In this document: positions 1 to 64,000 of the stretch, in pieces
How the letters are laid out: the number at the start of each line of letters is the position of its first letter
Position numbering within the stretch: position 1 is the first letter of the stretch
Virus record (IMG/VR): IMGVR_UViG_3300031656_000001
Source: a virus
Reading direction: 5' to 3' (one strand)
Length of the DNA: 64,000 nt
The notes under the pieces: generated by a model
Seen by the model: the letters and a program-made list of their open reading frames with translations, nothing else
What the model was told of the DNA's origin: nothing
The model's database searches: none
Translations under genes and position numbers: made by a program

Positions 1-1098
1 TAATTTGTCTGAGAAGTATTTAAGTGCTTCTGTATCTGAAAGATCTGGTCCTTCACTGTTTAATGTTTCAATTTCTGGTGATTCACCATCTTTAGAAGGC
101 AGCCAATACTCTTTACTAAATTGTAACATTGGTTTACCATCTGTTGCTAGTGTTCCTGATTCCCAATCAAAATCAACTGATTCTTTATAAGAGTTCATTA
201 ACTGAGAAAGCGATTGCTTTGCTCTAGTCTTAGATTTACCACCGACAGGTATAACAAACTTCATTCTAAATGAAGCGTTAGTTACTGCCCATATAACTCT
301 TGTGTGTTCCATTATTCTTAACAAGTTGAATGATCTTGTTAATCTCTCAATATATGAAACTCTTGATGTTGTTGTTATTGAAGAATATGAAATATAGATT
401 ATTTGAGAATCATATAACTTTCTTTCTTTAACTGGATCATCTTTATATTGTACCCAAACTTTCTTACCATCTTCGTGGTTATATCCAGGAATAAGTGTAA
501 TTGGATCTATTTCTTTAAATCCTATAATCTCTTGTTGATCTGGTGAATAAATAATCTCAAATGCTAAATATCCATCAATTAAGAATTTTCTAAAGAAGTA
601 CCATGCTGATTGATCTGAGTTAAACCCAAAATAGTGATACAGTTGTCTAAAATATTTATTAAGATCTTTATCAACGTCGTCTGAAACATCCAATCCTAAT
701 ATTTCTGGGTAACAGAAAAAGTTTTTATTATCGTATACTATTGATTCATCACAAAGAATATCTAAGATATCTTCAACCTCATCATTAAGTGAGAATTTTC
801 TAAGTTCATCTCTTTTACCTTCATATGCTGTATCAAAGAACGGTATATTAGATCTAAGATTAGTATCTGTCATTGACATTGCTGCGAATGCACCATAGAT
901 GTCATCGTTGTCAACGCCAAATGGATTCATTTGACCATAGCCAATTTCTGCTTCCATTGGGCCGATTGCTTGTGACTGTCTTAATACTAAGTCGTCATAT
1001 CGCATACCGAATGAGGATAAAGACTTCAAAGCATTTGAAATGCTAAAGGGTTTTGATCCGTTACTTAGTGGTCCGTTTCTATCGTTAAATCCTGCCAT
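1..1098 (-). CDS. Portal protein, T4 gp20-like (3' end runs off the window; absent from ORF track)
   Basis: Manual translation from ATG at 1098: MAGFNDRNGPL...FFRKFLIDGYLAFEII...SYIERLTRSFNLLRIMEHTRVIWAVTNA...EYWLPSKDGESPEIETL. These blocks match T4-like portal motifs (F..F.IDG, N.LR..E, EY(W)LP...EI.TL). Confidence 0.9.
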   Translation of the reverse strand, partial: MAGFNDRNGPLSNGSKPFSISNALKSLSSFGMRYDDLVLRQSQAIGPMEAEIGYGQMNPFGVDNDDIYGAFAAMSMTDTNLRSNIPFFDTAYEGKRDELRKFSLNDEVEDILDILCDESIVYDNKNFFCYPEILGLDVSDDVDKDLNKYFRQLYHYFGFNSDQSAWYFFRKFLIDGYLAFEIIYSPDQQEIIGFKEIDPITLIPGYNHEDGKKVWVQYKDDPVKERKLYDSQIIYISYSSITTTSRVSYIERLTRSFNLLRIMEHTRVIWAVTNASFRMKFVIPVGGKSKTRAKQSLSQLMNSYKESVDFDWESGTLATDGKPMLQFSKEYWLPSKDGESPEIETLNSEGPDLSDTEALKYFSDKL

Positions 1099-1124
1099 AC
1101 TATTATATTATTATGTTCTTGTTA

Positions 1125-1751
1125 TTATATATCTTTTCTTTTTGAGCGCGTTTTTAGGTGCTCTCTGAATGCTTTCTTGACCTCGTTGATTCCAATACCA
1201 TATAGATCTTGGAAATCACACAATGCGATCTTTGCCCAACTTTCATATGAAACTACTTTCTGGTTCTTTTTCAACTCTGGTATATATTGTCTAATAGCAA
1301 AATCAAATCCAAAATGTACTAAGAATTTTACAATATCTTTGTATATTAGTTTTATTTCACTTTGTGTTTTTGCGTTGTTTTCTTTAGATCTACCAGTGCT
1401 TGATTTTATTTGACCAGACATACGATCATATACCATATCTAATAAATCCTCTTTAAATTGAACTGGTAATAAATTTAGATTAATACCAACATCTGTTCCG
1501 CTCGAATGTGGTTCTAATGCAAGTACTACTGGATTCATATCCCACCATGGTAATGTTTTCATGTGTTTGGGTTTTTCATATCTAAATACATGAATCATAC
1601 CTGTTTTAAATGGTTTACCATGTTTTGATACAGTATGATCCTTAACGGACTTGACAGCCTTAGCAAACCATTTCTCAGCGCTTTTACGTGCTTTGACTTT
1701 TCCGCCAGCTTCTTTGCTTAAATCCTTAATATCTTTCTTTATCTTACCCAT
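1125..1751 (-). CDS. DNA end protector protein, T4 gp2-like
   Basis: F.Y.PK...LPWWD..P.V and GINL.LLP motifs; adjacent to gp4-like gene as in T4-like phages. Confidence 0.75.
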   Translation of the reverse strand: MGKIKKDIKDLSKEAGGKVKARKSAEKWFAKAVKSVKDHTVSKHGKPFKTGMIHVFRYEKPKHMKTLPWWDMNPVVLALEPHSSGTDVGINLNLLPVQFKEDLLDMVYDRMSGQIKSSTGRSKENNAKTQSEIKLIYKDIVKFLVHFGFDFAIRQYIPELKKNQKVVSYESWAKIALCDFQDLYGIGINEVKKAFREHLKTRSKRKDI

Positions 1752-2224
1752 TATTTAAGAGACTTTTCTGTTAAGACTATAAACCTCCAACCTCTGTTGT
1801 CAGCATACGCCTTCGCATATTTATATTTATCTCTATTTTTTACATACTGCTCTGCCAAAAACTTATATGATTTCAGTGCCTTTTGACTGTTCTTAGTCGG
1901 TGGCTTTGGGATAGTGATTTGTGCTTCTGGTTTAATTTCAACCAAGAATTCTGTATCTCCATCAAGTCCGCTAGTTTTCATATAGAAATCTGGGTAGTAT
2001 TTGTGTTCTCTTTTATCAAATGACCATATGTACCGTATTTCTACAGGTTCACTTGACCATTTAATTACGTCTTCTCTATTATCACATATAATCATAAACT
2101 TCCTTTCCCATGATGATCTATAGATTATCGGGAGTGGTCCTATATACTTGTCAGGATTCTTTGGTGTAAAGTATCCTTGTATAAAACCTGAATTATTAGA
2201 TGGTTTAAGATTTTTTATTGACAT
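1751..2224 (-). CDS. Head completion nuclease, T4 gp4-like (TnsA-N fold)
   Basis: G.F.PKNP.KY.G, YRSSWERKF, WSSE, YYPDF, EIKP, F.VLTE motifs. Confidence 0.9.
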   Translation of the reverse strand: MSIKNLKPSNNSGFIQGYFTPKNPDKYIGPLPIIYRSSWERKFMIICDNREDVIKWSSEPVEIRYIWSFDKREHKYYPDFYMKTSGLDGDTEFLVEIKPEAQITIPKPPTKNSQKALKSYKFLAEQYVKNRDKYKYAKAYADNRGWRFIVLTEKSLK

Positions 2225-2608
2225 TTAGATGTTGAACATTCCACCACCATCATCGCTTCCACCACCTGTTGTGATACGATCTATTGATAATGTGCCTTTG
2301 TATTTTTGTGGGTGAATTTTATTCCATCCTTTAGCATATCCTCTCTTTGCAATCTCTGTAAAGTATGCAAATGCATTTGGATATTTAGGGTTGAAATTTC
2401 TCCAGTATTTCAAAAGATCTAATATTGCAAACTGTAGACAATCATCCCGATCATCACTGTTAACATAGTTTAATTTGTTAATAGTTCTTTCGGCTAACAA
2501 CACTAACATCTTCTCTGCAGTCGGTGTGAGTTTGTCGGCATCTTTTGAAAGGACCATTTGATTATATAAATCTTTATTATTTAGGTAATTTTTGCTTTTT
2601 TTAGCCAT
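2225..2608 (-). CDS. Late-transcription sigma factor, T4 gp55-like
   Basis: NYLNNKDL, Y..NF.P...NAFAYFT.I motifs typical of gp55 family. Confidence 0.8.
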   Translation of the reverse strand: MAKKSKNYLNNKDLYNQMVLSKDADKLTPTAEKMLVLLAERTINKLNYVNSDDRDDCLQFAILDLLKYWRNFNPKYPNAFAYFTEIAKRGYAKGWNKIHPQKYKGTLSIDRITTGGGSDDGGGMFNI

Positions 2609-2638
2609 AGTGTAATGTATGTTTAATATTATACTAAA

Positions 2639-2667
2639 AAAAGCCCAATTGTTTCCAAATGGGCTTA
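2639..2667 (-). terminator. Intrinsic terminator overlapping a middle-type promoter
   Basis: Inverted repeat aagccca/tgggctt with adjacent A-run (U-tail on minus strand), just after stop of 2690..3874. Confidence 0.55.
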
Positions 2668-2689
2668 TTTAAATAGTTATATGGTTAGA

Positions 2690-3874
2690 TTAAATAGAAT
2701 CTTCAACAGAAATTTGAAGTTTGTTTTTCTCTATTCTCTGTGGTTCGTCGTTTACGAATACTGTTAATATGTCTGATTTACCCTTTCCGGTAAATTCAAG
2801 AGCATCAACTTTAACTTTAGATCCTTTAGGTAAATCTTCAGATTCTACTGTAGTTTCTGCAGTAACATATCCATCATCTCTAGTTAAGAAATCTTCGTTT
2901 TGTAAATCGTTTAATTCTTCTGTAATTCTTTCGATTTCAGAATTTAATAAATGATCTGCTGCTTTAATATCTGGTAAGTTTCTGTTAGCTTCAGATAATC
3001 TGCCTTTCTGATCTTTCAAAAATGCAATCATTTCATACATCAATTGAGTTTTCTGAGTTTTAAGAGCTCTGCGTTCTTTGTAAGATTCTAAGATGTCTTC
3101 AACCATTGGTGTAATATCTGCTCCAGTGTTTTCAGCAACATATTCAACTGCAGCATCTGCTAGTAATTTAGTAAATTTCTCAATCTTAGTAGACTCGTTG
3201 AATCTATAAACAAACATGTTGTCTTCTGTTCTCATTGCTAAAACCCTAACGTCTCCGTCAGTTGATTCATTAATGAAATCTAATACACTGTAGTTATTAA
3301 AGTTTTTACAAGCGAATTCAAATAAATTAATTGTTTCTTTATCTTCGTACTTAATGTAAGCTGACGCTAATAAAGATTCTGATAAAATCATAGAATCAGT
3401 ATGTACTAACTCAATATTACCTGCATAGAATTTCTTTTCAGTAACATTATATGAGAAATTAACGATAATTGAATTTTTAAGTAAATCAGTTCTTGTTGAT
3501 TCTAAAAGTTCTAATTCTTTTTTAACTTCAGTAACTGCTACTTTTTTACCAGATTTCTTATATGATTTAATGTTTTCATTTAAGAAATCAATTTTTTCAT
3601 TTAAGCCAACTAATGTATCGAAATTAGTTAATGCTGATTCGTCAATATTGGAAATAGTTTTCTTGTTATTATAATCGTAGTAGAATGAAATACCCTCGTT
3701 AGTTATACTAAACGTATTGTTTGCTTTAACTAATGATTTGAAATCTTCAGAAACGTTTGCAACTTTTTCTATATGACTTCCTGTCATTTTGAAATTTTGT
3801 CCGCCCGCGTGAAATACAAAACCTTGTTTTGACTCTATGACTGGTGAAATAATTCCTTTGTTTAATTTTGCCAT
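2690..3874 (-). CDS. Hypothetical late protein, possibly prohead core/scaffold-type
   Basis: 394-aa ORF with coiled-coil stretches, late promoter at 3892-3902, many hydrophobic-x-E-S sites. Confidence 0.35.
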   Translation of the reverse strand: MAKLNKGIISPVIESKQGFVFHAGGQNFKMTGSHIEKVANVSEDFKSLVKANNTFSITNEGISFYYDYNNKKTISNIDESALTNFDTLVGLNEKIDFLNENIKSYKKSGKKVAVTEVKKELELLESTRTDLLKNSIIVNFSYNVTEKKFYAGNIELVHTDSMILSESLLASAYIKYEDKETINLFEFACKNFNNYSVLDFINESTDGDVRVLAMRTEDNMFVYRFNESTKIEKFTKLLADAAVEYVAENTGADITPMVEDILESYKERRALKTQKTQLMYEMIAFLKDQKGRLSEANRNLPDIKAADHLLNSEIERITEELNDLQNEDFLTRDDGYVTAETTVESEDLPKGSKVKVDALEFTGKGKSDILTVFVNDEPQRIEKNKLQISVEDSI

Positions 3875-3908
3875 TTGTGTTGTTTAATTTTTTATATATA
3901 TCTTTTGT

Positions 3909-5000
3909 TTATTCGTTGAATGGTAGATCAGTAGATGAAACGTCTAATGGATCACCAAATGAAGGTTTCAACCTATCTGGCGTTCCTTCTGCAATATCAG
4001 ATGTATTACCGAACTTAAATATTCTATTTGAATTCTTTCTTCTGCTTGAAGTTCTCAATAATTGAGAATTTGTAGTTAATTCTGTACCAAGTAATGATGT
4101 GTCGATTGTGCACTCAGTAATTGGAGCAGTTTGTGTTAAAATCCATGAAGTAGAATCTGCGTCCCATGTATATATTGCACAAGTAGAATCAGTGTATGTT
4201 AATGGATTTGGTAATTCACCTTCATATATTGAAGATGGATCTAAAGCTACTTTGTTAGGATCTCCATAATTTCCAGTAACACCACCAGTATATACAGTTC
4301 TTGTAAATTTAGTATAAATGTCGTCTTCAAAATCAAATGAAGGTATAAATGTACTGATCTCTAAACTAAATGTTATTTTGTGGTTTTCTTTATCATCAAA
4401 TCCATATTCGATTGGCTTGTCCTGTGTGTAATCGTCTGGCATCATGTATTCCGATGAAATTCTATACATACCATCATCTATGTGACCTGCGTCTATGTGA
4501 TAGAAATTAGCCTTGTACATATTTTTGATGATTGATTCAGTAACCTTAAACATATCTAATTGACTAGATAATAATATTTCAATATCTACACCAATTACAC
4601 ATGGAATCATTTCGAATTCTGCAACATACCCTTCCATTAAACCTTGATTATTCATCATAGTATAATTACCGAGATTTCTTTTATTGACTAGTTTTCCAGG
4701 ATCTACTGAAAATGAAGTTAAGTTAACAATACCTCTTGGTACTTTATCATAATTCCCATCTGCAAATGTTCCATCAGGATCACAGCTTTCTCCATTCATA
4801 TTGGAAAACAAAAAGTTATCTTTTATAAAATTCTCATCTCCAGCAACGGCATAGAAAAATGGTACATCTATAATAGCCCTTTCGTCATTAGAGACTTGTC
4901 TCCAAAAACTAAGCTTACTATTTAGATCAGCTAAAAGACCTACAATAACGTGTCTAATAACACTGTCGTCTTTGTTGTATTTTAAATTATATGTTGCCAT
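3909..5000 (-). CDS. Tail terminator / sheath stabiliser, T4 gp15-like
   Basis: N-terminal S.IR..I...L....R....I.VP..Y pattern and later PR motif resemble gp15; late promoter-like site upstream. Confidence 0.55.
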   Translation of the reverse strand: MATYNLKYNKDDSVIRHVIVGLLADLNSKLSFWRQVSNDERAIIDVPFFYAVAGDENFIKDNFLFSNMNGESCDPDGTFADGNYDKVPRGIVNLTSFSVDPGKLVNKRNLGNYTMMNNQGLMEGYVAEFEMIPCVIGVDIEILLSSQLDMFKVTESIIKNMYKANFYHIDAGHIDDGMYRISSEYMMPDDYTQDKPIEYGFDDKENHKITFSLEISTFIPSFDFEDDIYTKFTRTVYTGGVTGNYGDPNKVALDPSSIYEGELPNPLTYTDSTCAIYTWDADSTSWILTQTAPITECTIDTSLLGTELTTNSQLLRTSSRRKNSNRIFKFGNTSDIAEGTPDRLKPSFGDPLDVSSTDLPFNE

Positions 5001-5018
5001 TAACTATATATTCTATTT

Positions 5019-6689
5019 TTATTCAATTGTTTCTATAGTAAACTTAGAGAACCCGTTTTCACGATAAATCTCAATTTTCTTATCAAATATCTCATGTGGT
5101 AAAACTGAGTGGTTTATCACAAAGGTATTTATCTTATTTTCTTTTATGACTTGATTAAGAATTTTCAATATGTTATATACTCCATCATTGTCTACAGAAC
5201 TTAATAATTCATCTAAGAACAATAAGTTTAATTGAGGGAATCTTAATTTAAGTATCTTGATGATTGCAATGATAATAATAAAATCTGCTTTCTTTCTCTC
5301 ACCAGTAGAAAGTGTCATTGGATTAATATCTTCACCTAAGTGATTAATAATACAATTGAATTTCTCATCAAATCTAATATGGAACGGTAAGTGCATTGTC
5401 TGACTCATCGCTGCAATATTTGAATTTAATCCTGGTAAAATAGTTTTGACTGCAAGATTTTTAACACCATCTTCACCTAAAACCCTTTCAACAATTTCCA
5501 TAAATGCATATTCTGCATTCAATGTATCTTTATTACCAGATTTAGTAGATTCTTTTTGTTCAAAGTCTGTAATCAAAGTCTTAAGGTGTTCAAACTGAGA
5601 ATCATCTGGTGTATCTTTTATTTTAAGCAATTCAGATTTAAAAGATTTCATATTGTATCTAATATCTGATGCTCTTTGTTCTAATACATTTTTATTGATT
5701 CTTAATTGATCAATATTTGATTTGACACTTGTTAATGATTCTTTAAGTTCTTTGATACGATTGGTATCAGTTTCAATTTTAGTACAAAAATGTTCCTTTT
5801 GATCCATGTGCCATTGACTATCTAATTCAGTTTCACATGTAGGGCATTTTCCACTCTCATATAAATCTAACTTTTTCTTAAGATATTCAATTTCATGTTT
5901 TAATGTAGATGCATCAGATCTTACCGTTTCATAAACAGTTGTATCATATTTGATCTCTTTGTCAATTCCAGTCTTTTCTAGATCTAATGCCTTAACGCTT
6001 TCATTAAGTTGAATTAAATTTGTTTTTAATTCATCTATTTTAGAATTGTTCTTTTCTTGTGATTCTTCTAGTAATGTATTAAGTTTACCTTTTACAGATC
6101 CTATAGAATCTATAATTTGGTTTAACTCTGATTCGTATGAATCTATATCTGTTTTGATATTCTTTCTCTCCATTTTAATAGAGGTTTGCATATCATTAAG
6201 AATAGAGAAACCAAACATCTTATCAATAATTTGTTTTTTATCTTGATTAGACATTGTCAAAAATGACTTAAAATCATTAACTGATAAAATTATAATGTTT
6301 TTAAATACATGATATGGTATACCGTATATCTCGTCTTCTAAATAGTCCTGTACTGATTTCTTACCAGCCTTATCAAATTCTACACCATTTAATTTAACAC
6401 TAAATTTAGTAGGCATTAAACCTCTTTCTATTATAACATTTATAGAACCGCATTTTAATGCGATCTTAACGTGTAATTCTTTGTTAATCCTATTAGGAAG
6501 ATCTGCAAGTTTAACGCCTTCGACTCTTCCATATAACGCGTATATAATAGCATTAGCAATAGTAGTTTTACCATCGCCATTCTTTCCAAGTGTCAAAAAC
6601 AATTCAGAAGCATCTTCTTCAAACTCTATTCTTTGTAATTGATTACCGTAAGATGCAAAGTTTTTAAATTCTATAAAATCTATTCTCAT
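5019..6689 (-). CDS. Recombination ATPase, T4 gp46/SbcC-Rad50-like
   Basis: KNFASYGN, Walker A GKNGDGKTT, zinc hook CPTC, signature LSTGE, Walker B LFLDE. Confidence 0.95.
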   Translation of the reverse strand: MRIDFIEFKNFASYGNQLQRIEFEEDASELFLTLGKNGDGKTTIANAIIYALYGRVEGVKLADLPNRINKELHVKIALKCGSINVIIERGLMPTKFSVKLNGVEFDKAGKKSVQDYLEDEIYGIPYHVFKNIIILSVNDFKSFLTMSNQDKKQIIDKMFGFSILNDMQTSIKMERKNIKTDIDSYESELNQIIDSIGSVKGKLNTLLEESQEKNNSKIDELKTNLIQLNESVKALDLEKTGIDKEIKYDTTVYETVRSDASTLKHEIEYLKKKLDLYESGKCPTCETELDSQWHMDQKEHFCTKIETDTNRIKELKESLTSVKSNIDQLRINKNVLEQRASDIRYNMKSFKSELLKIKDTPDDSQFEHLKTLITDFEQKESTKSGNKDTLNAEYAFMEIVERVLGEDGVKNLAVKTILPGLNSNIAAMSQTMHLPFHIRFDEKFNCIINHLGEDINPMTLSTGERKKADFIIIIAIIKILKLRFPQLNLLFLDELLSSVDNDGVYNILKILNQVIKENKINTFVINHSVLPHEIFDKKIEIYRENGFSKFTIETIE

Positions 6690-7801
6690 ATTTCTATACC
6701 GTTATTATGAGCACATTGATTATATAGTGCCATTAGTTTTTCTTTTAGTCTGCTTTTAGTTTCTTCATCATCACCTAAACTTTCAACATATACATTACAT
6801 AAATTCATTATACTGTAATTCTTATACATTTCTTCTACATCATCCATATCATGAAAATCCTTATCGATATAATTATCTTCTTGATAAATATTCGGTTCAA
6901 GTTTTCTACTAATATTTTGTATCTTATTAATAAGTTGACTTAATGCATTTGTTGTTGCGATCTTTGATGGGACGAATAAATCTACAAAATTGTTTTTGAT
7001 CTGATGTTTAAACGTTCCAAGTGGCATATCATATAGCTGCATGATGTTATATTTCATGAACTTAGGTGATATATCATTTACATAAAATGTCTCTGACATG
7101 TCTTCTAAATCTACTAGGTCAAATCCTTTAGCATTATTTGCATCAGATCTTGTCAATTGATATGGAGTACCAACCATTAATAACTTACCTTTTTCTTGTC
7201 TAAAATGAATATGCCCAGAATAAACTCTTAAATATCTGTCATATATGTTTGAGTCTGTTCCGTGTTGATTTTTAACTTTAGCGTTTAAATAAATACCTTT
7301 AACTTCCGAATGACAAAATACTATTTCTGCTGTTGGGTATTCTACAAGTGTTTCTGTTTCGTGATCAGCATCTCTTCTCCATGGCATCATTAATACCTTC
7401 CTACCATGCCATTCCATCATTTTAGGTTCTTTATAGATCTGTACGTTTGGTATCCATTTAAGTGAATCTATTGAAGTTACTTCGTTTGAGTTCTTAGCCC
7501 AAATATCGTGATTACCACAAATGACATGAACTGGTAGAATTTTACCAAGTTCTTCAAATAAAGTTACCGCGTAGTTTAATACCCTTATATTAATAGATTG
7601 TCTATTATCAAAGGTATCACCGACTTGTACTAGTACATCGCCTGGTTTTACGTTAGCTCTAAGATTCGGTAGAAACACATCTTCAAAAAATTGCTTTTGA
7701 ATTTCTAGCCATTCCATAGAATTAGCTCTTACACCAAAATGCAAATCTCCGAGTATCCAAACTCTTCCTGCGCCTTTCTTTAAAACATGTGCTTCTATCA
7801 T
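6686..7801 (-). CDS. Recombination nuclease, T4 gp47/SbcD-Mre11-like
   Basis: GDLHFG, GDTFD, GNHD, SGHIH metallophosphoesterase motifs; overlaps gp46. Confidence 0.95.
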   Translation of the reverse strand: MIEAHVLKKGAGRVWILGDLHFGVRANSMEWLEIQKQFFEDVFLPNLRANVKPGDVLVQVGDTFDNRQSINIRVLNYAVTLFEELGKILPVHVICGNHDIWAKNSNEVTSIDSLKWIPNVQIYKEPKMMEWHGRKVLMMPWRRDADHETETLVEYPTAEIVFCHSEVKGIYLNAKVKNQHGTDSNIYDRYLRVYSGHIHFRQEKGKLLMVGTPYQLTRSDANNAKGFDLVDLEDMSETFYVNDISPKFMKYNIMQLYDMPLGTFKHQIKNNFVDLFVPSKIATTNALSQLINKIQNISRKLEPNIYQEDNYIDKDFHDMDDVEEMYKNYSIMNLCNVYVESLGDDEETKSRLKEKLMALYNQCAHNNGIEI

Positions 7802-7802
7802 T

Positions 7803-8237
7803 CTAAAAAAGTTTCATTATATTCTTTCTCTTTAATATACCTGTTTTCAAATCTAATTCTTGTATTAAATCTTCTTTATATACATTGGAGAGTGAACTGT
7901 AAAATTTAGTTGGATTAATATCGAAATAGACGCATAGCTCGCTGAATAAATCAATACGACTGTTTTTTATGGACATTTCATCGATAACATATCCATAAAT
8001 GTCGTTTATGTCTGCCTTCTTTAAAGAGGTACATTTACCTAATTCATCTACTTTGTTAAATACCTTAAATCTCGATGATTCAATTAATTCATGAATTCTT
8101 CTTGCGATTAAATCATAGTGAATTTTATCTTCTTCGTCCTTATTGTCTTTGACATTAGGATCTAGTTCGAATTTTATAGTTGTAAACTCTGTGTCTGGTG
8201 ATTCGAAATTGTTGTTAAATATTTTATCGTGTGCCAT
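7803..8237 (-). CDS. Hypothetical protein, possibly gp33-like late co-activator (start revised to ATG 8237)
   Basis: C-terminus D....C....I.P......LS..YKE.L..E....IL.....KL recalls gp33; the longer ORF-track start overlaps gp41. Confidence 0.35.
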   Translation of the reverse strand: MAHDKIFNNNFESPDTEFTTIKFELDPNVKDNKDEEDKIHYDLIARRIHELIESSRFKVFNKVDELGKCTSLKKADINDIYGYVIDEMSIKNSRIDLFSELCVYFDINPTKFYSSLSNVYKEDLIQELDLKTGILKRKNIMKLF

Positions 8238-8239
8238 AA

Positions 8240-9556
8240 TTATATACTGTGTAAGTTTGAATTTGTAGTTTCCTCTGTCTCGATCAACCTCATGTAATTC
8301 CAATTAATATTTAATTTACACTTGGTTCCTTTTCCTTCTCCATCTCTAATTTTTAATACCTTTAACCAGTATTCTGAGTTAGCTCTCATCATATCATCTT
8401 GTATAATACCAAGCATAACATCGGCTGTATGTGAAAGACCCGCAGATTCTGCAATGTCTGTCATTCCAATATCACTTGAATTATAACCATTTCTAGTAAT
8501 CTGTGTTGCTGTAACTATTAACCAATTATTACGAATACCCATTGCTCTAAGATCTTCTGCAATTTGCTTGATCTTCATATAAGTATTCTCAGTATTTTGG
8601 TTTCTGTAGTTTGCAAGAATGTTGATGTAATCAATTACGACTGCACCTACTTTAATTTGTCTTTCTTCTTCTATTTGATTAACATATGCTTCAATATCTA
8701 ATACAGTTGCTTGTGATGTTGGAAACTGTTTTACAAATAAAGATCCAGGCGGTGTTAAACCATCGCCTACAGTTTCTAATCTTCTTTTAATATGATCTTT
8801 GTTTTTAGCCTTATCACCATATTCGTTAATCTCAATAGTTAAAAGATTAGCACCAATACGTTTTACGAATTTATGTGCTGCCATCTCTGCAGTAACTACT
8901 ACTGTATTTGTTCCCATCTTAACGAAGTTCGCTGCATCGTTTGCTAAGTATATTGACTTACCAATGTTTTGTTCACCTGCATACACAATTAAGTTACCAC
9001 CTTTGTCATAACCACCGCCTAACATTCTATCTAAGAAATTGTAACCAGTACTAACCTTTTCTGAATCCTTTTGATCATGTGAATCTACATCAAAGAAATC
9101 TAAACCTAAATCTGAATTAAATGATAAGTTATTTCTATCATTAATAAGACCCTTAACTTTAGTAACAATACTATCTACATTTTCAGGAGTTACCTGAGTT
9201 GTTTTAATGAATTCAATAGTATCGATTAATGAAGTATCAAATGTTCTCCATTTAATCCATGCTTCAGCTGTAGACGTTAACCATTCTTCGTCATATTGAT
9301 CTAAGTCAACTTCAAATATAAGATTTAATATCTCTTCTGATATTTTAGCTTTAGCCTTTTCATTTCTTTGAATAAGCAAAAGAAGTTGTTCTCTTTTTGG
9401 AGTTTCGTTAAACTTCTCAAAGAACTTATTAGACAATTGACTTAATATATCAATTTCCTGTGATGTGTAAAATCCGCTTTTAATACTCTTTAAGTACTTT
9501 GTCTTAATTAAAGAGAATCTAAAGAATATTTTTTCAAAGTCTTGTCCGAATTGCAT
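8240..9556 (-). CDS. Replicative DNA helicase, T4 gp41/DnaB-like
   Basis: STGY..LD..L.GG, Walker A GEQNIGKS, VIDYINI, TATQITR, DIAESAGL. Confidence 0.95.
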   Translation of the reverse strand: MQFGQDFEKIFFRFSLIKTKYLKSIKSGFYTSQEIDILSQLSNKFFEKFNETPKREQLLLLIQRNEKAKAKISEEILNLIFEVDLDQYDEEWLTSTAEAWIKWRTFDTSLIDTIEFIKTTQVTPENVDSIVTKVKGLINDRNNLSFNSDLGLDFFDVDSHDQKDSEKVSTGYNFLDRMLGGGYDKGGNLIVYAGEQNIGKSIYLANDAANFVKMGTNTVVVTAEMAAHKFVKRIGANLLTIEINEYGDKAKNKDHIKRRLETVGDGLTPPGSLFVKQFPTSQATVLDIEAYVNQIEEERQIKVGAVVIDYINILANYRNQNTENTYMKIKQIAEDLRAMGIRNNWLIVTATQITRNGYNSSDIGMTDIAESAGLSHTADVMLGIIQDDMMRANSEYWLKVLKIRDGEGKGTKCKLNINWNYMRLIETEETTNSNLHSI

Positions 9557-9630
9557 AGTTATTAAATGTTGAAGTTATTGTTTTTTATATGTGCGAAACA
9601 TATTTTGTTTTTATACCCTGTAGTTTTGAG

Positions 9631-9930
9631 TTATTCAAAAGGGTTTGTTTTTATTTTCCAAGATAACTTATCTTGCTCAGTGTTGAGTACATCTACTAAA
9701 TCTAATTTTACTAATTCTGTAATAGATTCTAATAAATGAGATTCCTCTGTTTCCGGAAATCTATATGTTTTCAGTGCATGTAATGTAAAGTTACCTTTAT
9801 GCCTGTCTGGCATCCTAACACATAGTTTTATTTCTGATAATAATAAATCGAAGGCAGTCGGGTAACCTGGTAAGTCACTCTCGATGCCTAAGACATATTT
9901 TATAGGTAACTTATCTTCATTAATCTTCAT
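9631..9930 (-). CDS. Hypothetical protein (possible winged helix)
   Basis: 99-aa ORF overlapping the uvsX stop; no recognised family. Confidence 0.5.
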   Translation of the reverse strand: MKINEDKLPIKYVLGIESDLPGYPTAFDLLLSEIKLCVRMPDRHKGNFTLHALKTYRFPETEESHLLESITELVKLDLVDVLNTEQDKLSWKIKTNPFE

Positions 9931-11026
9931 CTTCTAATATAGATTCAAGATCAATTTCTCTACCTTCGGTATTATAATTGAATACAGGTTTAATTCTTAA
10001 TTCAATTTTATCTAATATCTCTTTGGTAAATACTTTTTCAGAGAAGAATTCTCTAGTTGGAACAGTTTCATCTAAATGTTTACAAATCCAATTTCTTGCT
10101 GTAGATTTTGGAGTTTTAACACCTTTTTCAATAGTACCTTTTGCAATACCTATTTCTTCCCAATCAATATACTGTTCTAATCCAACATATGCATTCATTC
10201 CTTCTGTAAAGTGTAAATGAAATTTAATGTTATGTGGTTTAGCAAATCTATTCTTATTAGGTTTAGCTGTTACAATAATCCCTGCTTTTTCACCACTAGA
10301 TTCTTTTAGTTGTGCTTTACCTAAATATAATACGATTGACGCAGCATATTCAGGTCCTGTACCACCTCCGGCTACTTGCCTTGAGATAAAGTCTTGTGTT
10401 TGATATGTATGATTAGTAAAAATGAAAGGTATCTTAAGATCTGCGAGAGGCGTCATTATGATCCTGAATATAGATTTTAAAACCTTAGATCTTGTCATAT
10501 CTGCCTTTTCACTACCAGATCTAGCATCATCAATTTCTTTTTGTGTAGCTAAGTTACCTGCAGAATCAAGAATCATCATGATCTTTGGCGTTGTACCACC
10601 ATTTCTCTTAACTTCTTGCATCTTACTTGTTAATGTAGTAACTGAAGTTCTGAATTCTTGTACAGTATTAATTGGTTGATAATTTACTTTAGAAACATCA
10701 ATACCAAACTTAACCATTTGATCTTTATCAACTGCTGCTTCTGAATCATAATAGATTACAAAATATCCCATTTCTATTGCTCTTTTTACAGAGTTTAAAA
10801 CTAAGAATGTTTTTCCTGTACCTGATGGTCCTGCAATTGAACATGTTCTACTATTAGGCCAACCGCCGAAAAGTGAACCACTCACGCATGCATTTAAATG
10901 ATAATTACCAGTGTCGATCCACTCTGTAACTTCACTAAATGTGGAATTTTCCATTATTGAACCCAATGGATTCAAATCAGCCAATTCTTTGTTTAAGTCT
11001 TTGAAGCTAAAATCTTTTTTTGCCAT
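9920..11026 (-). CDS. uvsX: RecA-like recombinase UvsX
   Basis: IDTG...LN, Walker A GPSGTGKT, YDSE, LDS.G.L, NHTY, GGG.G..Y.AS. Confidence 0.95.
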   Translation of the reverse strand: MAKKDFSFKDLNKELADLNPLGSIMENSTFSEVTEWIDTGNYHLNACVSGSLFGGWPNSRTCSIAGPSGTGKTFLVLNSVKRAIEMGYFVIYYDSEAAVDKDQMVKFGIDVSKVNYQPINTVQEFRTSVTTLTSKMQEVKRNGGTTPKIMMILDSAGNLATQKEIDDARSGSEKADMTRSKVLKSIFRIIMTPLADLKIPFIFTNHTYQTQDFISRQVAGGGTGPEYAASIVLYLGKAQLKESSGEKAGIIVTAKPNKNRFAKPHNIKFHLHFTEGMNAYVGLEQYIDWEEIGIAKGTIEKGVKTPKSTARNWICKHLDETVPTREFFSEKVFTKEILDKIELRIKPVFNYNTEGREIDLESILEDED

Positions 11027-11074
11027 TTTTATATTGTTATTTTTATATTATATGATGAAACATTGAATTGTTTC

Positions 11075-11251
11075 TTATTGTTCAGGAAACGCCTCACGCT
11101 CTCGAAGCCTAAGTTCATTCAATTCTGCTACGGTTGTATCAGCCTCTTCCTTTAGAGCAATTATTCTTTCTTGAATACTTGACAATCTATTTAAAATAAG
11201 AGTGTACTCGTCAACATATTCCTGTTGTTCGGTTGTTAAATTTACTTCCAT
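11075..11251 (-). CDS. Small coiled-coil hypothetical protein (58 aa, below ORF-track cutoff)
   Basis: Manual translation MEVNLTTEQQEYVDEYTLILNRLSSIQERIIALKEEADTTVAELNELRLREREAFPEQ; fills gap in operon. Confidence 0.65.
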   Translation of the reverse strand: MEVNLTTEQQEYVDEYTLILNRLSSIQERIIALKEEADTTVAELNELRLREREAFPEQ

Positions 11252-11418
11252 AATTGTTTCTTTTCAAACATATCTATTTGTCCACTTAGTTGCTCATCAG
11301 CAATTTCTTGACTTTGAGCTTTTTTCATTTTCCATACAAGTTCTCTGACCTTTTGGCCAAATGTCATGTTGTTTGGATTTTCCTTTTCTAGTAAATATAT
11401 TAGTTCTTTTAATTCCAT
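11242..11418 (-). CDS. Small hypothetical protein (58 aa, below ORF-track cutoff)
   Basis: Manual translation MELKELIYLLEKENPNNMTFGQKVRELVWKMKKAQSQEIADEQLSGQIDMFEKKQLWK; starts 4 nt after PolB-C stop, overlaps next ORF. Confidence 0.65.
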   Translation of the reverse strand: MELKELIYLLEKENPNNMTFGQKVRELVWKMKKAQSQEIADEQLSGQIDMFEKKQLWK

Positions 11419-11422
11419 AATG

Positions 11423-12631
11423 TTAAAATAATGCCGAAGCGTAAATTAGGTTAGTGTCTAGCGTTTGTAATCCTATTGCCGTAAGCACTCTATTCAATGG
11501 ATCAATCATTGCTTTCTCAAATTGAGTATCGTAGTCCACTTTTGGTGCAATTTCATAAGGATGTTCGTTTGGTAGAAATGCATAAACCTCACTGATTGTA
11601 CCAATACAATTGTAGATCTTAAGCTTTTCACCATTTCCAATCAGCTTATACTTATTTTTATACTTCTTATTATTATTTAAAATATAATTATAGTATCCTG
11701 CTGCTTTTACATTTGCTGGACATTTTAGCCCAATCTGTAATTCTTCTTGATCATCTAAGATATACTTATCAATGTTGTTAGTTCTCTTATTAAATGAAAT
11801 ATTATCTATGTCAGTTAATTTGAATTCTTTCTTACATTTTTTCATATACTCTACAAGCAATTGTAACTCTGTTGCAGTTGGTTGTATTTCTGATCTAAAC
11901 AATATCTTAAGGCATTCTACTAAACGTTCTCTAGCAAACTTAGGTGTTGATGATTGTATTGTATCAAAACCAATTGTTTTTACTTTCTTAAGAGATGGAT
12001 GTCTATCTGTTACTGCTAGTTTATCGTCCCATGCAATGTTTTGAATGTATTTTTTCTTTGACATCCAAATTCCATTATATGCAAGAGATTCTAATTCAAA
12101 CATTAAGAAGTTATCTGTGTTTCTAACATCTGCATATTTCTCCATGCACTTTGTGATGTAGTCTCTTAATCTAAATGCATAGAACGCAAGAATAAACACA
12201 TCAATTTCCATCTTCTTAGATTCATCTTCCCAAATAATAGATTCGTATAAATCTTGAAACTGTACATAACATGAATCAGTATCAATATAAATTACTGAGG
12301 GTTTTTCAATCTTACCCTTGACTTTAATATTGAAGTGATTATGGACTGCAGTGTCCTTGTGCCAAAAATCATTAACATATTTGTTAAGTATTGTTTCAGA
12401 ATAAAGAATTGCATTTTTACCTTGTTTAGTTATAGATTCTGCTATGTCGATGTTGAAAAAGTGAAACCATTTGTTACCGAATGCACCATAAATAGAGTTA
12501 AGACTTAGTTTTACAGCCTGTTCATAAGCAGTGAATTTAGCAGAAAGCTGCTTGTAGTGGTCTACAAGCAACTTCGCCTCATCATCTGTTAGTTGATCAA
12601 TTGATTTATTTTCTAACTCTTCTATATTCAT
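11423..12631 (-). CDS. Family B DNA polymerase, C-terminal half (fingers helix, palm, thumb)
   Basis: Motif B KLSLNSIYGA, motif C YIDTDS, KKKY; no exonuclease or motif A. Confidence 0.93.
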   Translation of the reverse strand: MNIEELENKSIDQLTDDEAKLLVDHYKQLSAKFTAYEQAVKLSLNSIYGAFGNKWFHFFNIDIAESITKQGKNAILYSETILNKYVNDFWHKDTAVHNHFNIKVKGKIEKPSVIYIDTDSCYVQFQDLYESIIWEDESKKMEIDVFILAFYAFRLRDYITKCMEKYADVRNTDNFLMFELESLAYNGIWMSKKKYIQNIAWDDKLAVTDRHPSLKKVKTIGFDTIQSSTPKFARERLVECLKILFRSEIQPTATELQLLVEYMKKCKKEFKLTDIDNISFNKRTNNIDKYILDDQEELQIGLKCPANVKAAGYYNYILNNNKKYKNKYKLIGNGEKLKIYNCIGTISEVYAFLPNEHPYEIAPKVDYDTQFEKAMIDPLNRVLTAIGLQTLDTNLIYASALF

Positions 12632-12634
12632 TTA

Positions 12635-13378
12635 TTATGCAGTTTGGCATGTAGAGATTGTCAAAAGAGTTTCTGAATCGTTTGATTCGAAAACTACCTT
12701 AGAATCTGAAACATATACAGTTTGTTCTTCTTTGTCTAATAGATTTAAATACTTCTTGTAAACTGTAACTGCACCATTACCACTTGTATCGGGCGTAAGT
12801 ACTACATTAAATGATTTCCCGCTTACATTAATTCCTGCAACATCAGATTTGATACCGAATGTTTCGTCTTTGTCTAAACCAAATAGGTTTTTAACTTTTC
12901 CGATTGAATGTGTATCTAATTTAAAATCAAAATTAGAATCTTGTCTTGCAAAAATAGTATCACGTTGTTCTTTTGAAAGATCTTTAAATCCTAAAGAAGG
13001 TTCTGAACATGATAATGTAATTTCTAATTCGTCATTAAAGATACGTAATGTTGATGCTACGAATTCTTCATCGTTTTCAATGAATTCGAATTCACCTTTG
13101 ATAGCATCGTGTTCGAAGTGTTTAATAGCTTCAATAACTTTGTTACCCTCAAAGAATGCAATCTTCATTTCTTTGTCTGTATCTGGCCATTCACTTACTT
13201 GGAAGATTTTATCTGCAGCAATAGAGTGGTGCTTTACAGCATCTCTTTGTGGAAGATAAACAGTTGAATGGATTTGACCCTCTTTTATTTTCATATAAAT
13301 GAATGAGTCGATTAGTTTAACGCGATTGATAAACTCTGTTAGTGCATGTTGGTCAATGCGATCAATTTGTAATTTCAT
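12635..13378 (-). CDS. Probable DNA polymerase sliding clamp (gp45-like)
   Basis: 247 aa, acidic, alternating beta/alpha pattern, directly upstream of PolB-C; inferred from size and context. Confidence 0.5.
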   Translation of the reverse strand: MKLQIDRIDQHALTEFINRVKLIDSFIYMKIKEGQIHSTVYLPQRDAVKHHSIAADKIFQVSEWPDTDKEMKIAFFEGNKVIEAIKHFEHDAIKGEFEFIENDEEFVASTLRIFNDELEITLSCSEPSLGFKDLSKEQRDTIFARQDSNFDFKLDTHSIGKVKNLFGLDKDETFGIKSDVAGINVSGKSFNVVLTPDTSGNGAVTVYKKYLNLLDKEEQTVYVSDSKVVFESNDSETLLTISTCQTA

Positions 13379-13441
13379 AATTGTTATTTATTTAGATAAT
13401 GATATTTGAATATTATACCTATAACTATGAAATAGTTTCAT

Positions 13442-13474
13442 AAAAAAAGGACATACTGTTATGGTATGTCCTTT
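13442..13474 (-). terminator. Intrinsic terminator
   Basis: aaaggacatac-N7-gtatgtccttt perfect stem with A-run giving U-tail on minus strand, after 13501..13785. Confidence 0.8.
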
Positions 13475-13500
13475 GGTTAATTTTACTTTAAATTTTAATA

Positions 13501-13785
13501 TTATCTAAGACCTAATTCATCTCGTAAATCTTTCCAGTAAAAATCAGCAATGATTTCTTTAACTGTCATTTCATTATTTTCACCCCAATCAGATATGTAA
13601 TCAAACATTACTTCTTGGCTAAAATCGTCTTCGTCTAATTTACCATCCATGAATTCATCTTCATATGAATCATAAATGTCATCTGCAACCTCATCAGTAA
13701 ACACTCTAAGTTTTTTAATGTCTGATGATGAATATTTCTCGTTTAATGTTGAAGCAAATGCTTCAAATAATTTTACATGTTTCAT
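13501..13785 (-). CDS. Acidic protein with CTS-like leader (putative internal head protein)
   Basis: MKHVKLFEAFASTLNE leader; 26 of 94 residues D/E. Confidence 0.55.
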   Translation of the reverse strand: MKHVKLFEAFASTLNEKYSSSDIKKLRVFTDEVADDIYDSYEDEFMDGKLDEDDFSQEVMFDYISDWGENNEMTVKEIIADFYWKDLRDELGLR

Positions 13786-13817
13786 AATTATTTTGTTTTG
13801 TTTTGTATTATTTTGTA

Positions 13818-14546
13818 TTATTGCCAGTCTCCGCCGTCAATTGAACCACCATCTATTAAAGATGTGAAATCATCAACTGATGTTACTTCACTTGACCATT
13901 CTTGACCACCGTAGTTATCTTCGTCTGACCAAACTGCAGTACCATCCCAATTGAATGTGTATTCGTTGCCATCATCAAATGGATTTTCACCAACAATTGA
14001 TATAATATCACCATCGAATGATGCATCATATTGATTTTCTAAGTTTTTAAATTCTTTCTTAAGGTTTACTTTAGCTTCGTTGATATTTGCAACAAACGCT
14101 TCGAATAATTTTACGTGTTTCATAATTGTTTTGTTTTGTTTAACATGTTCTGATATTTCATCTGCTTCATAAATAAAAACTGATGCCTTTGATGGTGCAA
14201 CCTCTATTGCAGATCCTACGTAAATTTGAACATACTTGTGTTTTGCTAAATCGACAACTGCGCCCCATTCAGAATATTCAGCTGCATCTTCTTTTCTTTC
14301 TTCAAATGAATCTTCAGGAGCATCTCCGTATTCTATAGATCCTTCTGATTTATGACCATATGCTGTACCATCTGTTAATTTAAAATCGTTCATTTCAAAT
14401 TCAACTTCATCATCATCAAAATCAGGATCTTCTTTTTGTGCTTTTTCTAGTTCTGCTAATTTCTTTTTAGCTGCACCTTGATTTAAATACAAGTGTATTA
14501 CTCCATAATCTGGTGTATTTTCTGTTACTGCGAATGCTTTTGCCAT
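13818..14546 (-). CDS. Acidic two-module protein with internal CTS-like restart at 14123
   Basis: Internal KQNKTI-MKHVKLFEAFVANINE; downstream domain is paralogous to 14567..14878. Confidence 0.55.
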   Translation of the reverse strand: MAKAFAVTENTPDYGVIHLYLNQGAAKKKLAELEKAQKEDPDFDDDEVEFEMNDFKLTDGTAYGHKSEGSIEYGDAPEDSFEERKEDAAEYSEWGAVVDLAKHKYVQIYVGSAIEVAPSKASVFIYEADEISEHVKQNKTIMKHVKLFEAFVANINEAKVNLKKEFKNLENQYDASFDGDIISIVGENPFDDGNEYTFNWDGTAVWSDEDNYGGQEWSSEVTSVDDFTSLIDGGSIDGGDWQ

Positions 14547-14566
14547 AATATTATATTTTAATTTAT

Positions 14567-14878
14567 TTAGTCCCAGTTTTCTTCTTCTTCTGGCGCATGA
14601 TCATTAACGAAATCTATGAAGTCTTCTGCTGTTTTAATTTTGTCGCCATCATCAGACCTTGCAATCCTTTGGTCTTCACCATTTGCTGTTTCTTCTTCAG
14701 GATACCATGTGAATACCACTGCGTAGTCTTTGTTTTCTTCAAAATCCCATACTGTTATTTGGTTTCCGTCTAGCGTTACATTATGGAAGTAATCTTTGAT
14801 CTCTTTGAATTCTTTCTTATAAGATTTTGCTTCGTTTACTGTTGAAGCAAATGCTTCAAATAATTTTACGTGTTTCAT
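14567..14878 (-). CDS. Acidic protein with CTS-like leader (putative internal head protein)
   Basis: MKHVKLFEAFASTVNE leader; late promoter at 14911-14919. Confidence 0.55.
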   Translation of the reverse strand: MKHVKLFEAFASTVNEAKSYKKEFKEIKDYFHNVTLDGNQITVWDFEENKDYAVVFTWYPEEETANGEDQRIARSDDGDKIKTAEDFIDFVNDHAPEEEENWD

Positions 14879-14930
14879 AATTGTTTTGTTTTGTTTGTTG
14901 TATTATTAGGTTATATATCTATTTTTCTTT

Positions 14931-15018
14931 AAACAAAACGAAGCCGGGAAGTAGCGAACCCCCGGCTTCTATCCGAAAACTAGTTTCGGTCCTAAGAGTG
15001 GTATTCAAACCACACCTT
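14931..15018 (-). ncRNA. Candidate structured RNA (three consecutive hairpins, last one terminator-like)
   Basis: GTGGT/ACCAC, CCGAAA/TTTCGG, GAAGCCGGG/CCCGGCTTC stems in a GC-rich island right after the nrdA stop. Confidence 0.4.
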
Positions 15019-15022
15019 TATT

Positions 15023-16648
15023 TTAACCCTCGCAACTTGAACATTCAAGAATATCTCTTGCAAATGATTGCGCTGAACTTTGACTAAATTGATAGTAAAG
15101 CGTCTTAACGCCTTCTTCATGTGCATATAAATACAATTGATTAATATCCTTTGCTGGTACGCTTGGATGTATCATAATGTTTAACGATTGTGATTGATCA
15201 ATGAACTTTTGTCTCTGTGCCGCTTGTAATACGATTTCTTTTGGAGATAACTCAACAAATGATTTGAAAACTTCTTTAGTTGGAAAGTCTAAGTGTTGGA
15301 CAGATCCATCTCTTTTTAAAATATCTTCCCAAACTTGTGGAGTATTTAAATCATATTTGATTAATTCTTCAATAAGGAATGGGTTCTTATAGATAGTCTT
15401 TGACTTTGCCAAATCTTTAATAAAATAATTAGATTTGATTGGTTCAATACCCATAGAAACTTGTCCTAATATAAAAGAACTTGATTTAGTTGGTGCAACT
15501 GCAAGCAATGTTGTGTTTGCAAATCCAGGTCTAATTGATCTGTAACCTCTTTCGTCATGTAACCATTTAGATGCTTTTTCACTTCTTTCTTTTAAAGTAC
15601 TAAATATATCATGATTTAATCCCTTTGCTTGAATAGAATCAAATGTAATTAATTTAGATTGAAATAACGAGTGGTATCCAAGTACGCCTAATCCCAATGC
15701 TCTGTGTTGTTCAGCAAAACGATGTGCTCTTGCCATACCTGGCATATTTGTAGATTTCTTAACGAATTCATCCATTACTGCATTTAAGAATAATGTGTAT
15801 GTTTCGATTGCATCAGTATCTTTAATTTCATCCCAGTGTAAAAGGTTAATAGAACCTAAGCAACATACGAATGAATTAAAAGAATCTGTTGGTAACTGAA
15901 TCTCACTACATAAATTAGATGCTGTGATTTCTAAACCTAATTCTTTATATGGTGAATTGTTGTTTGAATTATCTTTAAACATAATATAAGGAAAGCCAAA
16001 TTCATTTCTCTTTTGAATAATCTTTGCCCATATTTTACGCTTATCAGAATCTCCAGCTTTCATTTCTGCAATCCATTCATCACCAACAGTAACTCCGAAT
16101 TGTAAGTTTTGAATAGGATTACCTTCACTACCAATATCTAAGAATTCTAAAATATCATTGTGTTCTACTGGTAACCAAGCTGCACATGCTCCACGTCTTG
16201 CTTCTGATTGTTTACATACATCAACTGTTGTATCATACATTCTAGCATAGTGTACTGGTCCATCTGCTGTACCTCCTGTTGAAATATTAGTTCCTCTTGA
16301 TCTAATATTTCCTAAATATACAGAAGTTCCTCCTCCGTATTTTGACATCATTCCTATTTCTCTACTTCCATTTAAGATGCTATCTAATGTATCATCAACG
16401 TTTGATCCATAGCAACTAACAGGAAGTCCTTTATCTTTTCCAAAGTTGATCCAAACTGGAGTTGATAAACTATAGAATCCGCGTTCCATATAATCTTCGA
16501 ACTTTCTCGCAAATCCATCAATTTTTAAATATCTCTCTGCTGTATTTGCGACATCTTTAATTCTTTGCTCTGGGGTTTCGTCAATATAACCCCTTGAAAG
16601 AAATTGCCTACTGTCTTCGTTAAGCCAGTAATTCTTTTCGTATTCCAT
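15023..16648 (-). CDS. nrdA: Ribonucleotide reductase alpha subunit, class I (Id/NrdAi-like), no ATP cone
   Basis: PVSC, GGGT, RRGA, SNLCSEI, CCLGS, APTKSSS, KTLYY, C-terminal CSSC. Confidence 0.95.
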   Translation of the reverse strand: MEYEKNYWLNEDSRQFLSRGYIDETPEQRIKDVANTAERYLKIDGFARKFEDYMERGFYSLSTPVWINFGKDKGLPVSCYGSNVDDTLDSILNGSREIGMMSKYGGGTSVYLGNIRSRGTNISTGGTADGPVHYARMYDTTVDVCKQSEARRGACAAWLPVEHNDILEFLDIGSEGNPIQNLQFGVTVGDEWIAEMKAGDSDKRKIWAKIIQKRNEFGFPYIMFKDNSNNNSPYKELGLEITASNLCSEIQLPTDSFNSFVCCLGSINLLHWDEIKDTDAIETYTLFLNAVMDEFVKKSTNMPGMARAHRFAEQHRALGLGVLGYHSLFQSKLITFDSIQAKGLNHDIFSTLKERSEKASKWLHDERGYRSIRPGFANTTLLAVAPTKSSSFILGQVSMGIEPIKSNYFIKDLAKSKTIYKNPFLIEELIKYDLNTPQVWEDILKRDGSVQHLDFPTKEVFKSFVELSPKEIVLQAAQRQKFIDQSQSLNIMIHPSVPAKDINQLYLYAHEEGVKTLYYQFSQSSAQSFARDILECSSCEG

Positions 16649-16670
16649 GTGTTTTAGTTTTTTAATAATT

Positions 16671-17648
16671 TTAAAATAAATCGTCTTCAGTTATTGACTT
16701 AGACTTCTTGTTGTAATCTACGCTTTTCTTATAAAAGAAATCGCCTTCTTTAGTTGATAGTATCTCTACGTCAAACCATAATGATTTTTCTAATTCAATA
16801 AGATCAATATCAAATATTGATTTCATTCCAATTCTATTTAATGAATTGTTAAATCTGTTTTTAATAAAGTTTTTAATATTTTCTTTAGATAAGAAATCAA
16901 GTTCACCTTTTTCAAATATCCAATCTAATATTTTGCATTCTGCTACATATGCTTTTTTACATGCTGAATCTATTAGTTGTTCGAATTCTTCATCGAACCA
17001 TTCAGGATTCTCTTCTTTAATAATATTGATCAATTCAGATCCAAAGTTTCCATGAATTTCTTCTTCTTTACTTGTAGCTTCGACAACATTAGAAATACCT
17101 TTAAAAAGATTCTTCTCTTTATTGAAAGACATCATAATAAAGAATTGACTAAACAAACTTACATGTTCAATGAATAAAGAAAATAATAACACTGATTTTG
17201 TGTACATTTTATTGTCTCTGCTTCTTGTTCCATCTAAATATTTAGTCAAGTATGCAATTCTGTCTTTAATTGCAGGAATCTCTACAACATGTTCGAACTC
17301 TTTTTCAAGTCCTAAGATTAATAGTAACTGTGCATATGCATCTTTATGTCTTACTTCAGATTCTGCAAATGTCATTCCAACATCTCCGATTTCTGTAATT
17401 GGCATTCTTTTATAAAGATCTGCCCAGAAAGTTTTAACATTTACCTCTATTTGCGCAATCGCAAGCATTGATCTTTTAATAACTTCTCGTTCTTTGGTTG
17501 AAATCTTAGTTTTAAAGTCATCGATATCTGTTGTAAAATTAAATTCTGTATGTATCCAATAAGAATGTCTGATAGCATCTTTATATGCCAAAAGCTGTGG
17601 ATATTGATATGGTAAAATGTTTACTCTTTTTTGAAAAATATCGCTCAT
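16671..17648 (-). CDS. nrdB: Ribonucleotide reductase beta subunit, class Id (NrdBi)-like
   Basis: AIAQIEVNVK, ESEVRHKDAY, EHVSLFSQF, KEEEIHG, DFF; Glu as first ligand plus nearby Lys as recalled for Flavobacterium class Id beta. Confidence 0.93.
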   Translation of the reverse strand: MSDIFQKRVNILPYQYPQLLAYKDAIRHSYWIHTEFNFTTDIDDFKTKISTKEREVIKRSMLAIAQIEVNVKTFWADLYKRMPITEIGDVGMTFAESEVRHKDAYAQLLLILGLEKEFEHVVEIPAIKDRIAYLTKYLDGTRSRDNKMYTKSVLLFSLFIEHVSLFSQFFIMMSFNKEKNLFKGISNVVEATSKEEEIHGNFGSELINIIKEENPEWFDEEFEQLIDSACKKAYVAECKILDWIFEKGELDFLSKENIKNFIKNRFNNSLNRIGMKSIFDIDLIELEKSLWFDVEILSTKEGDFFYKKSVDYNKKSKSITEDDLF

Positions 17649-17705
17649 ATAAGTGTTAAGTGTTTTGATGTTAATTATATATCAACTAAATATACAATGT
17701 AAGTA

Positions 17706-19124
17706 TTATTTAATTCTATTTAATTTTTTTAATTTCTTTTCTAGCTTAGCAGCCTTCTCGTAATACGCATAAGAGGTCTTTTTATAGTCCTTTCTTTGCT
17801 CATATAAATCTGCTAATATTTTTTTAAGAATAGAATCTTCTTTTTTGAATACCACTCCGTTTTCACAGACAATTACCTTTTTGTCTTTTCGTCTTGTTGG
17901 AATTTCTGCTTCAGGTACTTGCTCAACATATGATTCGGGGGAAATATTAAATTGTCTCATTATTGAAGGATATAGCGATGCAAAATCAAATGCACTTACT
18001 CCACTATAATATCCAACAATTGGTTGCTTAACGAAAGCTCCTTCGAATTTACCTTCTTTAAGAGCATCGGCTTTACCATATTCTACACCAATCTTTTTAT
18101 TCTGTTCTGCAAGTTTTCTTGCAAGTAGTGATTCTGTAATCGCAACAGGTGATGATGCTTTATATAATGGCATCTTAGTAATGGTTGCTAGAGTTAAAAG
18201 AACTTCCATCGATTTTAACTGTTGATCTATATAGTATACTAAACATGAATCGACTACGTTGTAATAAATGTACTTAGTAAAATCATTTTCATATAGTTCT
18301 TGAAGTCCTCCAGAATATTTAATTTTCTTAACATCTAAAACTGCTCCTGAAACAAAGTCTAATGAATTAGATTCTTTAACAGCAACCGATCTATCATATT
18401 TGTCATATAATTGCATGTAATCTAAAATACCCATATGTAATGGACGACTATCCTTTCTATCTAACGCACCAGTGATTGCCACTTGCTCCATATCGATCTG
18501 TAATCGTTTACATCTATTGACTATATACTGCCAATCATAGTTGATGAAATTCCACCCTGTCATCATTGGGAACTTAGGTAAAAACTTATGCAAAAACGTA
18601 TATAACATATTATACTCATTATCAAATTTATGATATGAGAATTCCCAATCTTGGTCGTAGTCTTTGAAATGTTTGTTGGTATCTGCCTGTATTTTCTTCA
18701 TATCTTCCTGAGACATGTCTTCTAATCCTAATACAATTGCTTTACGTTCTGGTGTAATTATTGAAAACGATAGAATTCTAGTTTTAGCTTCTTCTGCTTT
18801 TGGGAAACCATCAACTATTTCTGTTTCAATATCTACAAAGTACGTTCGTGGCATATTAAATTCGTAGATCTCTTCCCTGTCTTTTTCTGGTAGAGAATCC
18901 ATGAAATATAATAAACTAAACTTGTTGAATGATTTAGCGTAACCTCTTTTTAGAGCTCTACCATCCCAATTTCTATATGTTGCATCTTTGTGTTTATCAG
19001 TATCTTTAGTTACTACCCAATTTTGGAATTGATTAACGCCATATCTTTTAAATGATACTTTGCCCTCTTTGTCGTAGTAAGAAATAATTAGTTCCCTGTC
19101 GGTTTGCTCAATATCTAATAGCAT
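17706..19124 (-). CDS. Family B DNA polymerase, N-terminal half (3'-5' exonuclease + motif A)
   Basis: ExoI DIET, ExoII GWN...YD..Y, ExoIII YNVVD, motif A FDFASLYPSIM, NISPE; ends after L...RK.YKK fingers helix. Confidence 0.93.
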   Translation of the reverse strand: MLLDIEQTDRELIISYYDKEGKVSFKRYGVNQFQNWVVTKDTDKHKDATYRNWDGRALKRGYAKSFNKFSLLYFMDSLPEKDREEIYEFNMPRTYFVDIETEIVDGFPKAEEAKTRILSFSIITPERKAIVLGLEDMSQEDMKKIQADTNKHFKDYDQDWEFSYHKFDNEYNMLYTFLHKFLPKFPMMTGWNFINYDWQYIVNRCKRLQIDMEQVAITGALDRKDSRPLHMGILDYMQLYDKYDRSVAVKESNSLDFVSGAVLDVKKIKYSGGLQELYENDFTKYIYYNVVDSCLVYYIDQQLKSMEVLLTLATITKMPLYKASSPVAITESLLARKLAEQNKKIGVEYGKADALKEGKFEGAFVKQPIVGYYSGVSAFDFASLYPSIMRQFNISPESYVEQVPEAEIPTRRKDKKVIVCENGVVFKKEDSILKKILADLYEQRKDYKKTSYAYYEKAAKLEKKLKKLNRIK

Positions 19125-19592
19125 TTAGTAGTTGTTTTTTTGGCGATTTACATTTTCTTCTGCTTTAGCGAAATAATAGTTGTATGCTGTTTTTGCATCC
19201 AAGCCAATAGAAGCTGCATAGTTAATAAAGAAATGGAGAATATCTACCCATTCCATAAATAATTCTTTCTTATCACCTTCGGAAAGATCTGATACTTTCA
19301 TCGTATCATATTTTGTAAAGTCTTTTTTCCAGTATTTCCAGACTGCATTTCCAGAACCATCTTTAATACCTCCAAGTGCATCTGTCATTTCATGTATCTC
19401 ATCAACTACTGCGTGAGTGTTAACATGCCAGAAATTCATTACCTCTCGTAACGTCATATCTTCAAAGTTAAAACCATAAGTCTGCTCTTGCATCTTTTTT
19501 TGGTTTTCCATGATGTCTGCTAAATGTGTTGTTGATTTGGTGTAAAAGTCTTTTACTTCAAGATCTTTGCATTCATTGTCTATATTTGCCAT
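19125..19592 (-). CDS. All-alpha dNTP pyrophosphatase (dimeric dUTPase / gp56 dCTPase-like)
   Basis: E..E, WKYWK, EWVDILHF, K..EN..RQ...Y. Confidence 0.85.
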   Translation of the reverse strand: MANIDNECKDLEVKDFYTKSTTHLADIMENQKKMQEQTYGFNFEDMTLREVMNFWHVNTHAVVDEIHEMTDALGGIKDGSGNAVWKYWKKDFTKYDTMKVSDLSEGDKKELFMEWVDILHFFINYAASIGLDAKTAYNYYFAKAEENVNRQKNNY

Positions 19593-19646
19593 TTTGTATT
19601 TTTTGTTATATTAATAATATGTGTATTTGATTAATAGTTTCAACTA

Positions 19647-20543
19647 TTATCTGTCCATTTCTAGAATTTGTCCCCATTCTCTTTGAGAGTCTGTTATAAT
19701 TTTTGTTTGATCAGATTCTGGTCTAGGATCTCCACCTACATTCCAGAACCATGCTCCTGGTTTTCCATGTTTCTTCATAAATTCCCATGCTTTTGCATCG
19801 TAGTTATATGCACTTGGAAATGGTGGCATTTGATCAAGACTTACGTTTTGATTAAATGGTTTAGGATGAGACCACATTTCAGCTCTACCTCTTTCACCTG
19901 TTTTGATATTACGAGCAACTGCAACTGCATGAAAATCTGCATCAGGCCATGCAATCTGTAATGATCTTTGTAATACTCCTGTAGAAATTGCTGACCAAAC
20001 TTCTTCTGGATATCCGTGTTTTTCTGCAAGATCATATGCAACTTTCACTGCGGCTGCTGTAACTAATTCGTGCTTAAGTCCTAGTGGAATAAACGTTGCG
20101 TTGTTATCTTCTGCCCATCTTTTAGCATGTGCGTTAAGGTTTGGCATAGCAGCAACTCTTTTAAATTTCATTTCTGCTCCACGTTCAATACATATCGCTT
20201 GATGATCTGAAATTTCTTTTTGTGATGGACTAAATAATACTAATTTTTTATTGTATTTTTCTGCAAGATATGCAAGTGATATACCTGCAAATCCACACCT
20301 TGGCTGTACATATACTAATGTATCTGTTGGTGCTGATTGAACTAAGATATCACCAAACCTGCATTTAGAACCAAATCCCATTAAATCTTCTCTTACGACT
20401 TTAAATCCATCATGTTCTGTGATAACTGGTTCTGAAAATGGATCTTTCCAATCTCCTGCTAAATCTAACCAAGCTTGACGATTTGGCATCATCAGATTAA
20501 TATCTTGATTCATTAGACTTTTTGTGTGTTTGTTATGTGCCAT
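19647..20543 (-). CDS. PLP-dependent enzyme (fold type II) of phage DNA-hypermodification type
   Basis: VVREDL...GSK.R (PLP lysine), G.AG.SLA, S..STG, YDAKAW, FWNVG. Confidence 0.75.
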   Translation of the reverse strand: MAHNKHTKSLMNQDINLMMPNRQAWLDLAGDWKDPFSEPVITEHDGFKVVREDLMGFGSKCRFGDILVQSAPTDTLVYVQPRCGFAGISLAYLAEKYNKKLVLFSPSQKEISDHQAICIERGAEMKFKRVAAMPNLNAHAKRWAEDNNATFIPLGLKHELVTAAAVKVAYDLAEKHGYPEEVWSAISTGVLQRSLQIAWPDADFHAVAVARNIKTGERGRAEMWSHPKPFNQNVSLDQMPPFPSAYNYDAKAWEFMKKHGKPGAWFWNVGGDPRPESDQTKIITDSQREWGQILEMDR

Positions 20544-20546
20544 ATT

Positions 20547-21224
20547 TTAAAAGTTTGTTTTGTTGCTACCTAAATAACCAGGTGCGGTCATTTCCTTATT
20601 GTGATATTCCATAATTTTATCTCTTGCTTCCACTGCAGTATCTACGATTCTAAATAAGTCAAAATCCGATGGACTCATTTTATTACTTTCCAATACAGTA
20701 TCTTTTAGCCAATCAATTAATCCTGACCAATAATCTTTTCCAACTAATACTATTGGGTATTTTACGTTGTGACCACATTGAGCTAATGTAATTGCTTCAA
20801 ATAATTCATCTAGAGTTCCAAGTCCTCCTGGAAATACAACGAATCCTTGCGAATATTTTAAGAACATTACCTTTCTTGTAAAAAAGTATCTGCATTCCAT
20901 TCCTAAATCAACATATTTGTTCATACCTGATTCAAATGGCAATTCAATGCCAATTCCTATAGAATTACCTGAAACTTCATGAGCTCCGTGATTTGCTGCA
21001 GCCATTATTCCTGGACCTCCGCCTGTAATTACTCCGAATCCTTCACATGATATAAGCTTAGCAAATTCTCTTGCTTCGTTATACCATTTACTACCTTGTT
21101 TTGTTCTTGCACTTCCGAATATCGATACACATGGTACATCTATTTCATTAAAAGTGTCAAATCCTTTTGTAAATTCTCCTTGAATTCTTAGAATTTGCCA
21201 TGCATCATCTGCTTTATTTTTCAT
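20547..21224 (-). CDS. LOG-family (SLOG) nucleotide phosphoribohydrolase, TIGR00730-like
   Basis: SIFGSAR, ITGGGPGIM, YFFTRK, PGGLGTLDELFE. Confidence 0.92.
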   Translation of the reverse strand: MKNKADDAWQILRIQGEFTKGFDTFNEIDVPCVSIFGSARTKQGSKWYNEAREFAKLISCEGFGVITGGGPGIMAAANHGAHEVSGNSIGIGIELPFESGMNKYVDLGMECRYFFTRKVMFLKYSQGFVVFPGGLGTLDELFEAITLAQCGHNVKYPIVLVGKDYWSGLIDWLKDTVLESNKMSPSDFDLFRIVDTAVEARDKIMEYHNKEMTAPGYLGSNKTNF

Positions 21225-21235
21225 CTTGTTTGTAT

Positions 21236-22375
21236 TTATTCGTTAGGGTAATTCTTACCCCAAATGTGACGTGTTGTTTCTGCGTTTACGATAACATCCT
21301 CTGTTGGATGTTTTGCTAAATTAAATGCTCCATCAAAGATCCAAGTATATGGAATTCTTTTAGTGGGAGATTTAATACCATGACTGATTGCGATGTGTTT
21401 GTAAAAAAAACATGTTTTATCCTCTACATTTAACATCGTTTGAGTAGTCATTGGATTACTTGGATGATCTGATAAAACTTGCATTTGTCTAATCCATTCT
21501 TCAGCATGTTTATTCTCTGCTATAAATTGACCATCTTCGTCAATTGAGTATTTTACTTTACCATTTAAGTTTGGTCCTCCAAAGATTTGCATCATACCAT
21601 CAAAATGTCCAGTTCCACCAAAAAGCACTGATTCTGGATCAACTAGATCCGGTCTACTCATTGCAACATATCTTGCAGTGTTTTTACATGGATATAATGG
21701 ACTTCTAAAGTTTTGATGTTCTTTAAAATAAGCTTCTAATATTTTAGCAAATTCCATCATAGTGTATGGTCTTTCTAAATTCTCTAAAATATGAGCCATA
21801 TCTTTGGCTGCTTTTTTAGGTCCTTCTAATAACCAATCCTTAACTATTGTGCCCTTTGGATAATATATTTGAAATAGATCATTACGAGCATGTCTGTTTT
21901 CAACAAAGTGTTTTCTTGTTTTTACTTCACCGTCATTGATCAATCTATTAATAGTTCCCCAATGTTCATTACTAAAAGAAAATACTATTGTATAATATAA
22001 TAGCTTTTCTAAATCTGTTTCATGTTTCATCATATAACAATATGGATGTTCATGCCAGTGTAATCTATGTGAGAATATTTGGTAATCTTCTAAAAGTAAG
22101 CTGTCTTGTCTCTTATCAAAAGCATGACAGAATTCAAAGAATTTATCAAATCTTTCTTCTTGAGTCCAATCCTTCATCCAACTTTCCATTGGTTTTCCCT
22201 TTTTCATTAGGATTTCAGAAGTGCCTTTATATGATATATTGTGTTTGTTCATTTTGTCATTTCCGTTAAATTCAAACAAACTATTTTTTAAAAAGTTTGC
22301 ATTACTTGAACCATTTTTTGGATTAAATTCAATTATAAGTTTCGTATCCTTTTCCAATTCTTGTTCTTTATTCAT
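21236..22375 (-). CDS. Amino-acid:DNA transferase (aGPT-pyrophosphorylase)-like protein, paralog 2
   Basis: D.LL..YQIF..R, GTG..DG...IF, E..C.FYK patterns align with the aGPT-Pplase1 layout as recalled; paralogous to neighbour. Confidence 0.55.
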   Translation of the reverse strand: MNKEQELEKDTKLIIEFNPKNGSSNANFLKNSLFEFNGNDKMNKHNISYKGTSEILMKKGKPMESWMKDWTQEERFDKFFEFCHAFDKRQDSLLLEDYQIFSHRLHWHEHPYCYMMKHETDLEKLLYYTIVFSFSNEHWGTINRLINDGEVKTRKHFVENRHARNDLFQIYYPKGTIVKDWLLEGPKKAAKDMAHILENLERPYTMMEFAKILEAYFKEHQNFRSPLYPCKNTARYVAMSRPDLVDPESVLFGGTGHFDGMMQIFGGPNLNGKVKYSIDEDGQFIAENKHAEEWIRQMQVLSDHPSNPMTTQTMLNVEDKTCFFYKHIAISHGIKSPTKRIPYTWIFDGAFNLAKHPTEDVIVNAETTRHIWGKNYPNE

Positions 22376-23594
22376 ATGTCGTTGGTAGTATACTATTTAT
22401 TTTGCTTTTATATTCGGCGGCCGTTAGGTTAACAGATGCTATAACTTTGTCATCTGATGGAAATGATGTGATACCATTGAATGTGTCTACTAGACCTAAT
22501 TCTAACATCGCTTTCTGTCTTCCATATGGATGATCTAATATAAATGAACTGTTCCAAATACCATCAAAGTCTATATGATTATATGCCGCGCCCGGTCTTA
22601 AATAGTTTTCAATCCATCTAATAAAATCACATGCTACATCTTCAGCATTATATGGTAAGCTTCCTGTATCTTCGTATATTCTTGTCATTACTGCATCCAA
22701 GAATTCTTCACTCTTTTTACCTTTCTTTTCAACAGGATCTGCAAGATATCCAATGCATTCTACTGCATTTGTACCATAATAAAACATTGATTCTCTGTTT
22801 ACATATTCTGGATACCAATCTGCTAAATCTGCAAGAACTGCAGCATACTGGAATCTATAAGCTCTTAGGCCATTATCAGCATTCCACTTAAACATCCATT
22901 CTCCGATCTCTCTTAAATCTTTTTTACCGTCACTTCTTAAAAAGACAGCTAAGTCTCTTGAAAGTCTTGGTGCAAATTCACATAAGAAATAATCTCCGCC
23001 TCTTTTGTAAACATATTCAGGTTCTGTAAACGATTCCATACCTACAAAACTATCTTCATTACCTGAAGGCTTTGGTGGTTTAGGAAATGCTGGAAACTGA
23101 TAACCAACTGAAGTATAAAATGGCGTAGGATGATATTTAATAACCTCGCACATTTCTTCAATTGTTTTACATTCATGTAATGCAAAGATAACTGTGTTGT
23201 GATAACCAGATGGTTTGGTAGCATAATTAATTGCACTACCACAAACTCGATGTAGAATAAACAGATATAACCATTCTTCTAATCCAAAGTCTTTGTGCTT
23301 TCCAGTCCAGTTTTTGGCAACTTCTTCTCTTTGAGGGAATATTTTGCCGGCTTTCATGTGTTCCCAATATGGATGATCTTCTGTCCAACCATAAAAACAA
23401 TCGTTTATGATCTGACTAAAACCTGCATATTTTCTTTCCACTACATCATATAAGTGCACGTGTTCCATTAAAGGATCATTCATGCCGCTTTCTTCATGTG
23501 GTACAATACCTAAGTTACTAAGCTCTTGCTGTTTCTTAGCAAGTTCAAAGTATCTCAAAAACTCATCGTAATATTTAGTAGTTTTTATTTCCAT
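22368..23594 (-). CDS. Amino-acid:DNA transferase (aGPT-pyrophosphorylase)-like protein, paralog 1
   Basis: DPLM....YDVV.R, ADL, GTNA..C, ED..CDF.RW patterns; next to PLP enzyme. Confidence 0.6.
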   Translation of the reverse strand: MEIKTTKYYDEFLRYFELAKKQQELSNLGIVPHEESGMNDPLMEHVHLYDVVERKYAGFSQIINDCFYGWTEDHPYWEHMKAGKIFPQREEVAKNWTGKHKDFGLEEWLYLFILHRVCGSAINYATKPSGYHNTVIFALHECKTIEEMCEVIKYHPTPFYTSVGYQFPAFPKPPKPSGNEDSFVGMESFTEPEYVYKRGGDYFLCEFAPRLSRDLAVFLRSDGKKDLREIGEWMFKWNADNGLRAYRFQYAAVLADLADWYPEYVNRESMFYYGTNAVECIGYLADPVEKKGKKSEEFLDAVMTRIYEDTGSLPYNAEDVACDFIRWIENYLRPGAAYNHIDFDGIWNSSFILDHPYGRQKAMLELGLVDTFNGITSFPSDDKVIASVNLTAAEYKSKINSILPTTYE

Positions 23595-23595
23595 C

Positions 23596-23739
23596 TTATT
23601 CTATGATTTTCCATTTGAATGGATTTCTATTTCTTTGATATTGTTCCATAACCCACTCTATATCCTTTGTTTTTATTTCAAACGAATAAGATTCTTTAGT
23701 GTCGTCATGTGGTGTGATGAGTATTTTGTATTTTTTCAT
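23596..23739 (-). CDS. Small hypothetical protein (47 aa)
   Basis: Manual translation MKKYKILITPHDDTKESYSFEIKTKDIEWVMEQYQRNRNPFKWKIIE; exactly fills the gap (1-3 nt spacing). Confidence 0.7.
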   Translation of the reverse strand: MKKYKILITPHDDTKESYSFEIKTKDIEWVMEQYQRNRNPFKWKIIE

Positions 23740-23742
23740 ATT

Positions 23743-24837
23743 TTAAAAAAGTGACATAGTTTGTTTAATTAATTTAGCATTAGGTTCATTACTGGTTAAA
23801 TCCCATCTGTAATATTCCCTGGCGATATGAACTGATTTTGGCTTTTCCATTACGTCAAATGTTAATTCATTTTTAGAATTATAATAAACTTCTGGATGTT
23901 TATGTGATTGCCAATTATTTCTTTCACACATACTGTCTATACCATCATTGATTTCTTTGACCAATGCAGTTCTTTGTGCCCATGTTCCTGCAAATGGTGT
24001 ATCTTTATAATACCCTGTTTTTGGTAAAGCTCTACTTTCATTTTCAATTGGTAATACATGAACAACTTCTATTTCTTTTATTCCACGTTCGTACATTTCA
24101 CGTAGTTCATTTTCAAAGTCAATTAGTATTGTTTTAACTGAAGCTGACGGGTTACTTTGTCTCATTAAATGGTGTCGCACATCAATGTTGCCCATGTAAA
24201 CCCTAAGAGATTTGACCCATGGGTATATGTATGCATCTAAACCTTTTTTGAGTGCGCCATGCATAGTCAAACCATCATGACGTTGTGTCATATAACCTGG
24301 TGTATACTGACTAAATGAATGGCTATCACCAAAGCACAGTTTATCAGTTTTTTCAATGCAATCAATTCTTGGAATATCTACAGCGCATATTTCCTTTATA
24401 TGATCAACTTGAGAATATCCATCCGGTCGTACATCGCCTAATTGTTTAAACAAATCAGTTCCAGTATGTAATCGTTGATCAATCAACTTGCCAATACATG
24501 GCATGTCATGATGTAAAGAATAAATCAACGTACTGCTAAAAATTCTCATGATTTGATGATATAAATCATCATTAGCGCCTCCGAATATATTGAAGGTACC
24601 TTTGAATTCCATACCATGTTCTAATAGAATTGCATCAAAGTCATCCCAGTTTGTTGTAATATCTGTGATCACTTCTACGTTTTCATAGCCAGCATTCACA
24701 CATTGATTTGCTAGGTGAAATGCCCAACCTGATTTATGCGAGCTAATTTTTGGACTTAATTTACCAACCAATGCTGCTATTCCAATTTTAGCAGACTTAT
24801 CTGAAATATAGTCAGTAAGATATTTGAATTCTGTCAT
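23743..24837 (-). CDS. Hypothetical protein with C-terminal SGNH/GDSL-like domain
   Basis: FGDSHS (block I), GNID (block III G-x-x-D), SVH near C-terminus (block V His). Confidence 0.55.
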   Translation of the reverse strand: MTEFKYLTDYISDKSAKIGIAALVGKLSPKISSHKSGWAFHLANQCVNAGYENVEVITDITTNWDDFDAILLEHGMEFKGTFNIFGGANDDLYHQIMRIFSSTLIYSLHHDMPCIGKLIDQRLHTGTDLFKQLGDVRPDGYSQVDHIKEICAVDIPRIDCIEKTDKLCFGDSHSFSQYTPGYMTQRHDGLTMHGALKKGLDAYIYPWVKSLRVYMGNIDVRHHLMRQSNPSASVKTILIDFENELREMYERGIKEIEVVHVLPIENESRALPKTGYYKDTPFAGTWAQRTALVKEINDGIDSMCERNNWQSHKHPEVYYNSKNELTFDVMEKPKSVHIAREYYRWDLTSNEPNAKLIKQTMSLF

Positions 24838-24843
24838 ATGTAA

Positions 24844-25146
24844 TTATTTAATAGGATCTTCAGTTTCACCATAACCATGTTTTTCAACATAATTATCAAG
24901 AGCACCTAAATATGCAACCGCATCTAATAGATTATCTTGTTTATAGTTATAAGAGTGTCGGCTTAATTTCAATGCAACAAGTGCAGCATACATATCAGAT
25001 CCGTTAAGATCTTTACCAGTCATGCCATTGAAAACCATAGCAGCTCTACGCATACCTTCTTCAAATGGACCATATTGTCTGGCCTTTTCTTCTGATCGCT
25101 CGTTAACAATTTTATTAGCTTCAGCTAAAATATTTAATTTACTCAT
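24844..25146 (-). CDS. DUF6378-like all-alpha putative nucleotide pyrophosphohydrolase
   Basis: IL.EA..IV, QYG, LKL.R, DN.LD...Y pattern. Confidence 0.6.
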   Translation of the reverse strand: MSKLNILAEANKIVNERSEEKARQYGPFEEGMRRAAMVFNGMTGKDLNGSDMYAALVALKLSRHSYNYKQDNLLDAVAYLGALDNYVEKHGYGETEDPIK

Positions 25147-25262
25147 GTCTCGTGTTTATTATTATATGAAGGTTTGACATTTTGTTTAGAAATTCTAGGA
25201 CAATTTGTCTATTATTCTAAACATAACAATATCACTTGTTTTATTATACTACTAATATAAAC

Positions 25263-25292
25263 AAAAAAAGCCAAACAAAAAAATGTTTGGCT
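25263..25292 (-). terminator. Intrinsic terminator ending the late cargo island
   Basis: agccaaaca/tgtttggct stem, followed by U-run on minus strand. Confidence 0.7.
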
Positions 25293-25333
25293 AATTATTT
25301 TCGTAAAACTTACGAACAGTTGATAATTTTGAT

Positions 25334-26152
25334 TTAATACTCAAATGGAGGTGTTCCGTAATCTGCTCTTTTAACAGCGAACCACATTCTTCCTATAACG
25401 AAATACCAGAATCTATCTGTTTCAATTATATAGTGTTCTCCTTTAGGACTCGTAGACTTATAACCACCTCTTGTGAAGTTCTTAGTTACAGGTACTCCGT
25501 CTTCCCATGTTTTATCAGTTGATTGTGCTTTGAATGATTTACCACTAAATGTAGCTAAATGAATTTCTGGATTCATCTTATCAGATTCCATATCTTCTGC
25601 AAATTGATCTATGCCTCTTGGTTTTTGAGCATCTGCTTCATTAACTTTAGATTCATTAAATGATTTCATCCATTCTGCTAATACATTTCTTGCTTCGCTT
25701 TTACTAAGATCAAACTCTTTTTGTAAATATGGAGCTGCACCAAACATATTGGTTTTACCAGAATCTCTTAGTGTTAATAGAAAGTCATAATAAATTCTAT
25801 CTTGATCTGAAGTTTTATCAACTCTAGATTCGTTTACTTTAGAATAAAGTCCTTTATCTCCGTTCCATTCCCAATCAGCTTCATCAAAACCTTTAAGTTT
25901 TTTAGCTTTTTGATAATCTTCAGATGACAAATGAGATTGTTTAAGATTTACTCCTTCTGATATGAAAGATTCTAATGTTTTTAAGTGTTTCATTCTTTTC
26001 TTTTTCTTTTTATATTCTTCTTCGGCATCGCCACTACCAGCTGGTACATCACCAGAACCTAATGTTCCGTTGCCCGGTAATTCTACTGGACCCATACCTG
26101 ACATTGCTGCGGTTGAAACTGTTTCTGTTAATTTTTTGCTAATATCTGACAT
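25334..26152 (-). CDS. Multi-module protein with internal CTS-like tag
   Basis: Internal MKHLKTLESFISE (ATG 25993); modules bounded by ISE/VNE; contains LRDSGKTNMFGAAPYL module. Confidence 0.55.
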   Translation of the reverse strand: MSDISKKLTETVSTAAMSGMGPVELPGNGTLGSGDVPAGSGDAEEEYKKKKKRMKHLKTLESFISEGVNLKQSHLSSEDYQKAKKLKGFDEADWEWNGDKGLYSKVNESRVDKTSDQDRIYYDFLLTLRDSGKTNMFGAAPYLQKEFDLSKSEARNVLAEWMKSFNESKVNEADAQKPRGIDQFAEDMESDKMNPEIHLATFSGKSFKAQSTDKTWEDGVPVTKNFTRGGYKSTSPKGEHYIIETDRFWYFVIGRMWFAVKRADYGTPPFEY

Positions 26153-26153
26153 A

Positions 26154-26474
26154 TTAAGCTTCTAAAAACTTTTTAGCTGCGTCTAATAACTCAGCATATG
26201 TGAACTTACTAGATAATGCATTTGATAAAACAGTTCCATCTTTTTTACCGGAAGCGTACATATCTGTACTATCAAATCCAATTCCTTCTGACCATGGTTT
26301 TTTAGGATCAAATCCTAGATCTGAAGAAAGAGATTGTGCCAATGAAGTGTTTCCTCTAAATTGATCGTCATATGATAATTTATCATCTCCGAATGTAGAA
26401 GGATCTACTGTTTTTCTACCTTCTGTTACTGTTTTCTTTGAGATAAATTCCTCGTATAATTTAGTGCGTTTCAT
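26154..26474 (-). CDS. CTS-like-leader protein (start revised to ATG 26474)
   Basis: MKRTKLYEEFISKKTVTE; upstream ORF-track extension overlaps the previous gene. Confidence 0.6.
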   Translation of the reverse strand: MKRTKLYEEFISKKTVTEGRKTVDPSTFGDDKLSYDDQFRGNTSLAQSLSSDLGFDPKKPWSEGIGFDSTDMYASGKKDGTVLSNALSSKFTYAELLDAAKKFLEA

Positions 26475-26481
26475 AACTGTT

Positions 26482-27531
26482 TTATTTTTGGTATCTTTTA
26501 ATGTCTTTAATACTATCCCAAACCTTCTTGGCACAATCTTTTATATTTCTTTTATGATATGCCATATCATAACCAGCGTTATATTCGTGCGCATCTAGAT
26601 CAGTGTAATGTACATATGTTGAAAATCTATTCAATAGAAAGTCCATGTGTTGCAAAATACCTGATATTTTATATTTATGGCTACCAGTACCTATCAGAAT
26701 ATCACCTTTCGAATCTCTATGTCCGCGAGCATTTGCGTTTGCAATAATCTCACCTATTAATTCTGTCGCTTCTTTAACTTTCTTATCAAGTGGCATTGCA
26801 AGAGCTCGATCTGCTATGATATCTTGATATCTTGCATGTGTTTGTTTTCTAAAGTCTTTATCTGATATGAATGCAGTTGCTCCTTTCTGAGCAGCTTTTC
26901 TTTCATCTTTAAGGTTTACCGTAGAATATCTTGCAGTAAGAATATCTAAATCAAGACAATAGCATATATCTGCAGTTCTTGCTACTTTCATAACAGTATC
27001 TAGACCTGTATTTCCTTTGTCGATTCCTGCTGAATCTTTCCTTTTAGATTGTTGAAGTTCTTGATGTCCATCAACATCAGGTACAATAGTTGCATATTTA
27101 AGGTTAGAACCATGTCGTGTGTATTTATTATCTTTAGCCCAATCAATATTCATCCATTTATTATCTACATTAGTAATTGCCAATAAAGTATTTGCTGGAA
27201 TAATACCACCGTTGTATATTGATATTTCTTCATCTTTATCATATGGATTTTGTATATGGTAATCGTTTTCTTTTTCATCTGTTACAAAGTACATGTATAC
27301 TGCGTTTGCTCGTTTTTCTCTCCTAGCAACCATTGGATCCAATTCGATGATATCTTCATCTTTTATTTTATCTAATTTAAGTTTAGTCATTTTGTAAAAT
27401 GCAGCTGGAAGACCTTCTGGTAATTTATTAGCACCTGTTAATATATTTGCTAATTTAGTAGAAGCAAATGCTTCGTTTAATGATGAATCTGATTCGTTTA
27501 TGAATTGTTCAAATAATTTAATGTGTTTCAT
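26482..27531 (-). CDS. CTS-like-leader protein, paralog of 27564..28556
   Basis: MKHIKLFEQFINE...LNEAFASTKLANILTG; shared KL.LDK..DEDII..DP, YST.N...ER..A..GA.AF.SDKDF blocks. Confidence 0.7.
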   Translation of the reverse strand: MKHIKLFEQFINESDSSLNEAFASTKLANILTGANKLPEGLPAAFYKMTKLKLDKIKDEDIIELDPMVARREKRANAVYMYFVTDEKENDYHIQNPYDKDEEISIYNGGIIPANTLLAITNVDNKWMNIDWAKDNKYTRHGSNLKYATIVPDVDGHQELQQSKRKDSAGIDKGNTGLDTVMKVARTADICYCLDLDILTARYSTVNLKDERKAAQKGATAFISDKDFRKQTHARYQDIIADRALAMPLDKKVKEATELIGEIIANANARGHRDSKGDILIGTGSHKYKISGILQHMDFLLNRFSTYVHYTDLDAHEYNAGYDMAYHKRNIKDCAKKVWDSIKDIKRYQK

Positions 27532-27534
27532 ATC

Positions 27535-27566
27535 TGTTTTATTATTGTTTTATTATTGTTTTATTA
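27535..27566. repeat. Tandem 11-bp repeat (tgttttattat) x~3 in intergenic leader
   Basis: Seen directly. Confidence 0.8.
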
Positions 27567-28556
27567 CCAAGCGTATGTCATGTCTTCAATTTTCTTGATA
27601 TTATCAGCACATCTTTTTGCATATTCTTTTGCAGATTTACCATACCAATTAGAAGCTTTACCATATGCTTTGATTTCATCTTCTTCTTGTCTAACATAAT
27701 CAGCATATCTAGAGTAGTCATCTAATATATTGTTCATGTGCTGAGAAGCATCTCTTAATTTAACTTCTTTACCTTTTGATGATTTACCAATCATCGGATC
27801 ACCATATCTTGTTTTTTCACCAGACTTTAATCCAGATTTGATTTGTTCTGCTAATGAATCAATTGCATCTGCAACCATTTTGTCTAATGGTAATTTTGAA
27901 GCTTTAGTTGCTAAAATTTCTTGGTATCTTGTCATGTTATCAGATTTGAAATCTTTATCAGATTTGAATGCGATTGCACCTGATTTAGCAGAATTTCTTT
28001 CAGCTCTTATGTTCGCTGTTGAATATTTTTGTTGTAATAATGTTAAATTGATTACAATTGCTCTATCAGCAACTTCTGCAATTCTTTTAACATTATAAAG
28101 TCCCGTTGCATCCCAACCTTTATACTTCTTAGAAATACCTATGGAATCTGCTGGATTATTTCCTGTTCTAATCAATCCTCTTTTCCATGTGTTTTCATAA
28201 AAACTATTATCTCCCGATGCAAGTGCTAATAAATAACCTCCACCTGGTATAACTTTGCTACTTTCGTATGCGTCGCTTGGTGCATATGGATTTTCTTTTT
28301 GATTATCTGAAATATAAAATACGATTGCGTTATCAGACTTCTCTTTATATGCTGTCATTGGATCAGTCACTATAATATCTTCATCTTGTACTTTGTCTAA
28401 CGCTAATTTAGTTTTACCATAAAATGCCTTAGTTAATGATTTGTCAGCTTTAGAGCCTTTACCTGTTAATATGCCCGCTAATATAGCTGAAGCAAATGAT
28501 TCATTTAAAGATTCTGTGAATTCTTCGAATGATTCGAATAAAAATTTGTGTTTCAT
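27564..28556 (-). CDS. CTS-like-leader protein, paralog of 26482..27531
   Basis: MKHKFLFESFEEFTESLNESFASAILAGILTG. Confidence 0.7.
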   Translation of the reverse strand: MKHKFLFESFEEFTESLNESFASAILAGILTGKGSKADKSLTKAFYGKTKLALDKVQDEDIIVTDPMTAYKEKSDNAIVFYISDNQKENPYAPSDAYESSKVIPGGGYLLALASGDNSFYENTWKRGLIRTGNNPADSIGISKKYKGWDATGLYNVKRIAEVADRAIVINLTLLQQKYSTANIRAERNSAKSGAIAFKSDKDFKSDNMTRYQEILATKASKLPLDKMVADAIDSLAEQIKSGLKSGEKTRYGDPMIGKSSKGKEVKLRDASQHMNNILDDYSRYADYVRQEEDEIKAYGKASNWYGKSAKEYAKRCADNIKKIEDMTYAW

Positions 28557-28597
28557 GTTTATATTGTTTTGTTTATTGTTTTGTTTTTAATATGATT

Positions 28598-30043
28598 TTA
28601 ATCTGATTCTGAGCCAATTATTGCAATCTGAGGTATACCATTGTAAAAATCAATAACCGATTCCGATACATCAAGAATGTCCGATACTGCGCGGTGCATG
28701 TGGTTTATCTGCTTACCATATTCGCCATCTTCTCTTAAATATATTATAATTGAATTTGGTGAAACTGAGCCCTTTCCAACATCAGTTGTTTCTGGATAGT
28801 TACCTCTACCTGAATATCTAGTAGAAATTACTTCGGCTTTAAGCATATCTTTCCAATATTCTTGGAATCGACCAGTTCTTAATGTAACTCTAATGAAATC
28901 ACGATGTTTCAATTCTAATGAAAGTTCTAGCTCCTCGCCTCCATTTGTCCATTCAGCACGAATCTGTTCCTTTAGGTTAGCATTAACACCTTTTAAAATT
29001 GCTGATTTTACCTTTTTTAAATCTGAAGGATTATTCATATAATCCATACTAGTTGGATTCTTATAATCTTCAACTTCTTCATTCCACAATGACTTTACTG
29101 TTTCTTTAATACCTGGAAATGGAAATTGTCTTTTTCCAATTTTTAACGACTTGATGTTAAAACGACTTCTTGTAGCCTCGTTTAAAGATTCTGTGAATTC
29201 TTTAAAGCTTTCAAATATAAAATTTGTTTTCATGTTATTGTTTTGTTTATTTTCTATTACTAATTTTGGATTCTTGTTTAAAAGCTCTTCCATATCTAAT
29301 TCGGTTAATGCCATAAAACTGTCTTCACCGTATTTTTTGGCTAATTTGTCAGCTCTCTTTATGTTTATTACTCTTGCAATCTCATCATATGATAATGTTG
29401 CTATTCCGAATTCTCCGAATATTTCTTCTGCATTTGCATTTGCTATTTTAAAAGCACTTGCCTTTTCATTAATATCTGGTGTATTTATAACCGGAGTTAA
29501 TTCGTTAAGTACTCTTTTACCTGTTTTAGAAAGTGTAATTCCATCTTCGCTTACATTTAAATAAGTAGAGTTTCTTCTCATCCATCTGCCAGAATCCGTA
29601 GTCATTTCTCTTAAAATCGTATTGAATTCTTCTTTGGTAATTTTACCATCTTTGATAGCTTCTAAAACTTTGTTTCTGATTTTAGCTGCTTTACCAACTT
29701 TAACTGCTGGGTGATTTTCAGTATACTTTCGTTTTACTGTGATGTGTCTTTCAGTTAATGACTCTTCTAATTTCTTAGCTGCTAATTTAGAATCTTTTTT
29801 AGAAACGTTATCTAAATAAGAACCTTCTCCCCAAAAAGAAATAACTGCCTTAGTATCTGCAGTAGAATGGAATCCAGAACCTGCTTTGTAAATTGCAATT
29901 TCTTGTAAACCTTTTTTGTTTTCTATAGCATCAGACATGAATGCTCTTGCATCTTTTTCTGATTTAAACTTTTTTGCAGCTCTTATCCCATCAGAATAAT
30001 GTACTTCGAAATTTTCATTTATGTGATTGTCAAATGTATCCAT
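28598..30043 (-). CDS. Multi-module protein with N-terminal and internal CTS-like tags (start revised to 30043)
   Basis: MDTFDNHINE; internal MKTNFIFESFKEFTESLNE (ATG 29233); late promoter-like site at 30063-30071. Confidence 0.6.
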   Translation of the reverse strand: MDTFDNHINENFEVHYSDGIRAAKKFKSEKDARAFMSDAIENKKGLQEIAIYKAGSGFHSTADTKAVISFWGEGSYLDNVSKKDSKLAAKKLEESLTERHITVKRKYTENHPAVKVGKAAKIRNKVLEAIKDGKITKEEFNTILREMTTDSGRWMRRNSTYLNVSEDGITLSKTGKRVLNELTPVINTPDINEKASAFKIANANAEEIFGEFGIATLSYDEIARVINIKRADKLAKKYGEDSFMALTELDMEELLNKNPKLVIENKQNNNMKTNFIFESFKEFTESLNEATRSRFNIKSLKIGKRQFPFPGIKETVKSLWNEEVEDYKNPTSMDYMNNPSDLKKVKSAILKGVNANLKEQIRAEWTNGGEELELSLELKHRDFIRVTLRTGRFQEYWKDMLKAEVISTRYSGRGNYPETTDVGKGSVSPNSIIIYLREDGEYGKQINHMHRAVSDILDVSESVIDFYNGIPQIAIIGSESD

Positions 30044-30062
30044 TTTTAATTTGTTTGTTTTA

Positions 30063-31910
30063 TTATATATTTTTGATAAATTCATCAAATGTCAAAGTGT
30101 CGTCTTCTGATTCTGTTACGACTCCCATGGACTCTTCTAATTTAGCTTTTAATTCTTTATACATGTTATGTATTGGTTTCGGTGTAAGCTTCTTAAACAA
30201 CTTCTCATCGTCATCTAACATTGCGTTTCTAACCTGTGTTGCTGAAATGTTTTTACCTGTTCTTGGTATTTCATATAATCCGAAATCAGGTCTAACGCCA
30301 AGATCTTCTCTATAAGAATCTTTATTTACTTGGAATCCATAAGTTTTCATTCTATCACTTCCAGTTCCCCATAATACTGGTTCGTATTTAGGTCTCATTG
30401 CATTAAACATGTGATCAATTCCGCCTGTCGGTATTACAAATACTTCTTCTATAGGATATTTGCTTTTTAGATTCTTAATCATTTCGACTTGTGTTTCTTC
30501 GTCGAATGGTCTCTTAAATGCATCTTCTGCTTTTTTAGTCTTAGACTTAACTAAGAATATTACAACAGGAAATCCATTCTGTTTGTGAATTGTTTCTATA
30601 ACTTTAATATGTCCTAATGTAAACGGTTGAAATCTACCAACAAACATGTTAACTGGTGTTTTACCTTGTTCTGGATAATTAACTGTCAATGCTTCTAATA
30701 TTGGAGTTTCTGTATACTGCAGTTTTTGATTAACTAAATATGATTTAAAGTTCATAACATCATTTTCATTGGTTTTCGCCATAACTGACGTTTCAATAGC
30801 ATCTACTATTGAATTGATCTGATTCATTAAATCTTTATTAATGATGTCAGTTTCTTTGTGTCTTGTTTTTCTAAAACTGCCTAAAGCAATTTTAAATAAT
30901 TCTGATAAGATTTCATTCTGAACTAATGATAAAGTCTTTTCATTTTTTATGAATACTTTATTAAGTTCAAAACCTTTCCTTTCTGAAAAATCTGCAGAGT
31001 TGAAATTAGTGCCGACATATTTTGTTGCGTTCTTTTCAACATACGCATTAAATATATTAGAGATTATTTCAATGTATCTTGAATCAGCCTCTTCTTCTTC
31101 TAACTTAATAGCAGTAATGTCAAACGCAGTAATAAATTCTACCAAATCCAAAATTGAAAGTTGGTACATATCAGATGGTTTTCTTGCTTCTTGTGGCTTT
31201 CTATCAAATCTCTCCAATTTAAAGCTTTTCATGCCTTTACCATCAGAGAAATTAATTATTAAACCATCAATGTCATTATCTAATGAATGATTTAACGCTG
31301 GAGTATTAAGTCCATTGTTGAATATGTTGTATATTGTTCTTGTAAAAGATTGTGATCCGTATTTGATTTCAAAATCTTTATCTGATATTTCTAGAAGATT
31401 AAGTAGATCATCCTTTTGATTAGATTGTAGTTTACCTTGGAATATAACAGGAGGTCTTTGTGCTCCTAATAGATCTGCCCATTTATTTAAAATAACAGGA
31501 TCTCTAATAACCTTTTTGACTTGTGTTAAATCATTTGGTTTTAATATTTGAATATGTGTTAATATTAAATGATTTTTGGGTAAAGCATCGTATTCAATAT
31601 CTACCGTTTTATTATCTAACATATAATCAAATCCAAACTTCCAATCCAATGGCATATCTTCAGTCAATTCTGTTAATATAGTATTGAAATACTTAATACC
31701 ACTTTCATAGTATTTAATCATCGTCCTGTCTACTCTGTCCATTGCATGTTTTGAACCACTTTTGAAGTATTCAAACCCTGTTTTAGTTCTTTTAACATGG
31801 AAAGATGACGCTTGTATCTTTTCTGATACGACACATGGAATATCTAACATTGACACGAAGTCATTGATGTTAGATGATTGATAATACGTTCTTAAGTTTT
31901 GTAAAGCCAT
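30063..31910 (-). CDS. Fusion of degenerate ligase-fold domain and HIGH-family (cytidylyltransferase/NMNAT-like) nucleotidyltransferase
   Basis: N-half EKIQAS, DGLII, SFKL; C-half GRFQPFTLGH, GSDR, ISATQVR. Confidence 0.7.
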   Translation of the reverse strand: MALQNLRTYYQSSNINDFVSMLDIPCVVSEKIQASSFHVKRTKTGFEYFKSGSKHAMDRVDRTMIKYYESGIKYFNTILTELTEDMPLDWKFGFDYMLDNKTVDIEYDALPKNHLILTHIQILKPNDLTQVKKVIRDPVILNKWADLLGAQRPPVIFQGKLQSNQKDDLLNLLEISDKDFEIKYGSQSFTRTIYNIFNNGLNTPALNHSLDNDIDGLIINFSDGKGMKSFKLERFDRKPQEARKPSDMYQLSILDLVEFITAFDITAIKLEEEEADSRYIEIISNIFNAYVEKNATKYVGTNFNSADFSERKGFELNKVFIKNEKTLSLVQNEILSELFKIALGSFRKTRHKETDIINKDLMNQINSIVDAIETSVMAKTNENDVMNFKSYLVNQKLQYTETPILEALTVNYPEQGKTPVNMFVGRFQPFTLGHIKVIETIHKQNGFPVVIFLVKSKTKKAEDAFKRPFDEETQVEMIKNLKSKYPIEEVFVIPTGGIDHMFNAMRPKYEPVLWGTGSDRMKTYGFQVNKDSYREDLGVRPDFGLYEIPRTGKNISATQVRNAMLDDDEKLFKKLTPKPIHNMYKELKAKLEESMGVVTESEDDTLTFDEFIKNI

Positions 31911-31957
31911 AGTGTTTTTTGTATTCAGTATTTAATAATCTAGATTATGTATCTTAA

Positions 31958-33241
31958 TTATCTACCGTATTTTATAATACCCATTAGCTGATTTATCGCA
32001 GCATATGTTCCTGTAAGTTTCATTGTTTTACCTTTATATATGAAAACAATACCTTCAGTTGGTATAATAGATTCAATACCTCCGATTCGTTCAAGTCTTT
32101 CAAGTTCTGAAACAACTTTCTCTATTTGTTTAATATCTCCACCCTTTTTAACCTTGTCAGCCTCTGTTCTAATTTGAGTATGTAACCTTTGCATTTCATC
32201 ACTTGGATTTGCAGCAACAAAGTTACTTACATTTTTAAGAATAACACTTCCAAGTTCTAAGAATAAATCCTCGAAAGGTCTAATGTTTTCTTTGTATTTC
32301 TTTTTAACATCTTCCTTGTCAAATTTCTTAATGGCTGCTGCTTTATCTTTTCCAAGATCTTTATCAAGAGATCTTAAATTAAGCGTCTTTTTATCACCAT
32401 ATGCCCATCTTAATAATAGACCTTCTTTTTGATCTTGCGATATATCTGGGAAATTAGATTCTATTTGATCTCTCCACCACATTTCGTGATATCTAGAAAC
32501 TTCATCAGCATCTGTTAATTTATATACAGCTTTTAAGTCTTCTACTTTTTTGATGAATTTATCTTTGTTCTTTTCAAAATCAATATCCTTTCCTATCTTA
32601 ACGATTTGGGGTGGAATTACAGTAAATGTATTACCAACATCTGCCTTAACTTTTTGTAGAGCTTTAGCAATTGAAGATGCATATTTGTTATCGTCACCGA
32701 TTATATTACCTTCACCGTCAGTGTGCTTAATTCCATGAAATTGGATTATATCGCGATCATAGTAAATTACATTAGGGTTCTTAGAGTAAATCAATTCCAT
32801 ATTCATGAAACTCTTACCGTTGTTAAACACTTCTAAATCTTTACTTGGTAATTTTATCAATGCTTGTGCTAAATCTTCAGCAGCAAATTGAAATGTATCT
32901 TGTACTAATGGACTAGGATGTCCTTCAAACTTCTGTTTAAAATCTGCTAACGACATTGGAGATTTCATATCACCTTTGTTTCTTGCAAATTTAGCTTCTC
33001 CGTCTTGTACTGTAGCGAATACATTTTGACCATCCGTTTTTTCTGTAGGCTCTTCATCGAATGTTAAATTACCAGAAAGTCCTGCACTTATGATCTCTTT
33101 AAAGTCTCCAAATGTTAAATCTCTTTCATCGAAAGGATGCGACATGTGTCCTGCTGCACCGCCTTCAACAATTAAGTCGTCTAATATAGATACGTTTACT
33201 TTTTCAACTAGAAATTGTTGATATGATAGAAATTGTTTCAT
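31958..33241 (-). CDS. ATP-dependent ligase/capping-fold nucleotidyltransferase (RNA-ligase-like) with CTS-like leader
   Basis: Motif I EKTDG, ARNK, motif III-like NMELI, IV EGIVF, V MKL; leader MKQFLSYQQFLVE. Confidence 0.65.
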   Translation of the reverse strand: MKQFLSYQQFLVEKVNVSILDDLIVEGGAAGHMSHPFDERDLTFGDFKEIISAGLSGNLTFDEEPTEKTDGQNVFATVQDGEAKFARNKGDMKSPMSLADFKQKFEGHPSPLVQDTFQFAAEDLAQALIKLPSKDLEVFNNGKSFMNMELIYSKNPNVIYYDRDIIQFHGIKHTDGEGNIIGDDNKYASSIAKALQKVKADVGNTFTVIPPQIVKIGKDIDFEKNKDKFIKKVEDLKAVYKLTDADEVSRYHEMWWRDQIESNFPDISQDQKEGLLLRWAYGDKKTLNLRSLDKDLGKDKAAAIKKFDKEDVKKKYKENIRPFEDLFLELGSVILKNVSNFVAANPSDEMQRLHTQIRTEADKVKKGGDIKQIEKVVSELERLERIGGIESIIPTEGIVFIYKGKTMKLTGTYAAINQLMGIIKYGR

Positions 33242-33260
33242 TGTTTTGAGTTTTATTATT

Positions 33261-34847
33261 TTAACCTAATGAGTTTGTTAAGATTCCAACTGCTGTTCCG
33301 TAATCTCCATCAGATTTAGCTAAAATGCCATCAATTACCTTTTGTGCCTTTGCTTCGTCAAATTCTTCACCGAATGCTTTTTTCAATACAGTAGTTGCAT
33401 ATTCTTGAAAGTCTTCAATTGAAGAAACTTCAGCTTCAGTAATTTCTGCTTCCGATAATGAATTTCTTAAACCACAGTGTTCACATTCTACTGTTCCGTC
33501 TTTGTCTATTTCTTTATATGAATGTCCTTTTTTATTTGAACACTTAATATCTTCATTGACTTTAGATTCTTCGATGTATTCTGCCAAGTCAGCGTCATCC
33601 CATCCATATTCGTCATCTGCGAGTACTGCTGTTATATCTTTTCTTTTTCCTGTAAGTTCAACTTCTGGATGACCAGATGGTCCGTTCATATCCAATATTT
33701 CCATTGTAACTTTATTCTTCTTTAGTAATTTTGCAAGTCCTTTAGATTTAGGATCAATTGCATCCATTACTGCAGTTGCTTCGCATATATTTTCATTACC
33801 TTCAAATGCCATATTAAATGCATTTAATAATGATTGACCTGCTGCTTCTTCTTTCATGCTCTCTAAATAAAGTGCTGTACCTTCTACAATACTAATACCT
33901 GCCCAACTTGCTGCATTTGCAAGATCTGAATAATATTGATCTAATACTCTCTTAGTTGTTGTTGCACCAATCTTAACGAAATAATTACCTAAGCCTGACA
34001 TTTTAATTTCAAAGCTTTTAATTGATCCTTTAATGTTTTTAGAAATCTTGAAACCTTCTCTTGAAAAGTTTGCGTCTTCCATTGCCATTTCAAATAAGTA
34101 TTTAATACAACCTAATTTACCTTCTTTAGACATTGCACCTAAATCAGTTAATTTCTTAGCGAATAAATTATTATAAACAGTAGCTACTTTTTTAGCGTCT
34201 CTTTTATATTCTACTTTAATTGCTTCATTTACTGAAGCTGAAAGTGATTCGAATGCAGGATATACGTCATCGTGACCTTTACCGTAAAGATCTGCCATTA
34301 ACCATTCTTTATTACCTTCATCCCATAAATAAACAAATTCTGCTCCACCTTTATCATTTGCATCTCTTAGATATTTAGAAATATTAGATATGCTTCCTGT
34401 AGATGGTTTACTATTATCTCCATAGAAATTCATTTTATTCATAGCATCTAAACCAGAACTATCTCCTCTTTTAATTACATCGTCAACGTTTTTACCGTTT
34501 TTGTAATCTTTTTGAAGAAGTGGTAAAATGTTTTCTGGATATGAATCATAATGAGTATAAACTGAAGTGATATTACCTTTTTTGTCAATTTTACCAAACT
34601 GACCTCTTGTACCTTCTTCAATAAGTGAAAGTGCTTCATTAACTTCTGAATCCCTTAGCTTGATGAAAAAATCAGATCTTTGATCTTCTGTTAATTCTTT
34701 TACAGATGTAACTTTGAATTCAGATAATAAATTCTTGTAAGTTTCTGCTTCGTTTGATCTTTTTGTAGAAGCGTCTTCTTCTACTGTTCTAGCATTTGAA
34801 ATCTTTGCCTCTGTGGCATATTGTTCAAAAGATTTTAATTTTTGCAT
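33261..34847 (-). CDS. Multi-module putative polyprotein with CTS-like leader (start revised to 34847)
   Basis: MQKLKSFEQYATE; at least five modules separated by VNE/IEE/ICE/ITE; late promoter at 34885-34893. Confidence 0.6.
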   Translation of the reverse strand: MQKLKSFEQYATEAKISNARTVEEDASTKRSNEAETYKNLLSEFKVTSVKELTEDQRSDFFIKLRDSEVNEALSLIEEGTRGQFGKIDKKGNITSVYTHYDSYPENILPLLQKDYKNGKNVDDVIKRGDSSGLDAMNKMNFYGDNSKPSTGSISNISKYLRDANDKGGAEFVYLWDEGNKEWLMADLYGKGHDDVYPAFESLSASVNEAIKVEYKRDAKKVATVYNNLFAKKLTDLGAMSKEGKLGCIKYLFEMAMEDANFSREGFKISKNIKGSIKSFEIKMSGLGNYFVKIGATTTKRVLDQYYSDLANAASWAGISIVEGTALYLESMKEEAAGQSLLNAFNMAFEGNENICEATAVMDAIDPKSKGLAKLLKKNKVTMEILDMNGPSGHPEVELTGKRKDITAVLADDEYGWDDADLAEYIEESKVNEDIKCSNKKGHSYKEIDKDGTVECEHCGLRNSLSEAEITEAEVSSIEDFQEYATTVLKKAFGEEFDEAKAQKVIDGILAKSDGDYGTAVGILTNSLG

Positions 34848-34884
34848 AATATTATTTTTATTTTTGTATGTAGTTATTATTTTA

Positions 34885-36393
34885 TTATATATCTCCTTCA
34901 AAATCCACATTTTTTATATCGTACTGGAACTTCTGTTCCCTGTAGATTCGTTGTCTTTCTTTAGAATGTCTCATTAGATAATTATCCCAATCAGGTGAGC
35001 TTAGATCATCTACGAAATCAATGATGTTTACAAAGTCTTTTGATGAGTGTTGTCTTAATCCACGACCAATTGATTGTCTAATTACAACTTCTGATTTAAA
35101 TGATTCTGTAAAGAATATGTTGTGTATTTTGTTAATAGAAATACCTGTTGAGAAAGTTCCATAAGATGCAACAATAACAACCTCTTCACCTGCTTCCATT
35201 TTCTTTTTGTGTTCTTCTCTAACATCTTTGTCAATTCCACCATCAACATAATATACAGTCTTATTACTTTCTTGACGTAACTTTTCGTATATCTTTTTAC
35301 CATGTTCAATTCGATGGAATAAAACTAAACCATTACCTTTTACTTTAGAAATGATATTAGTTATGAAATTAAGACGTCCTGGTGAGTTAATCACATAGTT
35401 TTGCTCAAACTTATATACATCTTTTGATTCATATCTATTCTGTGACATTTCTCTGAACGCATCCTTAGTTGACTGTGGTGCATAATCCATTTTTATAACC
35501 TTTACTTTACAATGAGCAATATACCCTTCATTTTGTAAATAGTTTGCACTGATCTCTGTAATCAAAGGGCCAGTATATGCCATTAATGTCAGTCTGTCTA
35601 ATGTACCTTCTTTTGGTATTGTACCTGACAATCCAAATTTGTAATCAGCGTTAAGACATTTTTGTAAGATTGTTTTAATTGAAGCAGATTTTGCTTTATG
35701 TGTCTCATCTACAATAACTGCATCGAATTCTGCAAAGTATGCTTTATCCTTTTTGACAAGTGATTGATATGTACCAATAATAACGTTTCTACCTGGTCTT
35801 AATTTTTGGCCACTATAAATTTGTTGTACTTTAATATCTATAGCATTTCTATAATTATAATCTAAGAAATCTTCACTGGCTTGTAATACCAATGAAACAT
35901 TAGGTACTATAAAAAGTATTTTCTTTGCTTTTTCGTGTTCTAATAAGTATGCTACGGTTAGGAATGATATAAGTGTTTTACCGGCAGAAGTCGCCAATTC
36001 ACTTAAACATCTTTTGAATTTTAATATATTGAAGGCTGCTTCTAATTGATAATCTCTCGGTTTGATTTCCGATTTATCAAAGAATGCTAAAGCCCATTCG
36101 TTAAATCTTTCTTGATTAATACCAGTATCAAATATCTCTGCAATACCATTAAGTTTAAACTCAAACTTATAGTCCTTGCATATACCCATGACTTCTCTCC
36201 ATAAACCAGCAGGAATCCACTTATCATCTTTAATATATGATACGTATCCATCCCATAGTCCCTTTTTAACCAGAGGGTTAAATCGCCATGACTCAATTCT
36301 TTTATTCAAAGATATATTGAGTTGTTCTAATTCTAGTTCAGTTGCGTCGTCAATACGAAGCAGCTGCTTGTTTTCAGTTAAACTAAGCTCCAC
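34885..36393 (-). CDS. uvsW: SF2 DNA helicase UvsW
   Basis: WDG, PRDYQ, ATSAGKT, DETH, GLSGT, QSIGRGLR. Confidence 0.95.
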   Translation of the reverse strand: MELSLTENKQLLRIDDATELELEQLNISLNKRIESWRFNPLVKKGLWDGYVSYIKDDKWIPAGLWREVMGICKDYKFEFKLNGIAEIFDTGINQERFNEWALAFFDKSEIKPRDYQLEAAFNILKFKRCLSELATSAGKTLISFLTVAYLLEHEKAKKILFIVPNVSLVLQASEDFLDYNYRNAIDIKVQQIYSGQKLRPGRNVIIGTYQSLVKKDKAYFAEFDAVIVDETHKAKSASIKTILQKCLNADYKFGLSGTIPKEGTLDRLTLMAYTGPLITEISANYLQNEGYIAHCKVKVIKMDYAPQSTKDAFREMSQNRYESKDVYKFEQNYVINSPGRLNFITNIISKVKGNGLVLFHRIEHGKKIYEKLRQESNKTVYYVDGGIDKDVREEHKKKMEAGEEVVIVASYGTFSTGISINKIHNIFFTESFKSEVVIRQSIGRGLRQHSSKDFVNIIDFVDDLSSPDWDNYLMRHSKERQRIYREQKFQYDIKNVDFEGDI

Positions 36394-36418
36394 ATTGTAA
36401 GAGCATTTTTATTTATCG

Positions 36419-36841
36419 TTATAGATCCTTCAATGAAAGTCTATTGCGAATGGCAAATCCCATATTATCTAGGGTTTTTACCGAGTCTCTAAAAAATTCT
36501 ACTTGATTTTCTAAATGAGACAATATCATGTTTTCAGTGGCTAAGTCAGTTTCAATAAACTTTTCTTTCTGCTTTTCACCAAGCTTGTAATCGTACTCGT
36601 AATATCTGATATATGCTTCTCTATATCTAATGGCTATTTTAGCCTTTTGTTCCTTAACTTTCATATTTATATATGACATCTGTTCGACAAGCGATTGTCT
36701 AGACGAAAGCACTTCAGCAATGGTTACCTCTAATTCGTTTATGTTTCTTAAACTTTGAGCTAATCCTTTGATAATTCTAGTCCATTCGGTTCTTTGACCG
36801 CTCAGCTTCCTATCTAATGCTAATATGTTTTCTTTGCTCAT
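36419..36841 (-). CDS. uvsY: Recombination mediator UvsY-like
   Basis: 140-aa helical protein, YY, F.IRN C-terminal pattern, adjacent to uvsW. Confidence 0.65.
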   Translation of the reverse strand: MSKENILALDRKLSGQRTEWTRIIKGLAQSLRNINELEVTIAEVLSSRQSLVEQMSYINMKVKEQKAKIAIRYREAYIRYYEYDYKLGEKQKEKFIETDLATENMILSHLENQVEFFRDSVKTLDNMGFAIRNRLSLKDL

Positions 36842-36842
36842 A

Positions 36843-37064
36843 TTAAAATAATGATTTCTTGTTGGGGTTAGGTTTTATAAATGTTGAAGTAATATGCCTC
36901 TTCTTAAATTTAGGTTTTGGAAATGCAATTTCTGGGGCATTGACGCTAAGATCTAATGACTGAAAATCTATCATGAGTTTCATGCCTTTAAATCTGTCAC
37001 TGTCCTTTTGAAATTCATCAAAACTGTCTTCAACCATGTTGTTAATATCTATTAAACGTACCAT
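36843..37064 (-). CDS. Hypothetical protein
   Basis: 73-aa ORF packed between primase and uvsY. Confidence 0.55.
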   Translation of the reverse strand: MVRLIDINNMVEDSFDEFQKDSDRFKGMKLMIDFQSLDLSVNAPEIAFPKPKFKKRHITSTFIKPNPNKKSLF

Positions 37065-38128
37065 AAATCTAATTGACTTGAAGTGAAATATTGATCGATC
37101 TTTTTATGAGCATCGATTTTAAGCTCAAAGCATTTCTTCATTAAGTCGTTTAGATCTTTAATATTATATATATCTAACTTACTGTCCTTAAGGAATTTAG
37201 CCCACATGAATACAGGTCTGCCTTTTTTAAGCTTCTCTGCCATTTTCTTTTTACCAGTTATATCATTGTCAAACATATATCTGACAGTTGGTATTTCATC
37301 AAAATCATCAGTTGATCTTCCGGCAGTTGCAAGCGCTAATGAATTATTCATGAACTTTGCATCTAATGGTCCTTCAAATAATGTAACAGGCCGTTGGAAA
37401 TTTAATTGCATAATACCAAACAATGTTGAAATCTTCGTAAGAGTATTTAACTCTTCATTAGTCATTTCAAGCGGTGCTCCCATTTCTTCATAGAGTTTAG
37501 GTAAATCATATGTCAAATATCTCTGGCCATATCCTTTCATCCTACGCGTCTGTGCACCTATTATTTTGTTATCTTTACTAAAGTTTAAAATCCACAATCT
37601 GTGTTCTTTTTCTGAATATAAGAAGTCGTCAAGTCTATTGTGTAATAATCTATCTTTCAATTGAAACCATATCCAATCACCTGGAACTATTGATTTTGCT
37701 CTGAATTTTACTTTAAACGTATCAATGTCTATTGCTAATTCATGAACCTTTTCTAGTGCTTGGTGCTTTAATACAGACTCAGGGTTGACTTGTATCTTGT
37801 TTTGCTTTATGTAATCTATGATCAAGAAAGATGCATCAGATGTGTCCATCTTAACATCATGATCTTTTAAAAATGTATAAACATTTGTATGATGACTACA
37901 ATTGTAACAATGATACTGTAGAGTATCCCAGAATATATTGCCTCTTTTCTTAGTGTCATCCGAATAAGAATCACCACAATAAGGACATGCACAGGTTATA
38001 CGCCCATGCATGTCTTTAAGTAGTTTCTTATTAGGTTCAGGATGTACTTGAGATACTACTTGTTTAAGTGCGTATCTTATTTTATCCTTTAACTCTTCAG
38101 TAAGTTCTATATTAGATATCAAGGTCAT
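37052..38128 (-). CDS. DNA primase, T4 gp61-like
   Basis: Zn finger CPYCGDS...HCYNC, TOPRIM EGPLD, FDND, KDLND. Confidence 0.93.
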   Translation of the reverse strand: MTLISNIELTEELKDKIRYALKQVVSQVHPEPNKKLLKDMHGRITCACPYCGDSYSDDTKKRGNIFWDTLQYHCYNCSHHTNVYTFLKDHDVKMDTSDASFLIIDYIKQNKIQVNPESVLKHQALEKVHELAIDIDTFKVKFRAKSIVPGDWIWFQLKDRLLHNRLDDFLYSEKEHRLWILNFSKDNKIIGAQTRRMKGYGQRYLTYDLPKLYEEMGAPLEMTNEELNTLTKISTLFGIMQLNFQRPVTLFEGPLDAKFMNNSLALATAGRSTDDFDEIPTVRYMFDNDITGKKKMAEKLKKGRPVFMWAKFLKDSKLDIYNIKDLNDLMKKCFELKIDAHKKIDQYFTSSQLDLWYV

Positions 38129-39020
38129 CTAAAAAAGAATCTAGATCATCATCTGTTGAAACACTTGAAGTTGATTCTGTTTTAGTTGGCGCTGCCTTTT
38201 CTGCAACTGCTGTTGCAGTTTTAGTCTTTTTTCTAGGAGCGCTCGATGTCATTTCACCGATCGAATCACCTGGATTAAGATACATTCTTAATACGTCATT
38301 TACAAATGACCTTGTATCTTCGTCCCATGCTTGGTAATCATATCCTTTCAATGAAGGAGCTGACTCTAATTCTGCTTTAATAGCAGTCATAGTTTCTTTA
38401 TTACGCTCTGCTGGTGCATCGCCCATAATTACCGCTGATTGACTAGCTGAGAATTTAGATGTATCATAGTTGTTATATTCACCTTGTCTAGTGATAACTA
38501 ATTCAAAGTTCTTTCCTTCGAAAAGGTCAAATACTTGAGTTGGTTCACCAAAGTTTGGCTTTAATTCTGCATCGATCTTTTCTTTGATCTTATAACCAAA
38601 TTTGAAGATTTTGTATTGTCCTTCTAAATCTGTGTTTTGTGGATCTTTAATGATCTTTACTAATGCGTAGTATTGTTGACGTCTTTTCAGTTTCTCAGAA
38701 GACTTACGGTCTACTGCTGAATCTGATTTACGTAGTTTCCAAAATACATCTGCGATAGGGCATTTCTCACCAATAGTTGATGGAGAATCTACCAATTTAC
38801 CGTCACCACTAGAATTAGTTAACCAGTGTACGTATTTTTGAATTAGTGAATTACGAGGATTTTCAGGATTTGGTACAAAACGTATTAGTGCTTTGTAAGT
38901 TCCGTCTTTTCCGTCGTCTGCGGATGGTTTGTAGATCTCTTGTGAAGATGTACTTGCTTGGACTTGATGTGTTTCCACGTCTTCGATGCCCAAATTAAAA
39001 ATGTCAAATGATTCGCTCAT
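38112..39020 (-). CDS. Single-stranded DNA-binding protein, T4 gp32-like
   Basis: A.IRF.P, CPI, IIKDP, F.FG.KI, NYD.SKF, acidic tail DDDLDSFLDDL. Confidence 0.93.
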   Translation of the reverse strand: MSESFDIFNLGIEDVETHQVQASTSSQEIYKPSADDGKDGTYKALIRFVPNPENPRNSLIQKYVHWLTNSSGDGKLVDSPSTIGEKCPIADVFWKLRKSDSAVDRKSSEKLKRRQQYYALVKIIKDPQNTDLEGQYKIFKFGYKIKEKIDAELKPNFGEPTQVFDLFEGKNFELVITRQGEYNNYDTSKFSASQSAVIMGDAPAERNKETMTAIKAELESAPSLKGYDYQAWDEDTRSFVNDVLRMYLNPGDSIGEMTSSAPRKKTKTATAVAEKAAPTKTESTSSVSTDDDLDSFLDDLDI

Positions 39021-39110
39021 ACCTTTAAATTGTTTAGTTTGTTAATTGTTTAATTGTTTACCTTGAAATTATTTTCAATACTTATATATGTAACTTTAGC
39101 AAAGTTTCAC

Positions 39111-39293
39111 TTATTTATTATCCATGGTTAAAATAGCTCCATTATCTTCTTTCCACTTTCCGTTCTCTGACTTAATCAGTCCAGATTTGTGTAATAACTC
39201 TTCGCGCTCAGTTTGACTAAGCTGGTTATTTCTCACCATTTTTATGAGAACCTTATTAAGGTGGAAGTAATCTATTGTAACTAGTTTTTGCAT
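39111..39293 (-). CDS. Small hypothetical protein
   Basis: 60-aa ORF with its own promoter motifs at 39326-39353. Confidence 0.55.
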   Translation of the reverse strand: MQKLVTIDYFHLNKVLIKMVRNNQLSQTEREELLHKSGLIKSENGKWKEDNGAILTMDNK

Positions 39294-39452
39294 ATTAATA
39301 TTTTAGTTAATCTTGCTAACTACCTATTATATATCACACTTTCTGTTTGTTTCAAAACTAGCCTATTTAATTATTTTTTAATTATTTTTTAGTAATTATG
39401 AAACAGTTTTGCGCCACGTGCATATAATAAATGTCTTAAAGTCAAAGATAGA

Positions 39453-40103
39453 TTAGGCTTGAGGTGTAGATATGTATGCAACTAAGAAATAAGCATCCAC
39501 CAAATCGTCCAATGGTTTTGGGATCTTCTTTTCAACTTCCAAACCTTTAACGTATTTCCACAAAGGGCTTTTAGCCAAGACTGGGTCTTCGTTCACATTT
39601 TGCTGAAAGGCATCAAATAATTGAAGCTTATTCATATTACCTTTACCAGCAAATTTCTTAATAGTGGTTGGAGCAACAGTTAGAATATCTTCTGGATTTA
39701 AAGTTCTTAAAAGTTTAAGTTTGAGGATTGCAGCGCCAGCCGCCATGTCAATCATATTGTTAGTTCCCATTTTAGAACCATAAGAAGTACCTTCAAATGC
39801 TATAGTAAAACCATCACCATCATGAGAGTTCTGTAATACTAAATTAATAATATCATCAGCCATCTTATCATAACGCTTGATCTTTAAAAGTTCTGCACTT
39901 GAGAATGATTCTTTATTTGTAAAATCTGGTTGGCTCACTAAAGTAACATCACTAAATAATGATATCTCTTCTTGAAGTCTCTGTTCTGCTTTAGTACCTG
40001 TTTTGGGTTTTATGTAACTAATAAAATGAAAGTTCTTACTCTTATCATTATATATGCATATTCCAGGGGAATTGAGGGAAAAGTCTACTGCTAAGTAATT
40101 CAT
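39453..40103 (-). CDS. RuvC-like (RNase H fold) Holliday junction resolvase
   Basis: AVDFSLNSPG, FEG, PTTIKKFAGKGN, DDLVDAY. Confidence 0.8.
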   Translation of the reverse strand: MNYLAVDFSLNSPGICIYNDKSKNFHFISYIKPKTGTKAEQRLQEEISLFSDVTLVSQPDFTNKESFSSAELLKIKRYDKMADDIINLVLQNSHDGDGFTIAFEGTSYGSKMGTNNMIDMAAGAAILKLKLLRTLNPEDILTVAPTTIKKFAGKGNMNKLQLFDAFQQNVNEDPVLAKSPLWKYVKGLEVEKKIPKPLDDLVDAYFLVAYISTPQA

Positions 40104-40472
40104 TTATATTCTTTTACCAAGACTAGCACCTAATGCGGCACCAACAAGTCTTGAGGTTAATAAATCGTAAATAATACCCTTTTGTATACCAAGGACTTTA
40201 GCAACCATCTTACCAACTGATTTACCTAGTGCAAATCCAGTAAGACCACCAATAATAGATCCAAAGAATCCTTCATTAGTTATTTCTTCGTTAAAGCTTT
40301 CGATGTCATATGTACCATCTTCATTCATGTATTGCTCATCAAATAAAGCAAGTGCTTCATCAATTCTAGCTTCTAATTCCGGAGTCCATTCTTCTTGTAG
40401 TCCTTCGTTGATTAGTTCCATATCGTTTTCAGAAATAGATTCTTCGACAATGTATTTGTTAAATGTTTTCAT
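40104..40472 (-). CDS. Acidic-propeptide / glycine-zipper membrane peptide with CTS-like leader
   Basis: MKTFNKYIVE leader, acidic first 67 aa, then GFFGSIIGG...GxxxG repeats; late promoter at 40476-40484. Confidence 0.55.
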   Translation of the reverse strand: MKTFNKYIVEESISENDMELINEGLQEEWTPELEARIDEALALFDEQYMNEDGTYDIESFNEEITNEGFFGSIIGGLTGFALGKSVGKMVAKVLGIQKGIIYDLLTSRLVGAALGASLGKRI

Positions 40473-40491
40473 ATGTTATATATCCTATATT

Positions 40492-41043
40492 TTATTCTAC
40501 TTCTAAACGTAGATTCAATTTATTATAAAAGAACGTAATATCGAATGTGTTAAACGAAGATACGTTTTCTGCAAAGTTTAAACTTAATTCATTTATAGAA
40601 TTCATAATACAATCAGTAAATTCTAAATATGCTACTGATGCACCTTCGGCATCTAGTATTCTTAAAGTTAAAGGTTCAGTATATGCTTGCTTAGTTGATC
40701 TTGCATAATAATATAATAGAGTATCCATCATAATCCAATAATTAATAAAACCATCTAGTAGTTGCATACTAACTGTAAATTCTCTGTTAATTGTATTTTG
40801 AATTGGCATTGCACCTCTATGATGTCTTTTAGTACCATCGTTATCCTCTTGTGTAATTGGATCAAATGAAACACCAGGTATATTAATACCTTGAATACTA
40901 TAATTAACAAAATCAACGGGTTCAGATAATAATCCACCTGGAACCTTATTAAGATATTTCTTATATTTATCGGCTACCTCTTTGGGTACAAATCCTCTAG
41001 GAAATCTAAAATCAAAACCGTTATTTCTACTATTAAGAACCAT
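40492..41043 (-). CDS. Tail tube/tube-terminator fold protein (T4 gp3/gp19-like)
   Basis: Q.INIPG, NY, LTL.ILD, F.D, F.I.F.Y pattern. Confidence 0.6.
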   Translation of the reverse strand: MVLNSRNNGFDFRFPRGFVPKEVADKYKKYLNKVPGGLLSEPVDFVNYSIQGINIPGVSFDPITQEDNDGTKRHHRGAMPIQNTINREFTVSMQLLDGFINYWIMMDTLLYYYARSTKQAYTEPLTLRILDAEGASVAYLEFTDCIMNSINELSLNFAENVSSFNTFDITFFYNKLNLRLEVE

Positions 41044-41045
41044 AT

Positions 41046-43109
41046 TTAAATTTTAAATTTACCAGACAAGATCATGTTCTCATCTATTCCGTTATTGACA
41101 CTGATATAGAATGTTTTATTCTGCATGCCTCTTATTGTATTTGCGTTTGCTTCATTTATTTGAAAGAGTACTTCACCTCTTTCCATATCAATATCTTTAT
41201 TAGATATGTTATTAAATTTAAGTTTTTGTTTCCCATCCGCAAACGTCATTATAACAGACTTTATACCTGTTAAAGAAACATATTCAATATCTCCACCTCT
41301 TTGTTTAGCTATTACAAATTTATAATAACTTGCAAATGGTGAAATTTCAATATTCAAATCACCAGATGATACGAACGGCTTTGTATCTATTTCTTCAACG
41401 CTTTGTGTTGTTATGTTTGTATTATTAGTAGTAAACATTATATTAGAACTACTAGCAATTACGTTATGTCTTTCAATAAATGTTGGTATGTGCTTAATAC
41501 TTTGTGGTAAATTATCTGTAAATATACCTTCTACTATTTTATTAGAAGCCATTGCAGGTAATACATTATAAACTTCAGTTAATTGATTCGGAGAATTAAT
41601 ACGTAGCTTACTCAATCTCTTACCATATTTAGCGGCTTGATTAATTGATAAACTAGCTCTTTTTACAATCTGTGTATTATCAGTTTGATTCCATATTCTC
41701 ATTGTAACATCAATAGAAAAACTAGATGCTATGTTACTATTAATAATAACAGGTCTAAAAACTATTGGAGTACTGAAATCATCATATTGAGTATAAGTTG
41801 TTTGGAATGTTTTAACTTCTGATGTACCTATTGTTTCAAAGACATCTACATCAAACATTGCTATAATATCGTCGGATGATGTTTGTATTTGATTTAGAAT
41901 ATATCCTTCGAATGCTCCAATTGAATCATCCTTTTCTCCGTATATTTTAAAGTAATCACCATCATCAGCATCTTCTACAACCACTGTAAAATCTTGAAAT
42001 TCATCTTCTCTAGAAACTGTAAACTTGTTTTCTTCAGCTGTTTGAAAATAATCATAACCATTAAATGTCTCTAAAGAATCTATAAGCTTAAATGTAAGTT
42101 CATAGTTAGCAGTTGGATTTAGATCACTAGAACCTATAACGCCTGTTCCATAAAATAAATCATTAAATTCAGTATTCTGTTGTACTAATGTAGGTACTTT
42201 AAGATCAATGAATTTACTATAAAGTGCTTCACCTAAAATAAAAGGTTTAGGATTTGCGTATTCGTAGTTACTTGTATTTAAGTATACTAATTGTGTTAAA
42301 TTGTTTTTAACTCCAGATGTTCTAGCGGCTGCAACTTCAAATAAGAAACCTTCATATCCTCTTGCCGCAAAACTATATCCACTTCTAAGGTGTAATCTAA
42401 TACTATCATATTTGATATGATTAATATTATCCATTGCATTCGTTTGTGAATTTAAAAGATCTGTTTCATTTCCACCGGTCCAATCAATATTATTATTAAT
42501 GTAATTAAACATATCATAATCTCCAGTTGAATCATATCCTAATAAAGCATATTTAGATCCGGTAGCATCAGACTTTACTGCGTGGTATCTTCCAATTGTT
42601 TGGTTGATATCATTACCAGTATTTTCATCAGGGTTTGCAAAAAGAGGGTTAGCTCTAGTGTCTACAATTATTTTACCACCTATTAATCCAGTATATGTAT
42701 AATCAATAGTACCGTTTTGTGTTGGTGTAAATTGACCTATCTTTGTAGTTGAAGAATATGAATAAATTCCAAGTGCTCCAGATAAATTGAATGCAGAAGG
42801 ATCTGGTAATAGACTTAAGTTAAACTTATATGTTTTACCGTTTTGTAATAAAAGTGTTCTAGCAGCAAAGTTCTCTACAGACAAATATCCGCTAGATGAC
42901 GTAACATCAAAATTTACTACAGCACTACCCAATTCATTAATTAAGTGGCGTTGTTTAGAAGGATCTCCTTTGACAGTGTCTAGGAATTTTACTTCACTAC
43001 CGTTATCATCTACTTCAATTTGATATTTGGTAGGATTACTTTGATCGTGGTATATAAACTCTAATAAAATATCAGAGTCTAAATAGAAATATCTTGATGA
43101 TTGTGCCAT
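41046..43109 (-). CDS. Hypothetical virion structural protein
   Basis: 687 aa, beta-rich, within tail block. Confidence 0.45.
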   Translation of the reverse strand: MAQSSRYFYLDSDILLEFIYHDQSNPTKYQIEVDDNGSEVKFLDTVKGDPSKQRHLINELGSAVVNFDVTSSSGYLSVENFAARTLLLQNGKTYKFNLSLLPDPSAFNLSGALGIYSYSSTTKIGQFTPTQNGTIDYTYTGLIGGKIIVDTRANPLFANPDENTGNDINQTIGRYHAVKSDATGSKYALLGYDSTGDYDMFNYINNNIDWTGGNETDLLNSQTNAMDNINHIKYDSIRLHLRSGYSFAARGYEGFLFEVAAARTSGVKNNLTQLVYLNTSNYEYANPKPFILGEALYSKFIDLKVPTLVQQNTEFNDLFYGTGVIGSSDLNPTANYELTFKLIDSLETFNGYDYFQTAEENKFTVSREDEFQDFTVVVEDADDGDYFKIYGEKDDSIGAFEGYILNQIQTSSDDIIAMFDVDVFETIGTSEVKTFQTTYTQYDDFSTPIVFRPVIINSNIASSFSIDVTMRIWNQTDNTQIVKRASLSINQAAKYGKRLSKLRINSPNQLTEVYNVLPAMASNKIVEGIFTDNLPQSIKHIPTFIERHNVIASSSNIMFTTNNTNITTQSVEEIDTKPFVSSGDLNIEISPFASYYKFVIAKQRGGDIEYVSLTGIKSVIMTFADGKQKLKFNNISNKDIDMERGEVLFQINEANANTIRGMQNKTFYISVNNGIDENMILSGKFKI

Positions 43110-43123
43110 TCTTTTATATTATT

Positions 43124-43927
43124 TTAAAATCTTAACCATTTTGGTGAGTAGTATAATCCAATGCCTATTGAAGGACCAGTACTTATGACCTGATTATTGT
43201 TTAAGTTGATTCCATATCCAATACCAAATCCTATAGCAAATCCACCTTTCTTAACTGGCTTTCTATTCAATTTTGTATTTATTAGATTTATGTTTTCAAT
43301 ATCTGTGAAAGTTAATCCAGGATATTTTGTTGATATTTTTAATTGATCAGCACCGTTGATATTTTCAATAGCAGCTAATAAACTAATTTTATGTGTTATG
43401 TCAAACGTTGCATCCCCGTAATTAAATCCAGTAGAATCCTTTGTTACAAACATAATACCTTTAAGATCTCTAGAATTACTATCGCCAAAATCATTAAACT
43501 TATTAAAAGTTAATTTAGTTGTTACTGAATCTACCTCTGTAGAAACCGTATTTACTATTATGCTATCTTTAATATCAATGTTTGCAGATAATAATGAATT
43601 TACTTTATTTAAATCTTTATTTATATTTAATGCATTCTTATATTTCTTTATTAATATAGATTGATCATCTTTTAAATCACTTAAATCAAGTTCATAGCTT
43701 CTAATCTCAGAGACTAAACTGCCATTACTGGAAGTCATTGTTCTGATAGTATCCTTTGATGCTAAATAATTATTGAAATTTCTATTAGAATCTTCTTTAG
43801 CAATCTCTACTTCTCTTTTAAGATTTTCAGTTTGATTACATTGTCTAAGAAACAGTAAAGCAAATAAAGCAATTGCTATGAATATAACAGTGTTTTTATT
43901 AGCAAATATATTTTTTAATTTATTCAT
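43124..43927 (-). CDS. Membrane-anchored coiled-coil protein, spanin-like candidate
   Basis: N-terminal TM (VIFIAIALFALLFL), coiled coil, C-terminal amphipathic beta-hairpin ending in F. Confidence 0.5.
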   Translation of the reverse strand: MNKLKNIFANKNTVIFIAIALFALLFLRQCNQTENLKREVEIAKEDSNRNFNNYLASKDTIRTMTSSNGSLVSEIRSYELDLSDLKDDQSILIKKYKNALNINKDLNKVNSLLSANIDIKDSIIVNTVSTEVDSVTTKLTFNKFNDFGDSNSRDLKGIMFVTKDSTGFNYGDATFDITHKISLLAAIENINGADQLKISTKYPGLTFTDIENINLINTKLNRKPVKKGGFAIGFGIGYGINLNNNQVISTGPSIGIGLYYSPKWLRF

Positions 43928-43949
43928 ATTATTATATATTCATCGTTTA

Positions 43950-44510
43950 TTATGGTGTAGAACCAGTTCCTCCACCTCCACTAGTTGTTGGTGTTGCAGT
44001 CGGTGTTGGTGTTGCAAACGTCGCAATAATTGATTGTGATGGTGTTGCAGTCGGTGTTGGTGTTGCAAACGTCGCAATAATTGATTGTGATGGTGTTGCA
44101 GTCGGTGTTGGTGTTGCAAACGTCGCAATAATTGATTGTGATGGTGTTGCAGTCGGTGTTGGTGTTGCTCCAGAACCAGTTCCTCCACCTCCACTAGTTG
44201 TTGGTGTTGCAGTTGGTGTTGCAGTTGGCGTTGCAGTTGGCGTTGCAGTTGGCGTTGCAGTAATTCCTGTACCAGCAGCTTGCGATACTGTTATTGCATC
44301 AGTAGTAGTGCCGTTATCATGAGTTACAGTAAGAGTAGCAGTCCTTGCAATACCAGTATTAACTCCTAATTCAATCCGCCATTCGTTGTTTGCAGTTGCA
44401 CCGAGTTGTGTAACCGTAATCCACACAGGCATAGAAGTCTGATTCCATGTGTATGACGTTCCTATTGGAGTAATATTTACTGTTCTCGTATATTGATTAG
44501 TTGCGCTCAT
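43950..44510 (-). CDS. BACON-like Ig domain plus Thr/Pro-rich tail
   Basis: W....P.WITV...NTG..RTA.LTVT...ITVSQAA is the BACON pattern; followed by ATPT repeats. Confidence 0.75.
   Translation of the reverse strand: MSATNQYTRTVNITPIGTSYTWNQTSMPVWITVTQLGATANNEWRIELGVNTGIARTATLTVTHDNGTTTDAITVSQAAGTGITATPTATPTATPTATPTATPTTSGGGGTGSGATPTPTATPSQSIIATFATPTPTATPSQSIIATFATPTPTATPSQSIIATFATPTPTATPTTSGGGGTGSTP
43990..44260. repeat. Coding tandem repeats: 51-bp unit x3.5 (43990-44168) and 12-bp ATPT units
   Basis: Units start at 43990, 44041, 44092, 44143; encode ATPTPTATPSQSIIATF. Confidence 0.95.
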
Positions 44511-44562
44511 CGTTATTTCTTTTTTATATTATATATATTCGTCTTCTTTTATCTAAGAATAT

Positions 44563-46221
44563 TTATAGGGGGTTACTAAATTCCTCCTCTTTTGCAAATA
44601 CTAAATTGTGCACTAAATATCCGTTTGCGAAATATACATCATAATCTTCAATATCTAATGAATAAGTAACAAACGATTCAGTTGGTGTCACTTTTACAAT
44701 ACTTGTAACATCAATCCATTCGTTATTTTCATTCAACATTTTATCACCAACTGCAACATCTTTAGTTATTTTAAATCTAACTTCATTTGCAACTGTCTTA
44801 ACTAAAACAGGGTGTTCGTATGTAATCTTAAGTGCATCATTGTTAATGTTATAATATGAAGTGTAAGTATCTACCTTTATGTTTACAACAGATGCTGTTG
44901 TATATTCGTCTATGTAATCAACAAATGGTGTATTGAATTCCAATAAATCAGATTCATCAACACCGAGTCCATTTATGTTTAATGATAATAATGAATCACC
45001 TACTATTAATTCCTCGATCAATTTAGTTTGCCCGTTTGCTAATGTTATTAATTCACCTGCCAAGTGACATCCTCCTCCCCCTCCACCTGTGCTAACAGTC
45101 GGTGTTGCAGTCGGTGTTGCAGTCGGTACCGCAGTTGGATTATTTTTTGTCACATTTACAGTTACTGATAATGTTGGTGTTGCAGTCGGTGTTGGTGTTG
45201 CAGTCACTGTGACCGCGTCAGAACCTGTTCCTCCGCCTCCACTACTAGTTGGTGTTGCAGTCGGTGTTGCAGTTACAGTAGGTGTTGGTGTTGCAGTTGT
45301 TATAGGCGTTCCATCAGCATTTGCATTAATGTTACCACCTATAATATTTATACTATCATTAACAGCTGTCCCGCATTCAGTACATAATTCTCTCCATTCG
45401 GGTGAATTTGAATTATAATAATATGCTTCAACTATATCTAATGTGTGATTAAATCTAATCATCCCAACTTTCGAAATCGCCGGCCTCTGTATTGTTGTTC
45501 CATACGGTAGTCTTAAATAACCTTTAAATTCTGCATCTATATCAACATCTAATATACCAGAACCTGTTGTTTCAAGTGTAATGTTTTGATTATTTATTGA
45601 TTTTAAACCAACGCCGTGACCTGTCATTGTTAATGGTGCAGTATCTGATGTGAACGTAATTTTATCTGTTGTGATTGCAAATTCTACATTAGAACTTCCA
45701 TAATCCTTTTTCAAATTAAATTTAGAAAAACCAGAAACTTCAGTGCTTGTTATCACTAAGCTACTAATAACACCTAAATTGACATGTTGTAATTTAATAT
45801 AGTTTTCATATATATTGTCTATAGCTATAGTCAATCTAGCATTAGTTAACGTATCACCGTCATTTACACTCTCTGTAAATGCAGGATCTCCTAACCATAT
45901 TATAGGTAAATTATTATCGCTACTTCTCTTTGGTTTTAAAATAGAAACAGTGTTTGTACTACCATTGCCAGCATTTACCTCAACTCTATACCACGGCGTA
46001 TCTGTTAATCCAGCAACACCTTGATCTCCTTGATCTCCTTTTTCTCCTTGATCTCCTTTTTGTCCAGTTGTACCTGGTAAACCTTGATCTCCCGTTTGAC
46101 CGATTGGCCCCATTGGTCCACCGCCATTTGCTAAAATTTGGTCAAAGTTATAATTGATTTTCCCGAACTTTATAGAGTCAGAATCGCTTGGGTGTAATAT
46201 CTCTTGAATGTTAATTGCCAT
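44563..46221 (-). CDS. Tail-fibre-like protein: collagen repeat, Thr/Pro linker, C-terminal Hint domain
   Basis: G-x-y repeats near N-terminus; GTT.QRP...GMIRFN; GGGGGG-CHLAG...TYEHP...YFANGYLVHN. Confidence 0.75.
   Translation of the reverse strand: MAINIQEILHPSDSDSIKFGKINYNFDQILANGGGPMGPIGQTGDQGLPGTTGQKGDQGEKGDQGDQGVAGLTDTPWYRVEVNAGNGSTNTVSILKPKRSSDNNLPIIWLGDPAFTESVNDGDTLTNARLTIAIDNIYENYIKLQHVNLGVISSLVITSTEVSGFSKFNLKKDYGSSNVEFAITTDKITFTSDTAPLTMTGHGVGLKSINNQNITLETTGSGILDVDIDAEFKGYLRLPYGTTIQRPAISKVGMIRFNHTLDIVEAYYYNSNSPEWRELCTECGTAVNDSINIIGGNINANADGTPITTATPTPTVTATPTATPTSSGGGGTGSDAVTVTATPTPTATPTLSVTVNVTKNNPTAVPTATPTATPTVSTGGGGGGCHLAGELITLANGQTKLIEELIVGDSLLSLNINGLGVDESDLLEFNTPFVDYIDEYTTASVVNIKVDTYTSYYNINNDALKITYEHPVLVKTVANEVRFKITKDVAVGDKMLNENNEWIDVTSIVKVTPTESFVTYSLDIEDYDVYFANGYLVHNLVFAKEEEFSNPL
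44605..45069 (-). other. Hint (intein-like/BIL) autoprocessing domain, no endonuclease
   Basis: Cys1, block B TxxH, terminal HN; +1 residue is Leu. Confidence 0.85.
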
Positions 46222-46222
46222 T

Positions 46223-49200
46223 TTAAGACTTTATTTTTATCATAGGTTTAATGTCGTAAGAATACCCTAATCTTTTATTATATATCAATCTAAAATTCAT
46301 AGGCTTTTGCCTGTGTGATTTATATATGAAATTATTGTCTGGTGTATATTCACCATCACTTAATGACTCAATGTCAGTTACATCTACTATGCTAGATGCA
46401 GCTCCTTTAAAACTCCTTGTATATAAAGATATAGAATTCACTACAAATTGTTCAATAATATTTTTATTTATATAAAAGTCAGCATCATCAGAAAGCGTAG
46501 TTTTATCACCTGCTGAATTTTCTGCGTTAACGTGTTTCTGAATTCTAGCTAATACACCGTCTTCCTTTAATAACCTAATAGTAGCATCTGTGATATAAAA
46601 ATCTGCCGTAATTTGTTTATCGTCTTCAAATAACAAAACCTCTGATTTGTTTATCGAATTCTTCATGATATAATTCAATTCTTCATAATCCTCTACAATT
46701 TCATATGTAAACGATACAATACTATATTCATTTTTAATTTTCATTAATGTTGAAGCAAAGTATGATCTTTCTTCAGTATTGTCTAGCGTTCCCGGAACAC
46801 TTTCTGATTTTCCACCAGGAAATGATCTAGTATAATATCCAGAATCCCATGAAGATCTAAACACGTTAATATCTTTTTTAGCAATTGCAATTTCATCAAT
46901 TGCTGGATACAATGGAAGTTTATCAGAAGATTCAGATAATTTGGTTACACCACTTGGGTTTATTTCATTTACCTTATGATAGAAATGGTTTTTAATAACA
47001 CCCCAATTCTTATCATGTAAGCCACCGTCCTGTATAAATCCTAAATTAAACGTAGTTCCACATCTATTATATCTTTCATAATATGATTTAGCAGTAGTTA
47101 ATTCATAACTGTCAGACAATGAATGTTTGTAAAGTTTAGACTCTAATCCCATTTCCCTGTTATCTGCGCTCGCTTGAATTCTATTAGATTTGAAATGAGT
47201 GTACATATCAGTAAATGTAATTACTGGTTTAAAATCAACAGTATATGATCCATTGTGTCTTATTAAAAATGGATAATATGAAGTATCTTTTGATGAAACC
47301 AAATCATATCCAATAATACCCTTGGATAATTTATGGCTTTTCGGTTTATTGTTATCTTCTTCTATTGAAAGAGTAGCTTGTTTGATTATTTCATTTCCAT
47401 CCTCAAAGTTGATCGTAAATCTGTTATTATTTACTGTACCGTCCTCTTCTATTGATGTATATGTAATACGGTCATCATCTTTGTTAATTATGTCTGCAAC
47501 CTCATTAATAGAAAGTTTTTCCAGTACGTTTTTGTATATGTCAATTCCACCACCTACATAATAATATTTAATATTACTTTGTAATAAATTAGGTAAATAA
47601 GAGATATCTAAGAAGTCAGTATCATCAATAACATTCACTGGTCTATTTCTAATAGTAATCACATTATCGCTTTCAATAGATGCTATTGAAATTTTGTACA
47701 TTTTATTACCAGACTCATTAGGGTAAATATCCATTAATATGTCTCCGTATAAGCCATTTTCACCTCTGAGTATTTGATTGTTGAAATCAGGAATAGATCC
47801 ATCAAAGTTATTAATACCTTCGATTGTATAAGGTGAACCTCCAGTTAAATCAGCAGTGTTCCACTTCAATGCTCCGTCAATTGCTGTATTTGCATATACA
47901 TAATCGCCAATTGTTTGATCATATATAATTTTATGATTTAATTCATATAATAATTTTCTATTCATATTACCATCTATCCAATAATCACTTAAGTTTAGAT
48001 TAATAAAGAATATTACAAATTTGAATTTCTTATTTTGAATAACTTCAAATTCTATGTCGTTTTTATTATTATCTGTGTTTGTTTTTAATAAAATACTAAA
48101 TTTGTATCCGTTAAATTCACTGTTTTTTACAAAATCTACAGCAGTCTTATTAATAAATTCTTTCCTGTTTTTTAATACAACTTTCAAACCTTTAAAAATA
48201 GTACTAGCAAAAGATCCGCTAGCTCCGCCGTCAATTGTGGTGTATTTCTTTTTTAAATTAGTTTTGAAGAATGTATTATTAATATCTTCAGTATTTAAAT
48301 AACCGCTGTCATATTCTCCAAACAATGTAGATATACTTGATGTATCTGCTTCACTTAAGTTTTTCTCAAAACCTTCAGTGATCATGAACTTGTCAAAGTA
48401 ATCATTATTAGTACTTTTAAATAAGTTAGCAGTTAAATCAAAGTCTTCCATGAAATTAACATAAGAGAAAGTGTCGTTTAAATTGTCGTATTTTAAATAC
48501 TTTGGTTTTTTGTCCATATAAAACCATTCATGTGTCATATCATCCTTACTACGACCGGTTGCTGTTAAATCTGGTGAAAAATTAGTTCTACCAAAAGCTT
48601 CGTTTGTATTTAAATAATAAGGTTGATCTCTAACTGTTAATGAATCTTTTAAAACCCATTTATTAATATTGGGTACTATTCTAGAATTAATAGCAAATTC
48701 CTTTAATTGATTTTCTTTTAATCTATCAAATTCACTCGTGATAATTTCAGTAGATTCCTCATATACAGATTCCTCTGTTAAAATTCCAGAAAGATTCGAA
48801 AAGTAATTTATAGGCGCCATGTTATAATTATCGTTAAATATATTATTCGCTGATAATTCCGATCCAGGCATATCAAGGTGTTCCTCAATGTTCTGTATTG
48901 CATGATCATATGGTGCGTACGCTATATTACTTGTGGTTTCTAAACTAAGTTCTTTTAAATCAGAATTAGATGTATCATAAAAATCAAAGTTCATGTCGTA
49001 TACGTCATACGCAGAAAATAATCCTATCCTAACAACATCTTGATTAAATACTCTTGCTTCTCCGCTTTCAGAATCTGATTTTGATTCCAATATTAATTTA
49101 GATTTGGTAGAATCAAAAGATCTAACATCTTCCACTATATCTAATACCTTATTGTATTTTCCCTTATGTCTTGTTTCTAAATAATCTCCGATCGATATTT

Positions 49201-52200
49201 CACTAACCGTTGTGTTATCAACATATACTGATTTAGATGTAGAATTACCACCATTTAAATAATGTGCAGACCAATTAGAAAGTACCGTATTATTACCGTT
49301 AAATTGTTCTCTTAATTTTAAAATATTACCAGTATCGTGATTACCAACTCTTATGAAATCCACAACATTTGATTTATTAACTAAAACAGTATGTTGTAAT
49401 AATCTATAACCTGGTATTTTTGTTTTAATATAAATATTTTGGCCAGAATTAACTGCATCTAATTCGCTATCATCCATGTGTATTGCTGAAGCCAACGCCA
49501 ATGTAATATCGCTGACACTACCTTGATTAGAAAATAAATTACCTTGATACGTTCCCTTGTCTAATGCATATGAAGCAACATACGTTCTATTTTGAATTTT
49601 AATGTTTGATTGTATTTGATCAACTCTTATAATAGAACTTATTGCACTTGAGATATACATATTTAAATCTCCTAAGTTTGTTTGACTTTCAGTTATAACA
49701 AATGATTTCGTTGCATCGTCTACTGTTAAATCTAGGTACTTGTTTAAATCAGGTAATAATGCCCATGCATTTAGTATACTTGTTTTTGTATCATTTAAAG
49801 AGTTGTTTTCAAATAATATACCCGTGTTAAAAGAGAATTGCTTTAATCCAGTTGAATCTTCTAAGTTAATTGTAATACTTTCACCCGCAATATGTTTAAT
49901 AAATGTAAATTTATAAGCTTCTTCTCTAGAACCAACTACCGCTATTTTATCTCCGGTTTCAGGTGTATCTGTAATTGACATTTTAACAAAATCGTAACCT
50001 CTCTCATCATTCTTTGTTAGGTTAATTGATCTACCAGTGTGCGATATACCAATGCTACTATGTATAACACCAGTACTATCATCTATTTTAACTTCTAGCT
50101 GTTCAGGATCATAAAGACCTATCTTAGAAGGATTAGATATTTTATAATATATTTTATTTACACAAACATAACCAAGTGTAGGTGAAGTTTGCATCTGTTT
50201 ATATGATGGTATTGCAGTTACTGGTTTATCAACATCTACAAGAGATTTGACTTTATTAAACTTAATAACATTATTACTAATAGACTCTATTTCACCATTA
50301 CCTGAATCGATTGTGTCGACATATAATCCAAAGTACCTATTGACACTATAATCAACTGAACTGTCATCATCAAACAAAAATTCTAAGTTTAATAAATTAG
50401 CACATATCATCTTGTTTCGTTTAAATCCGTCTGTGATAAAATCGTTTGCCTCAATAAGAGGTTTATCTGTACGTACAAAATCATTGTGAATATATTCACC
50501 TTTGCTTGTTATTTCACCTGACTTGATATCGATTCCATTATAATTAGTCATCTCACCCTTATCAAAAGAGACAGTGATTGGTGATTTTGGAAATGTTTCT
50601 TGTTGTACATGATTTCTAATATATGTACCTATATTTGATGTACTTGTTAAATCAAACGATTTAACAATCTCTGCATTTTCAAGCATATCTTGAATCACAT
50701 TTGCATTATTCTCATCTACTGCGTCGATATTTATACCTATTGGATTTTTAACTTTAAATATAACAAAATTACTAGGTATATTATCATCTGCCCATATTGG
50801 CGCAAACATTCTATATTTTTCTGTATAATTCTTAGAATGATTATAAGTAGTACCATATTGATACTCTTCTTCTATTTGTTTATCATATGAGTCCAATACA
50901 TTTAAATCAGATTCTGCTCTTTTCGTTGCGAAAATTAATGCAGCAGGAGTTCCTTTTGATTTAAAGAAATTAGACACGTCAGATGCATAGTTACCATTAG
51001 GATTAATTACATTCTTTTTATATTTTATACTAGCGAGATCTTTAGAAGCATTTATACTTTCTAAATAAACCGAATCATCAGAACTTGTAACAATTTTAAT
51101 GTTACCAGATAATTTAGGATTTGTTCTTAATAATGGTTTGGTTACATTATCTAACTTGTAATTAGATTGCGTATTGAAATTAGGACCTACTTTAACAGTA
51201 TCATATCCACTTACTAATGGAAATGTATATGTTGATGTAATTGTTGCAGTATCACCCACAATACATGGGCTTAAATCTGTATTATTATAAATATTAACAA
51301 CTGATTCACTAGATATTCCTATTTCTATTCCACTTGAAACAACAGGTCGTTGCTGTGATGTTATTCCAGTATTTTTTAATAAAAGAATAGCAGTATCCAT
51401 ATCTTCTGCAATGATCTTCACTGCGTATTCCAAACAGCTATCGAAGCTCGTAGTCTTTATTATTTTACCAAACGATATATCAGTAATGAATGTTTCTATA
51501 TGACTACCAGCATCACCCCCTTGATTGGTGTGCAATCCGTCTATTACATATATTGGCCAGAATACTGTTTCATTATTATTACTATTGTCAGGTCCCTCTA
51601 TTTCTGGGTTACTAGAATAAAATCCGTAAAAAACATTCATGTCATTTATGCCACTTCCCTCAATTAAGTTTACAGGTATACTTGGTTTATTATAATTACT
51701 ACATGTTCCACTATGCGTTATATTGATACCCGATGCTAGTAAATTATTATTATCATATCCATACCATTTTACATTAACATTATCTCCTGAATTTTCCCAT
51801 GTAAAGAATCCATTTCCATCAGAAAATATATTTGATTCAAACAAATCATCAGCATCTTCAATTTCAGCACCAATCTCAGATTTGTAAATTAAAACATTGG
51901 ACTTAGCTAGCTCAATTAGCGTTGATATTACACCTGTATTCTTAAGTACTCTGTAGAATAAATTAGTATTTGTTTTTGTAGCTGCACAATATTGATTTAT
52001 ATTAGGATCTGATACGGTAGAAGTTTCAATTGAATTCATAGATTCCACATCATACAGTAATGTTTCTTCACATTCCCATGTCAATAATGGTGGATTCTGA
52101 TTTGAATCCGATTCTACCCAATCATTTGTAGTTGATCTCTTGTAATGAACATTATTTGTATTATCAGTTTCGCTGTATATTCCACTAGCAATAGTTCCTA

Positions 52201-54058
52201 TTAAAAGAGTATCACCCGTTGAATTATTAGCAACATTACTGGCATATAAATTTGAATAATATTCGCTACTAAATACAGGAATATTATTTGTAACCAGTTC
52301 GTTTAATGTAAGTATATTAGTAACACCAGATGGTAGATCGTACCATATTTTCATGTTATTAAATTCACCATCACACTGTGATAATGTTGAATCTGCATAA
52401 TTAACCCATCTATATGTCGGATTTGTAACAATACCACATTCTATGATTTGCGTAATTAAACCAGTTGTACTTATTTTTAAGATTCTGGTACCGCTTGTAT
52501 CTGATACTGGAATAAATATGTCTGTACCGCCTGTAGTTAACGGATTTGTTAATATGTTATTTAAATTGCTACTATAAATTAAACTACCTATTGCTAATTG
52601 ACTAACATTATTTTCGCCGTTTAATGTACTAGCATATGCTATGCTGTTTCTGTTTGCGACGCACATTACACTTGAATCATTTCCGAATGAACCAATCTGC
52701 ATTTCAAACGAAGGTGATTGAGCTATGTCAAATTTGATATTGAATTGCGCAGTTACACCATTCATCGCATCTGTTCCTATAAATTTCCAATTATCTTCCC
52801 CGAAATGTCCAGTGTTTGGTGAATATGTAATTGATTGAGTCGATATAATACCGCCATTATATGTTTTGTGTAATAATTGTCCAAACGATATGATACCATC
52901 GCTGACAGCAGTTGAAGTACTAAATGTTACATTAGTACTGTCTGTTGCAGAAATATCAAATGTTACGGTACCGTCCTGTGAAACACTTTGATTGCTTGCT
53001 GTGATTACAGGTACAGGATTAGTTATTGTTACTGTTCTTGTTTTAGTTACCGCTGAGTTTCCTGCAGCGTCGCTGACATTATACGTAATAATATATTCGT
53101 CCGGAATGCTTGTGTTTACTGGGTTTACTGTTACAATAGTTCCAGTAATATCTACACCAGTATTGTCTGTTGCGGTTGCACCTGCATCTGCATAGACAGC
53201 ACCTAGTTCTAAAGAAACAGGATCAGTTCCTAATAATAAAATTACAGGCAGAGAAGCTGTTGTTATAATCACACTACGCGTAACTTCTATTGCGTCAATT
53301 CCGTCTGCGTTTACATTATATGTAATTACATATGTACCAACTGCAGTTAAATCAACTGGGTTTACAGTTACTATTGTTGATGTGATATCAATGCCGTTAC
53401 CATCAGTTGCAGTTGCACCTGCATCGGCATATGTCATGCCAAGTTCAAAAGAAACCGGATCAGTACCTGACAATAAAATCACTGGCGCTGCAGTAGTAGT
53501 TACTGAAAGTAATGCAGCAATTGATGTATTATTAGCTTGATCTTTTGCGACTATATTAAATGCGTATAGTTGCCCCGGATTTAATCCAGTAATACTAACA
53601 GTCGGTGAACTTGTAGCAATCACATTTACAGTGGTAGTACCATATGTGATGTCATATGAAACAACTGCTACATTATCAGAACTTACGTCCCATGAAATGT
53701 CCACTGAAGTTGATGTGTGTGTTTCTGTTAAATTATTAGGTGTACTAGGTATTGTGATATCGGTGTATATGCTAATCACCTCGCCTATGTTTGTAGTTGC
53801 GTTTGTGTTTATTCCAATAGCTGAATCAGGTGATCCTGTACTAAAGAAATATTCAAGATGCTGTCCAATTGTCGTTGATGTTGGGCTATATAAATTGCTG
53901 AATGTGTCATCTGTGTATAATACAGTACCTACCACGAAAGTAGCAGTAACGGTATCGTCATAGTATAAAACTAGGTCAGCTGAACCACTTAGTGATCCAC
54001 CTTGTAGCGCAAGTATTGCACTTGTAAATTGTTCTGATTTTATTGTTATATATGCCAT
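46223..54058 (-). CDS. Giant (2611 aa) virion protein with N-terminal FN3 and tandem Ig-like (DUF5011-like) domains
   Basis: P..L....T.TS..ISW..S.DNV.V..Y (FN3); two PVI.L.G..P...E.G..Y.DAGATATD repeats; large unknown C-terminal region. Confidence 0.7.
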   Translation of the reverse strand: MAYITIKSEQFTSAILALQGGSLSGSADLVLYYDDTVTATFVVGTVLYTDDTFSNLYSPTSTTIGQHLEYFFSTGSPDSAIGINTNATTNIGEVISIYTDITIPSTPNNLTETHTSTSVDISWDVSSDNVAVVSYDITYGTTTVNVIATSSPTVSITGLNPGQLYAFNIVAKDQANNTSIAALLSVTTTAAPVILLSGTDPVSFELGMTYADAGATATDGNGIDITSTIVTVNPVDLTAVGTYVITYNVNADGIDAIEVTRSVIITTASLPVILLLGTDPVSLELGAVYADAGATATDNTGVDITGTIVTVNPVNTSIPDEYIITYNVSDAAGNSAVTKTRTVTITNPVPVITASNQSVSQDGTVTFDISATDSTNVTFSTSTAVSDGIISFGQLLHKTYNGGIISTQSITYSPNTGHFGEDNWKFIGTDAMNGVTAQFNIKFDIAQSPSFEMQIGSFGNDSSVMCVANRNSIAYASTLNGENNVSQLAIGSLIYSSNLNNILTNPLTTGGTDIFIPVSDTSGTRILKISTTGLITQIIECGIVTNPTYRWVNYADSTLSQCDGEFNNMKIWYDLPSGVTNILTLNELVTNNIPVFSSEYYSNLYASNVANNSTGDTLLIGTIASGIYSETDNTNNVHYKRSTTNDWVESDSNQNPPLLTWECEETLLYDVESMNSIETSTVSDPNINQYCAATKTNTNLFYRVLKNTGVISTLIELAKSNVLIYKSEIGAEIEDADDLFESNIFSDGNGFFTWENSGDNVNVKWYGYDNNNLLASGINITHSGTCSNYNKPSIPVNLIEGSGINDMNVFYGFYSSNPEIEGPDNSNNNETVFWPIYVIDGLHTNQGGDAGSHIETFITDISFGKIIKTTSFDSCLEYAVKIIAEDMDTAILLLKNTGITSQQRPVVSSGIEIGISSESVVNIYNNTDLSPCIVGDTATITSTYTFPLVSGYDTVKVGPNFNTQSNYKLDNVTKPLLRTNPKLSGNIKIVTSSDDSVYLESINASKDLASIKYKKNVINPNGNYASDVSNFFKSKGTPAALIFATKRAESDLNVLDSYDKQIEEEYQYGTTYNHSKNYTEKYRMFAPIWADDNIPSNFVIFKVKNPIGINIDAVDENNANVIQDMLENAEIVKSFDLTSTSNIGTYIRNHVQQETFPKSPITVSFDKGEMTNYNGIDIKSGEITSKGEYIHNDFVRTDKPLIEANDFITDGFKRNKMICANLLNLEFLFDDDSSVDYSVNRYFGLYVDTIDSGNGEIESISNNVIKFNKVKSLVDVDKPVTAIPSYKQMQTSPTLGYVCVNKIYYKISNPSKIGLYDPEQLEVKIDDSTGVIHSSIGISHTGRSINLTKNDERGYDFVKMSITDTPETGDKIAVVGSREEAYKFTFIKHIAGESITINLEDSTGLKQFSFNTGILFENNSLNDTKTSILNAWALLPDLNKYLDLTVDDATKSFVITESQTNLGDLNMYISSAISSIIRVDQIQSNIKIQNRTYVASYALDKGTYQGNLFSNQGSVSDITLALASAIHMDDSELDAVNSGQNIYIKTKIPGYRLLQHTVLVNKSNVVDFIRVGNHDTGNILKLREQFNGNNTVLSNWSAHYLNGGNSTSKSVYVDNTTVSEISIGDYLETRHKGKYNKVLDIVEDVRSFDSTKSKLILESKSDSESGEARVFNQDVVRIGLFSAYDVYDMNFDFYDTSNSDLKELSLETTSNIAYAPYDHAIQNIEEHLDMPGSELSANNIFNDNYNMAPINYFSNLSGILTEESVYEESTEIITSEFDRLKENQLKEFAINSRIVPNINKWVLKDSLTVRDQPYYLNTNEAFGRTNFSPDLTATGRSKDDMTHEWFYMDKKPKYLKYDNLNDTFSYVNFMEDFDLTANLFKSTNNDYFDKFMITEGFEKNLSEADTSSISTLFGEYDSGYLNTEDINNTFFKTNLKKKYTTIDGGASGSFASTIFKGLKVVLKNRKEFINKTAVDFVKNSEFNGYKFSILLKTNTDNNKNDIEFEVIQNKKFKFVIFFINLNLSDYWIDGNMNRKLLYELNHKIIYDQTIGDYVYANTAIDGALKWNTADLTGGSPYTIEGINNFDGSIPDFNNQILRGENGLYGDILMDIYPNESGNKMYKISIASIESDNVITIRNRPVNVIDDTDFLDISYLPNLLQSNIKYYYVGGGIDIYKNVLEKLSINEVADIINKDDDRITYTSIEEDGTVNNNRFTINFEDGNEIIKQATLSIEEDNNKPKSHKLSKGIIGYDLVSSKDTSYYPFLIRHNGSYTVDFKPVITFTDMYTHFKSNRIQASADNREMGLESKLYKHSLSDSYELTTAKSYYERYNRCGTTFNLGFIQDGGLHDKNWGVIKNHFYHKVNEINPSGVTKLSESSDKLPLYPAIDEIAIAKKDINVFRSSWDSGYYTRSFPGGKSESVPGTLDNTEERSYFASTLMKIKNEYSIVSFTYEIVEDYEELNYIMKNSINKSEVLLFEDDKQITADFYITDATIRLLKEDGVLARIQKHVNAENSAGDKTTLSDDADFYINKNIIEQFVVNSISLYTRSFKGAASSIVDVTDIESLSDGEYTPDNNFIYKSHRQKPMNFRLIYNKRLGYSYDIKPMIKIKS

Positions 54059-54112
54059 TAATCTAAATCTTTTTATATGTACAGGCCTTCTGTCTGTATT
54101 ATATATCCAGAT

Positions 54113-57100
54113 TTATTGCACGCTCATCCTAGTCAACTTCGCAGCTCTGATAGAGTTTAGGTTTTTACCTAGTGGACTGTATTTTGCAAACACTTCTAAA
54201 TCGAATGAAAACTGTTGATCATGTTTATCAAATATATCTAAACCTATTTTTTTGGTATATGTTAAGTTAGGGAATCTTAGTTTAGCTTGACCTCCAATTC
54301 TACCAATATCACTAGATGCATCATTACCAAAGTAATCAGTCATTCTGTATTGAAATATAATATCAACTGAAACTGCATTAGAATTAGCAAGAGTTCCAAC
54401 CTTTGCTTTAATTTGCTTTCTACTTTGTTTAGCATCACCAGCAACTCTTAATGTATTTAAATTAATTGGAGATAAGAATAAGAATGCTCCACATGAACGA
54501 CCACCTAGCATGTATTGATCGTTTGCATCGAATGACATCTTAAATGTTCTATCACCTGCGTTAATTAAACCACTTGTTTTTTGAAATGCTAATTGTTTGG
54601 TTGCTTTAACAGAATCAACTGGTGATGTTGCAAAAGATGCACCAATACTAGAATATCTACCACTGTATATGAATGATGTACCCGTTGCATATGTAGATGT
54701 AATAGGCATTGTATATAATGCATTATTGACAAGTGTTTTAACATGTTCTTGTTGTTCAGTTACTGTAACACTGCTGTCGTTTACAGATCCGTCTTCTTTG
54801 AAATCTATATACAAGTGCTCTAAATCTGGATGATGTTTGTGCATATATAATCCATTATTGTAGTTCGAAATTCCAACAATTGAAGTACTTGTTACATCGA
54901 CAGTAGATTGAGAAAATACAGAACTTATATTAGCGTTGGCATTATTAGCAAGATTGTTTCTACCAAATGTTCCTGTCCATATAAAATCAGCTGAATCTCC
55001 GTCACCTGTTGGTGTTATTAATGTAATTGTGTCCACTGTTTGAAAATCAGCATAACTAAGAGCGTACTCGTAATTAGTAAATTCGCTAGTGTTTGCAGAT
55101 AATAGTGATTCAGTTACATATAATGGATTTTGATTAGATACATCCATGAATCTAGAGTAAACAAATTGTCCACGTCTCTGTGCAGATTGATATGGTGCTT
55201 CAGCTAACATGTCATATGACGATAAAGATGTACCATCAATGTTTTGATATTGTATTGGAGCTAAATCATATTTACCTTCAGATGTATAATAATTATCAGA
55301 ACTGATTTTAACATCAGTATCTTTAATACCATTATCATTGTCAATTACACCAAATCCGTTATCACCAATTACAGAACCAGCCGCGCTAGATCTATATGCT
55401 GGTAAATTTCTATCACCAACCAATCTAGAAATTAATTCTAATTTAGTAGCTTTAGTGTTTTCCAATAATAATTTAAATGTCTTAGTAACAATATGACCTT
55501 TCTTGACAGTTAAACTGGCAACTTCGTCAGTATAATAACCTGCGAATATTTGATTCTTAGTTCCGTTATTTATAACAGTAACTGTACCGTCTTCATCCAT
55601 TACTTTAACAACTAATTCTCCTATTTCAACTTCAACTGCATCTTTAAGTCCAGCGATCTGCGCTTCTAATTGTGCGATCTTATCGTATACTGAAATTGGT
55701 TTTTGTTCAGCAGATAGAAATCCCGATGCAATGCCCGTAGCTGTATGTGCATAATATTTCTCATTTGCACTAAATGAATCGCTAATATGATTATATACAC
55801 CTCTTGACGTAAGTTGTTCTGCAATTTTAACAGCTGCAGTTTCAGCAGCGTTAACTAATAATAAAGCATCTACATTAGTAGTATCGATCTCAGTAATTGG
55901 GAAATCAATTGTAATTGATTTTGACCAATCTGAATATATTGGGTTTGCCGGATAACCAGCTTCTGAAACAGATTTCACTCTAATTTCCACTAGTTCACCT
56001 TCATTGATTGAAAGATCTAATTGATTGAAGTTAACTGCCTGTGCATCTTCTACTAAACTAGCTTGCCATTCAAATTTTCTTGTTTTTGCATTTCTAAATC
56101 TGTCTCTAGATTTAGTTTTTTGTTCGTTCCAGTTTGAGAATACTGCTGTTTTCTCTCTTGTACCTTCAGTGAATGGCAGTTGAGTAACTTCACTTGCCTT
56201 TCCACTGGTTGACAAATATCTGTATTGTATAATAAATTGAACAACATGTTGCTCAACCGTGTTTGCAAGTTTCTTAGGAGTTGGTACTTGCCAAAAACCT
56301 CTAACTCTGTATTTAGGTGAAATAGCAGTTGCATTAGTTCCTGCAGCAAGCGATTGAATTTGATTTACAATACTTGTATATAAACTAGTTTCGCTTGTTC
56401 TCTCCGTGATAAGAGAATTTAATTCATTTTTATCTACATCCTTTTGAATAACAGATTCATATTTCTTGGTAGAAATACTCTCTCGTGTATTAGATATAGT
56501 TTCATCTAACTTTTTAATCTTCTCTTCTACATTAACTTTATCAGCAGATAATTTCTTGATCTTATCAGCACTATCATTAATAGTTAGGTGTGAATTGATT
56601 TGTACTACCGCAAAGTTATTAGAGTTAATTGTTGGAGCATCAGGAGTGATACCCTCTGTTGCTGGTGGTATAGAATCTTCCTTAAGTGCTTTGATATATT
56701 TACCAAAATCTGCAACTTCAGAATTATAATAATCATCTAATCTTTTTATAGCACCGTCAGCCTGTATAAGTGTTAATTCATTTGTATATAAGCCGATACC
56801 AGGTGACCAGTTTTCTGCTAATATTTTAGAATCAGGATCTATTGCTTTAACAAAAACTAAAACTCTCTCGTTAAATCCTACATTAATGTTTACCTTTAAA
56901 TCTGCATCATCAATTTTATATATGCCAAGTTGATTAATTCCAATATTAGGTGTGATAGGTTCGTATCCTTCAACTCTTAATAGCTCTACTTGTTTTAATG
57001 AACCATTAATTGTTGTAATTTTATACCTAGTGTTATTAGAACCTCCGTTTAATATAAGCTCATCTCCAACTTGTAGTACTTCAGTCTGTTTAACGCCTTT

Positions 57101-57847
57101 AGAAGAATCGCTATATGTCAATTGATCCAATTCGTATAAATCTATAGACTGCTTAACTGTAACTTCACCCTTTACGATGTCTCTTGTCCCTGTACTGATG
57201 TTCACTACATCAAACTTACCAGTATACTGTACGTTTCTGTATGGCATGTCACGTGTGTCTTCATCCAGTGTATATGCTAATTTGTTATTAGATATTTCTT
57301 GAATTACAGTAGAATATTTTAAGTTTCCTTTATTCTTATAGTTACTATTAAAATAATCAACTGTCGTTGCATTTGAAGAATTAAACAAAATCCTTTTAAC
57401 TAAAACTCTCTCAGTATTATTTGGAATTTGTCCGCTAACATCGACGCTCATTGTAAGCAATGGGTTTAAAAAATCTTCGAAGAAATAATTAGCTTTAGTT
57501 GCAAAATTAATTGGTCTACTAAAACTAGTGATATCTTTTGCCGGAGATTTTAATCTAGATGTAATGATATTTCGATATGTACCGTCGGCTAATCTAATAT
57601 TAGTGTCGCCAGTACCTAACCCTGATAATGCTTTTAAATTTGTATCTAATCGTCCTAATTCGTTTTTCATGTAATGAAATGACGGCACAGAGACGGTTTC
57701 AGTTCCATCAGGTGTTAATATCTCAAGAGAAATATCTTGATTATTGGTAGTCATCGCCTCATTAATTCTCTCAAATATTGTTAAAGAATTTGCGTTGATT
57801 TCAAGTAGTTTCTTGAGCGAGTTAGAAATAGAGTTGTTAGTATTCAT
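54113..57847 (-). CDS. Large hypothetical virion structural protein
   Basis: 1244 aa, coiled-coil and FN3-like segments, tail/baseplate context. Confidence 0.5.
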   Translation of the reverse strand: MNTNNSISNSLKKLLEINANSLTIFERINEAMTTNNQDISLEILTPDGTETVSVPSFHYMKNELGRLDTNLKALSGLGTGDTNIRLADGTYRNIITSRLKSPAKDITSFSRPINFATKANYFFEDFLNPLLTMSVDVSGQIPNNTERVLVKRILFNSSNATTVDYFNSNYKNKGNLKYSTVIQEISNNKLAYTLDEDTRDMPYRNVQYTGKFDVVNISTGTRDIVKGEVTVKQSIDLYELDQLTYSDSSKGVKQTEVLQVGDELILNGGSNNTRYKITTINGSLKQVELLRVEGYEPITPNIGINQLGIYKIDDADLKVNINVGFNERVLVFVKAIDPDSKILAENWSPGIGLYTNELTLIQADGAIKRLDDYYNSEVADFGKYIKALKEDSIPPATEGITPDAPTINSNNFAVVQINSHLTINDSADKIKKLSADKVNVEEKIKKLDETISNTRESISTKKYESVIQKDVDKNELNSLITERTSETSLYTSIVNQIQSLAAGTNATAISPKYRVRGFWQVPTPKKLANTVEQHVVQFIIQYRYLSTSGKASEVTQLPFTEGTREKTAVFSNWNEQKTKSRDRFRNAKTRKFEWQASLVEDAQAVNFNQLDLSINEGELVEIRVKSVSEAGYPANPIYSDWSKSITIDFPITEIDTTNVDALLLVNAAETAAVKIAEQLTSRGVYNHISDSFSANEKYYAHTATGIASGFLSAEQKPISVYDKIAQLEAQIAGLKDAVEVEIGELVVKVMDEDGTVTVINNGTKNQIFAGYYTDEVASLTVKKGHIVTKTFKLLLENTKATKLELISRLVGDRNLPAYRSSAAGSVIGDNGFGVIDNDNGIKDTDVKISSDNYYTSEGKYDLAPIQYQNIDGTSLSSYDMLAEAPYQSAQRRGQFVYSRFMDVSNQNPLYVTESLLSANTSEFTNYEYALSYADFQTVDTITLITPTGDGDSADFIWTGTFGRNNLANNANANISSVFSQSTVDVTSTSIVGISNYNNGLYMHKHHPDLEHLYIDFKEDGSVNDSSVTVTEQQEHVKTLVNNALYTMPITSTYATGTSFIYSGRYSSIGASFATSPVDSVKATKQLAFQKTSGLINAGDRTFKMSFDANDQYMLGGRSCGAFLFLSPINLNTLRVAGDAKQSRKQIKAKVGTLANSNAVSVDIIFQYRMTDYFGNDASSDIGRIGGQAKLRFPNLTYTKKIGLDIFDKHDQQFSFDLEVFAKYSPLGKNLNSIRAAKLTRMSVQ

Positions 57848-57848
57848 A

Positions 57849-59786
57849 TTATCTTAAAATATCTGCTTCAAATTGATAGTTAGCAGCGTCAATGCATACT
57901 AATTCAATATATGGTTTGTTAGTTATTAATTGAGTTCCATCTATGTCAGCTATTAACTTATCAAAGCCTGTAGTAGATTTACTCCAAATTTTAATGTTAT
58001 TTCCTGTCATATTGATTTCGTCAAATGTAATTTTAAATGTTTGACCGCTTTTCCATGCGATTACACTGTCGTCAATATATATATTAAGATTACTTTCAGG
58101 ATCTGATGATATCAAACCTTTAAGACTTAATCTATTAGTGAATGATTTAAGTCTAGCCCAAATAGCAAACTTTGATGAACCATTACCACTTGCACCGGCA
58201 TCAAACATTAAATTCGTTGATAATTGATCTGCGATTGCCTTAGCATATATATTATATACGAATACTTCATTTAGAATGTATCCATCAATGTTATTGTCTA
58301 TTTTAATTTTATTAGGAATTGTTTTGTCAACCGACGTACCCTTTCCTGCAAATATCACATCAGTGTTGTATTGCAATTCAACTGGTATTGTCCCATCAAT
58401 TAAAGAATTTATTTTAGTATGTGCCTTTGTAATTAATTCCAATAATGAATTTGAATTAGCTAATTGAATAGAAGCGTTTTTGAAACTGTCTTCTAAACTA
58501 GTTAATCTATTGATAATTGCAACAGAATCATCACCTGACGTAACTAATCTTTCTACACTATCAACTCTCTTAGCAATTGAGCCATATCTAGCATTTGCTT
58601 GTATTAGGAGCTGTGTTGCATTTTCTATTGCAGTTGTTGTATCCATAAATAAATCCATACCAAACGTAGTGAAATCATTTATGCTTGTTTCAACTCCAAC
58701 ATTATCTAATGAAGAATTGAATTTTAAATTTAACTTTAAAGAGAACGCATTACCGTTTAACCCTGTAATCTCGTTCGGCTTATATTTGATCTGCTCATTA
58801 ATTTTAGAACCTGGACCATATGCATCTTGAATATCATCAAGAATTAAAATACCATATAAGTTAGTTGCTCTATTACCAGCAATTGATTCACTATAAAGAT
58901 CATAATAAACAAGAACAGCATTGAATTTAAACTTTTGTCCTTTTTTAGCAAAATCCAACAAAGACTGTACATCTGAGTTGTTGTTTATTTCTTCATATGC
59001 GTTTGCTTCAAACTGAATTCCAACACTATTAGTTGCATTAGTTTGAATATCGTAATGTCCACCGCTGTTTACTGTGTATGCATCAACTACAGAATCAATA
59101 TTAATATTAGGATCTGGGTGCGTTTGACCCACTCGACCTTCAATGTAATCTGAAGCATATAATTTAGTTGCAGTTGTATTATAATCGTTAGTTTTAAACA
59201 ATACAGTAGGTGTGTAACCAACTGATGTAGGAACGTTTATATAAACTTCGTGATATGTGTTACCTTGATATGCAACATCATTCTCTACATCAATTGTCCC
59301 TAAGTATTTTACAACTCGGTCATAATTTTCACTAGCGAATGTTCCGTTGATCTTCTCGGTATAATTACCCAAAAGTGTTTGATTAGAATCAGCAGCTATA
59401 AAATCAATAGCACCTAAAGAAGATAACCATTTAAAGAATATTTTCTCTGAATCTGATTGTAAAAGTATTGGATCGTAATCATCATCTTTCAATAATAATT
59501 CTTCCAAGTTTAGTACGTAATTTTGAAATGTCTGTGCAAAATCAACATTAGGCATCCCAGCAACATATGCTTGGCCCGAAGGTTGTTTAAGATTTGATTC
59601 AAAATCTATTACGTTAGAACCGTTAACTGAATCAGTAAAATCTGGAAGATCTAATAAAGCGTATTTACTAAACTCAAAATTTAAATCTGAACTGTTAAAA
59701 GCTCTAGTCATGTCTCTTGCTGAAGAAGCAAAAGCATACATTGTGCCTCCCATGGGCTGCGGTATTCTAACTAGAGGAGTTGCCAT
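57849..59786 (-). CDS. Hypothetical virion structural protein
   Basis: 645 aa, tail/baseplate context. Confidence 0.5.
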   Translation of the reverse strand: MATPLVRIPQPMGGTMYAFASSARDMTRAFNSSDLNFEFSKYALLDLPDFTDSVNGSNVIDFESNLKQPSGQAYVAGMPNVDFAQTFQNYVLNLEELLLKDDDYDPILLQSDSEKIFFKWLSSLGAIDFIAADSNQTLLGNYTEKINGTFASENYDRVVKYLGTIDVENDVAYQGNTYHEVYINVPTSVGYTPTVLFKTNDYNTTATKLYASDYIEGRVGQTHPDPNINIDSVVDAYTVNSGGHYDIQTNATNSVGIQFEANAYEEINNNSDVQSLLDFAKKGQKFKFNAVLVYYDLYSESIAGNRATNLYGILILDDIQDAYGPGSKINEQIKYKPNEITGLNGNAFSLKLNLKFNSSLDNVGVETSINDFTTFGMDLFMDTTTAIENATQLLIQANARYGSIAKRVDSVERLVTSGDDSVAIINRLTSLEDSFKNASIQLANSNSLLELITKAHTKINSLIDGTIPVELQYNTDVIFAGKGTSVDKTIPNKIKIDNNIDGYILNEVFVYNIYAKAIADQLSTNLMFDAGASGNGSSKFAIWARLKSFTNRLSLKGLISSDPESNLNIYIDDSVIAWKSGQTFKITFDEINMTGNNIKIWSKSTTGFDKLIADIDGTQLITNKPYIELVCIDAANYQFEADILR

Positions 59787-59804
59787 CTATTATTAAGTTT
59801 TGTT

Positions 59805-60371
59805 TTATACTATTGTTGTGTTATGTGATGAAATAACGTACCATACGTTTTCAAAACATCTTAATGTAACTGTTGAGTTCAATCCATCTAATGTAATTGA
59901 AGCTGCAGCTAAAGTTGAAGCACTTGCTTCGTGTTTAACTATTTTCGCAACATTTGCTGTATTAATAATTGTTACTTCTTGACCGTCATTAGATGCTGGT
60001 AAAGTAAAATCACTTCCAACAAAGTATGCTGATGCTGTGATAGCTCCAGTAACTTGTGTAGTTGGTATAGCCTTCGTACCTAATACTCCGCTTTTTTCTA
60101 ATGTTCCTCCAATTTTAGTAGTACCATTAAACACAACATCAGTTGTGAATTCTGCACCTGAATTGTTAACAGACAATAAGTTTGTACCATTGTATACAAC
60201 TGCTAATGATGCAGTAGAAATACTAGCTAATCCGCTTAGTGTTAATGTGGTTGGGTTTAATAGAGCCGTAACAGATGCTAACGCATCGTTTAATAACTCA
60301 AAGTTACTATTGATGATTGGTCTCGATGAAGAAACTGAGTCAGTTCCTAAAATTTCAGTAATGTTTGCCAT
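59805..60371 (-). CDS. Short fibre-like structural protein
   Basis: N-terminal I.EIL..DS......IN.NF..L shared with 44563..46221; TLPA..DGQ...I.N C-terminal pattern. Confidence 0.5.
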   Translation of the reverse strand: MANITEILGTDSVSSSRPIINSNFELLNDALASVTALLNPTTLTLSGLASISTASLAVVYNGTNLLSVNNSGAEFTTDVVFNGTTKIGGTLEKSGVLGTKAIPTTQVTGAITASAYFVGSDFTLPASNDGQEVTIINTANVAKIVKHEASASTLAAASITLDGLNSTVTLRCFENVWYVISSHNTTIV

Positions 60372-60384
60372 TTTATTTGTTTTA

Positions 60385-63297
60385 TTATTTTACTTTTAAC
60401 ATATTTCTTTTTACAATGTTCTTATTGCCGTGTGTGTCTTCCGCTTCTAATTGAATTGAATAGTATCCAGGTTCTTTAAAGACATACGTAAGCCACATAT
60501 TATTATAGTATATATCAGTGATTTCTGGGTTAGTTATATTAGTTATAGTCCATTTGGCCTTTTTCTTACCAGGGAACTTAGAAATATCAGTAGAAATTGT
60601 AACATGTGTAGATCTTTCTACTTCAGCATAGTCACTGAACACTCTTGTATCATCCCATGTTGGATTAAAGTGTTGTACGTGTGTTTCTCCAGAAATACTC
60701 TCAGATGTATCCCTTGTAGTATTTAGAATACTAATAGATTCAAAATCATAATTCCTAGAATATTCCCAACCTACTACCATCATAAATCTAAACACATCAA
60801 CAGTGTCATCATTATCTGTATCTTCAAATACAGCATTAAAATTAAATTTACTAATAATTGTATCATTGCTCGCATTCAATTCATTCATAATAGCTTTCCA
60901 ACCAGCGATATCGCTCATGGATATCGGAGTCAAACTAGCGATTATATGTTCACCTATTGATTCTACACCTGTTTTAGGATCTTTATATGTAATGCTCAAT
61001 TTCTCACCTTGTCGTATATCATTTATTTTGAAACTAGCTGTTAAATCAGGTCCAACTCTCATGTAATCCCATGCTAAATGTTCAGTATCGCTCCACTTAA
61101 AGGTAGACTCGCTCCATTGATATGGTCCAGTTGTTTCGCTAAAACCAGTATCTGAATAAGTATCAACATATCTTCTAACTGTAGAAAATCTAACGCCTTG
61201 ATCCGATTCCATGTGTACGTAATTCGCTCTATCCAACGTCAAATACAATGTAGCTATATTTTCGTCTATTGTAGTTTTATTATCTTGAGGAGAATTCCAA
61301 TAACCACCAGATTTTGACCATGTAAGATCTTTGTTATCCCATGATTGATCTTCCAGCCATTTATAAATTCCATAAAGTTCTAGTTGTTTTAATTTAACAT
61401 CTATAATATCCTTCATTTTATAATGAGACCTGTGTCCAAATAGATCATATGTTCTCATCTCTACGTCGTACTTGTCATTGTGCGGTAATATCAATGGAAG
61501 TATTAAGTAGTCATCTATAGCTCCTCTATATGTCTGGCTGTAACCTCTTGTTTTACCAGTAATTACCCATTCTATTTCATAAACCCATGCTTTCCACCAA
61601 TTCGCCCAAGTTACTTTTAAACTAGAGTTTGGATCTTCAGCATCTTCCCATGTAAATTTAGCCTCGTCCCATATATCATCAAATGATTCTGTTCCGTCTA
61701 ATAATACAGGACATCCGATTGGAATATTAGGATTGTAAGAATGTAATTCTTGATTATGATATGTGTCATAAAATTTACTAATCACATCTTTTAATTCTGT
61801 CAATGTACCCTTGATTGGTAATAAAGCAAATGTTAACACTTGTCCTTTAGTGTTTCCAGTAAATGTAGGGTTTGCTACCCAGTTGTTTTCGTTATTCCAA
61901 GTCCAGTATGTGTTATTGGAAAGCACTTCATATGTGTCTCCGTCAAATACGTTTCCATGTACATGATCTCTAATATCTCCGGTTAAAATATCTTCGTTCC
62001 CGGTTCCTAAATTTAAAAACAAATTATAATTAGTTGCGTCATTGTTATGATCTAATGATGGCTTTAATACCATTGATAAATCCTCTATAAAAAGTTCTCT
62101 CCTTTCAGGCGTAACCTTAAATTTAATAGCATGGCCCTCGCTGAAATAACCAATCGGGTTTTGATTATGCCAAATGTTTATGTTTCTTTGTGTAAAATAA
62201 TCACCTTCAGCTGTGATGTCAATGATCTTAGCCTGTAATGGTAAGTACTCTTTTTGTAATTTAGATTTTAAACCATATAATTTAATTAAAACTTCTTGCG
62301 GAGTATAATCAAAGGTTTCAGTTACATTAGGAATATCCCATTGATCAAACGTACCGTTAGGTTCATTTAATCTATAAACAAGACTAAACTTACTAGTCTT
62401 TTTCATAGTGCTCGATGGCAACTTGAATTTTAATTTCTTTCTAGTAGCTTCACCTCTTACTGATGACTTAGGTACAGGAACTGCAAATAATTTACCGAAA
62501 TTCTTAACCGAATTATCGATGTTTAACCAATATTCTTTTAATGTAATCTTATCGTAACCAAAGAAATCTATTGCATTTAAAACTGCTTTATAAGTTCCTA
62601 CGAATGGTTTAATATTGTGAAGCTCTAAAAGAAGTTCCTTTCTTTTTCTATTTAATAGAATATAATCAGGTGACATTTCACTAATGTCATGATCTTTAAA
62701 TAATAGAAAATCTGATTCCGCTAATGTAGCACCAAAATTAGATAATAAAACTTTAAGTCTTTCATCTTCAGGAACTACTTCACCATAAACCTCTATTATA
62801 GCAACTAATGTTTTAATGTTATTTGTTACACTGTATACATTTAAGTTTCGTACATGTGGTCCAGCGATTGTAGAGTTTAACGTTATATTAAGTTGAATTG
62901 CTGTATTGTCCTGTGTATTTAAATGTTTTACACCTGATACAATACTATCAATATTAGTATTATCAAACAAAACAACTGATTGTGATTTTAATTCTTTAAC
63001 TACTGGAATATTACCAGTATTATCAATGTCATATAAAATGATAGATTTACTATCAAATTTGTTTGTTTCTTCCCATTCAAATGAGAACTTAGTGTCATCT
63101 GCTGTTTCTGCAATTGGAAAGTTTATAGTTACATCACCATTGTGAATACATTCTTCAAGAATGAATAAATTAATAGTTTCATATAAACCTGCTGAAACCT
63201 CAGGTAAGTAAACAGTACCCTTATATACACCGAAAAGATCCTTCTCGAAGTTTAAGTCGTATTCTAATCCCTTGAAAAATCTTAAATTATTATACAT
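60385..63297 (-). CDS. Probable baseplate protein with C-terminal PKD-like domain
   Basis: GTYK....I.FFGY (baseplate wedge-like), Trp-rich repeats, F.EPGYYSI.L...D..GN. Confidence 0.5.
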   Translation of the reverse strand: MYNNLRFFKGLEYDLNFEKDLFGVYKGTVYLPEVSAGLYETINLFILEECIHNGDVTINFPIAETADDTKFSFEWEETNKFDSKSIILYDIDNTGNIPVVKELKSQSVVLFDNTNIDSIVSGVKHLNTQDNTAIQLNITLNSTIAGPHVRNLNVYSVTNNIKTLVAIIEVYGEVVPEDERLKVLLSNFGATLAESDFLLFKDHDISEMSPDYILLNRKRKELLLELHNIKPFVGTYKAVLNAIDFFGYDKITLKEYWLNIDNSVKNFGKLFAVPVPKSSVRGEATRKKLKFKLPSSTMKKTSKFSLVYRLNEPNGTFDQWDIPNVTETFDYTPQEVLIKLYGLKSKLQKEYLPLQAKIIDITAEGDYFTQRNINIWHNQNPIGYFSEGHAIKFKVTPERRELFIEDLSMVLKPSLDHNNDATNYNLFLNLGTGNEDILTGDIRDHVHGNVFDGDTYEVLSNNTYWTWNNENNWVANPTFTGNTKGQVLTFALLPIKGTLTELKDVISKFYDTYHNQELHSYNPNIPIGCPVLLDGTESFDDIWDEAKFTWEDAEDPNSSLKVTWANWWKAWVYEIEWVITGKTRGYSQTYRGAIDDYLILPLILPHNDKYDVEMRTYDLFGHRSHYKMKDIIDVKLKQLELYGIYKWLEDQSWDNKDLTWSKSGGYWNSPQDNKTTIDENIATLYLTLDRANYVHMESDQGVRFSTVRRYVDTYSDTGFSETTGPYQWSESTFKWSDTEHLAWDYMRVGPDLTASFKINDIRQGEKLSITYKDPKTGVESIGEHIIASLTPISMSDIAGWKAIMNELNASNDTIISKFNFNAVFEDTDNDDTVDVFRFMMVVGWEYSRNYDFESISILNTTRDTSESISGETHVQHFNPTWDDTRVFSDYAEVERSTHVTISTDISKFPGKKKAKWTITNITNPEITDIYYNNMWLTYVFKEPGYYSIQLEAEDTHGNKNIVKRNMLKVK

Positions 63298-63578
63298 TAT
63301 CTTGTTCCTTTATCGTCTTCTTTGACGGTGTAATTTTTATAGTTCTTTAAATGTCTTACACCTTTTAATAAGTTTTTTAAACTATCGTCTAAGAATATTA
63401 AAAAATGTTGCATTGTTTCGTTTCTTTGAATATGTCCAGATAATGATCTACCCATAAATTCACTAGGTGGTAAGTTTTCATAATCGTAACCGACATGTAG
63501 CCTTGCGTCCTTTCTAGTTTTGGAAAAGTCATATCGATTGCTTCTCTTGTATCCAAATAAGTTTGTGAATAATCCCAT
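63297..63578 (-). CDS. Hypothetical protein
   Basis: 93-aa ORF translationally coupled on both sides. Confidence 0.6.
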   Translation of the reverse strand: MGLFTNLFGYKRSNRYDFSKTRKDARLHVGYDYENLPPSEFMGRSLSGHIQRNETMQHFLIFLDDSLKNLLKGVRHLKNYKNYTVKEDDKGTR

Positions 63579-64000
63579 TATTTAAGTGCTCTTCTGTTTC
63601 CTGCTTGTACTCTAGTATATATTGTCTTCGGTACAGGTGTACTATCGAAGTTTATACTAACTGCAGCTTCCGCATTTAGCTTCACATCATCTTCAATGTT
63701 ATCACCGTCTCTGTCTAACCATCCACCTCTAAATACAGCAACTTCTTCTTTATCCATAACAATGTCACCCCATTGATCTAAACCTTTTACATCATATGGT
63801 ATATTAGTGGTTGCAGATACTGGTATCATTTTAACAGTTTCTATCTTTTTAAAGAATATATGTTTTTGTTTACCATTGCCAATCGTTTCCAATACCACTG
63901 GTTCTTGTGGAACAACATTAACATTAACAGATTCATAGTAACCTAATCTTCTAGCTTTTTCTTCAGTTTCAGAAATGAATCTAATATTAACTGAATCAAT
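63578..64000 (-). CDS. C-terminal part of a larger gene, possibly baseplate wedge (gp6-like); 5' end outside window
   Basis: Frame stays open to 64000 (IDSVNIRFISETEEKARRLGYY...), so the ORF-track start is not real. Confidence 0.5.
   Translation of the reverse strand: MDSVNIRFISETEEKARRLGYYESVNVNVVPQEPVVLETIGNGKQKHIFFKKIETVKMIPVSATTNIPYDVKGLDQWGDIVMDKEEVAVFRGGWLDRDGDNIEDDVKLNAEAAVSINFDSTPVPKTIYTRVQAGNRRALK

What the first reader, a model, noticed from the sequence alone, without database searches (positions are those of the whole stretch)
19125..25188. DNA hypermodification operon with an unusual enzyme set (two transferase paralogs, PLP, LOG, SGNH-like, two pyrophosphatases)
Seen: a tightly packed unit from a promoter motif at 25161-25188 runs DUF6378-like, SGNH-like, 47-aa ORF, two paralogous 408/379-aa proteins, LOG and PLP enzyme, followed by a dUTPase/dCTPase and PolB-N. 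Known: in phages ViI and M6, aGPT-Pplase amino-acid:DNA transferases plus a PLP decarboxylase hypermodify 5-hydroxymethyluracil after a 5hmU DNA kinase activates it. Here no kinase or dUMP hydroxymethylase is visible in the window, while LOG and SGNH-like genes are not part of those described pathways. Inference: a new hypermodified base chemistry, possibly with two different substituents or an acyl tailoring step.
Basis: partly seen in the sequence, partly recalled or inferred. Interest (0 to 1): 0.8.

Follow-up and report, generated by a model that had tools for sequence, protein, structure and literature searches.

The report
Kinase-less phage cytosine hypermodification operon
This phage operon carries distant relatives of the enzymes that attach amino acids to thymine in other phages' DNA, but its relatives tie it to hydroxymethylcytosine and have a glucosyltransferase-esterase hybrid where the usual DNA kinase would be, so the phage DNA probably carries a cytosine modification not yet described chemically.

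Summary
The genes, their order and the promoter are real. The core is DUF6378, SGNH, A408, PLP enzyme and dCTPase (53 of 53 spanning loci); B379 (23/53) and LOG (10/53) are optional. A408 folds like the PaMx11 amino acid:DNA transferase (AADT; best PDB match, Z 9.8) and keeps its E-x-x-x-C catalytic motif. B379 is a distant paralog with the same motif. The PLP enzyme is homologous to M6 gp52.

(1) The base is probably cytosine, not 5hmU: relatives encode a normal ThyA plus a T4 gp42-type dCMP hydroxymethylase, and a complete 256-kb relative has no 5hmU-kinase match. (2) The 'SGNH-like' protein is a chimera: a T4 beta-glucosyltransferase-like N-domain plus an SGNH domain with its catalytic residues intact. 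It is fused to the A408 domain in seven distant clusters, and to an AADT-like domain in cultured Aeromonas phage 44RR2.8t.

Best model (inferred, about 45%): SGNH O-acylates 5hmC in place of the kinase, AADT swaps in an amino acid, and the PLP enzyme decarboxylates it. No chemistry was shown, and this phage's own gp42 was not seen. Not found in the literature searched; this scan noted the same cassette earlier in other genomes.

The parts
25161..25188 (-). Promoter-like element (TAAACAAA ... TATAAT), 14 bp upstream of DUF6378
   Evidence: Sequence; AAACA...TATAA arrangement in most related loci. Function inferred.
24844..25146 (-). DUF6378 protein, 100 aa; core gene; nucleotide pyrophosphohydrolase role presumed, not tested
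   Evidence: PF19905 E 9e-12; also next to the SGNH-AADT fusion in distant loci L118 and L120
23743..24837 (-). 364-aa chimera: T4 beta-glucosyltransferase-like N-domain (res. 16-112) plus SGNH domain (res. 163-353; S172, G189, N217, H337, E331). Candidate 5hmC-DNA O-acyltransferase
   Evidence: AF2 pLDDT 90.3; SGNH fold Z about 14; residues invariant in 29/29; BGT profile match prob 93.7, E 1.8e-7, score 54 against at most 22 for 40 shuffles; in 53/53 loci
23596..23739 (-). 47-aa conserved small protein, no family match
   Evidence: Homologs in 47/53 loci; no Pfam or PHROG match
22368..23594 (-). A408: AADT/aGPT-PPlase-like helix-hairpin-helix protein; core transferase candidate; E318-D319-x-x-C322
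   Evidence: AF2 pLDDT 94.7; best VIA match 8z2m PaMx11 gp46, Z 9.8, rmsd 3.9, 209 aligned, then HhH glycosylases; E318 in 81/82 and C322 in 80/82 homologs; fused behind SGNH in 7 clusters
21236..22375 (-). B379: optional distant paralog of A408, also E318-D319-x-x-C322
   Evidence: hhalign against the deep A408 profile prob 88.8, E 2.5e-6; ESM Atlas neighbours carry PF18723/PF18724 on 12-57% of members; motif 34/34; 23/53 loci
20547..21224 (-). LOG-family nucleotide phosphoribohydrolase; accessory, probably nucleotide-pool function
   Evidence: PF03641; E 4e-68 to PDB 5zi9; 10/53 operons; outside the operon in G001 (next to ThyA) and G006 (about 2.5 kb from gp42)
19647..20543 (-). Fold-type II PLP enzyme homologous to M6 gp52 (DNA-acting decarboxylase); K60 aligns with gp52 K36
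   Evidence: PALP E 1e-4, phrog_7093 E 2e-39; family HMM against M6 gp52 E 9e-11; 53/53 loci; next to the fusion in L117-L122
19125..19592 (-). T4 gp56-type dCTPase/dUTPase
   Evidence: BLASTP E 3e-18 to T4 gp56 and 2e-21 to 44RR2.8t gp56; phrog_173
17706..19124 (-). N-terminal half of a split family-B DNA polymerase, directly abutting the dCTPase gene
   Evidence: PF03104/PF00136; gap 0 bp; 52/53 loci

Best explanation
The operon decorates 5-hydroxymethylcytosine (5hmC) in phage DNA after replication, without a DNA kinase. Step 1 (inferred from relatives): a gp42-type dCMP hydroxymethylase encoded elsewhere, with the operon's gp56-type dCTPase, puts 5hmC in place of C. Step 2 (inferred): the BGT-N/SGNH chimera binds the flipped 5hmC with its glucosyltransferase-derived acceptor domain and O-acylates the hydroxymethyl group through a Ser172 acyl-enzyme. 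This makes a leaving group, the job phosphate does in M6, ViI and PaMx11. The acyl donor is unknown. Step 3 (fold and motif shown, reaction inferred): A408 adds Cys322 to C6, with Glu318/Asp319 holding the metal, expels the acyl group, and a free amino acid attacks the exocyclic methylene. B379, where present, does the same with another nucleophile or sequence context. Step 4 (homology shown, reaction inferred): the PLP enzyme decarboxylates the appended amino acid. LOG and DUF6378 serve the nucleotide pool. The broader claim, that this is a 5hmC hypermodification cassette, is about 0.75 likely. The confidence below is for this specific order with SGNH as activator.
For: A408's best match among 48,161 solved chains is the AADT PaMx11 gp46. 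E318/C322 match its Glu243/Cys247 in spacing (PMC11472151) and are near-invariant. SGNH, A408 and PLP occur together in 53/53 loci and in 31/31 long loci of a second scan seeded with the SGNH family. SGNH is fused to the A408 domain in 7 distant clusters. Distant compact cassettes read DUF6378-fusion-PLP-TS-MazG (L120) and DUF6378-fusion-PLP-TS-dUTPase with two short ORFs between (L118). In these loci and in close relatives the second or adjacent TS homolog has Asp at ThyA positions 169 and 177 (L118, L120, L121, G001, G004, G006, G008, G012, 44RR2.8t); the G004 one is closest to T4 dCMP hydroxymethylase, E 2.7e-20. No PF18748 kinase in the complete relative G006 or in 44RR2.8t, while ViI and M6 score. 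The N-domain matches the domain of T4 BGT, an enzyme that acts on 5hmC DNA. O-acylation of 5hmC has a precedent in 5-carbamoyloxymethylcytosine (PMC8670742).
Against: No biochemistry. This window's own gp42 was not seen, because no genome is held. The A408 fold match is modest: Z 9.8 on a helical protein, within about 1 of a queuine salvage enzyme at Z 8.6; Foldseek gave E>0.1 and Pfam AADT models hit only 1 of 82 members each, below cut-off. SGNH homologs also occur with no AADT-like partner found, in Aes508 and in PTm1; PTm1's TS homolog has the D169N signature of 5-hydroxycytosine synthases, where methylene displacement cannot occur. The position of BGT Asp100 is not conserved across the family (D in 21/29). 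G006 encodes two small unassigned P-loop proteins and L121 a thymidylate-kinase-like gene beside its TS, so an unrecognised kinase is not excluded.
Confidence: 0.45

Rival explanations
1. Same 5hmC pathway, different order. A408 needs no leaving-group enzyme (or uses an unrecognised kinase), and the BGT-N/SGNH protein is a tailoring or parallel acyltransferase: it acylates the appended amine or hydroxyl, or caps remaining 5hmC as an ester, much as PaMx11 gp48 acetylates 5-NmdU.
For: SGNH homologs stand without a detected AADT in Aes508 (beside a UDP-galactopyranose mutase) and PTm1. From my own knowledge, not checked here: cysteine attack at C6 lets C5-cytosine methyltransferases couple thiols to unactivated 5hmC. 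A late acetylation step has a precedent (PMC8989533).
Against: The BGT-like N-domain suggests the acceptor is 5hmC itself. SGNH is obligate with A408 and fused to it, whereas tailoring enzymes in the thymine pathways are the variable part (PMC8989533). All characterised AADTs use an activated substrate.
Confidence: 0.27
2. The SGNH domain is a hydrolase, not a transferase: it removes an acyl group from a DNA intermediate or releases the nucleophile (or the acyl group) that A408 uses.
For: Most structural neighbours are esterases. The fold does not separate hydrolase from transferase.
Against: No other core gene could install an acyl group. O-acetyltransferases PatB and OatA are also among the matches.
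Confidence: 0.1
3. One reading: thymine hypermodification on 5hmU, with a hydroxymethylase and kinase encoded outside the window.
For: All characterised AADTs and gp52-type PLP enzymes act on 5hmU DNA (PMC8989533). The window's own genome could not be searched.
Against: Syntenic relatives have canonical ThyA (Asn177) plus an Asp177 dCMP-type enzyme. No 5-HMUDK match in a complete relative; phmmer with M6 gp54, ViI gp243 and the ViI gp67 locus finds no kinase there. TET/JBP was not searched.
Confidence: 0.08
4. A408 and B379 are base-excision or DNA-binding HhH proteins (repair, or attack on host DNA), and the operon is a loose nucleotide-metabolism cluster.
For: After the top AADT match the fold neighbours are a queuine salvage enzyme and glycosylases, Z 6-8.6.
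Against: Invariant E-D-x-x-C motif; fixed linkage to an M6 gp52 homolog and a dCMP hydroxymethylase across unrelated phage backgrounds.
Confidence: 0.08

Closest known systems
Thymidine hypermodification pathways of phages M6, ViI, PaMx11, PhiW-14 and SP10 (dUMP hydroxymethylase, 5-HMUDK, AADT, PLP decarboxylase; PMC8989533, PMC11472151)
   Same: AADT-type HhH fold with E-x-x-x-C; gp52-type PLP enzyme; modular cluster with variable members.
   Different: No 5-HMUDK match; linked TS homolog is dCMP-type and ThyA is retained; obligate BGT-N/SGNH partner; A408 and B379 are below Pfam PF18723/PF18724 cut-offs.
T4 5hmC system (gp42 dCMP hydroxymethylase, gp56 dCTPase, beta-glucosyltransferase)
   Same: gp56 homolog in the operon; gp42 homolog in relatives; the 364-aa protein's N-domain is homologous to BGT residues 1-101.
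   Different: The UDP-glucose-binding C-domain is replaced by an SGNH domain; a BGT profile finds no full-length BGT in the complete relative G006.
5hmC carbamoyltransferase making 5-carbamoyloxymethylcytosine (PMC8670742)
   Same: O-acylation of the 5hmC hydroxyl in phage DNA.
   Different: Unrelated enzyme family; the product there is reported as an end modification; no AADT or PLP partner noted in the passages read.
Aeromonas phage 44RR2.8t ORF233c and relatives (uncharacterised)
   Same: SGNH-like N-half (35% identity) fused to a helical domain with a weak PF18723 hit and an E-x-x-x-C; genome has gp42 and gp56 and no PF18748 kinase.
   Different: Its helical domain is not detectably similar to A408 or B379; tblastn found no homolog of this PLP enzyme in it; it follows a sodium:solute symporter gene.

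Membership tests
AADT / aGPT-PPlase superfamily (A408) | HhH glycosylase-like fold closest to a solved AADT | tested here: met
   Best match 8z2m, Z 9.8, rmsd 3.9, 209 aligned; next rows Z 8.6 and 8.0. Modest margin.
AADT / aGPT-PPlase superfamily (A408, B379) | Catalytic Cys with upstream metal-binding Glu (PUGT E243-T244-x-x-C247) | tested here: met
   E318 81/82, D319 74/82, C322 80/82 in A408; 34/34 in B379. Equivalence rests on motif and C-terminal position; a residue-level superposition was not available.
AADT / aGPT-PPlase named clades (PF18724, PF18723) | Score above the Pfam cut-off | tested here: not met
   No hit for the window proteins; 1 of 82 homologs each at E 0.001 and 0.01. 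A separate, unnamed clade.
AADT / aGPT-PPlase superfamily | Transfer of an amino acid or amine to DNA | not testable with these tools
   Needs reconstitution.
Thymidine (5hmU) hypermodification pathway | 5-HMUDK kinase (PF18748) | tested here: not met
   0 of 12 clade records including complete G006; ViI and M6 positive. The window's own genome could not be searched.
Thymidine (5hmU) hypermodification pathway | dUMP hydroxymethylase supplying 5hmU | tested here: not met
   Relatives have ThyA (N177) plus a D169/D177 dCMP-type enzyme. TET/JBP not searched.
Thymidine (5hmU) hypermodification pathway | gp52/gp226-type PLP enzyme with the aldimine lysine | tested here: met
   K60 aligns with M6 gp52 K36; HMM E 9e-11 to gp52, only E 0.004 to ViI gp226.
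SGNH hydrolase/acyltransferase superfamily (res. 163-353) | Fold plus Ser, Gly, Asn, His of blocks I, II, III, V | tested here: met
   Z about 14; S172, G189, N217, H337 in 29/29. The usual D-x-x-H is absent; invariant E331 may stand in.
T4 beta-glucosyltransferase (GT-B) | N-terminal acceptor domain homology | tested here: met
   hhalign prob 93.7, E 1.8e-7; shuffled decoys at most 22 against 54. The domain was not folded and searched alone.
T4 beta-glucosyltransferase (GT-B) | C-terminal UDP-sugar-binding Rossmann domain | tested here: not met
   The C-domain is SGNH.
LOG family | Full-length sequence match to solved LOG enzymes | tested here: met
   PF03641 E 2e-31; E 4e-68 to 5zi9.
MazG-like pyrophosphohydrolase (DUF6378 gene) | All-alpha NTP-PPase fold and activity | not tested
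   Only the DUF6378 assignment was obtained.

The most novel reading that the evidence does not exclude
A widespread class of amino-acid- or amine-bearing cytosine modifications in phage DNA, made by an acylation-activated route in which a BGT-N/SGNH hybrid enzyme replaces the DNA kinase and AADT chemistry, so far known only on uracil, acts on 5hmC.
Probability: 0.45. Interest if true: 0.85.

Novelty: new variant of a known kind. Interest (0 to 1): 0.7.

Why it matters
The amino acid:DNA transferase pathways in the papers read here all start from phosphorylated 5hmU. If this reading holds, the same chemistry runs on cytosine without a kinase, through an enzyme architecture (BGT acceptor domain plus SGNH) that I did not find described. 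The A408 family is common in metagenomes (952 clusters at 90% identity). It would add a new base to phage counter-defence and a possible 5hmC-labelling enzyme. It can be tested now, because cultured Aeromonas phages 44RR2.8t and 31 carry the fusion, and 44RR2.8t has gp42 and gp56.

Tried and rejected
BLASTP and shallow-profile comparisons of A408 with B379 were negative; only the deep profile worked. Sequence searches of A408 and SGNH profiles against PDB found nothing meaningful. Foldseek on A408 had no E<0.001 match. tblastn of A408 and B379 against cultured phages found nothing. A408/B379 profiles do not detect M6 gp51, gp55, ViI gp247 or the 44RR2.8t C-domain. Whole-chain fold searches of the 364-aa model were filled by SGNH matches and did not list BGT, so the N-domain fold is untested structurally; the Atlas feature search on residues 1-160 gave no usable hit. 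My impression that Aes508 gp220 is BGT-like was not supported. LOG as a pathway enzyme is rejected on patchy presence and relocation. Literature searches found no description of this cassette; the 2013 computational paper that named the aGPT-PPlases is not held, so a mention there is not excluded. No complex prediction was run.
Full report
Observation. The window is a 32% GC phage segment with almost all long ORFs on the minus strand. It is collinear with IMG/VR record G001 (212 kb, 76% complete), mostly at 45-90% protein identity; the complete relative G006 is 256 kb. The promoter-like stretch at 25188-25161 is real, and its AAACA...TATAA layout recurs upstream of DUF6378 in most relatives. 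No whole genome is held for the window, so everything outside it is inferred from relatives.

Core and accessory genes. Of 80 viral loci found with A408, 53 span DUF6378 to the dCTPase. SGNH, A408 and PLP are in all 53, the 47-aa ORF in 47, B379 in 23 and LOG in 10; B379 and LOG come and go separately. A second scan seeded with the SGNH family gave 31 long loci, partly overlapping the first set, all with A408 and PLP and 18 with B379. In G001 a 69% identical LOG lies beside ThyA, and in G006 near gp42. LOG is therefore best read as a mobile nucleotide-pool gene (closest solved relative 5zi9).

A408 and B379. Neither hits Pfam or PHROGs meaningfully. A profile search gave 162 clusters at 50% identity. 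An 82-sequence alignment produced a confident model (pLDDT 94.7). Its best match among 48,161 chains is PaMx11 gp46, the solved glycine:DNA transferase (Z 9.8, rmsd 3.9, 209 residues), followed by a queuine salvage enzyme and HhH glycosylases. That margin is modest, but the motif agrees: gp46 uses Glu243/Thr244 for the metal and Cys247 as nucleophile (PMC11472151), and A408 has E318-D319-x-x-C322, with E in 81 and C in 80 of 82 sequences. B379 has the same motif in 34/34, matches the A408 profile (prob 88.8, E 2.5e-6), and its ESM Atlas neighbours carry PF18723/PF18724 on 12-57% of members. Both work like AADTs by fold or profile and motif; neither belongs to a named Pfam clade.

The 364-aa protein. 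Residues 163-353 are an SGNH domain (Z about 14) with S172, G189, N217 and H337 invariant. Residues 16-112 match T4 beta-glucosyltransferase 1-101, including N-I-F-G-G against N-F-F-G-G (prob 93.7, E 1.8e-7; best of 40 column-shuffled decoys 22 against 54). I noted this resemblance before consulting earlier scan notes and tested it afterwards. The protein thus appears to join BGT's acceptor-side domain (role from my own knowledge of BGT) to an acyl-enzyme domain. Seven distant clusters fuse it to the A408 domain. Their neighbourhoods repeat the module in unrelated phage backgrounds: DUF6378-fusion-PLP-TS-MazG (L120), DUF6378-fusion-PLP-TS-dUTPase with two short ORFs between (L118), TS...PolA-fusion-PLP (L121), fusion plus PLP (L117, L119). 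Among cultured phages it occurs in Aeromonas 44RR2.8t/31 (fused to a helical domain with a weak PF18723 hit and E-I-A-C-C), Aes508/25 and Tenacibaculum PTm1.

Which base. G001, G004 and G006 each encode a canonical ThyA and a second thymidylate-synthase homolog. The second is closest to T4 dCMP hydroxymethylase (E 2.7e-20). It has Asp at ThyA position 177, a position tied to substrate specificity (PMC13326640) and Asp in T4 gp42, and Asp at 169, so not the D169N 5-hydroxycytosine type. The same holds for G008, G012, L118, L120, L121, 44RR2.8t and Aes508. The ORF at 19125-19592 is a T4 gp56 dCTPase homolog (E 3e-18). PF18748 (5-HMUDK) finds nothing in 12 clade records, including complete G006, nor in 44RR2.8t, while ViI and M6 score E 1.6e-117 and 1e-19. 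The evidence points to 5hmC, not 5hmU. G006 does encode two small P-loop proteins of unknown substrate far from the operon.

PLP enzyme. A family profile matches M6 gp52 at E 9e-11, K60 aligns with the proposed aldimine lysine K36, and the Y-D-x-K-A-W motif is shared (PMC8989533). A DNA-acting decarboxylase is the simplest reading.

Mechanism. Known AADTs need a leaving group on the hydroxymethyl carbon. Here the kinase is missing, and a base-binding enzyme with an acyl-enzyme active site is the obligate, often fused, partner. I propose O-acylation of 5hmC, displacement by an amino acid through Cys322, then decarboxylation (0.45). The main rival keeps the pathway but makes SGNH a tailoring or parallel acyltransferase (0.27). 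It is favoured by Aes508 and PTm1, which have the SGNH gene with no AADT found, PTm1 with a D169N-type synthase beside sugar-nucleotide genes. Shown: genes, folds, motifs, linkage, fusions, and the absence of a recognisable kinase in relatives. Inferred: every reaction, the donor, the nucleophile and the product.

Novelty. Six literature searches found no description of this cassette; one key computational paper was unavailable. Earlier agents of this scan reached the same reading on other genomes; that is repetition, not independent evidence. The parts come from known systems, so this is a new variant of a known kind. The base, the missing kinase and the hybrid enzyme would still surprise specialists, and a cultured phage makes it directly testable. 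Interest 0.7.

Noticed in passing
window 17706-19124 and 11423-12631 (-): The family-B DNA polymerase is split into two genes separated by nrdB, nrdA and other ORFs; the split is conserved in relatives.
   Followed up: partly
window 15023-17648 and 19125-19592 (-): nrdA/nrdB are only 30-38% and the dCTPase 51% identical to G001 although flanking genes are about 80%; two alternative types alternate at the same site across relatives.
   Followed up: no
window 25334-30088 (-): A run of ORFs sharing an F-E-x-F...N-E type motif, including two similar proteins of 349 and 330 aa; number and length vary between relatives. Possibly internal head proteins (unverified).
   Followed up: no
L038:9191-9988, L053:3217-3672, L057:12597-13178, L001:6105-6716: Other genes inserted in the operon in relatives: CitG-like, cytidylyltransferase-like, FkbM methyltransferase and a NUMOD3 protein that may be a homing endonuclease.
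   Followed up: partly
L219:4020-6990: A408 and B379 homologs preceded by an HhH-GPD glycosylase, with no SGNH or PLP gene called in the 13-kb locus.
   Followed up: partly
L221:3914-6852 (Tenacibaculum phage PTm1 gp165-167): Nucleotidyltransferase fusion, histidine phosphatase and a TS homolog with D169N/D177: looks like a glycosylated 5-hydroxycytosine cluster as in RB69/DLP3.
   Followed up: partly
L082:4366-5889 (44RR2.8t ORF234c): Sodium:solute symporter directly upstream of the SGNH fusion; may import the nucleophile. Aes508 has a UDP-galactopyranose mutase and an unassigned 358-aa ORF at the same site.
   Followed up: no
L084:6894-9316 and L085:6378-8696: Homologs of the PLP enzyme (34%) are fused to an N6/N4 methyltransferase in Erythrobacter phage vB_EliS_R6L and follow two ParB genes in Microcystis phage Mae-JY30.
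   Followed up: no
L099:7774-10327 (G001): A cysteine-synthase-like PALP enzyme, ThyA and LOG in one run, near ClpA, gp42 and ClpP genes.
   Followed up: no
L192:6570-6956 and L201:16667-17386 (G006): Two small P-loop proteins (AAA_33; AAA_33/Zeta) of unknown substrate, far from the operon.
   Followed up: partly

Follow-up and report, generated by a model that had tools for sequence, protein, structure and literature searches.

The eight-gene island at 25334-34910 of the window, by which we mean the whole stretch of 64,000 nucleotides analysed here, is likely to be an expanded version of the T4-type internal-protein system, carried by a large uncultured T4-related jumbo phage. Read from the sequence, its genes probably specify about 20 separate proteins that are loaded into the capsid and reach the host together with the DNA. 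Packaging and cutting of the tagged proteins is the part of this reading that we consider very likely, and we lean cautiously towards most of the products being injected effectors. All eight ORFs lie in the same direction on the minus strand, with probable true starts at 34847, 30043, and 26474 in place of three longest-ORF starts. The island, its flanking elements, and the two other tagged loci of the window are as follows, with genes named by their lower coordinate.

34885-34893, minus strand: GATATATAA, a candidate late promoter that overlaps the 3' part of the UvsW-like helicase gene at its end.
33261-34847, minus strand: six-module polyprotein with N-terminal tag, probable start M22 at 34847; modules (long-ORF numbering) 35-92, 100-229, 230-377, 378-448, 454-487, and 493-549.
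31958-33241, minus strand: tagged single enzyme, a 26-residue leader ending in L-I-V-E followed by a predicted RNA-ligase-fold nucleotidyltransferase.
30063-31910, minus strand: fixed two-domain protein, with an N-domain that its motifs suggest is a degenerate ligase and a HIGH/NMNAT-like C-domain.
28598-30043, minus strand: polyprotein of four modules (25-108, 113-195, 208-277, and 304-495), with M15 at 30043 as its probable start.
27564-28556, minus strand: tagged single domain of about 310 aa, uncharacterised.
26482-27531, minus strand: tagged single-domain paralogue of 27564 (36% identity) with the clade's consensus tag.
26154-26474, minus strand: tagged small cargo protein, 88 aa when mature.
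25334-26152, minus strand: four-module polyprotein; modules 11-53, 67-108, 109-168, and 173-272; internal tag at M54.
25269-25292, minus strand: intrinsic terminator-like hairpin and T-run at the end of the block.
13501-14878, minus strand: second tagged block, three genes, with GATATATAA upstream at 14911.
40104-40472, minus strand: conserved tagged 122-aa protein, with GATATATAA upstream at 40476.

The late promoter and the terminator that the initial annotation placed at the two ends of the block are thus both found as candidates. GATATATAA occurs eight times in the window against 2.7 expected, a count reached in 2 of 100 shuffles, and all eight copies lie on the coding strand ahead of the portal, of tail genes, and of each of the three tagged blocks, so that the tagged genes have an upstream motif in common with portal and tail genes. 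In all 63 of 63 relatives, the motif is no more than 60 nt away from the stop codon of the helicase gene. A promoter-like motif after 30063 (58 of 74 relatives) was discounted as independent evidence because it overlaps the last codons and stop.

The tag follows the pattern aromatic-x-x-F-[ILV]-x-E, with the consensus [FY]-E-x-F-[VIL]-N-E over 72 distinct tags. It keeps the T4 capsid-targeting (CTS) register, its spacing matching CTS residues 4, 7, 8, and 10, and it ends in the protease Glu. Every tag quoted for the eight genes is present, although 30063 has no N-terminal one, and the same tag does recur at 13501-14878 and 40104-40472; within the window it is confined to the island genes and these four others. 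With a position-specific matrix (PSSM), scores above 8 were confined to genes of the island and of the 13501-14878 block, the diverged tags of 27564, 28598, 30063, 31958, and 40104 falling under this cut-off; among 1540 shuffled N-termini, 1 scored as high. None of the window's replication or tail genes was hit. Across 80 relatives or loci the tag heads about 65 distinct cargo families, which turn over among close relatives, with at least 19 strict-tag genes per genome. Most stand-alone cargo bears it N-terminally, with a propeptide of 10-19 residues; the exceptions are 30063 (internal and C-terminal only), 25334 (internal), and 31958 (26-residue leader).

An association of this tag with virions can be seen in the proteome of S-CREM2 (PMC10665884), a cultured T4-like cyanophage, where it is found on 4 of 26 non-structural virion proteins, 0 of 26 structural proteins, and 1 of 167 undetected proteins (p=0.0012), a comparison that involves five tagged genes of a distant phage and reads virion association rather than injection. 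The tagged virion proteins include a cytidylyltransferase, whose gene, like the island, lies near and downstream of UvsW. The S-CREM2 virion enzymes (cytidylyltransferase, kinase, SAM hydrolase; PMC10665884) share the tag register, as found here; unlike the island polyproteins, they are separate genes and are not described as polyproteins, and no tag or processing was recognised by the authors of that study.

The description of the island as unrelated modules of 40-200 aa holds for three genes: 25334, 28598, and 33261 are the only small-module polyproteins, and 31958, 30063, 26482, 27564, and 26154 each comprise one or two domains. For the 33261 polyprotein, cuts are predicted after E92/E99, E229, E377, E448/E453, and E487/E492. 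In an AlphaFold model of the 528-aa polyprotein (pLDDT 85, pTM 0.42), the modules are compact folds, mostly with pLDDT above 90, and five low-confidence linkers coincide with the predicted cut sites; the underlying alignment was built partly from module-length pieces, which gives less depth and hence lower pLDDT at the junctions. The placement of E sites between folded domains is supported by these linkers and by the module borders, with the exception of the first module, which has three motif copies within predicted helices. The second module (100-229) corresponds to phrog_1987, and its stand-alone homologue in P-SSM2 starts M-G-T-R, where the predicted cut product starts G-T-R. Residues 378-448 match phrog_5922 weakly, and 454-487 form a CxxC knuckle. 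Fold searches with the six-module model gave no Foldseek hit at E<0.1 and a best VIA Z of 6.6, none above background, and the KH/ferredoxin-like matches of the fourth module were set aside as common arrangements; these blank searches should not be taken to indicate new folds. ESM Atlas yielded no usable or named match for the second module or for 27564. In 28598 the last module is a fused tagged gene that retains its own A-rich leader at M285 (29233), and the last module of 25334 is a stand-alone tagged gene in relatives.

Two of the remaining genes are likely to encode enzymes or enzyme-like proteins. The 31958 family is one domain conserved from end to end at 69-81% identity, with invariant E-K-x-D-G, E-G, and K-x-T-G, the KxDG motif being intact. 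Its best 12 VIA matches are all ligases, with Z of 8-9 and about 185 residues superposed at an rmsd of about 4 A. It shares the KxDG motif and fold with the ATP-dependent RNA ligases NgrRnl, Trl1, and T4 Rnl1/Rnl2 but has 10-15% identity to them; PDB sequence searches gave no match, and no Pfam, PHROG, or NCBIfam model matched. By sequence and fold it is a separate phage family within the RNA-ligase fold, a predicted enzyme. In distant phages the ligase domain is the last module of proteins of 500-1985 aa, preceded by [ILV]xE in 106 of 138 representatives; in 28 of the 138 the P1 Glu is replaced by C or M, and a cut just ahead of the ligase domain is therefore not universal. In 30063, the N-domain is followed by an internal tag with an I-L-E site (E406), the nucleotidyltransferase, and a C-terminal tag. 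Its C-domain passes CTP_transf_like and TIGR00125, with NMNAT models as best matches yet far under the family cut-off. No significant match emerged when the 31958 family profile was set against the single N-domain sequence of 30063, so that paralogy of the two rests on a reading of motifs.

The island has 15 copies of the tighter cut-site motif [ILV][NTE]E[AGS] where shuffling gives 1.8; the other genes have 11 where shuffling gives 8.3. Plain [ILV]xE exceeds its shuffle in non-island genes too (278 against 222), and for this reason the analysis relied solely on the tighter motif and on tests of position. Island polyproteins contain [ILV][NT]E 655 times, whereas versions with D and with Q number 106 and 42 and the reversed motif 156. 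Homology breakpoints fall within 8 residues of [ILV][NT]E at 361 of 769 starts where 109 are expected, and the enrichment survives collapse to 98 module classes (0.35 against 0.14 at random), which upholds the proposed coincidence of module boundaries with E sites. For most modules, [ILV]xE stands at the inferred start in 70-100% of homologues, and several modules also exist stand-alone behind a full tag. The sites cluster at module borders, the first 33261 module excepted, and in single-domain bodies their density does not rise over background.

The motif is also unevenly spread over the phage's own head proteins. The head locus was taken from contig L087, which continues the genome with 3 mismatches over 11.7 kb, and it encodes a gp21-type protease (Peptidase_S77) fused to the scaffold, from 12669 of L087 onward, with the protease domain at residues 1-167. 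Sites of the [ILV][NS]E class number 11 in this fusion and 0 in the portal; the major capsid protein (MCP) has three in its first 25 residues and none beyond. The tag itself is carried by the gene after the MCP and by a small gene between portal and protease. Over four genomes, motif density per 1000 aa is 75 in the MCP N-terminus, 20 in the scaffold, 17.5 in island polyproteins, 4.3 in single-domain bodies, 3.9 in replication proteins, 1.1 in the MCP body, and 0.9 in the portal. The motif is therefore dense where T4 gp21 cuts and sparse in portal and mature capsid.

It is conceivable, if unlikely, that the tagged proteins are instead prohead core or filler like T4 gp22, gp67, and gp68, cut and then degraded or lost, or with a role in assembly. 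Multiple internal L/I-x-E sites are common to the T4 proteins and the island, as core association and late expression would be, and the polyprotein motif density equals that of the scaffold. The gp67/gp68 position also has a tagged gene. Residues 326-449 of 33261 are homologous to part of one relative's protease-scaffold fusion, and the first and last 33261 modules are acidic, helical, and widely conserved. However, the T4 proteins become short fragments that leave the head, whereas the island sites lie between compact, mobile domains and not through them. The cargo moreover includes predicted enzymes (RNA-ligase fold, NMNAT-like, and RimK-like in a relative), and the turnover of its families between close relatives is unlike that of scaffolds. 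Some conserved modules may nevertheless be core or scaffold material, degraded rather than injected.

Less probable still is that gene fusion left the motifs at the junctions as mere remnants, with the fused proteins packaged whole and the outer leader alone removed. Such a history would fit the A-rich, initiation-like leader kept at three internal tags, a 64-nt repeat family of leader and tag DNA, the presence of 46 full tag cores at internal positions where 9 are expected, and the C/M substitutions at the ligase junction. Against relics, most joints keep only [ILV]-x-E, in about 100% of homologues for several modules, with small P1' residues, which indicates selection on the cut site; for T4 gp21, L/I-x-E suffices, and accessible sites inside a protein are cut as well (PMC9026906). 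It is very improbable that the tag merely reflects a strong cassette for late translation initiation, or serves as an amphipathic helix for interactions in general, on proteins acting in the late infected cell: the repeat does include non-coding leader DNA, but initiation cannot explain the C-terminal (57 of 57) and internal (56 of 57) tags of 30063 homologues, and the T4 CTS spacing, the untagged late tail and replication genes, and the S-CREM2 association all speak against it.

Under the preferred reading of an internal-protein system, late genes would bear, as is visible in the sequence, a peptide in the T4 CTS register, which is N-terminal or, in the case of 30063, internal and C-terminal. 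By analogy with T4 and the S-CREM2 proteomics, this tag would bind the prohead core, so that the proteins are built into the prohead. The scaffold-fused gp21-type protease would then cut after E in (E-S-x)-[VLI]-[NT]-E followed by [ASG], at positions that are observed and with cutting that we infer, removing the tags and dividing the three polyproteins and the two-domain protein, so as to leave about 20 folded products. In the weakest step, many products may be kept in the head and ejected with the DNA as are T4 Ip1-3 and Alt, and could counter host defences or damage immediately. For the pair of RNA-ligase-fold and NMNAT-like proteins, RNA repair or nucleotide-cofactor restoration would be the most plausible role, and inhibition of defences is a plausible one for the small variable modules. 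Polyproteins could arise where stop-codon loss fuses tagged genes and the tag decays to a cut site, with modules shuffled by recombination at the common leader and tag DNA. The initial annotation's loading and cutting of polyproteins by the head protease is favoured by junction enrichment, model linkers, head-protein motif distribution, and the S-CREM2 association, all computational; its 20 or more small effectors become about 20 products if every junction is cut, six of them domains of 190-400 aa.

Phage proteins injected with the DNA act ahead of any phage gene expression. If valid across T4-related jumbo phages, the tag and cut-site rule would make it possible to list, from sequence, candidates for injection together with their mature boundaries, here the 65 or so families from 80 loci, nearly all unannotated. 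It would account for long 'hypothetical' and 'cytidyltransferase' proteins in these genomes and explain recurring enzymes in cyanophage virion proteomes. We judge as evenly balanced the broader proposal of a phage counterpart to viral polyprotein processing, in which the head-maturation protease frees dozens of injected proteins and a mobile leader and tag cassette recruits genes. If true, the tag would read out the injected counter-defence proteome directly from sequence, and the RNA-ligase/nucleotidyltransferase repair pair is possibly activated by an exposed conserved N-terminal Gly.

Comparison with T4 IPI, IPII, IPIII, and Alt (PMC9026906, PMC3012670, PMC12373910) reveals the same short tag with aromatics three apart and then hydrophobic-x-Glu, a constant tag on variable unrelated cargo, an S77 gp21-type protease in the head locus, and the motif pattern on MCP leader and scaffold. 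All three T4 internal proteins are specific inhibitors of restriction enzymes (PMC12373910). The island differs in its gene number (at least 19 per genome against 3 Ips), in shuffled polyproteins that reach about 1100 aa among such cargo and have internal sites, in tags that are also internal and C-terminal, in fusion of protease to scaffold, and in predicted enzymes of 300-400 aa among the cargo; no T4 Ip sequence match was seen in PHROGs or Pfam scans. The phages phiKZ, 201phi2-1, and SPN3US (PMC5694885) similarly have many internal proteins, paralogous head proteins, and a gp21 homologue cutting after Glu, but with an S/A-x-E motif and long propeptides in phiKZ-like phages, and a short shared tag or shuffled polyproteins are not described there (PMC5694885). 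A literature search that covered few subscription journals turned up no description of the polyprotein form.

Pfam, PHROGs, NCBIfam, and PADLOC named almost no module, the exceptions being DUF3008 (5 members), one RimK/ATP-grasp-like protein, and PHROGs of unknown function. Few of 85 representative cargo proteins matched a named family, none of the 85 matched a known anti-defence protein, and these scans identified no GmrSD-inhibitor (Ip1-3-like) homologue among the cargo. The 27564 domain is a C-terminal polyprotein module in 61 of 64 homologues, and homologues of 26154 are stand-alone or internal modules in relatives. The 13501-14878 block contains four very acidic modules (pI 4.1-4.4) with near-identical leader and tag DNA cassettes, and homologues of 40104 have an [ILV]-x-E site near residue 23 in 65 of 65 cases.

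Judged from its sequence, the island of eight co-oriented minus-strand ORFs at 25334-34910 (genes are named here by lower coordinate) works like the internal-protein system of T4, with packaging, cutting, and injection as predicted steps. Every feature of T4 internal proteins that can be sought in sequence is found, except strictly N-terminal placement of the tag, a T4-style capsid-targeting-like peptide (aromatic-x-x-F-[ILV]-x-E). The eight ORFs, their quoted tags, the candidate late promoter motif GATATATAA upstream (34885-34893, minus strand), and the closing terminator were confirmed in the window. The clade differs from T4 in scale, polyprotein organization, non-N-terminal tags, and enzyme cargo, and a literature search found no paper describing such a polyprotein form. 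The initial annotation's larger, more modular T4 system would hold for scale and organization, but only 25334, 28598, and 33261 are small-module polyproteins, the remaining genes being single- or two-domain. Its count of 20 or more small effectors fits the roughly 20 products expected if every island junction is cut; "small" fails for the 401-residue 31958. The main rival explanation has part of the cargo serving as core material and being degraded.

Release of cargo by a gp21-type (S77) head protease would require [ILV]-x-E cut sites between modules, and module boundaries do coincide with such sites more often than expected, as had been proposed. In all-against-all BLAST of the island proteins, 361 of 769 breakpoint starts (109 expected) and 333 of 833 ends (111 expected) have [ILV][NT]E no more than 8 residues away. 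This excess persists when related junctions are collapsed (0.35 versus 0.14 over 98 classes; 0.28 versus 0.14 over 87), giving the logo E-S-x-[VLI]-[NT]-E|[ASG]. For the tighter form [ILV][NTE]E[AGS], the island has 15 copies versus 1.8 in shuffles, with other genes near expectation. For example modules, [ILV]xE stands at the inferred start in 54/54, 51/53, 74/74, 62/64, and 63/64 homologues, regardless of upstream sequence. Five window modules also occur as stand-alone proteins behind a full tag, and a cyanophage stand-alone homologue of module 2 of 33261 begins exactly at the predicted cut-product start. The AlphaFold model of the 528-aa 33261 product resembles a string of beads (pLDDT 85, pTM 0.42) with five low-confidence segments at E92-99, E229, E377, E453, and E487, a result weakened by an alignment partly built from module pieces.

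The contig L087 comes from this phage, with 3 mismatches over 11.7 kb, and carries the window on into the head locus, ordered portal, tagged 112-aa gene in the gp67/68 position, S77 protease-scaffold fusion, MCP, and another tagged gene. The fusion is a single ORF in this phage and three relatives:

L087 12669-14729, protease-scaffold fusion
L084 4770-6974, protease-scaffold fusion
L085 5459-7459, protease-scaffold fusion
L086 5510-7432, protease-scaffold fusion

In these fusions a conserved V-N-E follows immediately on the protease domain, at about residue 165-167, and an L-I-[VL]-E close to the N-terminus resembles the LIE-9 site of T4 gp21. Residues 343-461 of the L084 fusion are 44% identical to residues 326-449 of 33261. 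The MCP (L087 14844-16223) has a very short predicted propeptide, with sites E6, E19, and E25, far shorter than the 65 residues of T4 gp23. Per 1,000 residues in four genomes, [ILV][NTSE]E reaches 75 in the first 30 MCP residues and 1.1 in the remainder, 20 in the scaffold part, 0.9 in the portal, 17.5 in island polyproteins, and 3.9 in replication genes. In island polyproteins, [ILV][NT]E is specifically preferred over its forms with Asp or Gln, and over the reversed motif. Known gp21 substrates and nonsubstrates in T4 show the same distribution (PMC5694885). Adjoining gp55, an unannotated, untagged 394-aa protein (2690-3874) has nine such sites, a scaffold-like 23 per 1,000 aa (12 sites in a homologue), and is probably a prohead core protein.

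About 65 cargo clusters begin with the tag, whose consensus is M-K-H-[IV]-K-L-[FY]-E-x-F-[VIL]-N-E and then a small or basic residue. Its two aromatics, hydrophobic residue, and Glu are spaced as T4 CTS residues 4, 7, 8, and 10, of which 4 and 7 serve targeting and 8 and 10 processing (PMC9026906). In three records of 200-236 kb, a DNA pattern for the tag finds 19 copies apiece, all on one strand, and a control pattern finds none. Across 80 IMG/VR loci, the common frame is helicase, polyprotein, 31958, 30063, and polyprotein, plus a DUF6378 gene in many, while small tagged genes vary in number and identity and polyproteins in module content.

Cyanophage S-CREM2 has a published virion proteome (PMC10665884), and the tag register, fixed in advance, was applied to its 219 proteins. 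It marks five: four nonstructural virion proteins (SAM hydrolase, kinase, a "Cas9"-annotated protein, and cytidylyltransferase), no structural protein, and one undetected (p=0.0012), small numbers from a distant phage but independent data. CTS-like N-termini, which the proteome paper does not mention (PMC10665884), are seen on virion-detected nonstructural proteins gp12-gp15 (L090 7704-13331), gp6, gp136, and gp154, making this cultured phage a ready test system. In cultured Microcystis phage Mel-JY01, a HIGH-transferase and ligase-fold fusion joined at I-A-E (L095 8311-10230) sits upstream of the terminase and prohead protease genes.

Within the island, 31958 is a single RNA-ligase-fold protein behind a 26-residue leader. 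In distant phages its domain forms the C-terminal end of proteins as long as 1985 aa, many of which start with a HIGH nucleotidyltransferase. The domain is directly preceded by [ILV]xE in 106 of 138 cases, with C or M replacing E in 28. The 30063 product has no N-terminal tag; an internal tag is present in 56/57 and a C-terminal one in 57/57, with a conserved site after the internal tag in 76/80. Its C-domain is HIGH-type, best matching NMNATs below threshold. Genes 26482 and 27564 encode paralogous versions of a single domain. An initiation-like A-rich leader still precedes three internal tags, and the leader and tag together make up a family of 64-nt repeats, which suggests that tagged genes would fuse through stop loss, the tag of the fused gene would later decay to a cut site, and recombination would shuffle modules. 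Internal leaders may still start translation.

The window comes from a jumbo phage related to T4. Its genes, among them those for the portal, gp2, gp4, gp55, a UvsW-like helicase, primase, gp32, and the tail, lie nearly all on the minus strand. The nearest deposited matches to a close relative's MCP lie among uncultured huge phages, Flavobacterium MaF61, Sphingomonas PAU, Chryseobacterium MA9V, and Lak. The leaders, A-rich and lacking a Shine-Dalgarno sequence, suggest that the host is a member of the Bacteroidota. There are eight copies of GATATATAA, all coding-strand, with copies ahead of the portal gene, of tail genes, and of all three blocks of tagged genes (island, 13501-14878, and 40104-40472), and the motif follows the helicase in 63/63 relatives. 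It is not confined to virion genes, because copies at 17675 and 39327 precede nrdB-like 16671-17648 and a 60-aa ORF with gp32, respectively. The block at 13501-14878 encodes four tagged modules of net charge -15 to -17 over 78-132 residues, which, speculatively, could be DNA-mimic antirestriction proteins. Two genes lying apart (11423-12631 and 17706-19124) together encode a split DNA polymerase B, as in S-CREM2. An enzyme cluster at 19125-25146 (dUTPase-like, PALP-like, and unannotated; 21236-24837) may encode DNA modification, and in relative L062 an insertion of several ORFs (4740-7911), possibly an intron or intein remnant, interrupts the UvsW-like helicase.

Follow-up and report, generated by a model that had tools for sequence, protein, structure and literature searches.

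The ORF examined here encodes a product that is, as read from its sequence, a precursor of three parts: a leader, an acidic middle part and a C-terminal glycine-zipper module (Table 1). The gene is small and highly conserved and lies within a stretch of 64,000 nt from an uncultured marine T4-like phage (the IMGVR phage); the whole stretch is referred to below as the window. We tentatively propose, giving it somewhat less than an even chance, that the gene may encode a T4-type head-internal pro-protein from which a membrane-active peptide would be released by the prohead protease. What was observed is the design of the sequence, the degree to which it is conserved and the protease family encoded by relatives; that the protein is packaged, cut, retained in the head and active on membranes is inferred. 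An earlier note on this DNA had assigned the gene to 40104-40484; the ORF is real, but this span runs 12 non-coding nt too far and the true end is at 40472.

Table 1. Features of the ORF and of its two neighbouring genes in the window. The arrow (↓) marks candidate cleavage positions.
Feature	Position	Strand	Remarks
Whole ORF	40104..40472	-	122 aa plus stop; ATG start, TAA stop
CTS-like decapeptide MKTFNKYIVE, residues 1-10	40443..40472	-	Aromatic at 4 and 7, Ile at 8, Glu at 10
Residues 11-23, ending LINE↓G	40404..40442	-	Second conserved hydrophobic-x-Glu site; probable leader end
Acidic middle part, residues 24-67	40272..40403	-	Conserved EEWTPELE motif; ends SFNE↓EITNE
Glu67↓Gly68 junction, proposed protease site	40269..40274	-	Thr at P3 in the IMGVR phage
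Glycine-zipper module, residues 68-122	40107..40271	-	55 aa, starts GFFGSIIGGLTG; net charge +6
Tail tube gene, directly upstream of the ORF	40492..41043	-	phrog_45, E = 6.7e-06
RuvC-like resolvase gene, ATG abutting the ORF stop	39453..40103	-	phrog_159, E = 2.6e-15

The N-terminus of the ORF resembles the CTS of T4, MKTYQEFIAE (PMC8442874). According to the cited excerpt, residues 4 and 7 of the T4 CTS have been mapped to targeting and residues 8 and 10 to processing (PMC9026906), and the ORF matches at these four positions. K2, T3, F4, Y7 and E10 are invariant in all 24 close homologues, position 8 being L or I. Across the wider family an aromatic residue occupies position 4 in 77 of 150 Met-starting representatives, and a CTS-like start is missing in about half of the representatives.

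The cleavage motif of gp21, as given in the same excerpt, is L/I-X-E with the cut after Glu (PMC9026906); by sequence, IVE10 and INE23 agree with it. Replacement of the P1 Glu by Asp in T4 abolishes processing and leaves targeting intact (PMC9026906). Glu23 is kept in 73 of 89 aligned sequences, with L/I/V/M at P3 in 63 of those. Five other ORFs of the window with an MK tag carry a hydrophobic-Asn-Glu (PhiNE) triplet that ends at residues 13-20, and such triplets are rare elsewhere. The earlier note had placed a CTS-like leader within the first 67 residues. The leader is better drawn as residues 1-23, of which the first ten are CTS-like; a recount of the 67 residues agreed with the earlier figures of 21 D/E versus 3 K/R and with the ending EITNE.

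Conservation of the E↓G junction, on which the earlier note had staked its proposal, was borne out. All 94 of the diverse homologues in the alignment keep Glu67; the P1' residue after it is Gly in 82 and Ser in 10, and P3 is L/I/V/M in 67. Among 144 representatives, P3 agrees with the gp21 motif in 118 by being I (57), L (44), V (10) or M (7), and the others have T (22) or some other residue (4); Gly or Ser stands at P1' in 141 of them. This larger count was built so as to demand Glu at P1, and the unbiased figure is the one from the column of 94 sequences. The 144 are what remains of 151 representatives after removal of seven that the pattern did not parse; two of these (P0162, P0254) keep the module and the E↓G junction, and five (P0198, P0204, P0210, P0236, P0266) are without an intact module. 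The IMGVR phage itself has Thr at P3 of site 67 (TNE) and Phe at P3 of site 62 (FNE), neither being Leu or Ile. Two further conserved glutamates, Glu32 and Glu34, serve as an internal control and have no hydrophobic P3. Hydrophobic-x-Glu sites occur within the module in 8 of 94 homologues, against a median of 5 such sites in the N-part. On a different view of these counts, the junction may owe its conservation to nothing more than its place at the structural beginning of the module. The GFFG start to which the earlier note had drawn attention did not hold up across the family, where the di-Phe is not conserved and the consensus is G-[LIF]-[LF]-G.

The glycine-zipper module is the conserved part of the protein, with a mean pairwise identity of 0.60 compared with 0.23-0.29 for the N-parts. 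As the earlier note had it, residues 68-122 are cationic and carry GxxxG zippers. They hold 7 K/R versus 1 D and seven GxxxG motifs; 2.29 ± 1.20 are expected from shuffles of the 55-mer, and seven or more were reached in 4 of 10,000. The segregation of charge along the whole protein was reached by none of 100,000 shuffles. The zipper register runs through G71, G75, G79, G83, G87, A91, G95 and G99 and then through G111, G115 and G119, with G79, G83, G99 and G115 invariant across the 94 sequences. The module displays the repeated (G/A/S)xxxG helix register of the Pfam glycine-zipper families. Residues 68-83 at its start are apolar, those from about 76 to 101 form an amphipathic stretch with a Lys face, and DLLTSRLVG falls in a second stretch of helix-like character. 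Its hydrophobic moment is up to 0.42 and its mean hydrophobicity 0.59; five of its seven basic residues are Lys. The Kyte-Doolittle mean over 19 residues peaks at 1.33, the customary transmembrane threshold being 1.6, and the apolar run of 15-16 residues ends before Lys84. The module is therefore weakly hydrophobic and lies below the usual transmembrane level.

Net charge differs between the two parts of the protein across the family, the module being positive in 141 of 144 representatives and the N-part acidic in 140 of 144 (median net charge -12 among the 94 homologues). A module net charge of -1 was found in three long megaphage-type forms, which keep the zipper. In the acidic middle part W29, T30, P31, E32, L33 and E34 are invariant in 24/24 close homologues. 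A sign of charge compensation between N-part and module (Spearman -0.42, p = 2e-5) was not upheld by a test on phylogenetically independent pairs, which gave a median p of 0.5 and was underpowered, with only four supported pairs. Pfam matches at E ≤ 0.01 among the 94 members fell to PF13488 (25), PF05433 (12) and PF13441 (4), all sub-threshold with E values from 3.5e-05 to 0.01; the 122-aa protein reached 18.8 bits with PF13488, for which the gathering cut-off is 25.

The ORF sits in a tail and replication region, away from the head genes. Of 75 related loci long enough on that side to include a tail tube gene, 64 have it fewer than 200 nt upstream of the ORF. In the other 11 it does not directly adjoin, mostly with another gene in between and in three with a partial or absent match. 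The RuvC-like gene is the next gene in 81/81 related loci and abuts the ORF in 80, the distance being 1 kb in LR756500, which shares the order in which the ORF follows the tube gene. No head genes were found within the window, so that the evidence for a protease comes from relatives: Peptidase_S77, the family of gp21-type proteases, scored above the curated cut-off in all five gene-carrying relatives that were checked (3/3 marine, Lak-A1 and LR756500). The three marine relatives also encode gp23-type capsid proteins, the N-termini of which read MANL[IL]NE, and in Lak-A1 the gene is found 5 kb upstream of the protease gene on the same strand. The T4 late-promoter octamer had 12 matches where 16 were expected, and it hence provides no evidence on timing.

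Close homologues amount to 677 proteins at E ≤ 0.01, with 268 cluster representatives at E ≤ 0.001, and the family extends up to a 462-kb huge phage and to Lak megaphages. The gene is single-copy in 5/5 genomes examined and is confined to phages, with one locus among 185,579 species genomes. When 50,697 phage records were searched with tblastn, only LR756500 and 15 Lak genomes were returned, all metagenome-assembled and with no cultured phage carrying the gene; megablast of positions 38000-46000 against the same records gave zero matches. PHROGs held no annotated family for the 122-aa protein, the 94 homologues or ten long forms. Searches of the ESM Atlas returned viral clusters without names only, and the model of the protein provided by the Atlas itself was poor (pLDDT 0.50), with structure matches of TM ≤ 0.44. 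A profile search of the PDB gave nothing significant; the best hit was a designed binder (E = 0.031), and there were compositional matches to the glycine-rich segment of the prion protein (E = 0.2 to 10).

The long forms, on contigs of up to 316 kb, are otherwise unrelated proteins of 219 to 1249 residues that have the module at their end, in every case behind [hydrophobic]-x-Glu↓Gly. Among 144 representatives, 143 carry it at the extreme C-terminus, the distance between junction and protein end being 47-69 residues. Seven long forms share a motif with the N-terminal arm of the capsid protein. Pfam gave nothing useful on the long forms except for P0162, the N-half of which matches Scaffold/PG_binding_1 and which is probably a chimeric gene call. 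Related loci were not found for P0272 and P0256 among viral contigs, for P0256 among metagenome contigs and for P0234 among genome contigs; tblastn gave zero matches for P0272 and, for P0256, none but the module of LR756500.

According to the model we favour, the CTS-like decapeptide, in a leader extending to LINE at residue 23, would carry the protein into the prohead core. There a gp21-type prohead protease, cutting after Glu in L/I-x-E as described for T4, would remove the leader and fragment the acidic middle part. A cut at or just before Glu67↓Gly68, with FNE62 and TNE67 as candidate sites, would leave a protease-resistant cationic glycine-zipper peptide of 55 to 60 residues. Until cleavage, the acidic half may keep the peptide in solution and prevent it from harming the cell in which the phage is made. 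The freed peptide would remain with the DNA, as the basic internal proteins of T4 are described to do, and exit the head at infection. Most speculatively, the peptide might, at the host envelope, enter the cytoplasmic membrane by way of its apolar start of Gly-x-x-x-Gly pattern and its amphipathic helix with the Lys face, and depolarise or permeabilise that membrane, which could aid entry of DNA or cargo or else exclude later phages. Release of a membrane-active peptide by the prohead protease had been put forward in the earlier note; the junction, the CTS positions and the proteases of relatives fit it, and the Thr at P3 and the weak hydrophobicity speak against it. Further points against the pro-protein reading are the CTS-like start missing in about half of the representatives, the negative module charge of the three long forms and the place of the gene among tail and replication genes.

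How DNA and head cargo pass the cytoplasmic membrane in contractile-tailed phages is poorly understood. Enzymes and inhibitors make up the known head cargo of T4-type phages, which includes no membrane-active peptides, and among the papers searched none linked a glycine zipper with the prohead, or GxxxG motifs with internal proteins of the phage capsid. A broader claim would be that throughout a clade of large Bacteroidota phages, from marine ones (contigs reaching about 170-270 kb) to the 540-kb gut Lak phages, a dedicated, head-carried and protease-armed zipper peptide is ejected and makes a passage in the cytoplasmic membrane of the host, through which DNA and protein cargo enter; this we regard as distinctly more doubtful. 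On this claim the module fused after a protease site in proteins of up to 1249 residues would constitute a portable membrane-crossing device. If the favoured model were true, a conserved, single-copy, head-tagged and protease-armed precursor would yield a synthesisable 55-residue candidate for the membrane-crossing step. A gene common to abundant marine phages and Lak megaphages would gain a candidate function, and masking by the acidic pro-region, if it occurs, would explain how the producer cell is protected.

The constant C-terminal position of the module recalls tail-anchored proteins, and the product may instead be a small membrane-associated protein that is not packaged and acts inside the infected cell, anchored by a C-terminal glycine-zipper hairpin with Glu-Gly as the start of the domain. 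Superinfection exclusion, lysis timing or partnership with the co-translated RuvC-like resolvase are examples of the roles it could then have. Consistent with this are the tight linkage to the RuvC-like gene and not to head genes, the sub-threshold Pfam matches to the glycine-zipper 2TM family, and the annotation of one homologue, by one source, as a YeaQ/YmgE-type membrane protein. We nevertheless consider it rather unlikely, as the hydrophobicity is under the transmembrane level with three Lys inside the first helix, the conserved CTS-like positions 4, 7, 8 and 10 and the hydrophobic P3 before Glu67 are left unaccounted for, and holins or exclusion proteins are rarely 60% identical from marine 170-kb phages to Lak megaphages. 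A holin as such was ruled out because the hydrophobicity (maximum 1.33) is too low and the conservation too high. A role of the module in head assembly appears less likely again. The function of the module would in that case be to anchor or oligomerise the precursor, and likewise the larger proteins that carry it, at the place from which T4-type proheads start (the inner membrane or the scaffolding core); at maturation the protease would cut it off, as a disposable handle and not as cargo. T4 proheads are indeed described, in the excerpt cited, as assembled on the membrane and released after processing by gp21 (PMC9026906). The unrelated long proteins that end in the module after a candidate cleavage site, the capsid-arm motif in seven of them and the position of the Lak-A1 gene near the protease gene would suit such a handle, but a disposable part is unlikely to be the best-conserved one or to be so poor in protease sites, targeting is already supplied by the N-terminal leader, and the module is weakly hydrophobic.

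The internal proteins of T4 are reported, in the excerpts cited, to be highly basic, to number about 1000 per head and to touch DNA phosphates through their lysines (PMC8442874, PMC3012670). The predominance of Lys among the basic residues of the module would accord with an ordinary protein of this kind, binding and neutralising packaged DNA, as has been proposed for those of T4, with no role at membranes. To this we attach a slightly smaller probability than to the assembly handle, for it leaves unexplained the five invariant glycines in a four-residue register, the apolar start of 16 residues and the invariant DLLTSRLVG, and the three long forms with a module charge of -1 retain the zipper. 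In other phages, tail chaperones are small acidic proteins, and the acidic N-half together with the usual position behind the tube gene, in LR756500 as well, might suggest a tail assembly chaperone or another tail factor. This is very improbable: the tube gene does not directly adjoin in 11/75 loci, the Lak-A1 gene is near the protease gene instead, and the CTS-like leader would be unaccounted for. A chaperone identity was ruled out because no tape-measure gene follows, the RuvC-like gene being next in every locus.

Against this background the pro-protein reading that we prefer can be compared with known systems. The module shares the small-xxx-small helix repeat of Gly-zipper_Omp (PF13488), Rick_17kDa_Anti (PF05433, glycine zipper 2TM) and Gly-zipper_YMGG (PF13441); unlike these families, which are mostly bacterial outer-membrane lipoproteins, it is found in phages only and has its own invariant DLLTSRLVG core. 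The N-terminus of influenza haemagglutinin HA2 likewise presents a Gly, two hydrophobic residues and Gly-small-Ile, exposed by an upstream cut (proposed here), and the HA2 fusion peptide is glycine-rich and membrane-active, an activity also proposed for the phage peptide. The likeness covers about nine residues, and the protease and the P1 residue differ. No haemagglutinin was among the 42 sequences of the PDB profile search up to E = 10, and homology was rejected. The earlier note had judged the resemblance to be probably convergent; it is convergent at most, and a short analogy only.

The ejection proteins gp7, gp16 and gp20 of P22, and similar proteins, are carried in the head and build a conduit across the envelope (PMC8402733). 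Head carriage, ejection before or with the DNA and action at the host envelope are what we propose for the phage peptide. Unlike it, the P22 proteins are larger, podoviral and not products of prohead-protease cleavage of an acidic precursor, and there is no sequence similarity between them.

With T4 IPI, IPII, IPIII and Alt the precursor shares the pattern of the N-terminal decapeptide and, by sequence, the logic of Glu-specific L/I-x-E sites. It further shares a predicted mature product that is basic (+6 here), a gp21-family protease, seen in relatives of the IMGVR phage, and a gene located away from the head gene cluster. It departs from them in that the predicted mature product is a 55-residue glycine-zipper peptide and not a folded enzyme or inhibitor, in a conserved acidic pro-region of 44-57 residues between tag and product, in the Thr at P3 of the junction in the IMGVR phage, and in having no detectable sequence homology past the tag.

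Two secreted bacterial proteins offer further parallels in design; no sequence relationship to them was seen. In the excerpts cited, the glycine zipper of Tde1, an effector of the Agrobacterium T6SS, is required to cross the cytoplasmic membrane of the prey (PMC10240207), and the C-terminal glycine-zipper domain of EsxX, from the T7SS of S. aureus, causes membrane depolarisation and is neutralised when its zipper is sequestered (PMC12744356). Runs of GxxxG are common to both and to the phage module. Both bacterial proteins are delivered by an injection machine (contractile and similar to a phage tail in the case of Tde1) and permeabilise or depolarise the target cytoplasmic membrane; injection and such an effect on the membrane are proposed for the phage peptide as well. 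As with EsxX, the producer would be protected by masking of the zipper, a role in which we propose the acidic half; unlike there, the mask would act in cis and be removed by a protease, and delivery would be from the phage head. If the broader claim is correct, phages would have in this module their own equivalent of the glycine zipper with which T6SS effectors cross the prey membrane.

The earlier note had placed the precursor at 40104-40484; an ORF does lie there, but the upper limit does not hold, as 40484 takes in 12 non-coding bases. Residues 1–67 contain 21 D/E versus 3 K/R and end in EITNE, and residues 68–122, starting with GFFGSIIGGLTG, contain 7 K/R versus 1 D and seven GxxxG motifs. 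Shuffled 55-mers yielded 2.29 ± 1.20 such motifs, with at least seven in 4 of 10,000 shuffles, and the observed charge segregation was reached by none of 100,000 shuffles of the whole protein. Both features are thus beyond chance, confirming the acidic N-terminal part and the GxxxG-rich cationic tail described previously.

The ORF start, MKTFNKYIVE, is similar in pattern to the T4 capsid targeting sequence (CTS) MKTYQEFIAE (PMC8442874). Residues 4 and 7 of the T4 CTS are described as needed for targeting and residues 8 and 10 for processing (PMC9026906); F4, Y7, L/I8 and E10 are invariant in 24/24 close homologues. The tag weakens with distance, an aromatic residue occupying position 4 in only 77 of 150 representatives. 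Another conserved site, LINE|G, has its Glu at residue 23; this Glu is shared by 73 of the 89 diverse sequences aligned there, 63 of which have L/I/V/M at P3.

The E|G junction preceding the glycine-zipper module, proposed earlier as the release site, is kept: Glu67 is found in 94/94 aligned diverse homologues, the next residue being Gly in 82 and Ser in 10, with P3 being L/I/V/M in 67 and Thr in 23. In the 144 of 151 representatives that were parsed (Glu at P1 being a parser requirement), P3 was I (57), L (44), T (22), V (10), M (7) or other (4), and P2 was N in 65, D in 49 and E in 15. The T4 prohead protease gp21 is reported to cleave at L/I-X-E (PMC9026906), and the family's junction pattern, as read from the alignments, is this motif. 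The conserved Glu32 and Glu34 lack a hydrophobic P3, and hence the hydrophobic-P3 pattern is specific to the junction and leader sites. In the window's phage and its close clade P3 is Thr, and another candidate site close by, whose last residue is 62, reads LNE in 20/24 close homologues and FNE in the window's phage; any mature peptide may therefore begin at either Gly68 or Glu63. Three IMG/VR contigs with orthologues 74–77% identical all carry a gp21-type Peptidase_S77 above the Pfam cut-off and a gp23-type capsid protein. A prohead protease is also present in Lak-A1 and in LR756500, a 462-kb uncultured phage.

A hydrophobic-Asn-Glu triplet ending at residues 13–20 occurs in five further MK-tagged ORFs of the window; such triplets are rare in its replication genes. 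The capsid proteins of the three relatives have the N-terminus MANL[IL]NE. Two small ORFs with the identical 13-residue start MKHVKLFEAFAST, then LNE or VNE, look like duplicated tagged small proteins. The gp23-type capsid proteins of L084, L085 and L086 (the IMG/VR relatives) bear a separate motif in their N-terminal arm, GMG-x-V-x-[LF]P with GSGD 3–15 residues on, which recurs in 7/296 family proteins, mostly long forms (>200 residues), and in one ORF of the island of tagged proteins in the window. This motif may be a signal for maturation or for the capsid interior that was copied onto cargo.

Coordinates of the precursor ORF and of associated features
Feature	Sequence	Position	Strand	Remark
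Precursor ORF	window	40104-40472	minus	single ORF, 122 aa
Precursor ORF with abutting RuvC-like gene	window	39453-40472	minus	phrog_159
Small tagged ORF	window	13501-13785	minus	
Small tagged ORF	window	14567-14878	minus	
GMG-x-V-x-[LF]P/GSGD ORF	window	25334-26152	minus	tagged-protein island
Anchored protein ahead of sheath gene	window	43124-43927	minus	~270-280 aa
Anchored protein ahead of sheath gene	LR756500 (L088)	2267-3112		~270-280 aa
Additional 283-aa gene	LR756500 (L088)	6419-7270		
Family homologue	Lak-A1 (L087)	5863-6189		108 aa
GMG-x-V-x-[LF]P/GSGD family proteins	P0240, P0255, P0259, P0272, P0277, P0278, P0285			

The ORF product has 677 homologues (E ≤ 0.01) in a collection of 5.8 billion clusters, chiefly marine-metagenomic, with contigs reaching 271 kb, and named, where at all, "hypothetical"; a 50%-identity library held 268 representatives (E ≤ 0.001). 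Searching 50,697 phage records with tblastn returned solely LR756500 (48% identity, full length) and 15 Lak Prevotella megaphages (residues 62–119), and no cultured phage. One genome from each of 185,579 prokaryote species gave a single matching locus, a contig in a Flavobacteriaceae MAG; the gene is therefore phage-only. The five phage genomes searched hold one clear copy each, LR756500 with one extra weak match (E = 0.0024, 16.9 bits). The Lak-A1 homologue (junction IVDE|G, module net charge about +1) contains one in-frame TAG and is readable through only with TAG=Q. PDB, PHROGs and the ESM Atlas gave no useful match to module or family, and Pfam glycine-zipper matches were sub-threshold only.

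Sixteen of the 150 representatives listed exceed 200 residues, the longest member noted having 1249. The long forms examined share the C-terminal module, bar P0204, whose module is not intact, and the triplets before the junction Gly are INE, IDE, LQE, VDE, LNE, LDE, MNE and MDE. Across the family, the junction lies 47–69 residues from the C-terminus in 143/144 representatives. The N-terminal parts of the large forms matched nothing in Pfam or PHROGs. One 360-residue family protein, P0162, joins a lipoprotein-like signal and Scaffold and PG_binding_1 domains, as in L,D-transpeptidases, to family residues 12–122, and probably reflects a chimera from assembly or gene calling.

The window (31.8% G+C, all substantial genes on the minus strand) encodes a T4-type gene set: gp2-like DNA end protector, gp4-like head closure protein, gp55-like late sigma factor, gp46/47-like nuclease, replicative helicase, UvsX, split DNA polymerase, ribonucleotide reductase, gp32 and primase. 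Across the whole window, matches to the T4 late-promoter octamer (12) do not exceed the number expected (16); the phage's late promoters must therefore differ from those of T4 if the gp55-like factor is used. No head genes were found within the 64-kb window. Sheath-like and tail tube (phrog_45) genes lie upstream of the ORF, the tube gene <200 nt upstream in 64/75 related loci. The ATG of the RuvC-like resolvase gene directly abuts the TAA stop of the ORF, which suggests translational coupling for a reason not known. The two genes adjoin in 80/81 related loci with room and lie 1 kb apart in LR756500, where the order sheath, tube, family gene, RuvC-like, gp32 is kept. The additional LR756500 gene between the two encodes a protein that is likewise acidic and has a hydrophobic segment rich in Gly/Ala and, near the C-terminal part, a run of Lys; in design it is a second such protein. 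The protein ahead of the sheath gene has one N-terminal hydrophobic anchor and no PHROG match.

As a whole chain, the best-supported account, possible rather than probable, is a T4-type internal pro-protein releasing a peptide that acts at the host membrane; its packaging and processing part by itself is probably correct. The pro-protein would carry a tag for the prohead core, and the gp21-type protease would cleave it, chopping the acidic part into pieces. Hydrophobic-x-Glu sites fall within the module in 8/94 sequences, versus a median of five in the N-part. The module is cationic in 141 and the N-part acidic in 140 of 144 representatives. Higher module charge accompanies a more acidic N-part (Spearman −0.42, p = 2e-5, relatedness ignored); allowing for relatedness, with only four supported independent pairs, the correlation is not established. 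The basic, protease-resistant glycine-zipper peptide would stay with the DNA and leave the head at infection. The membrane step is the weakest link. Peptide chemistry and injected bacterial effectors are the basis for inferring a role at the cytoplasmic membrane of the host: the glycine zipper of the T6SS effector Tde1 is reported as required for permeabilisation and prey entry (PMC10240207), and the C-terminal glycine-zipper domain of EsxX as depolarising membranes, zipper sequestration neutralising EsxX in the producer (PMC12744356). The likeness to influenza haemagglutinin drawn previously amounts to a short analogy.

That the protein stays unpackaged and is membrane-associated within the infected cell is unlikely. 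The module opens with an apolar segment of 16 residues (Eisenberg mean up to 0.59), and residues ~76–101 make an amphipathic stretch faced with Lys (hydrophobic moment up to 0.42); with a largest Kyte-Doolittle 19-residue mean of just 1.33, it is no standard transmembrane anchor. A disposable assembly handle at a membrane-bound prohead is quite unlikely: the module is the conserved part (mean pairwise identity 0.60 versus 0.29 in the leader and 0.23 in the middle part), G79, G83, G99 and G115 being invariant in 94 sequences and the DLLTSRLVG core in 24 close homologues.

We regard a plain internal peptide neutralising DNA as improbable. Module net charge is −1 in three large megaphage-type forms, and the glycines keep a 4-residue register (G71 to G99, G111 to G119). 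A tail factor is most improbable; in Lak-A1 the family gene shares its strand with the prohead protease and sits 5 kb upstream of it.

In the library searched, no publication joined a glycine zipper with the prohead, and none combined GxxxG, phage, internal protein and capsid. In its proposed loading and cutting, the ORF product would resemble the T4 internal proteins; its cargo, a glycine-zipper peptide preceded by an acidic pro-region, both conserved, belongs to no kind of head cargo described so far.
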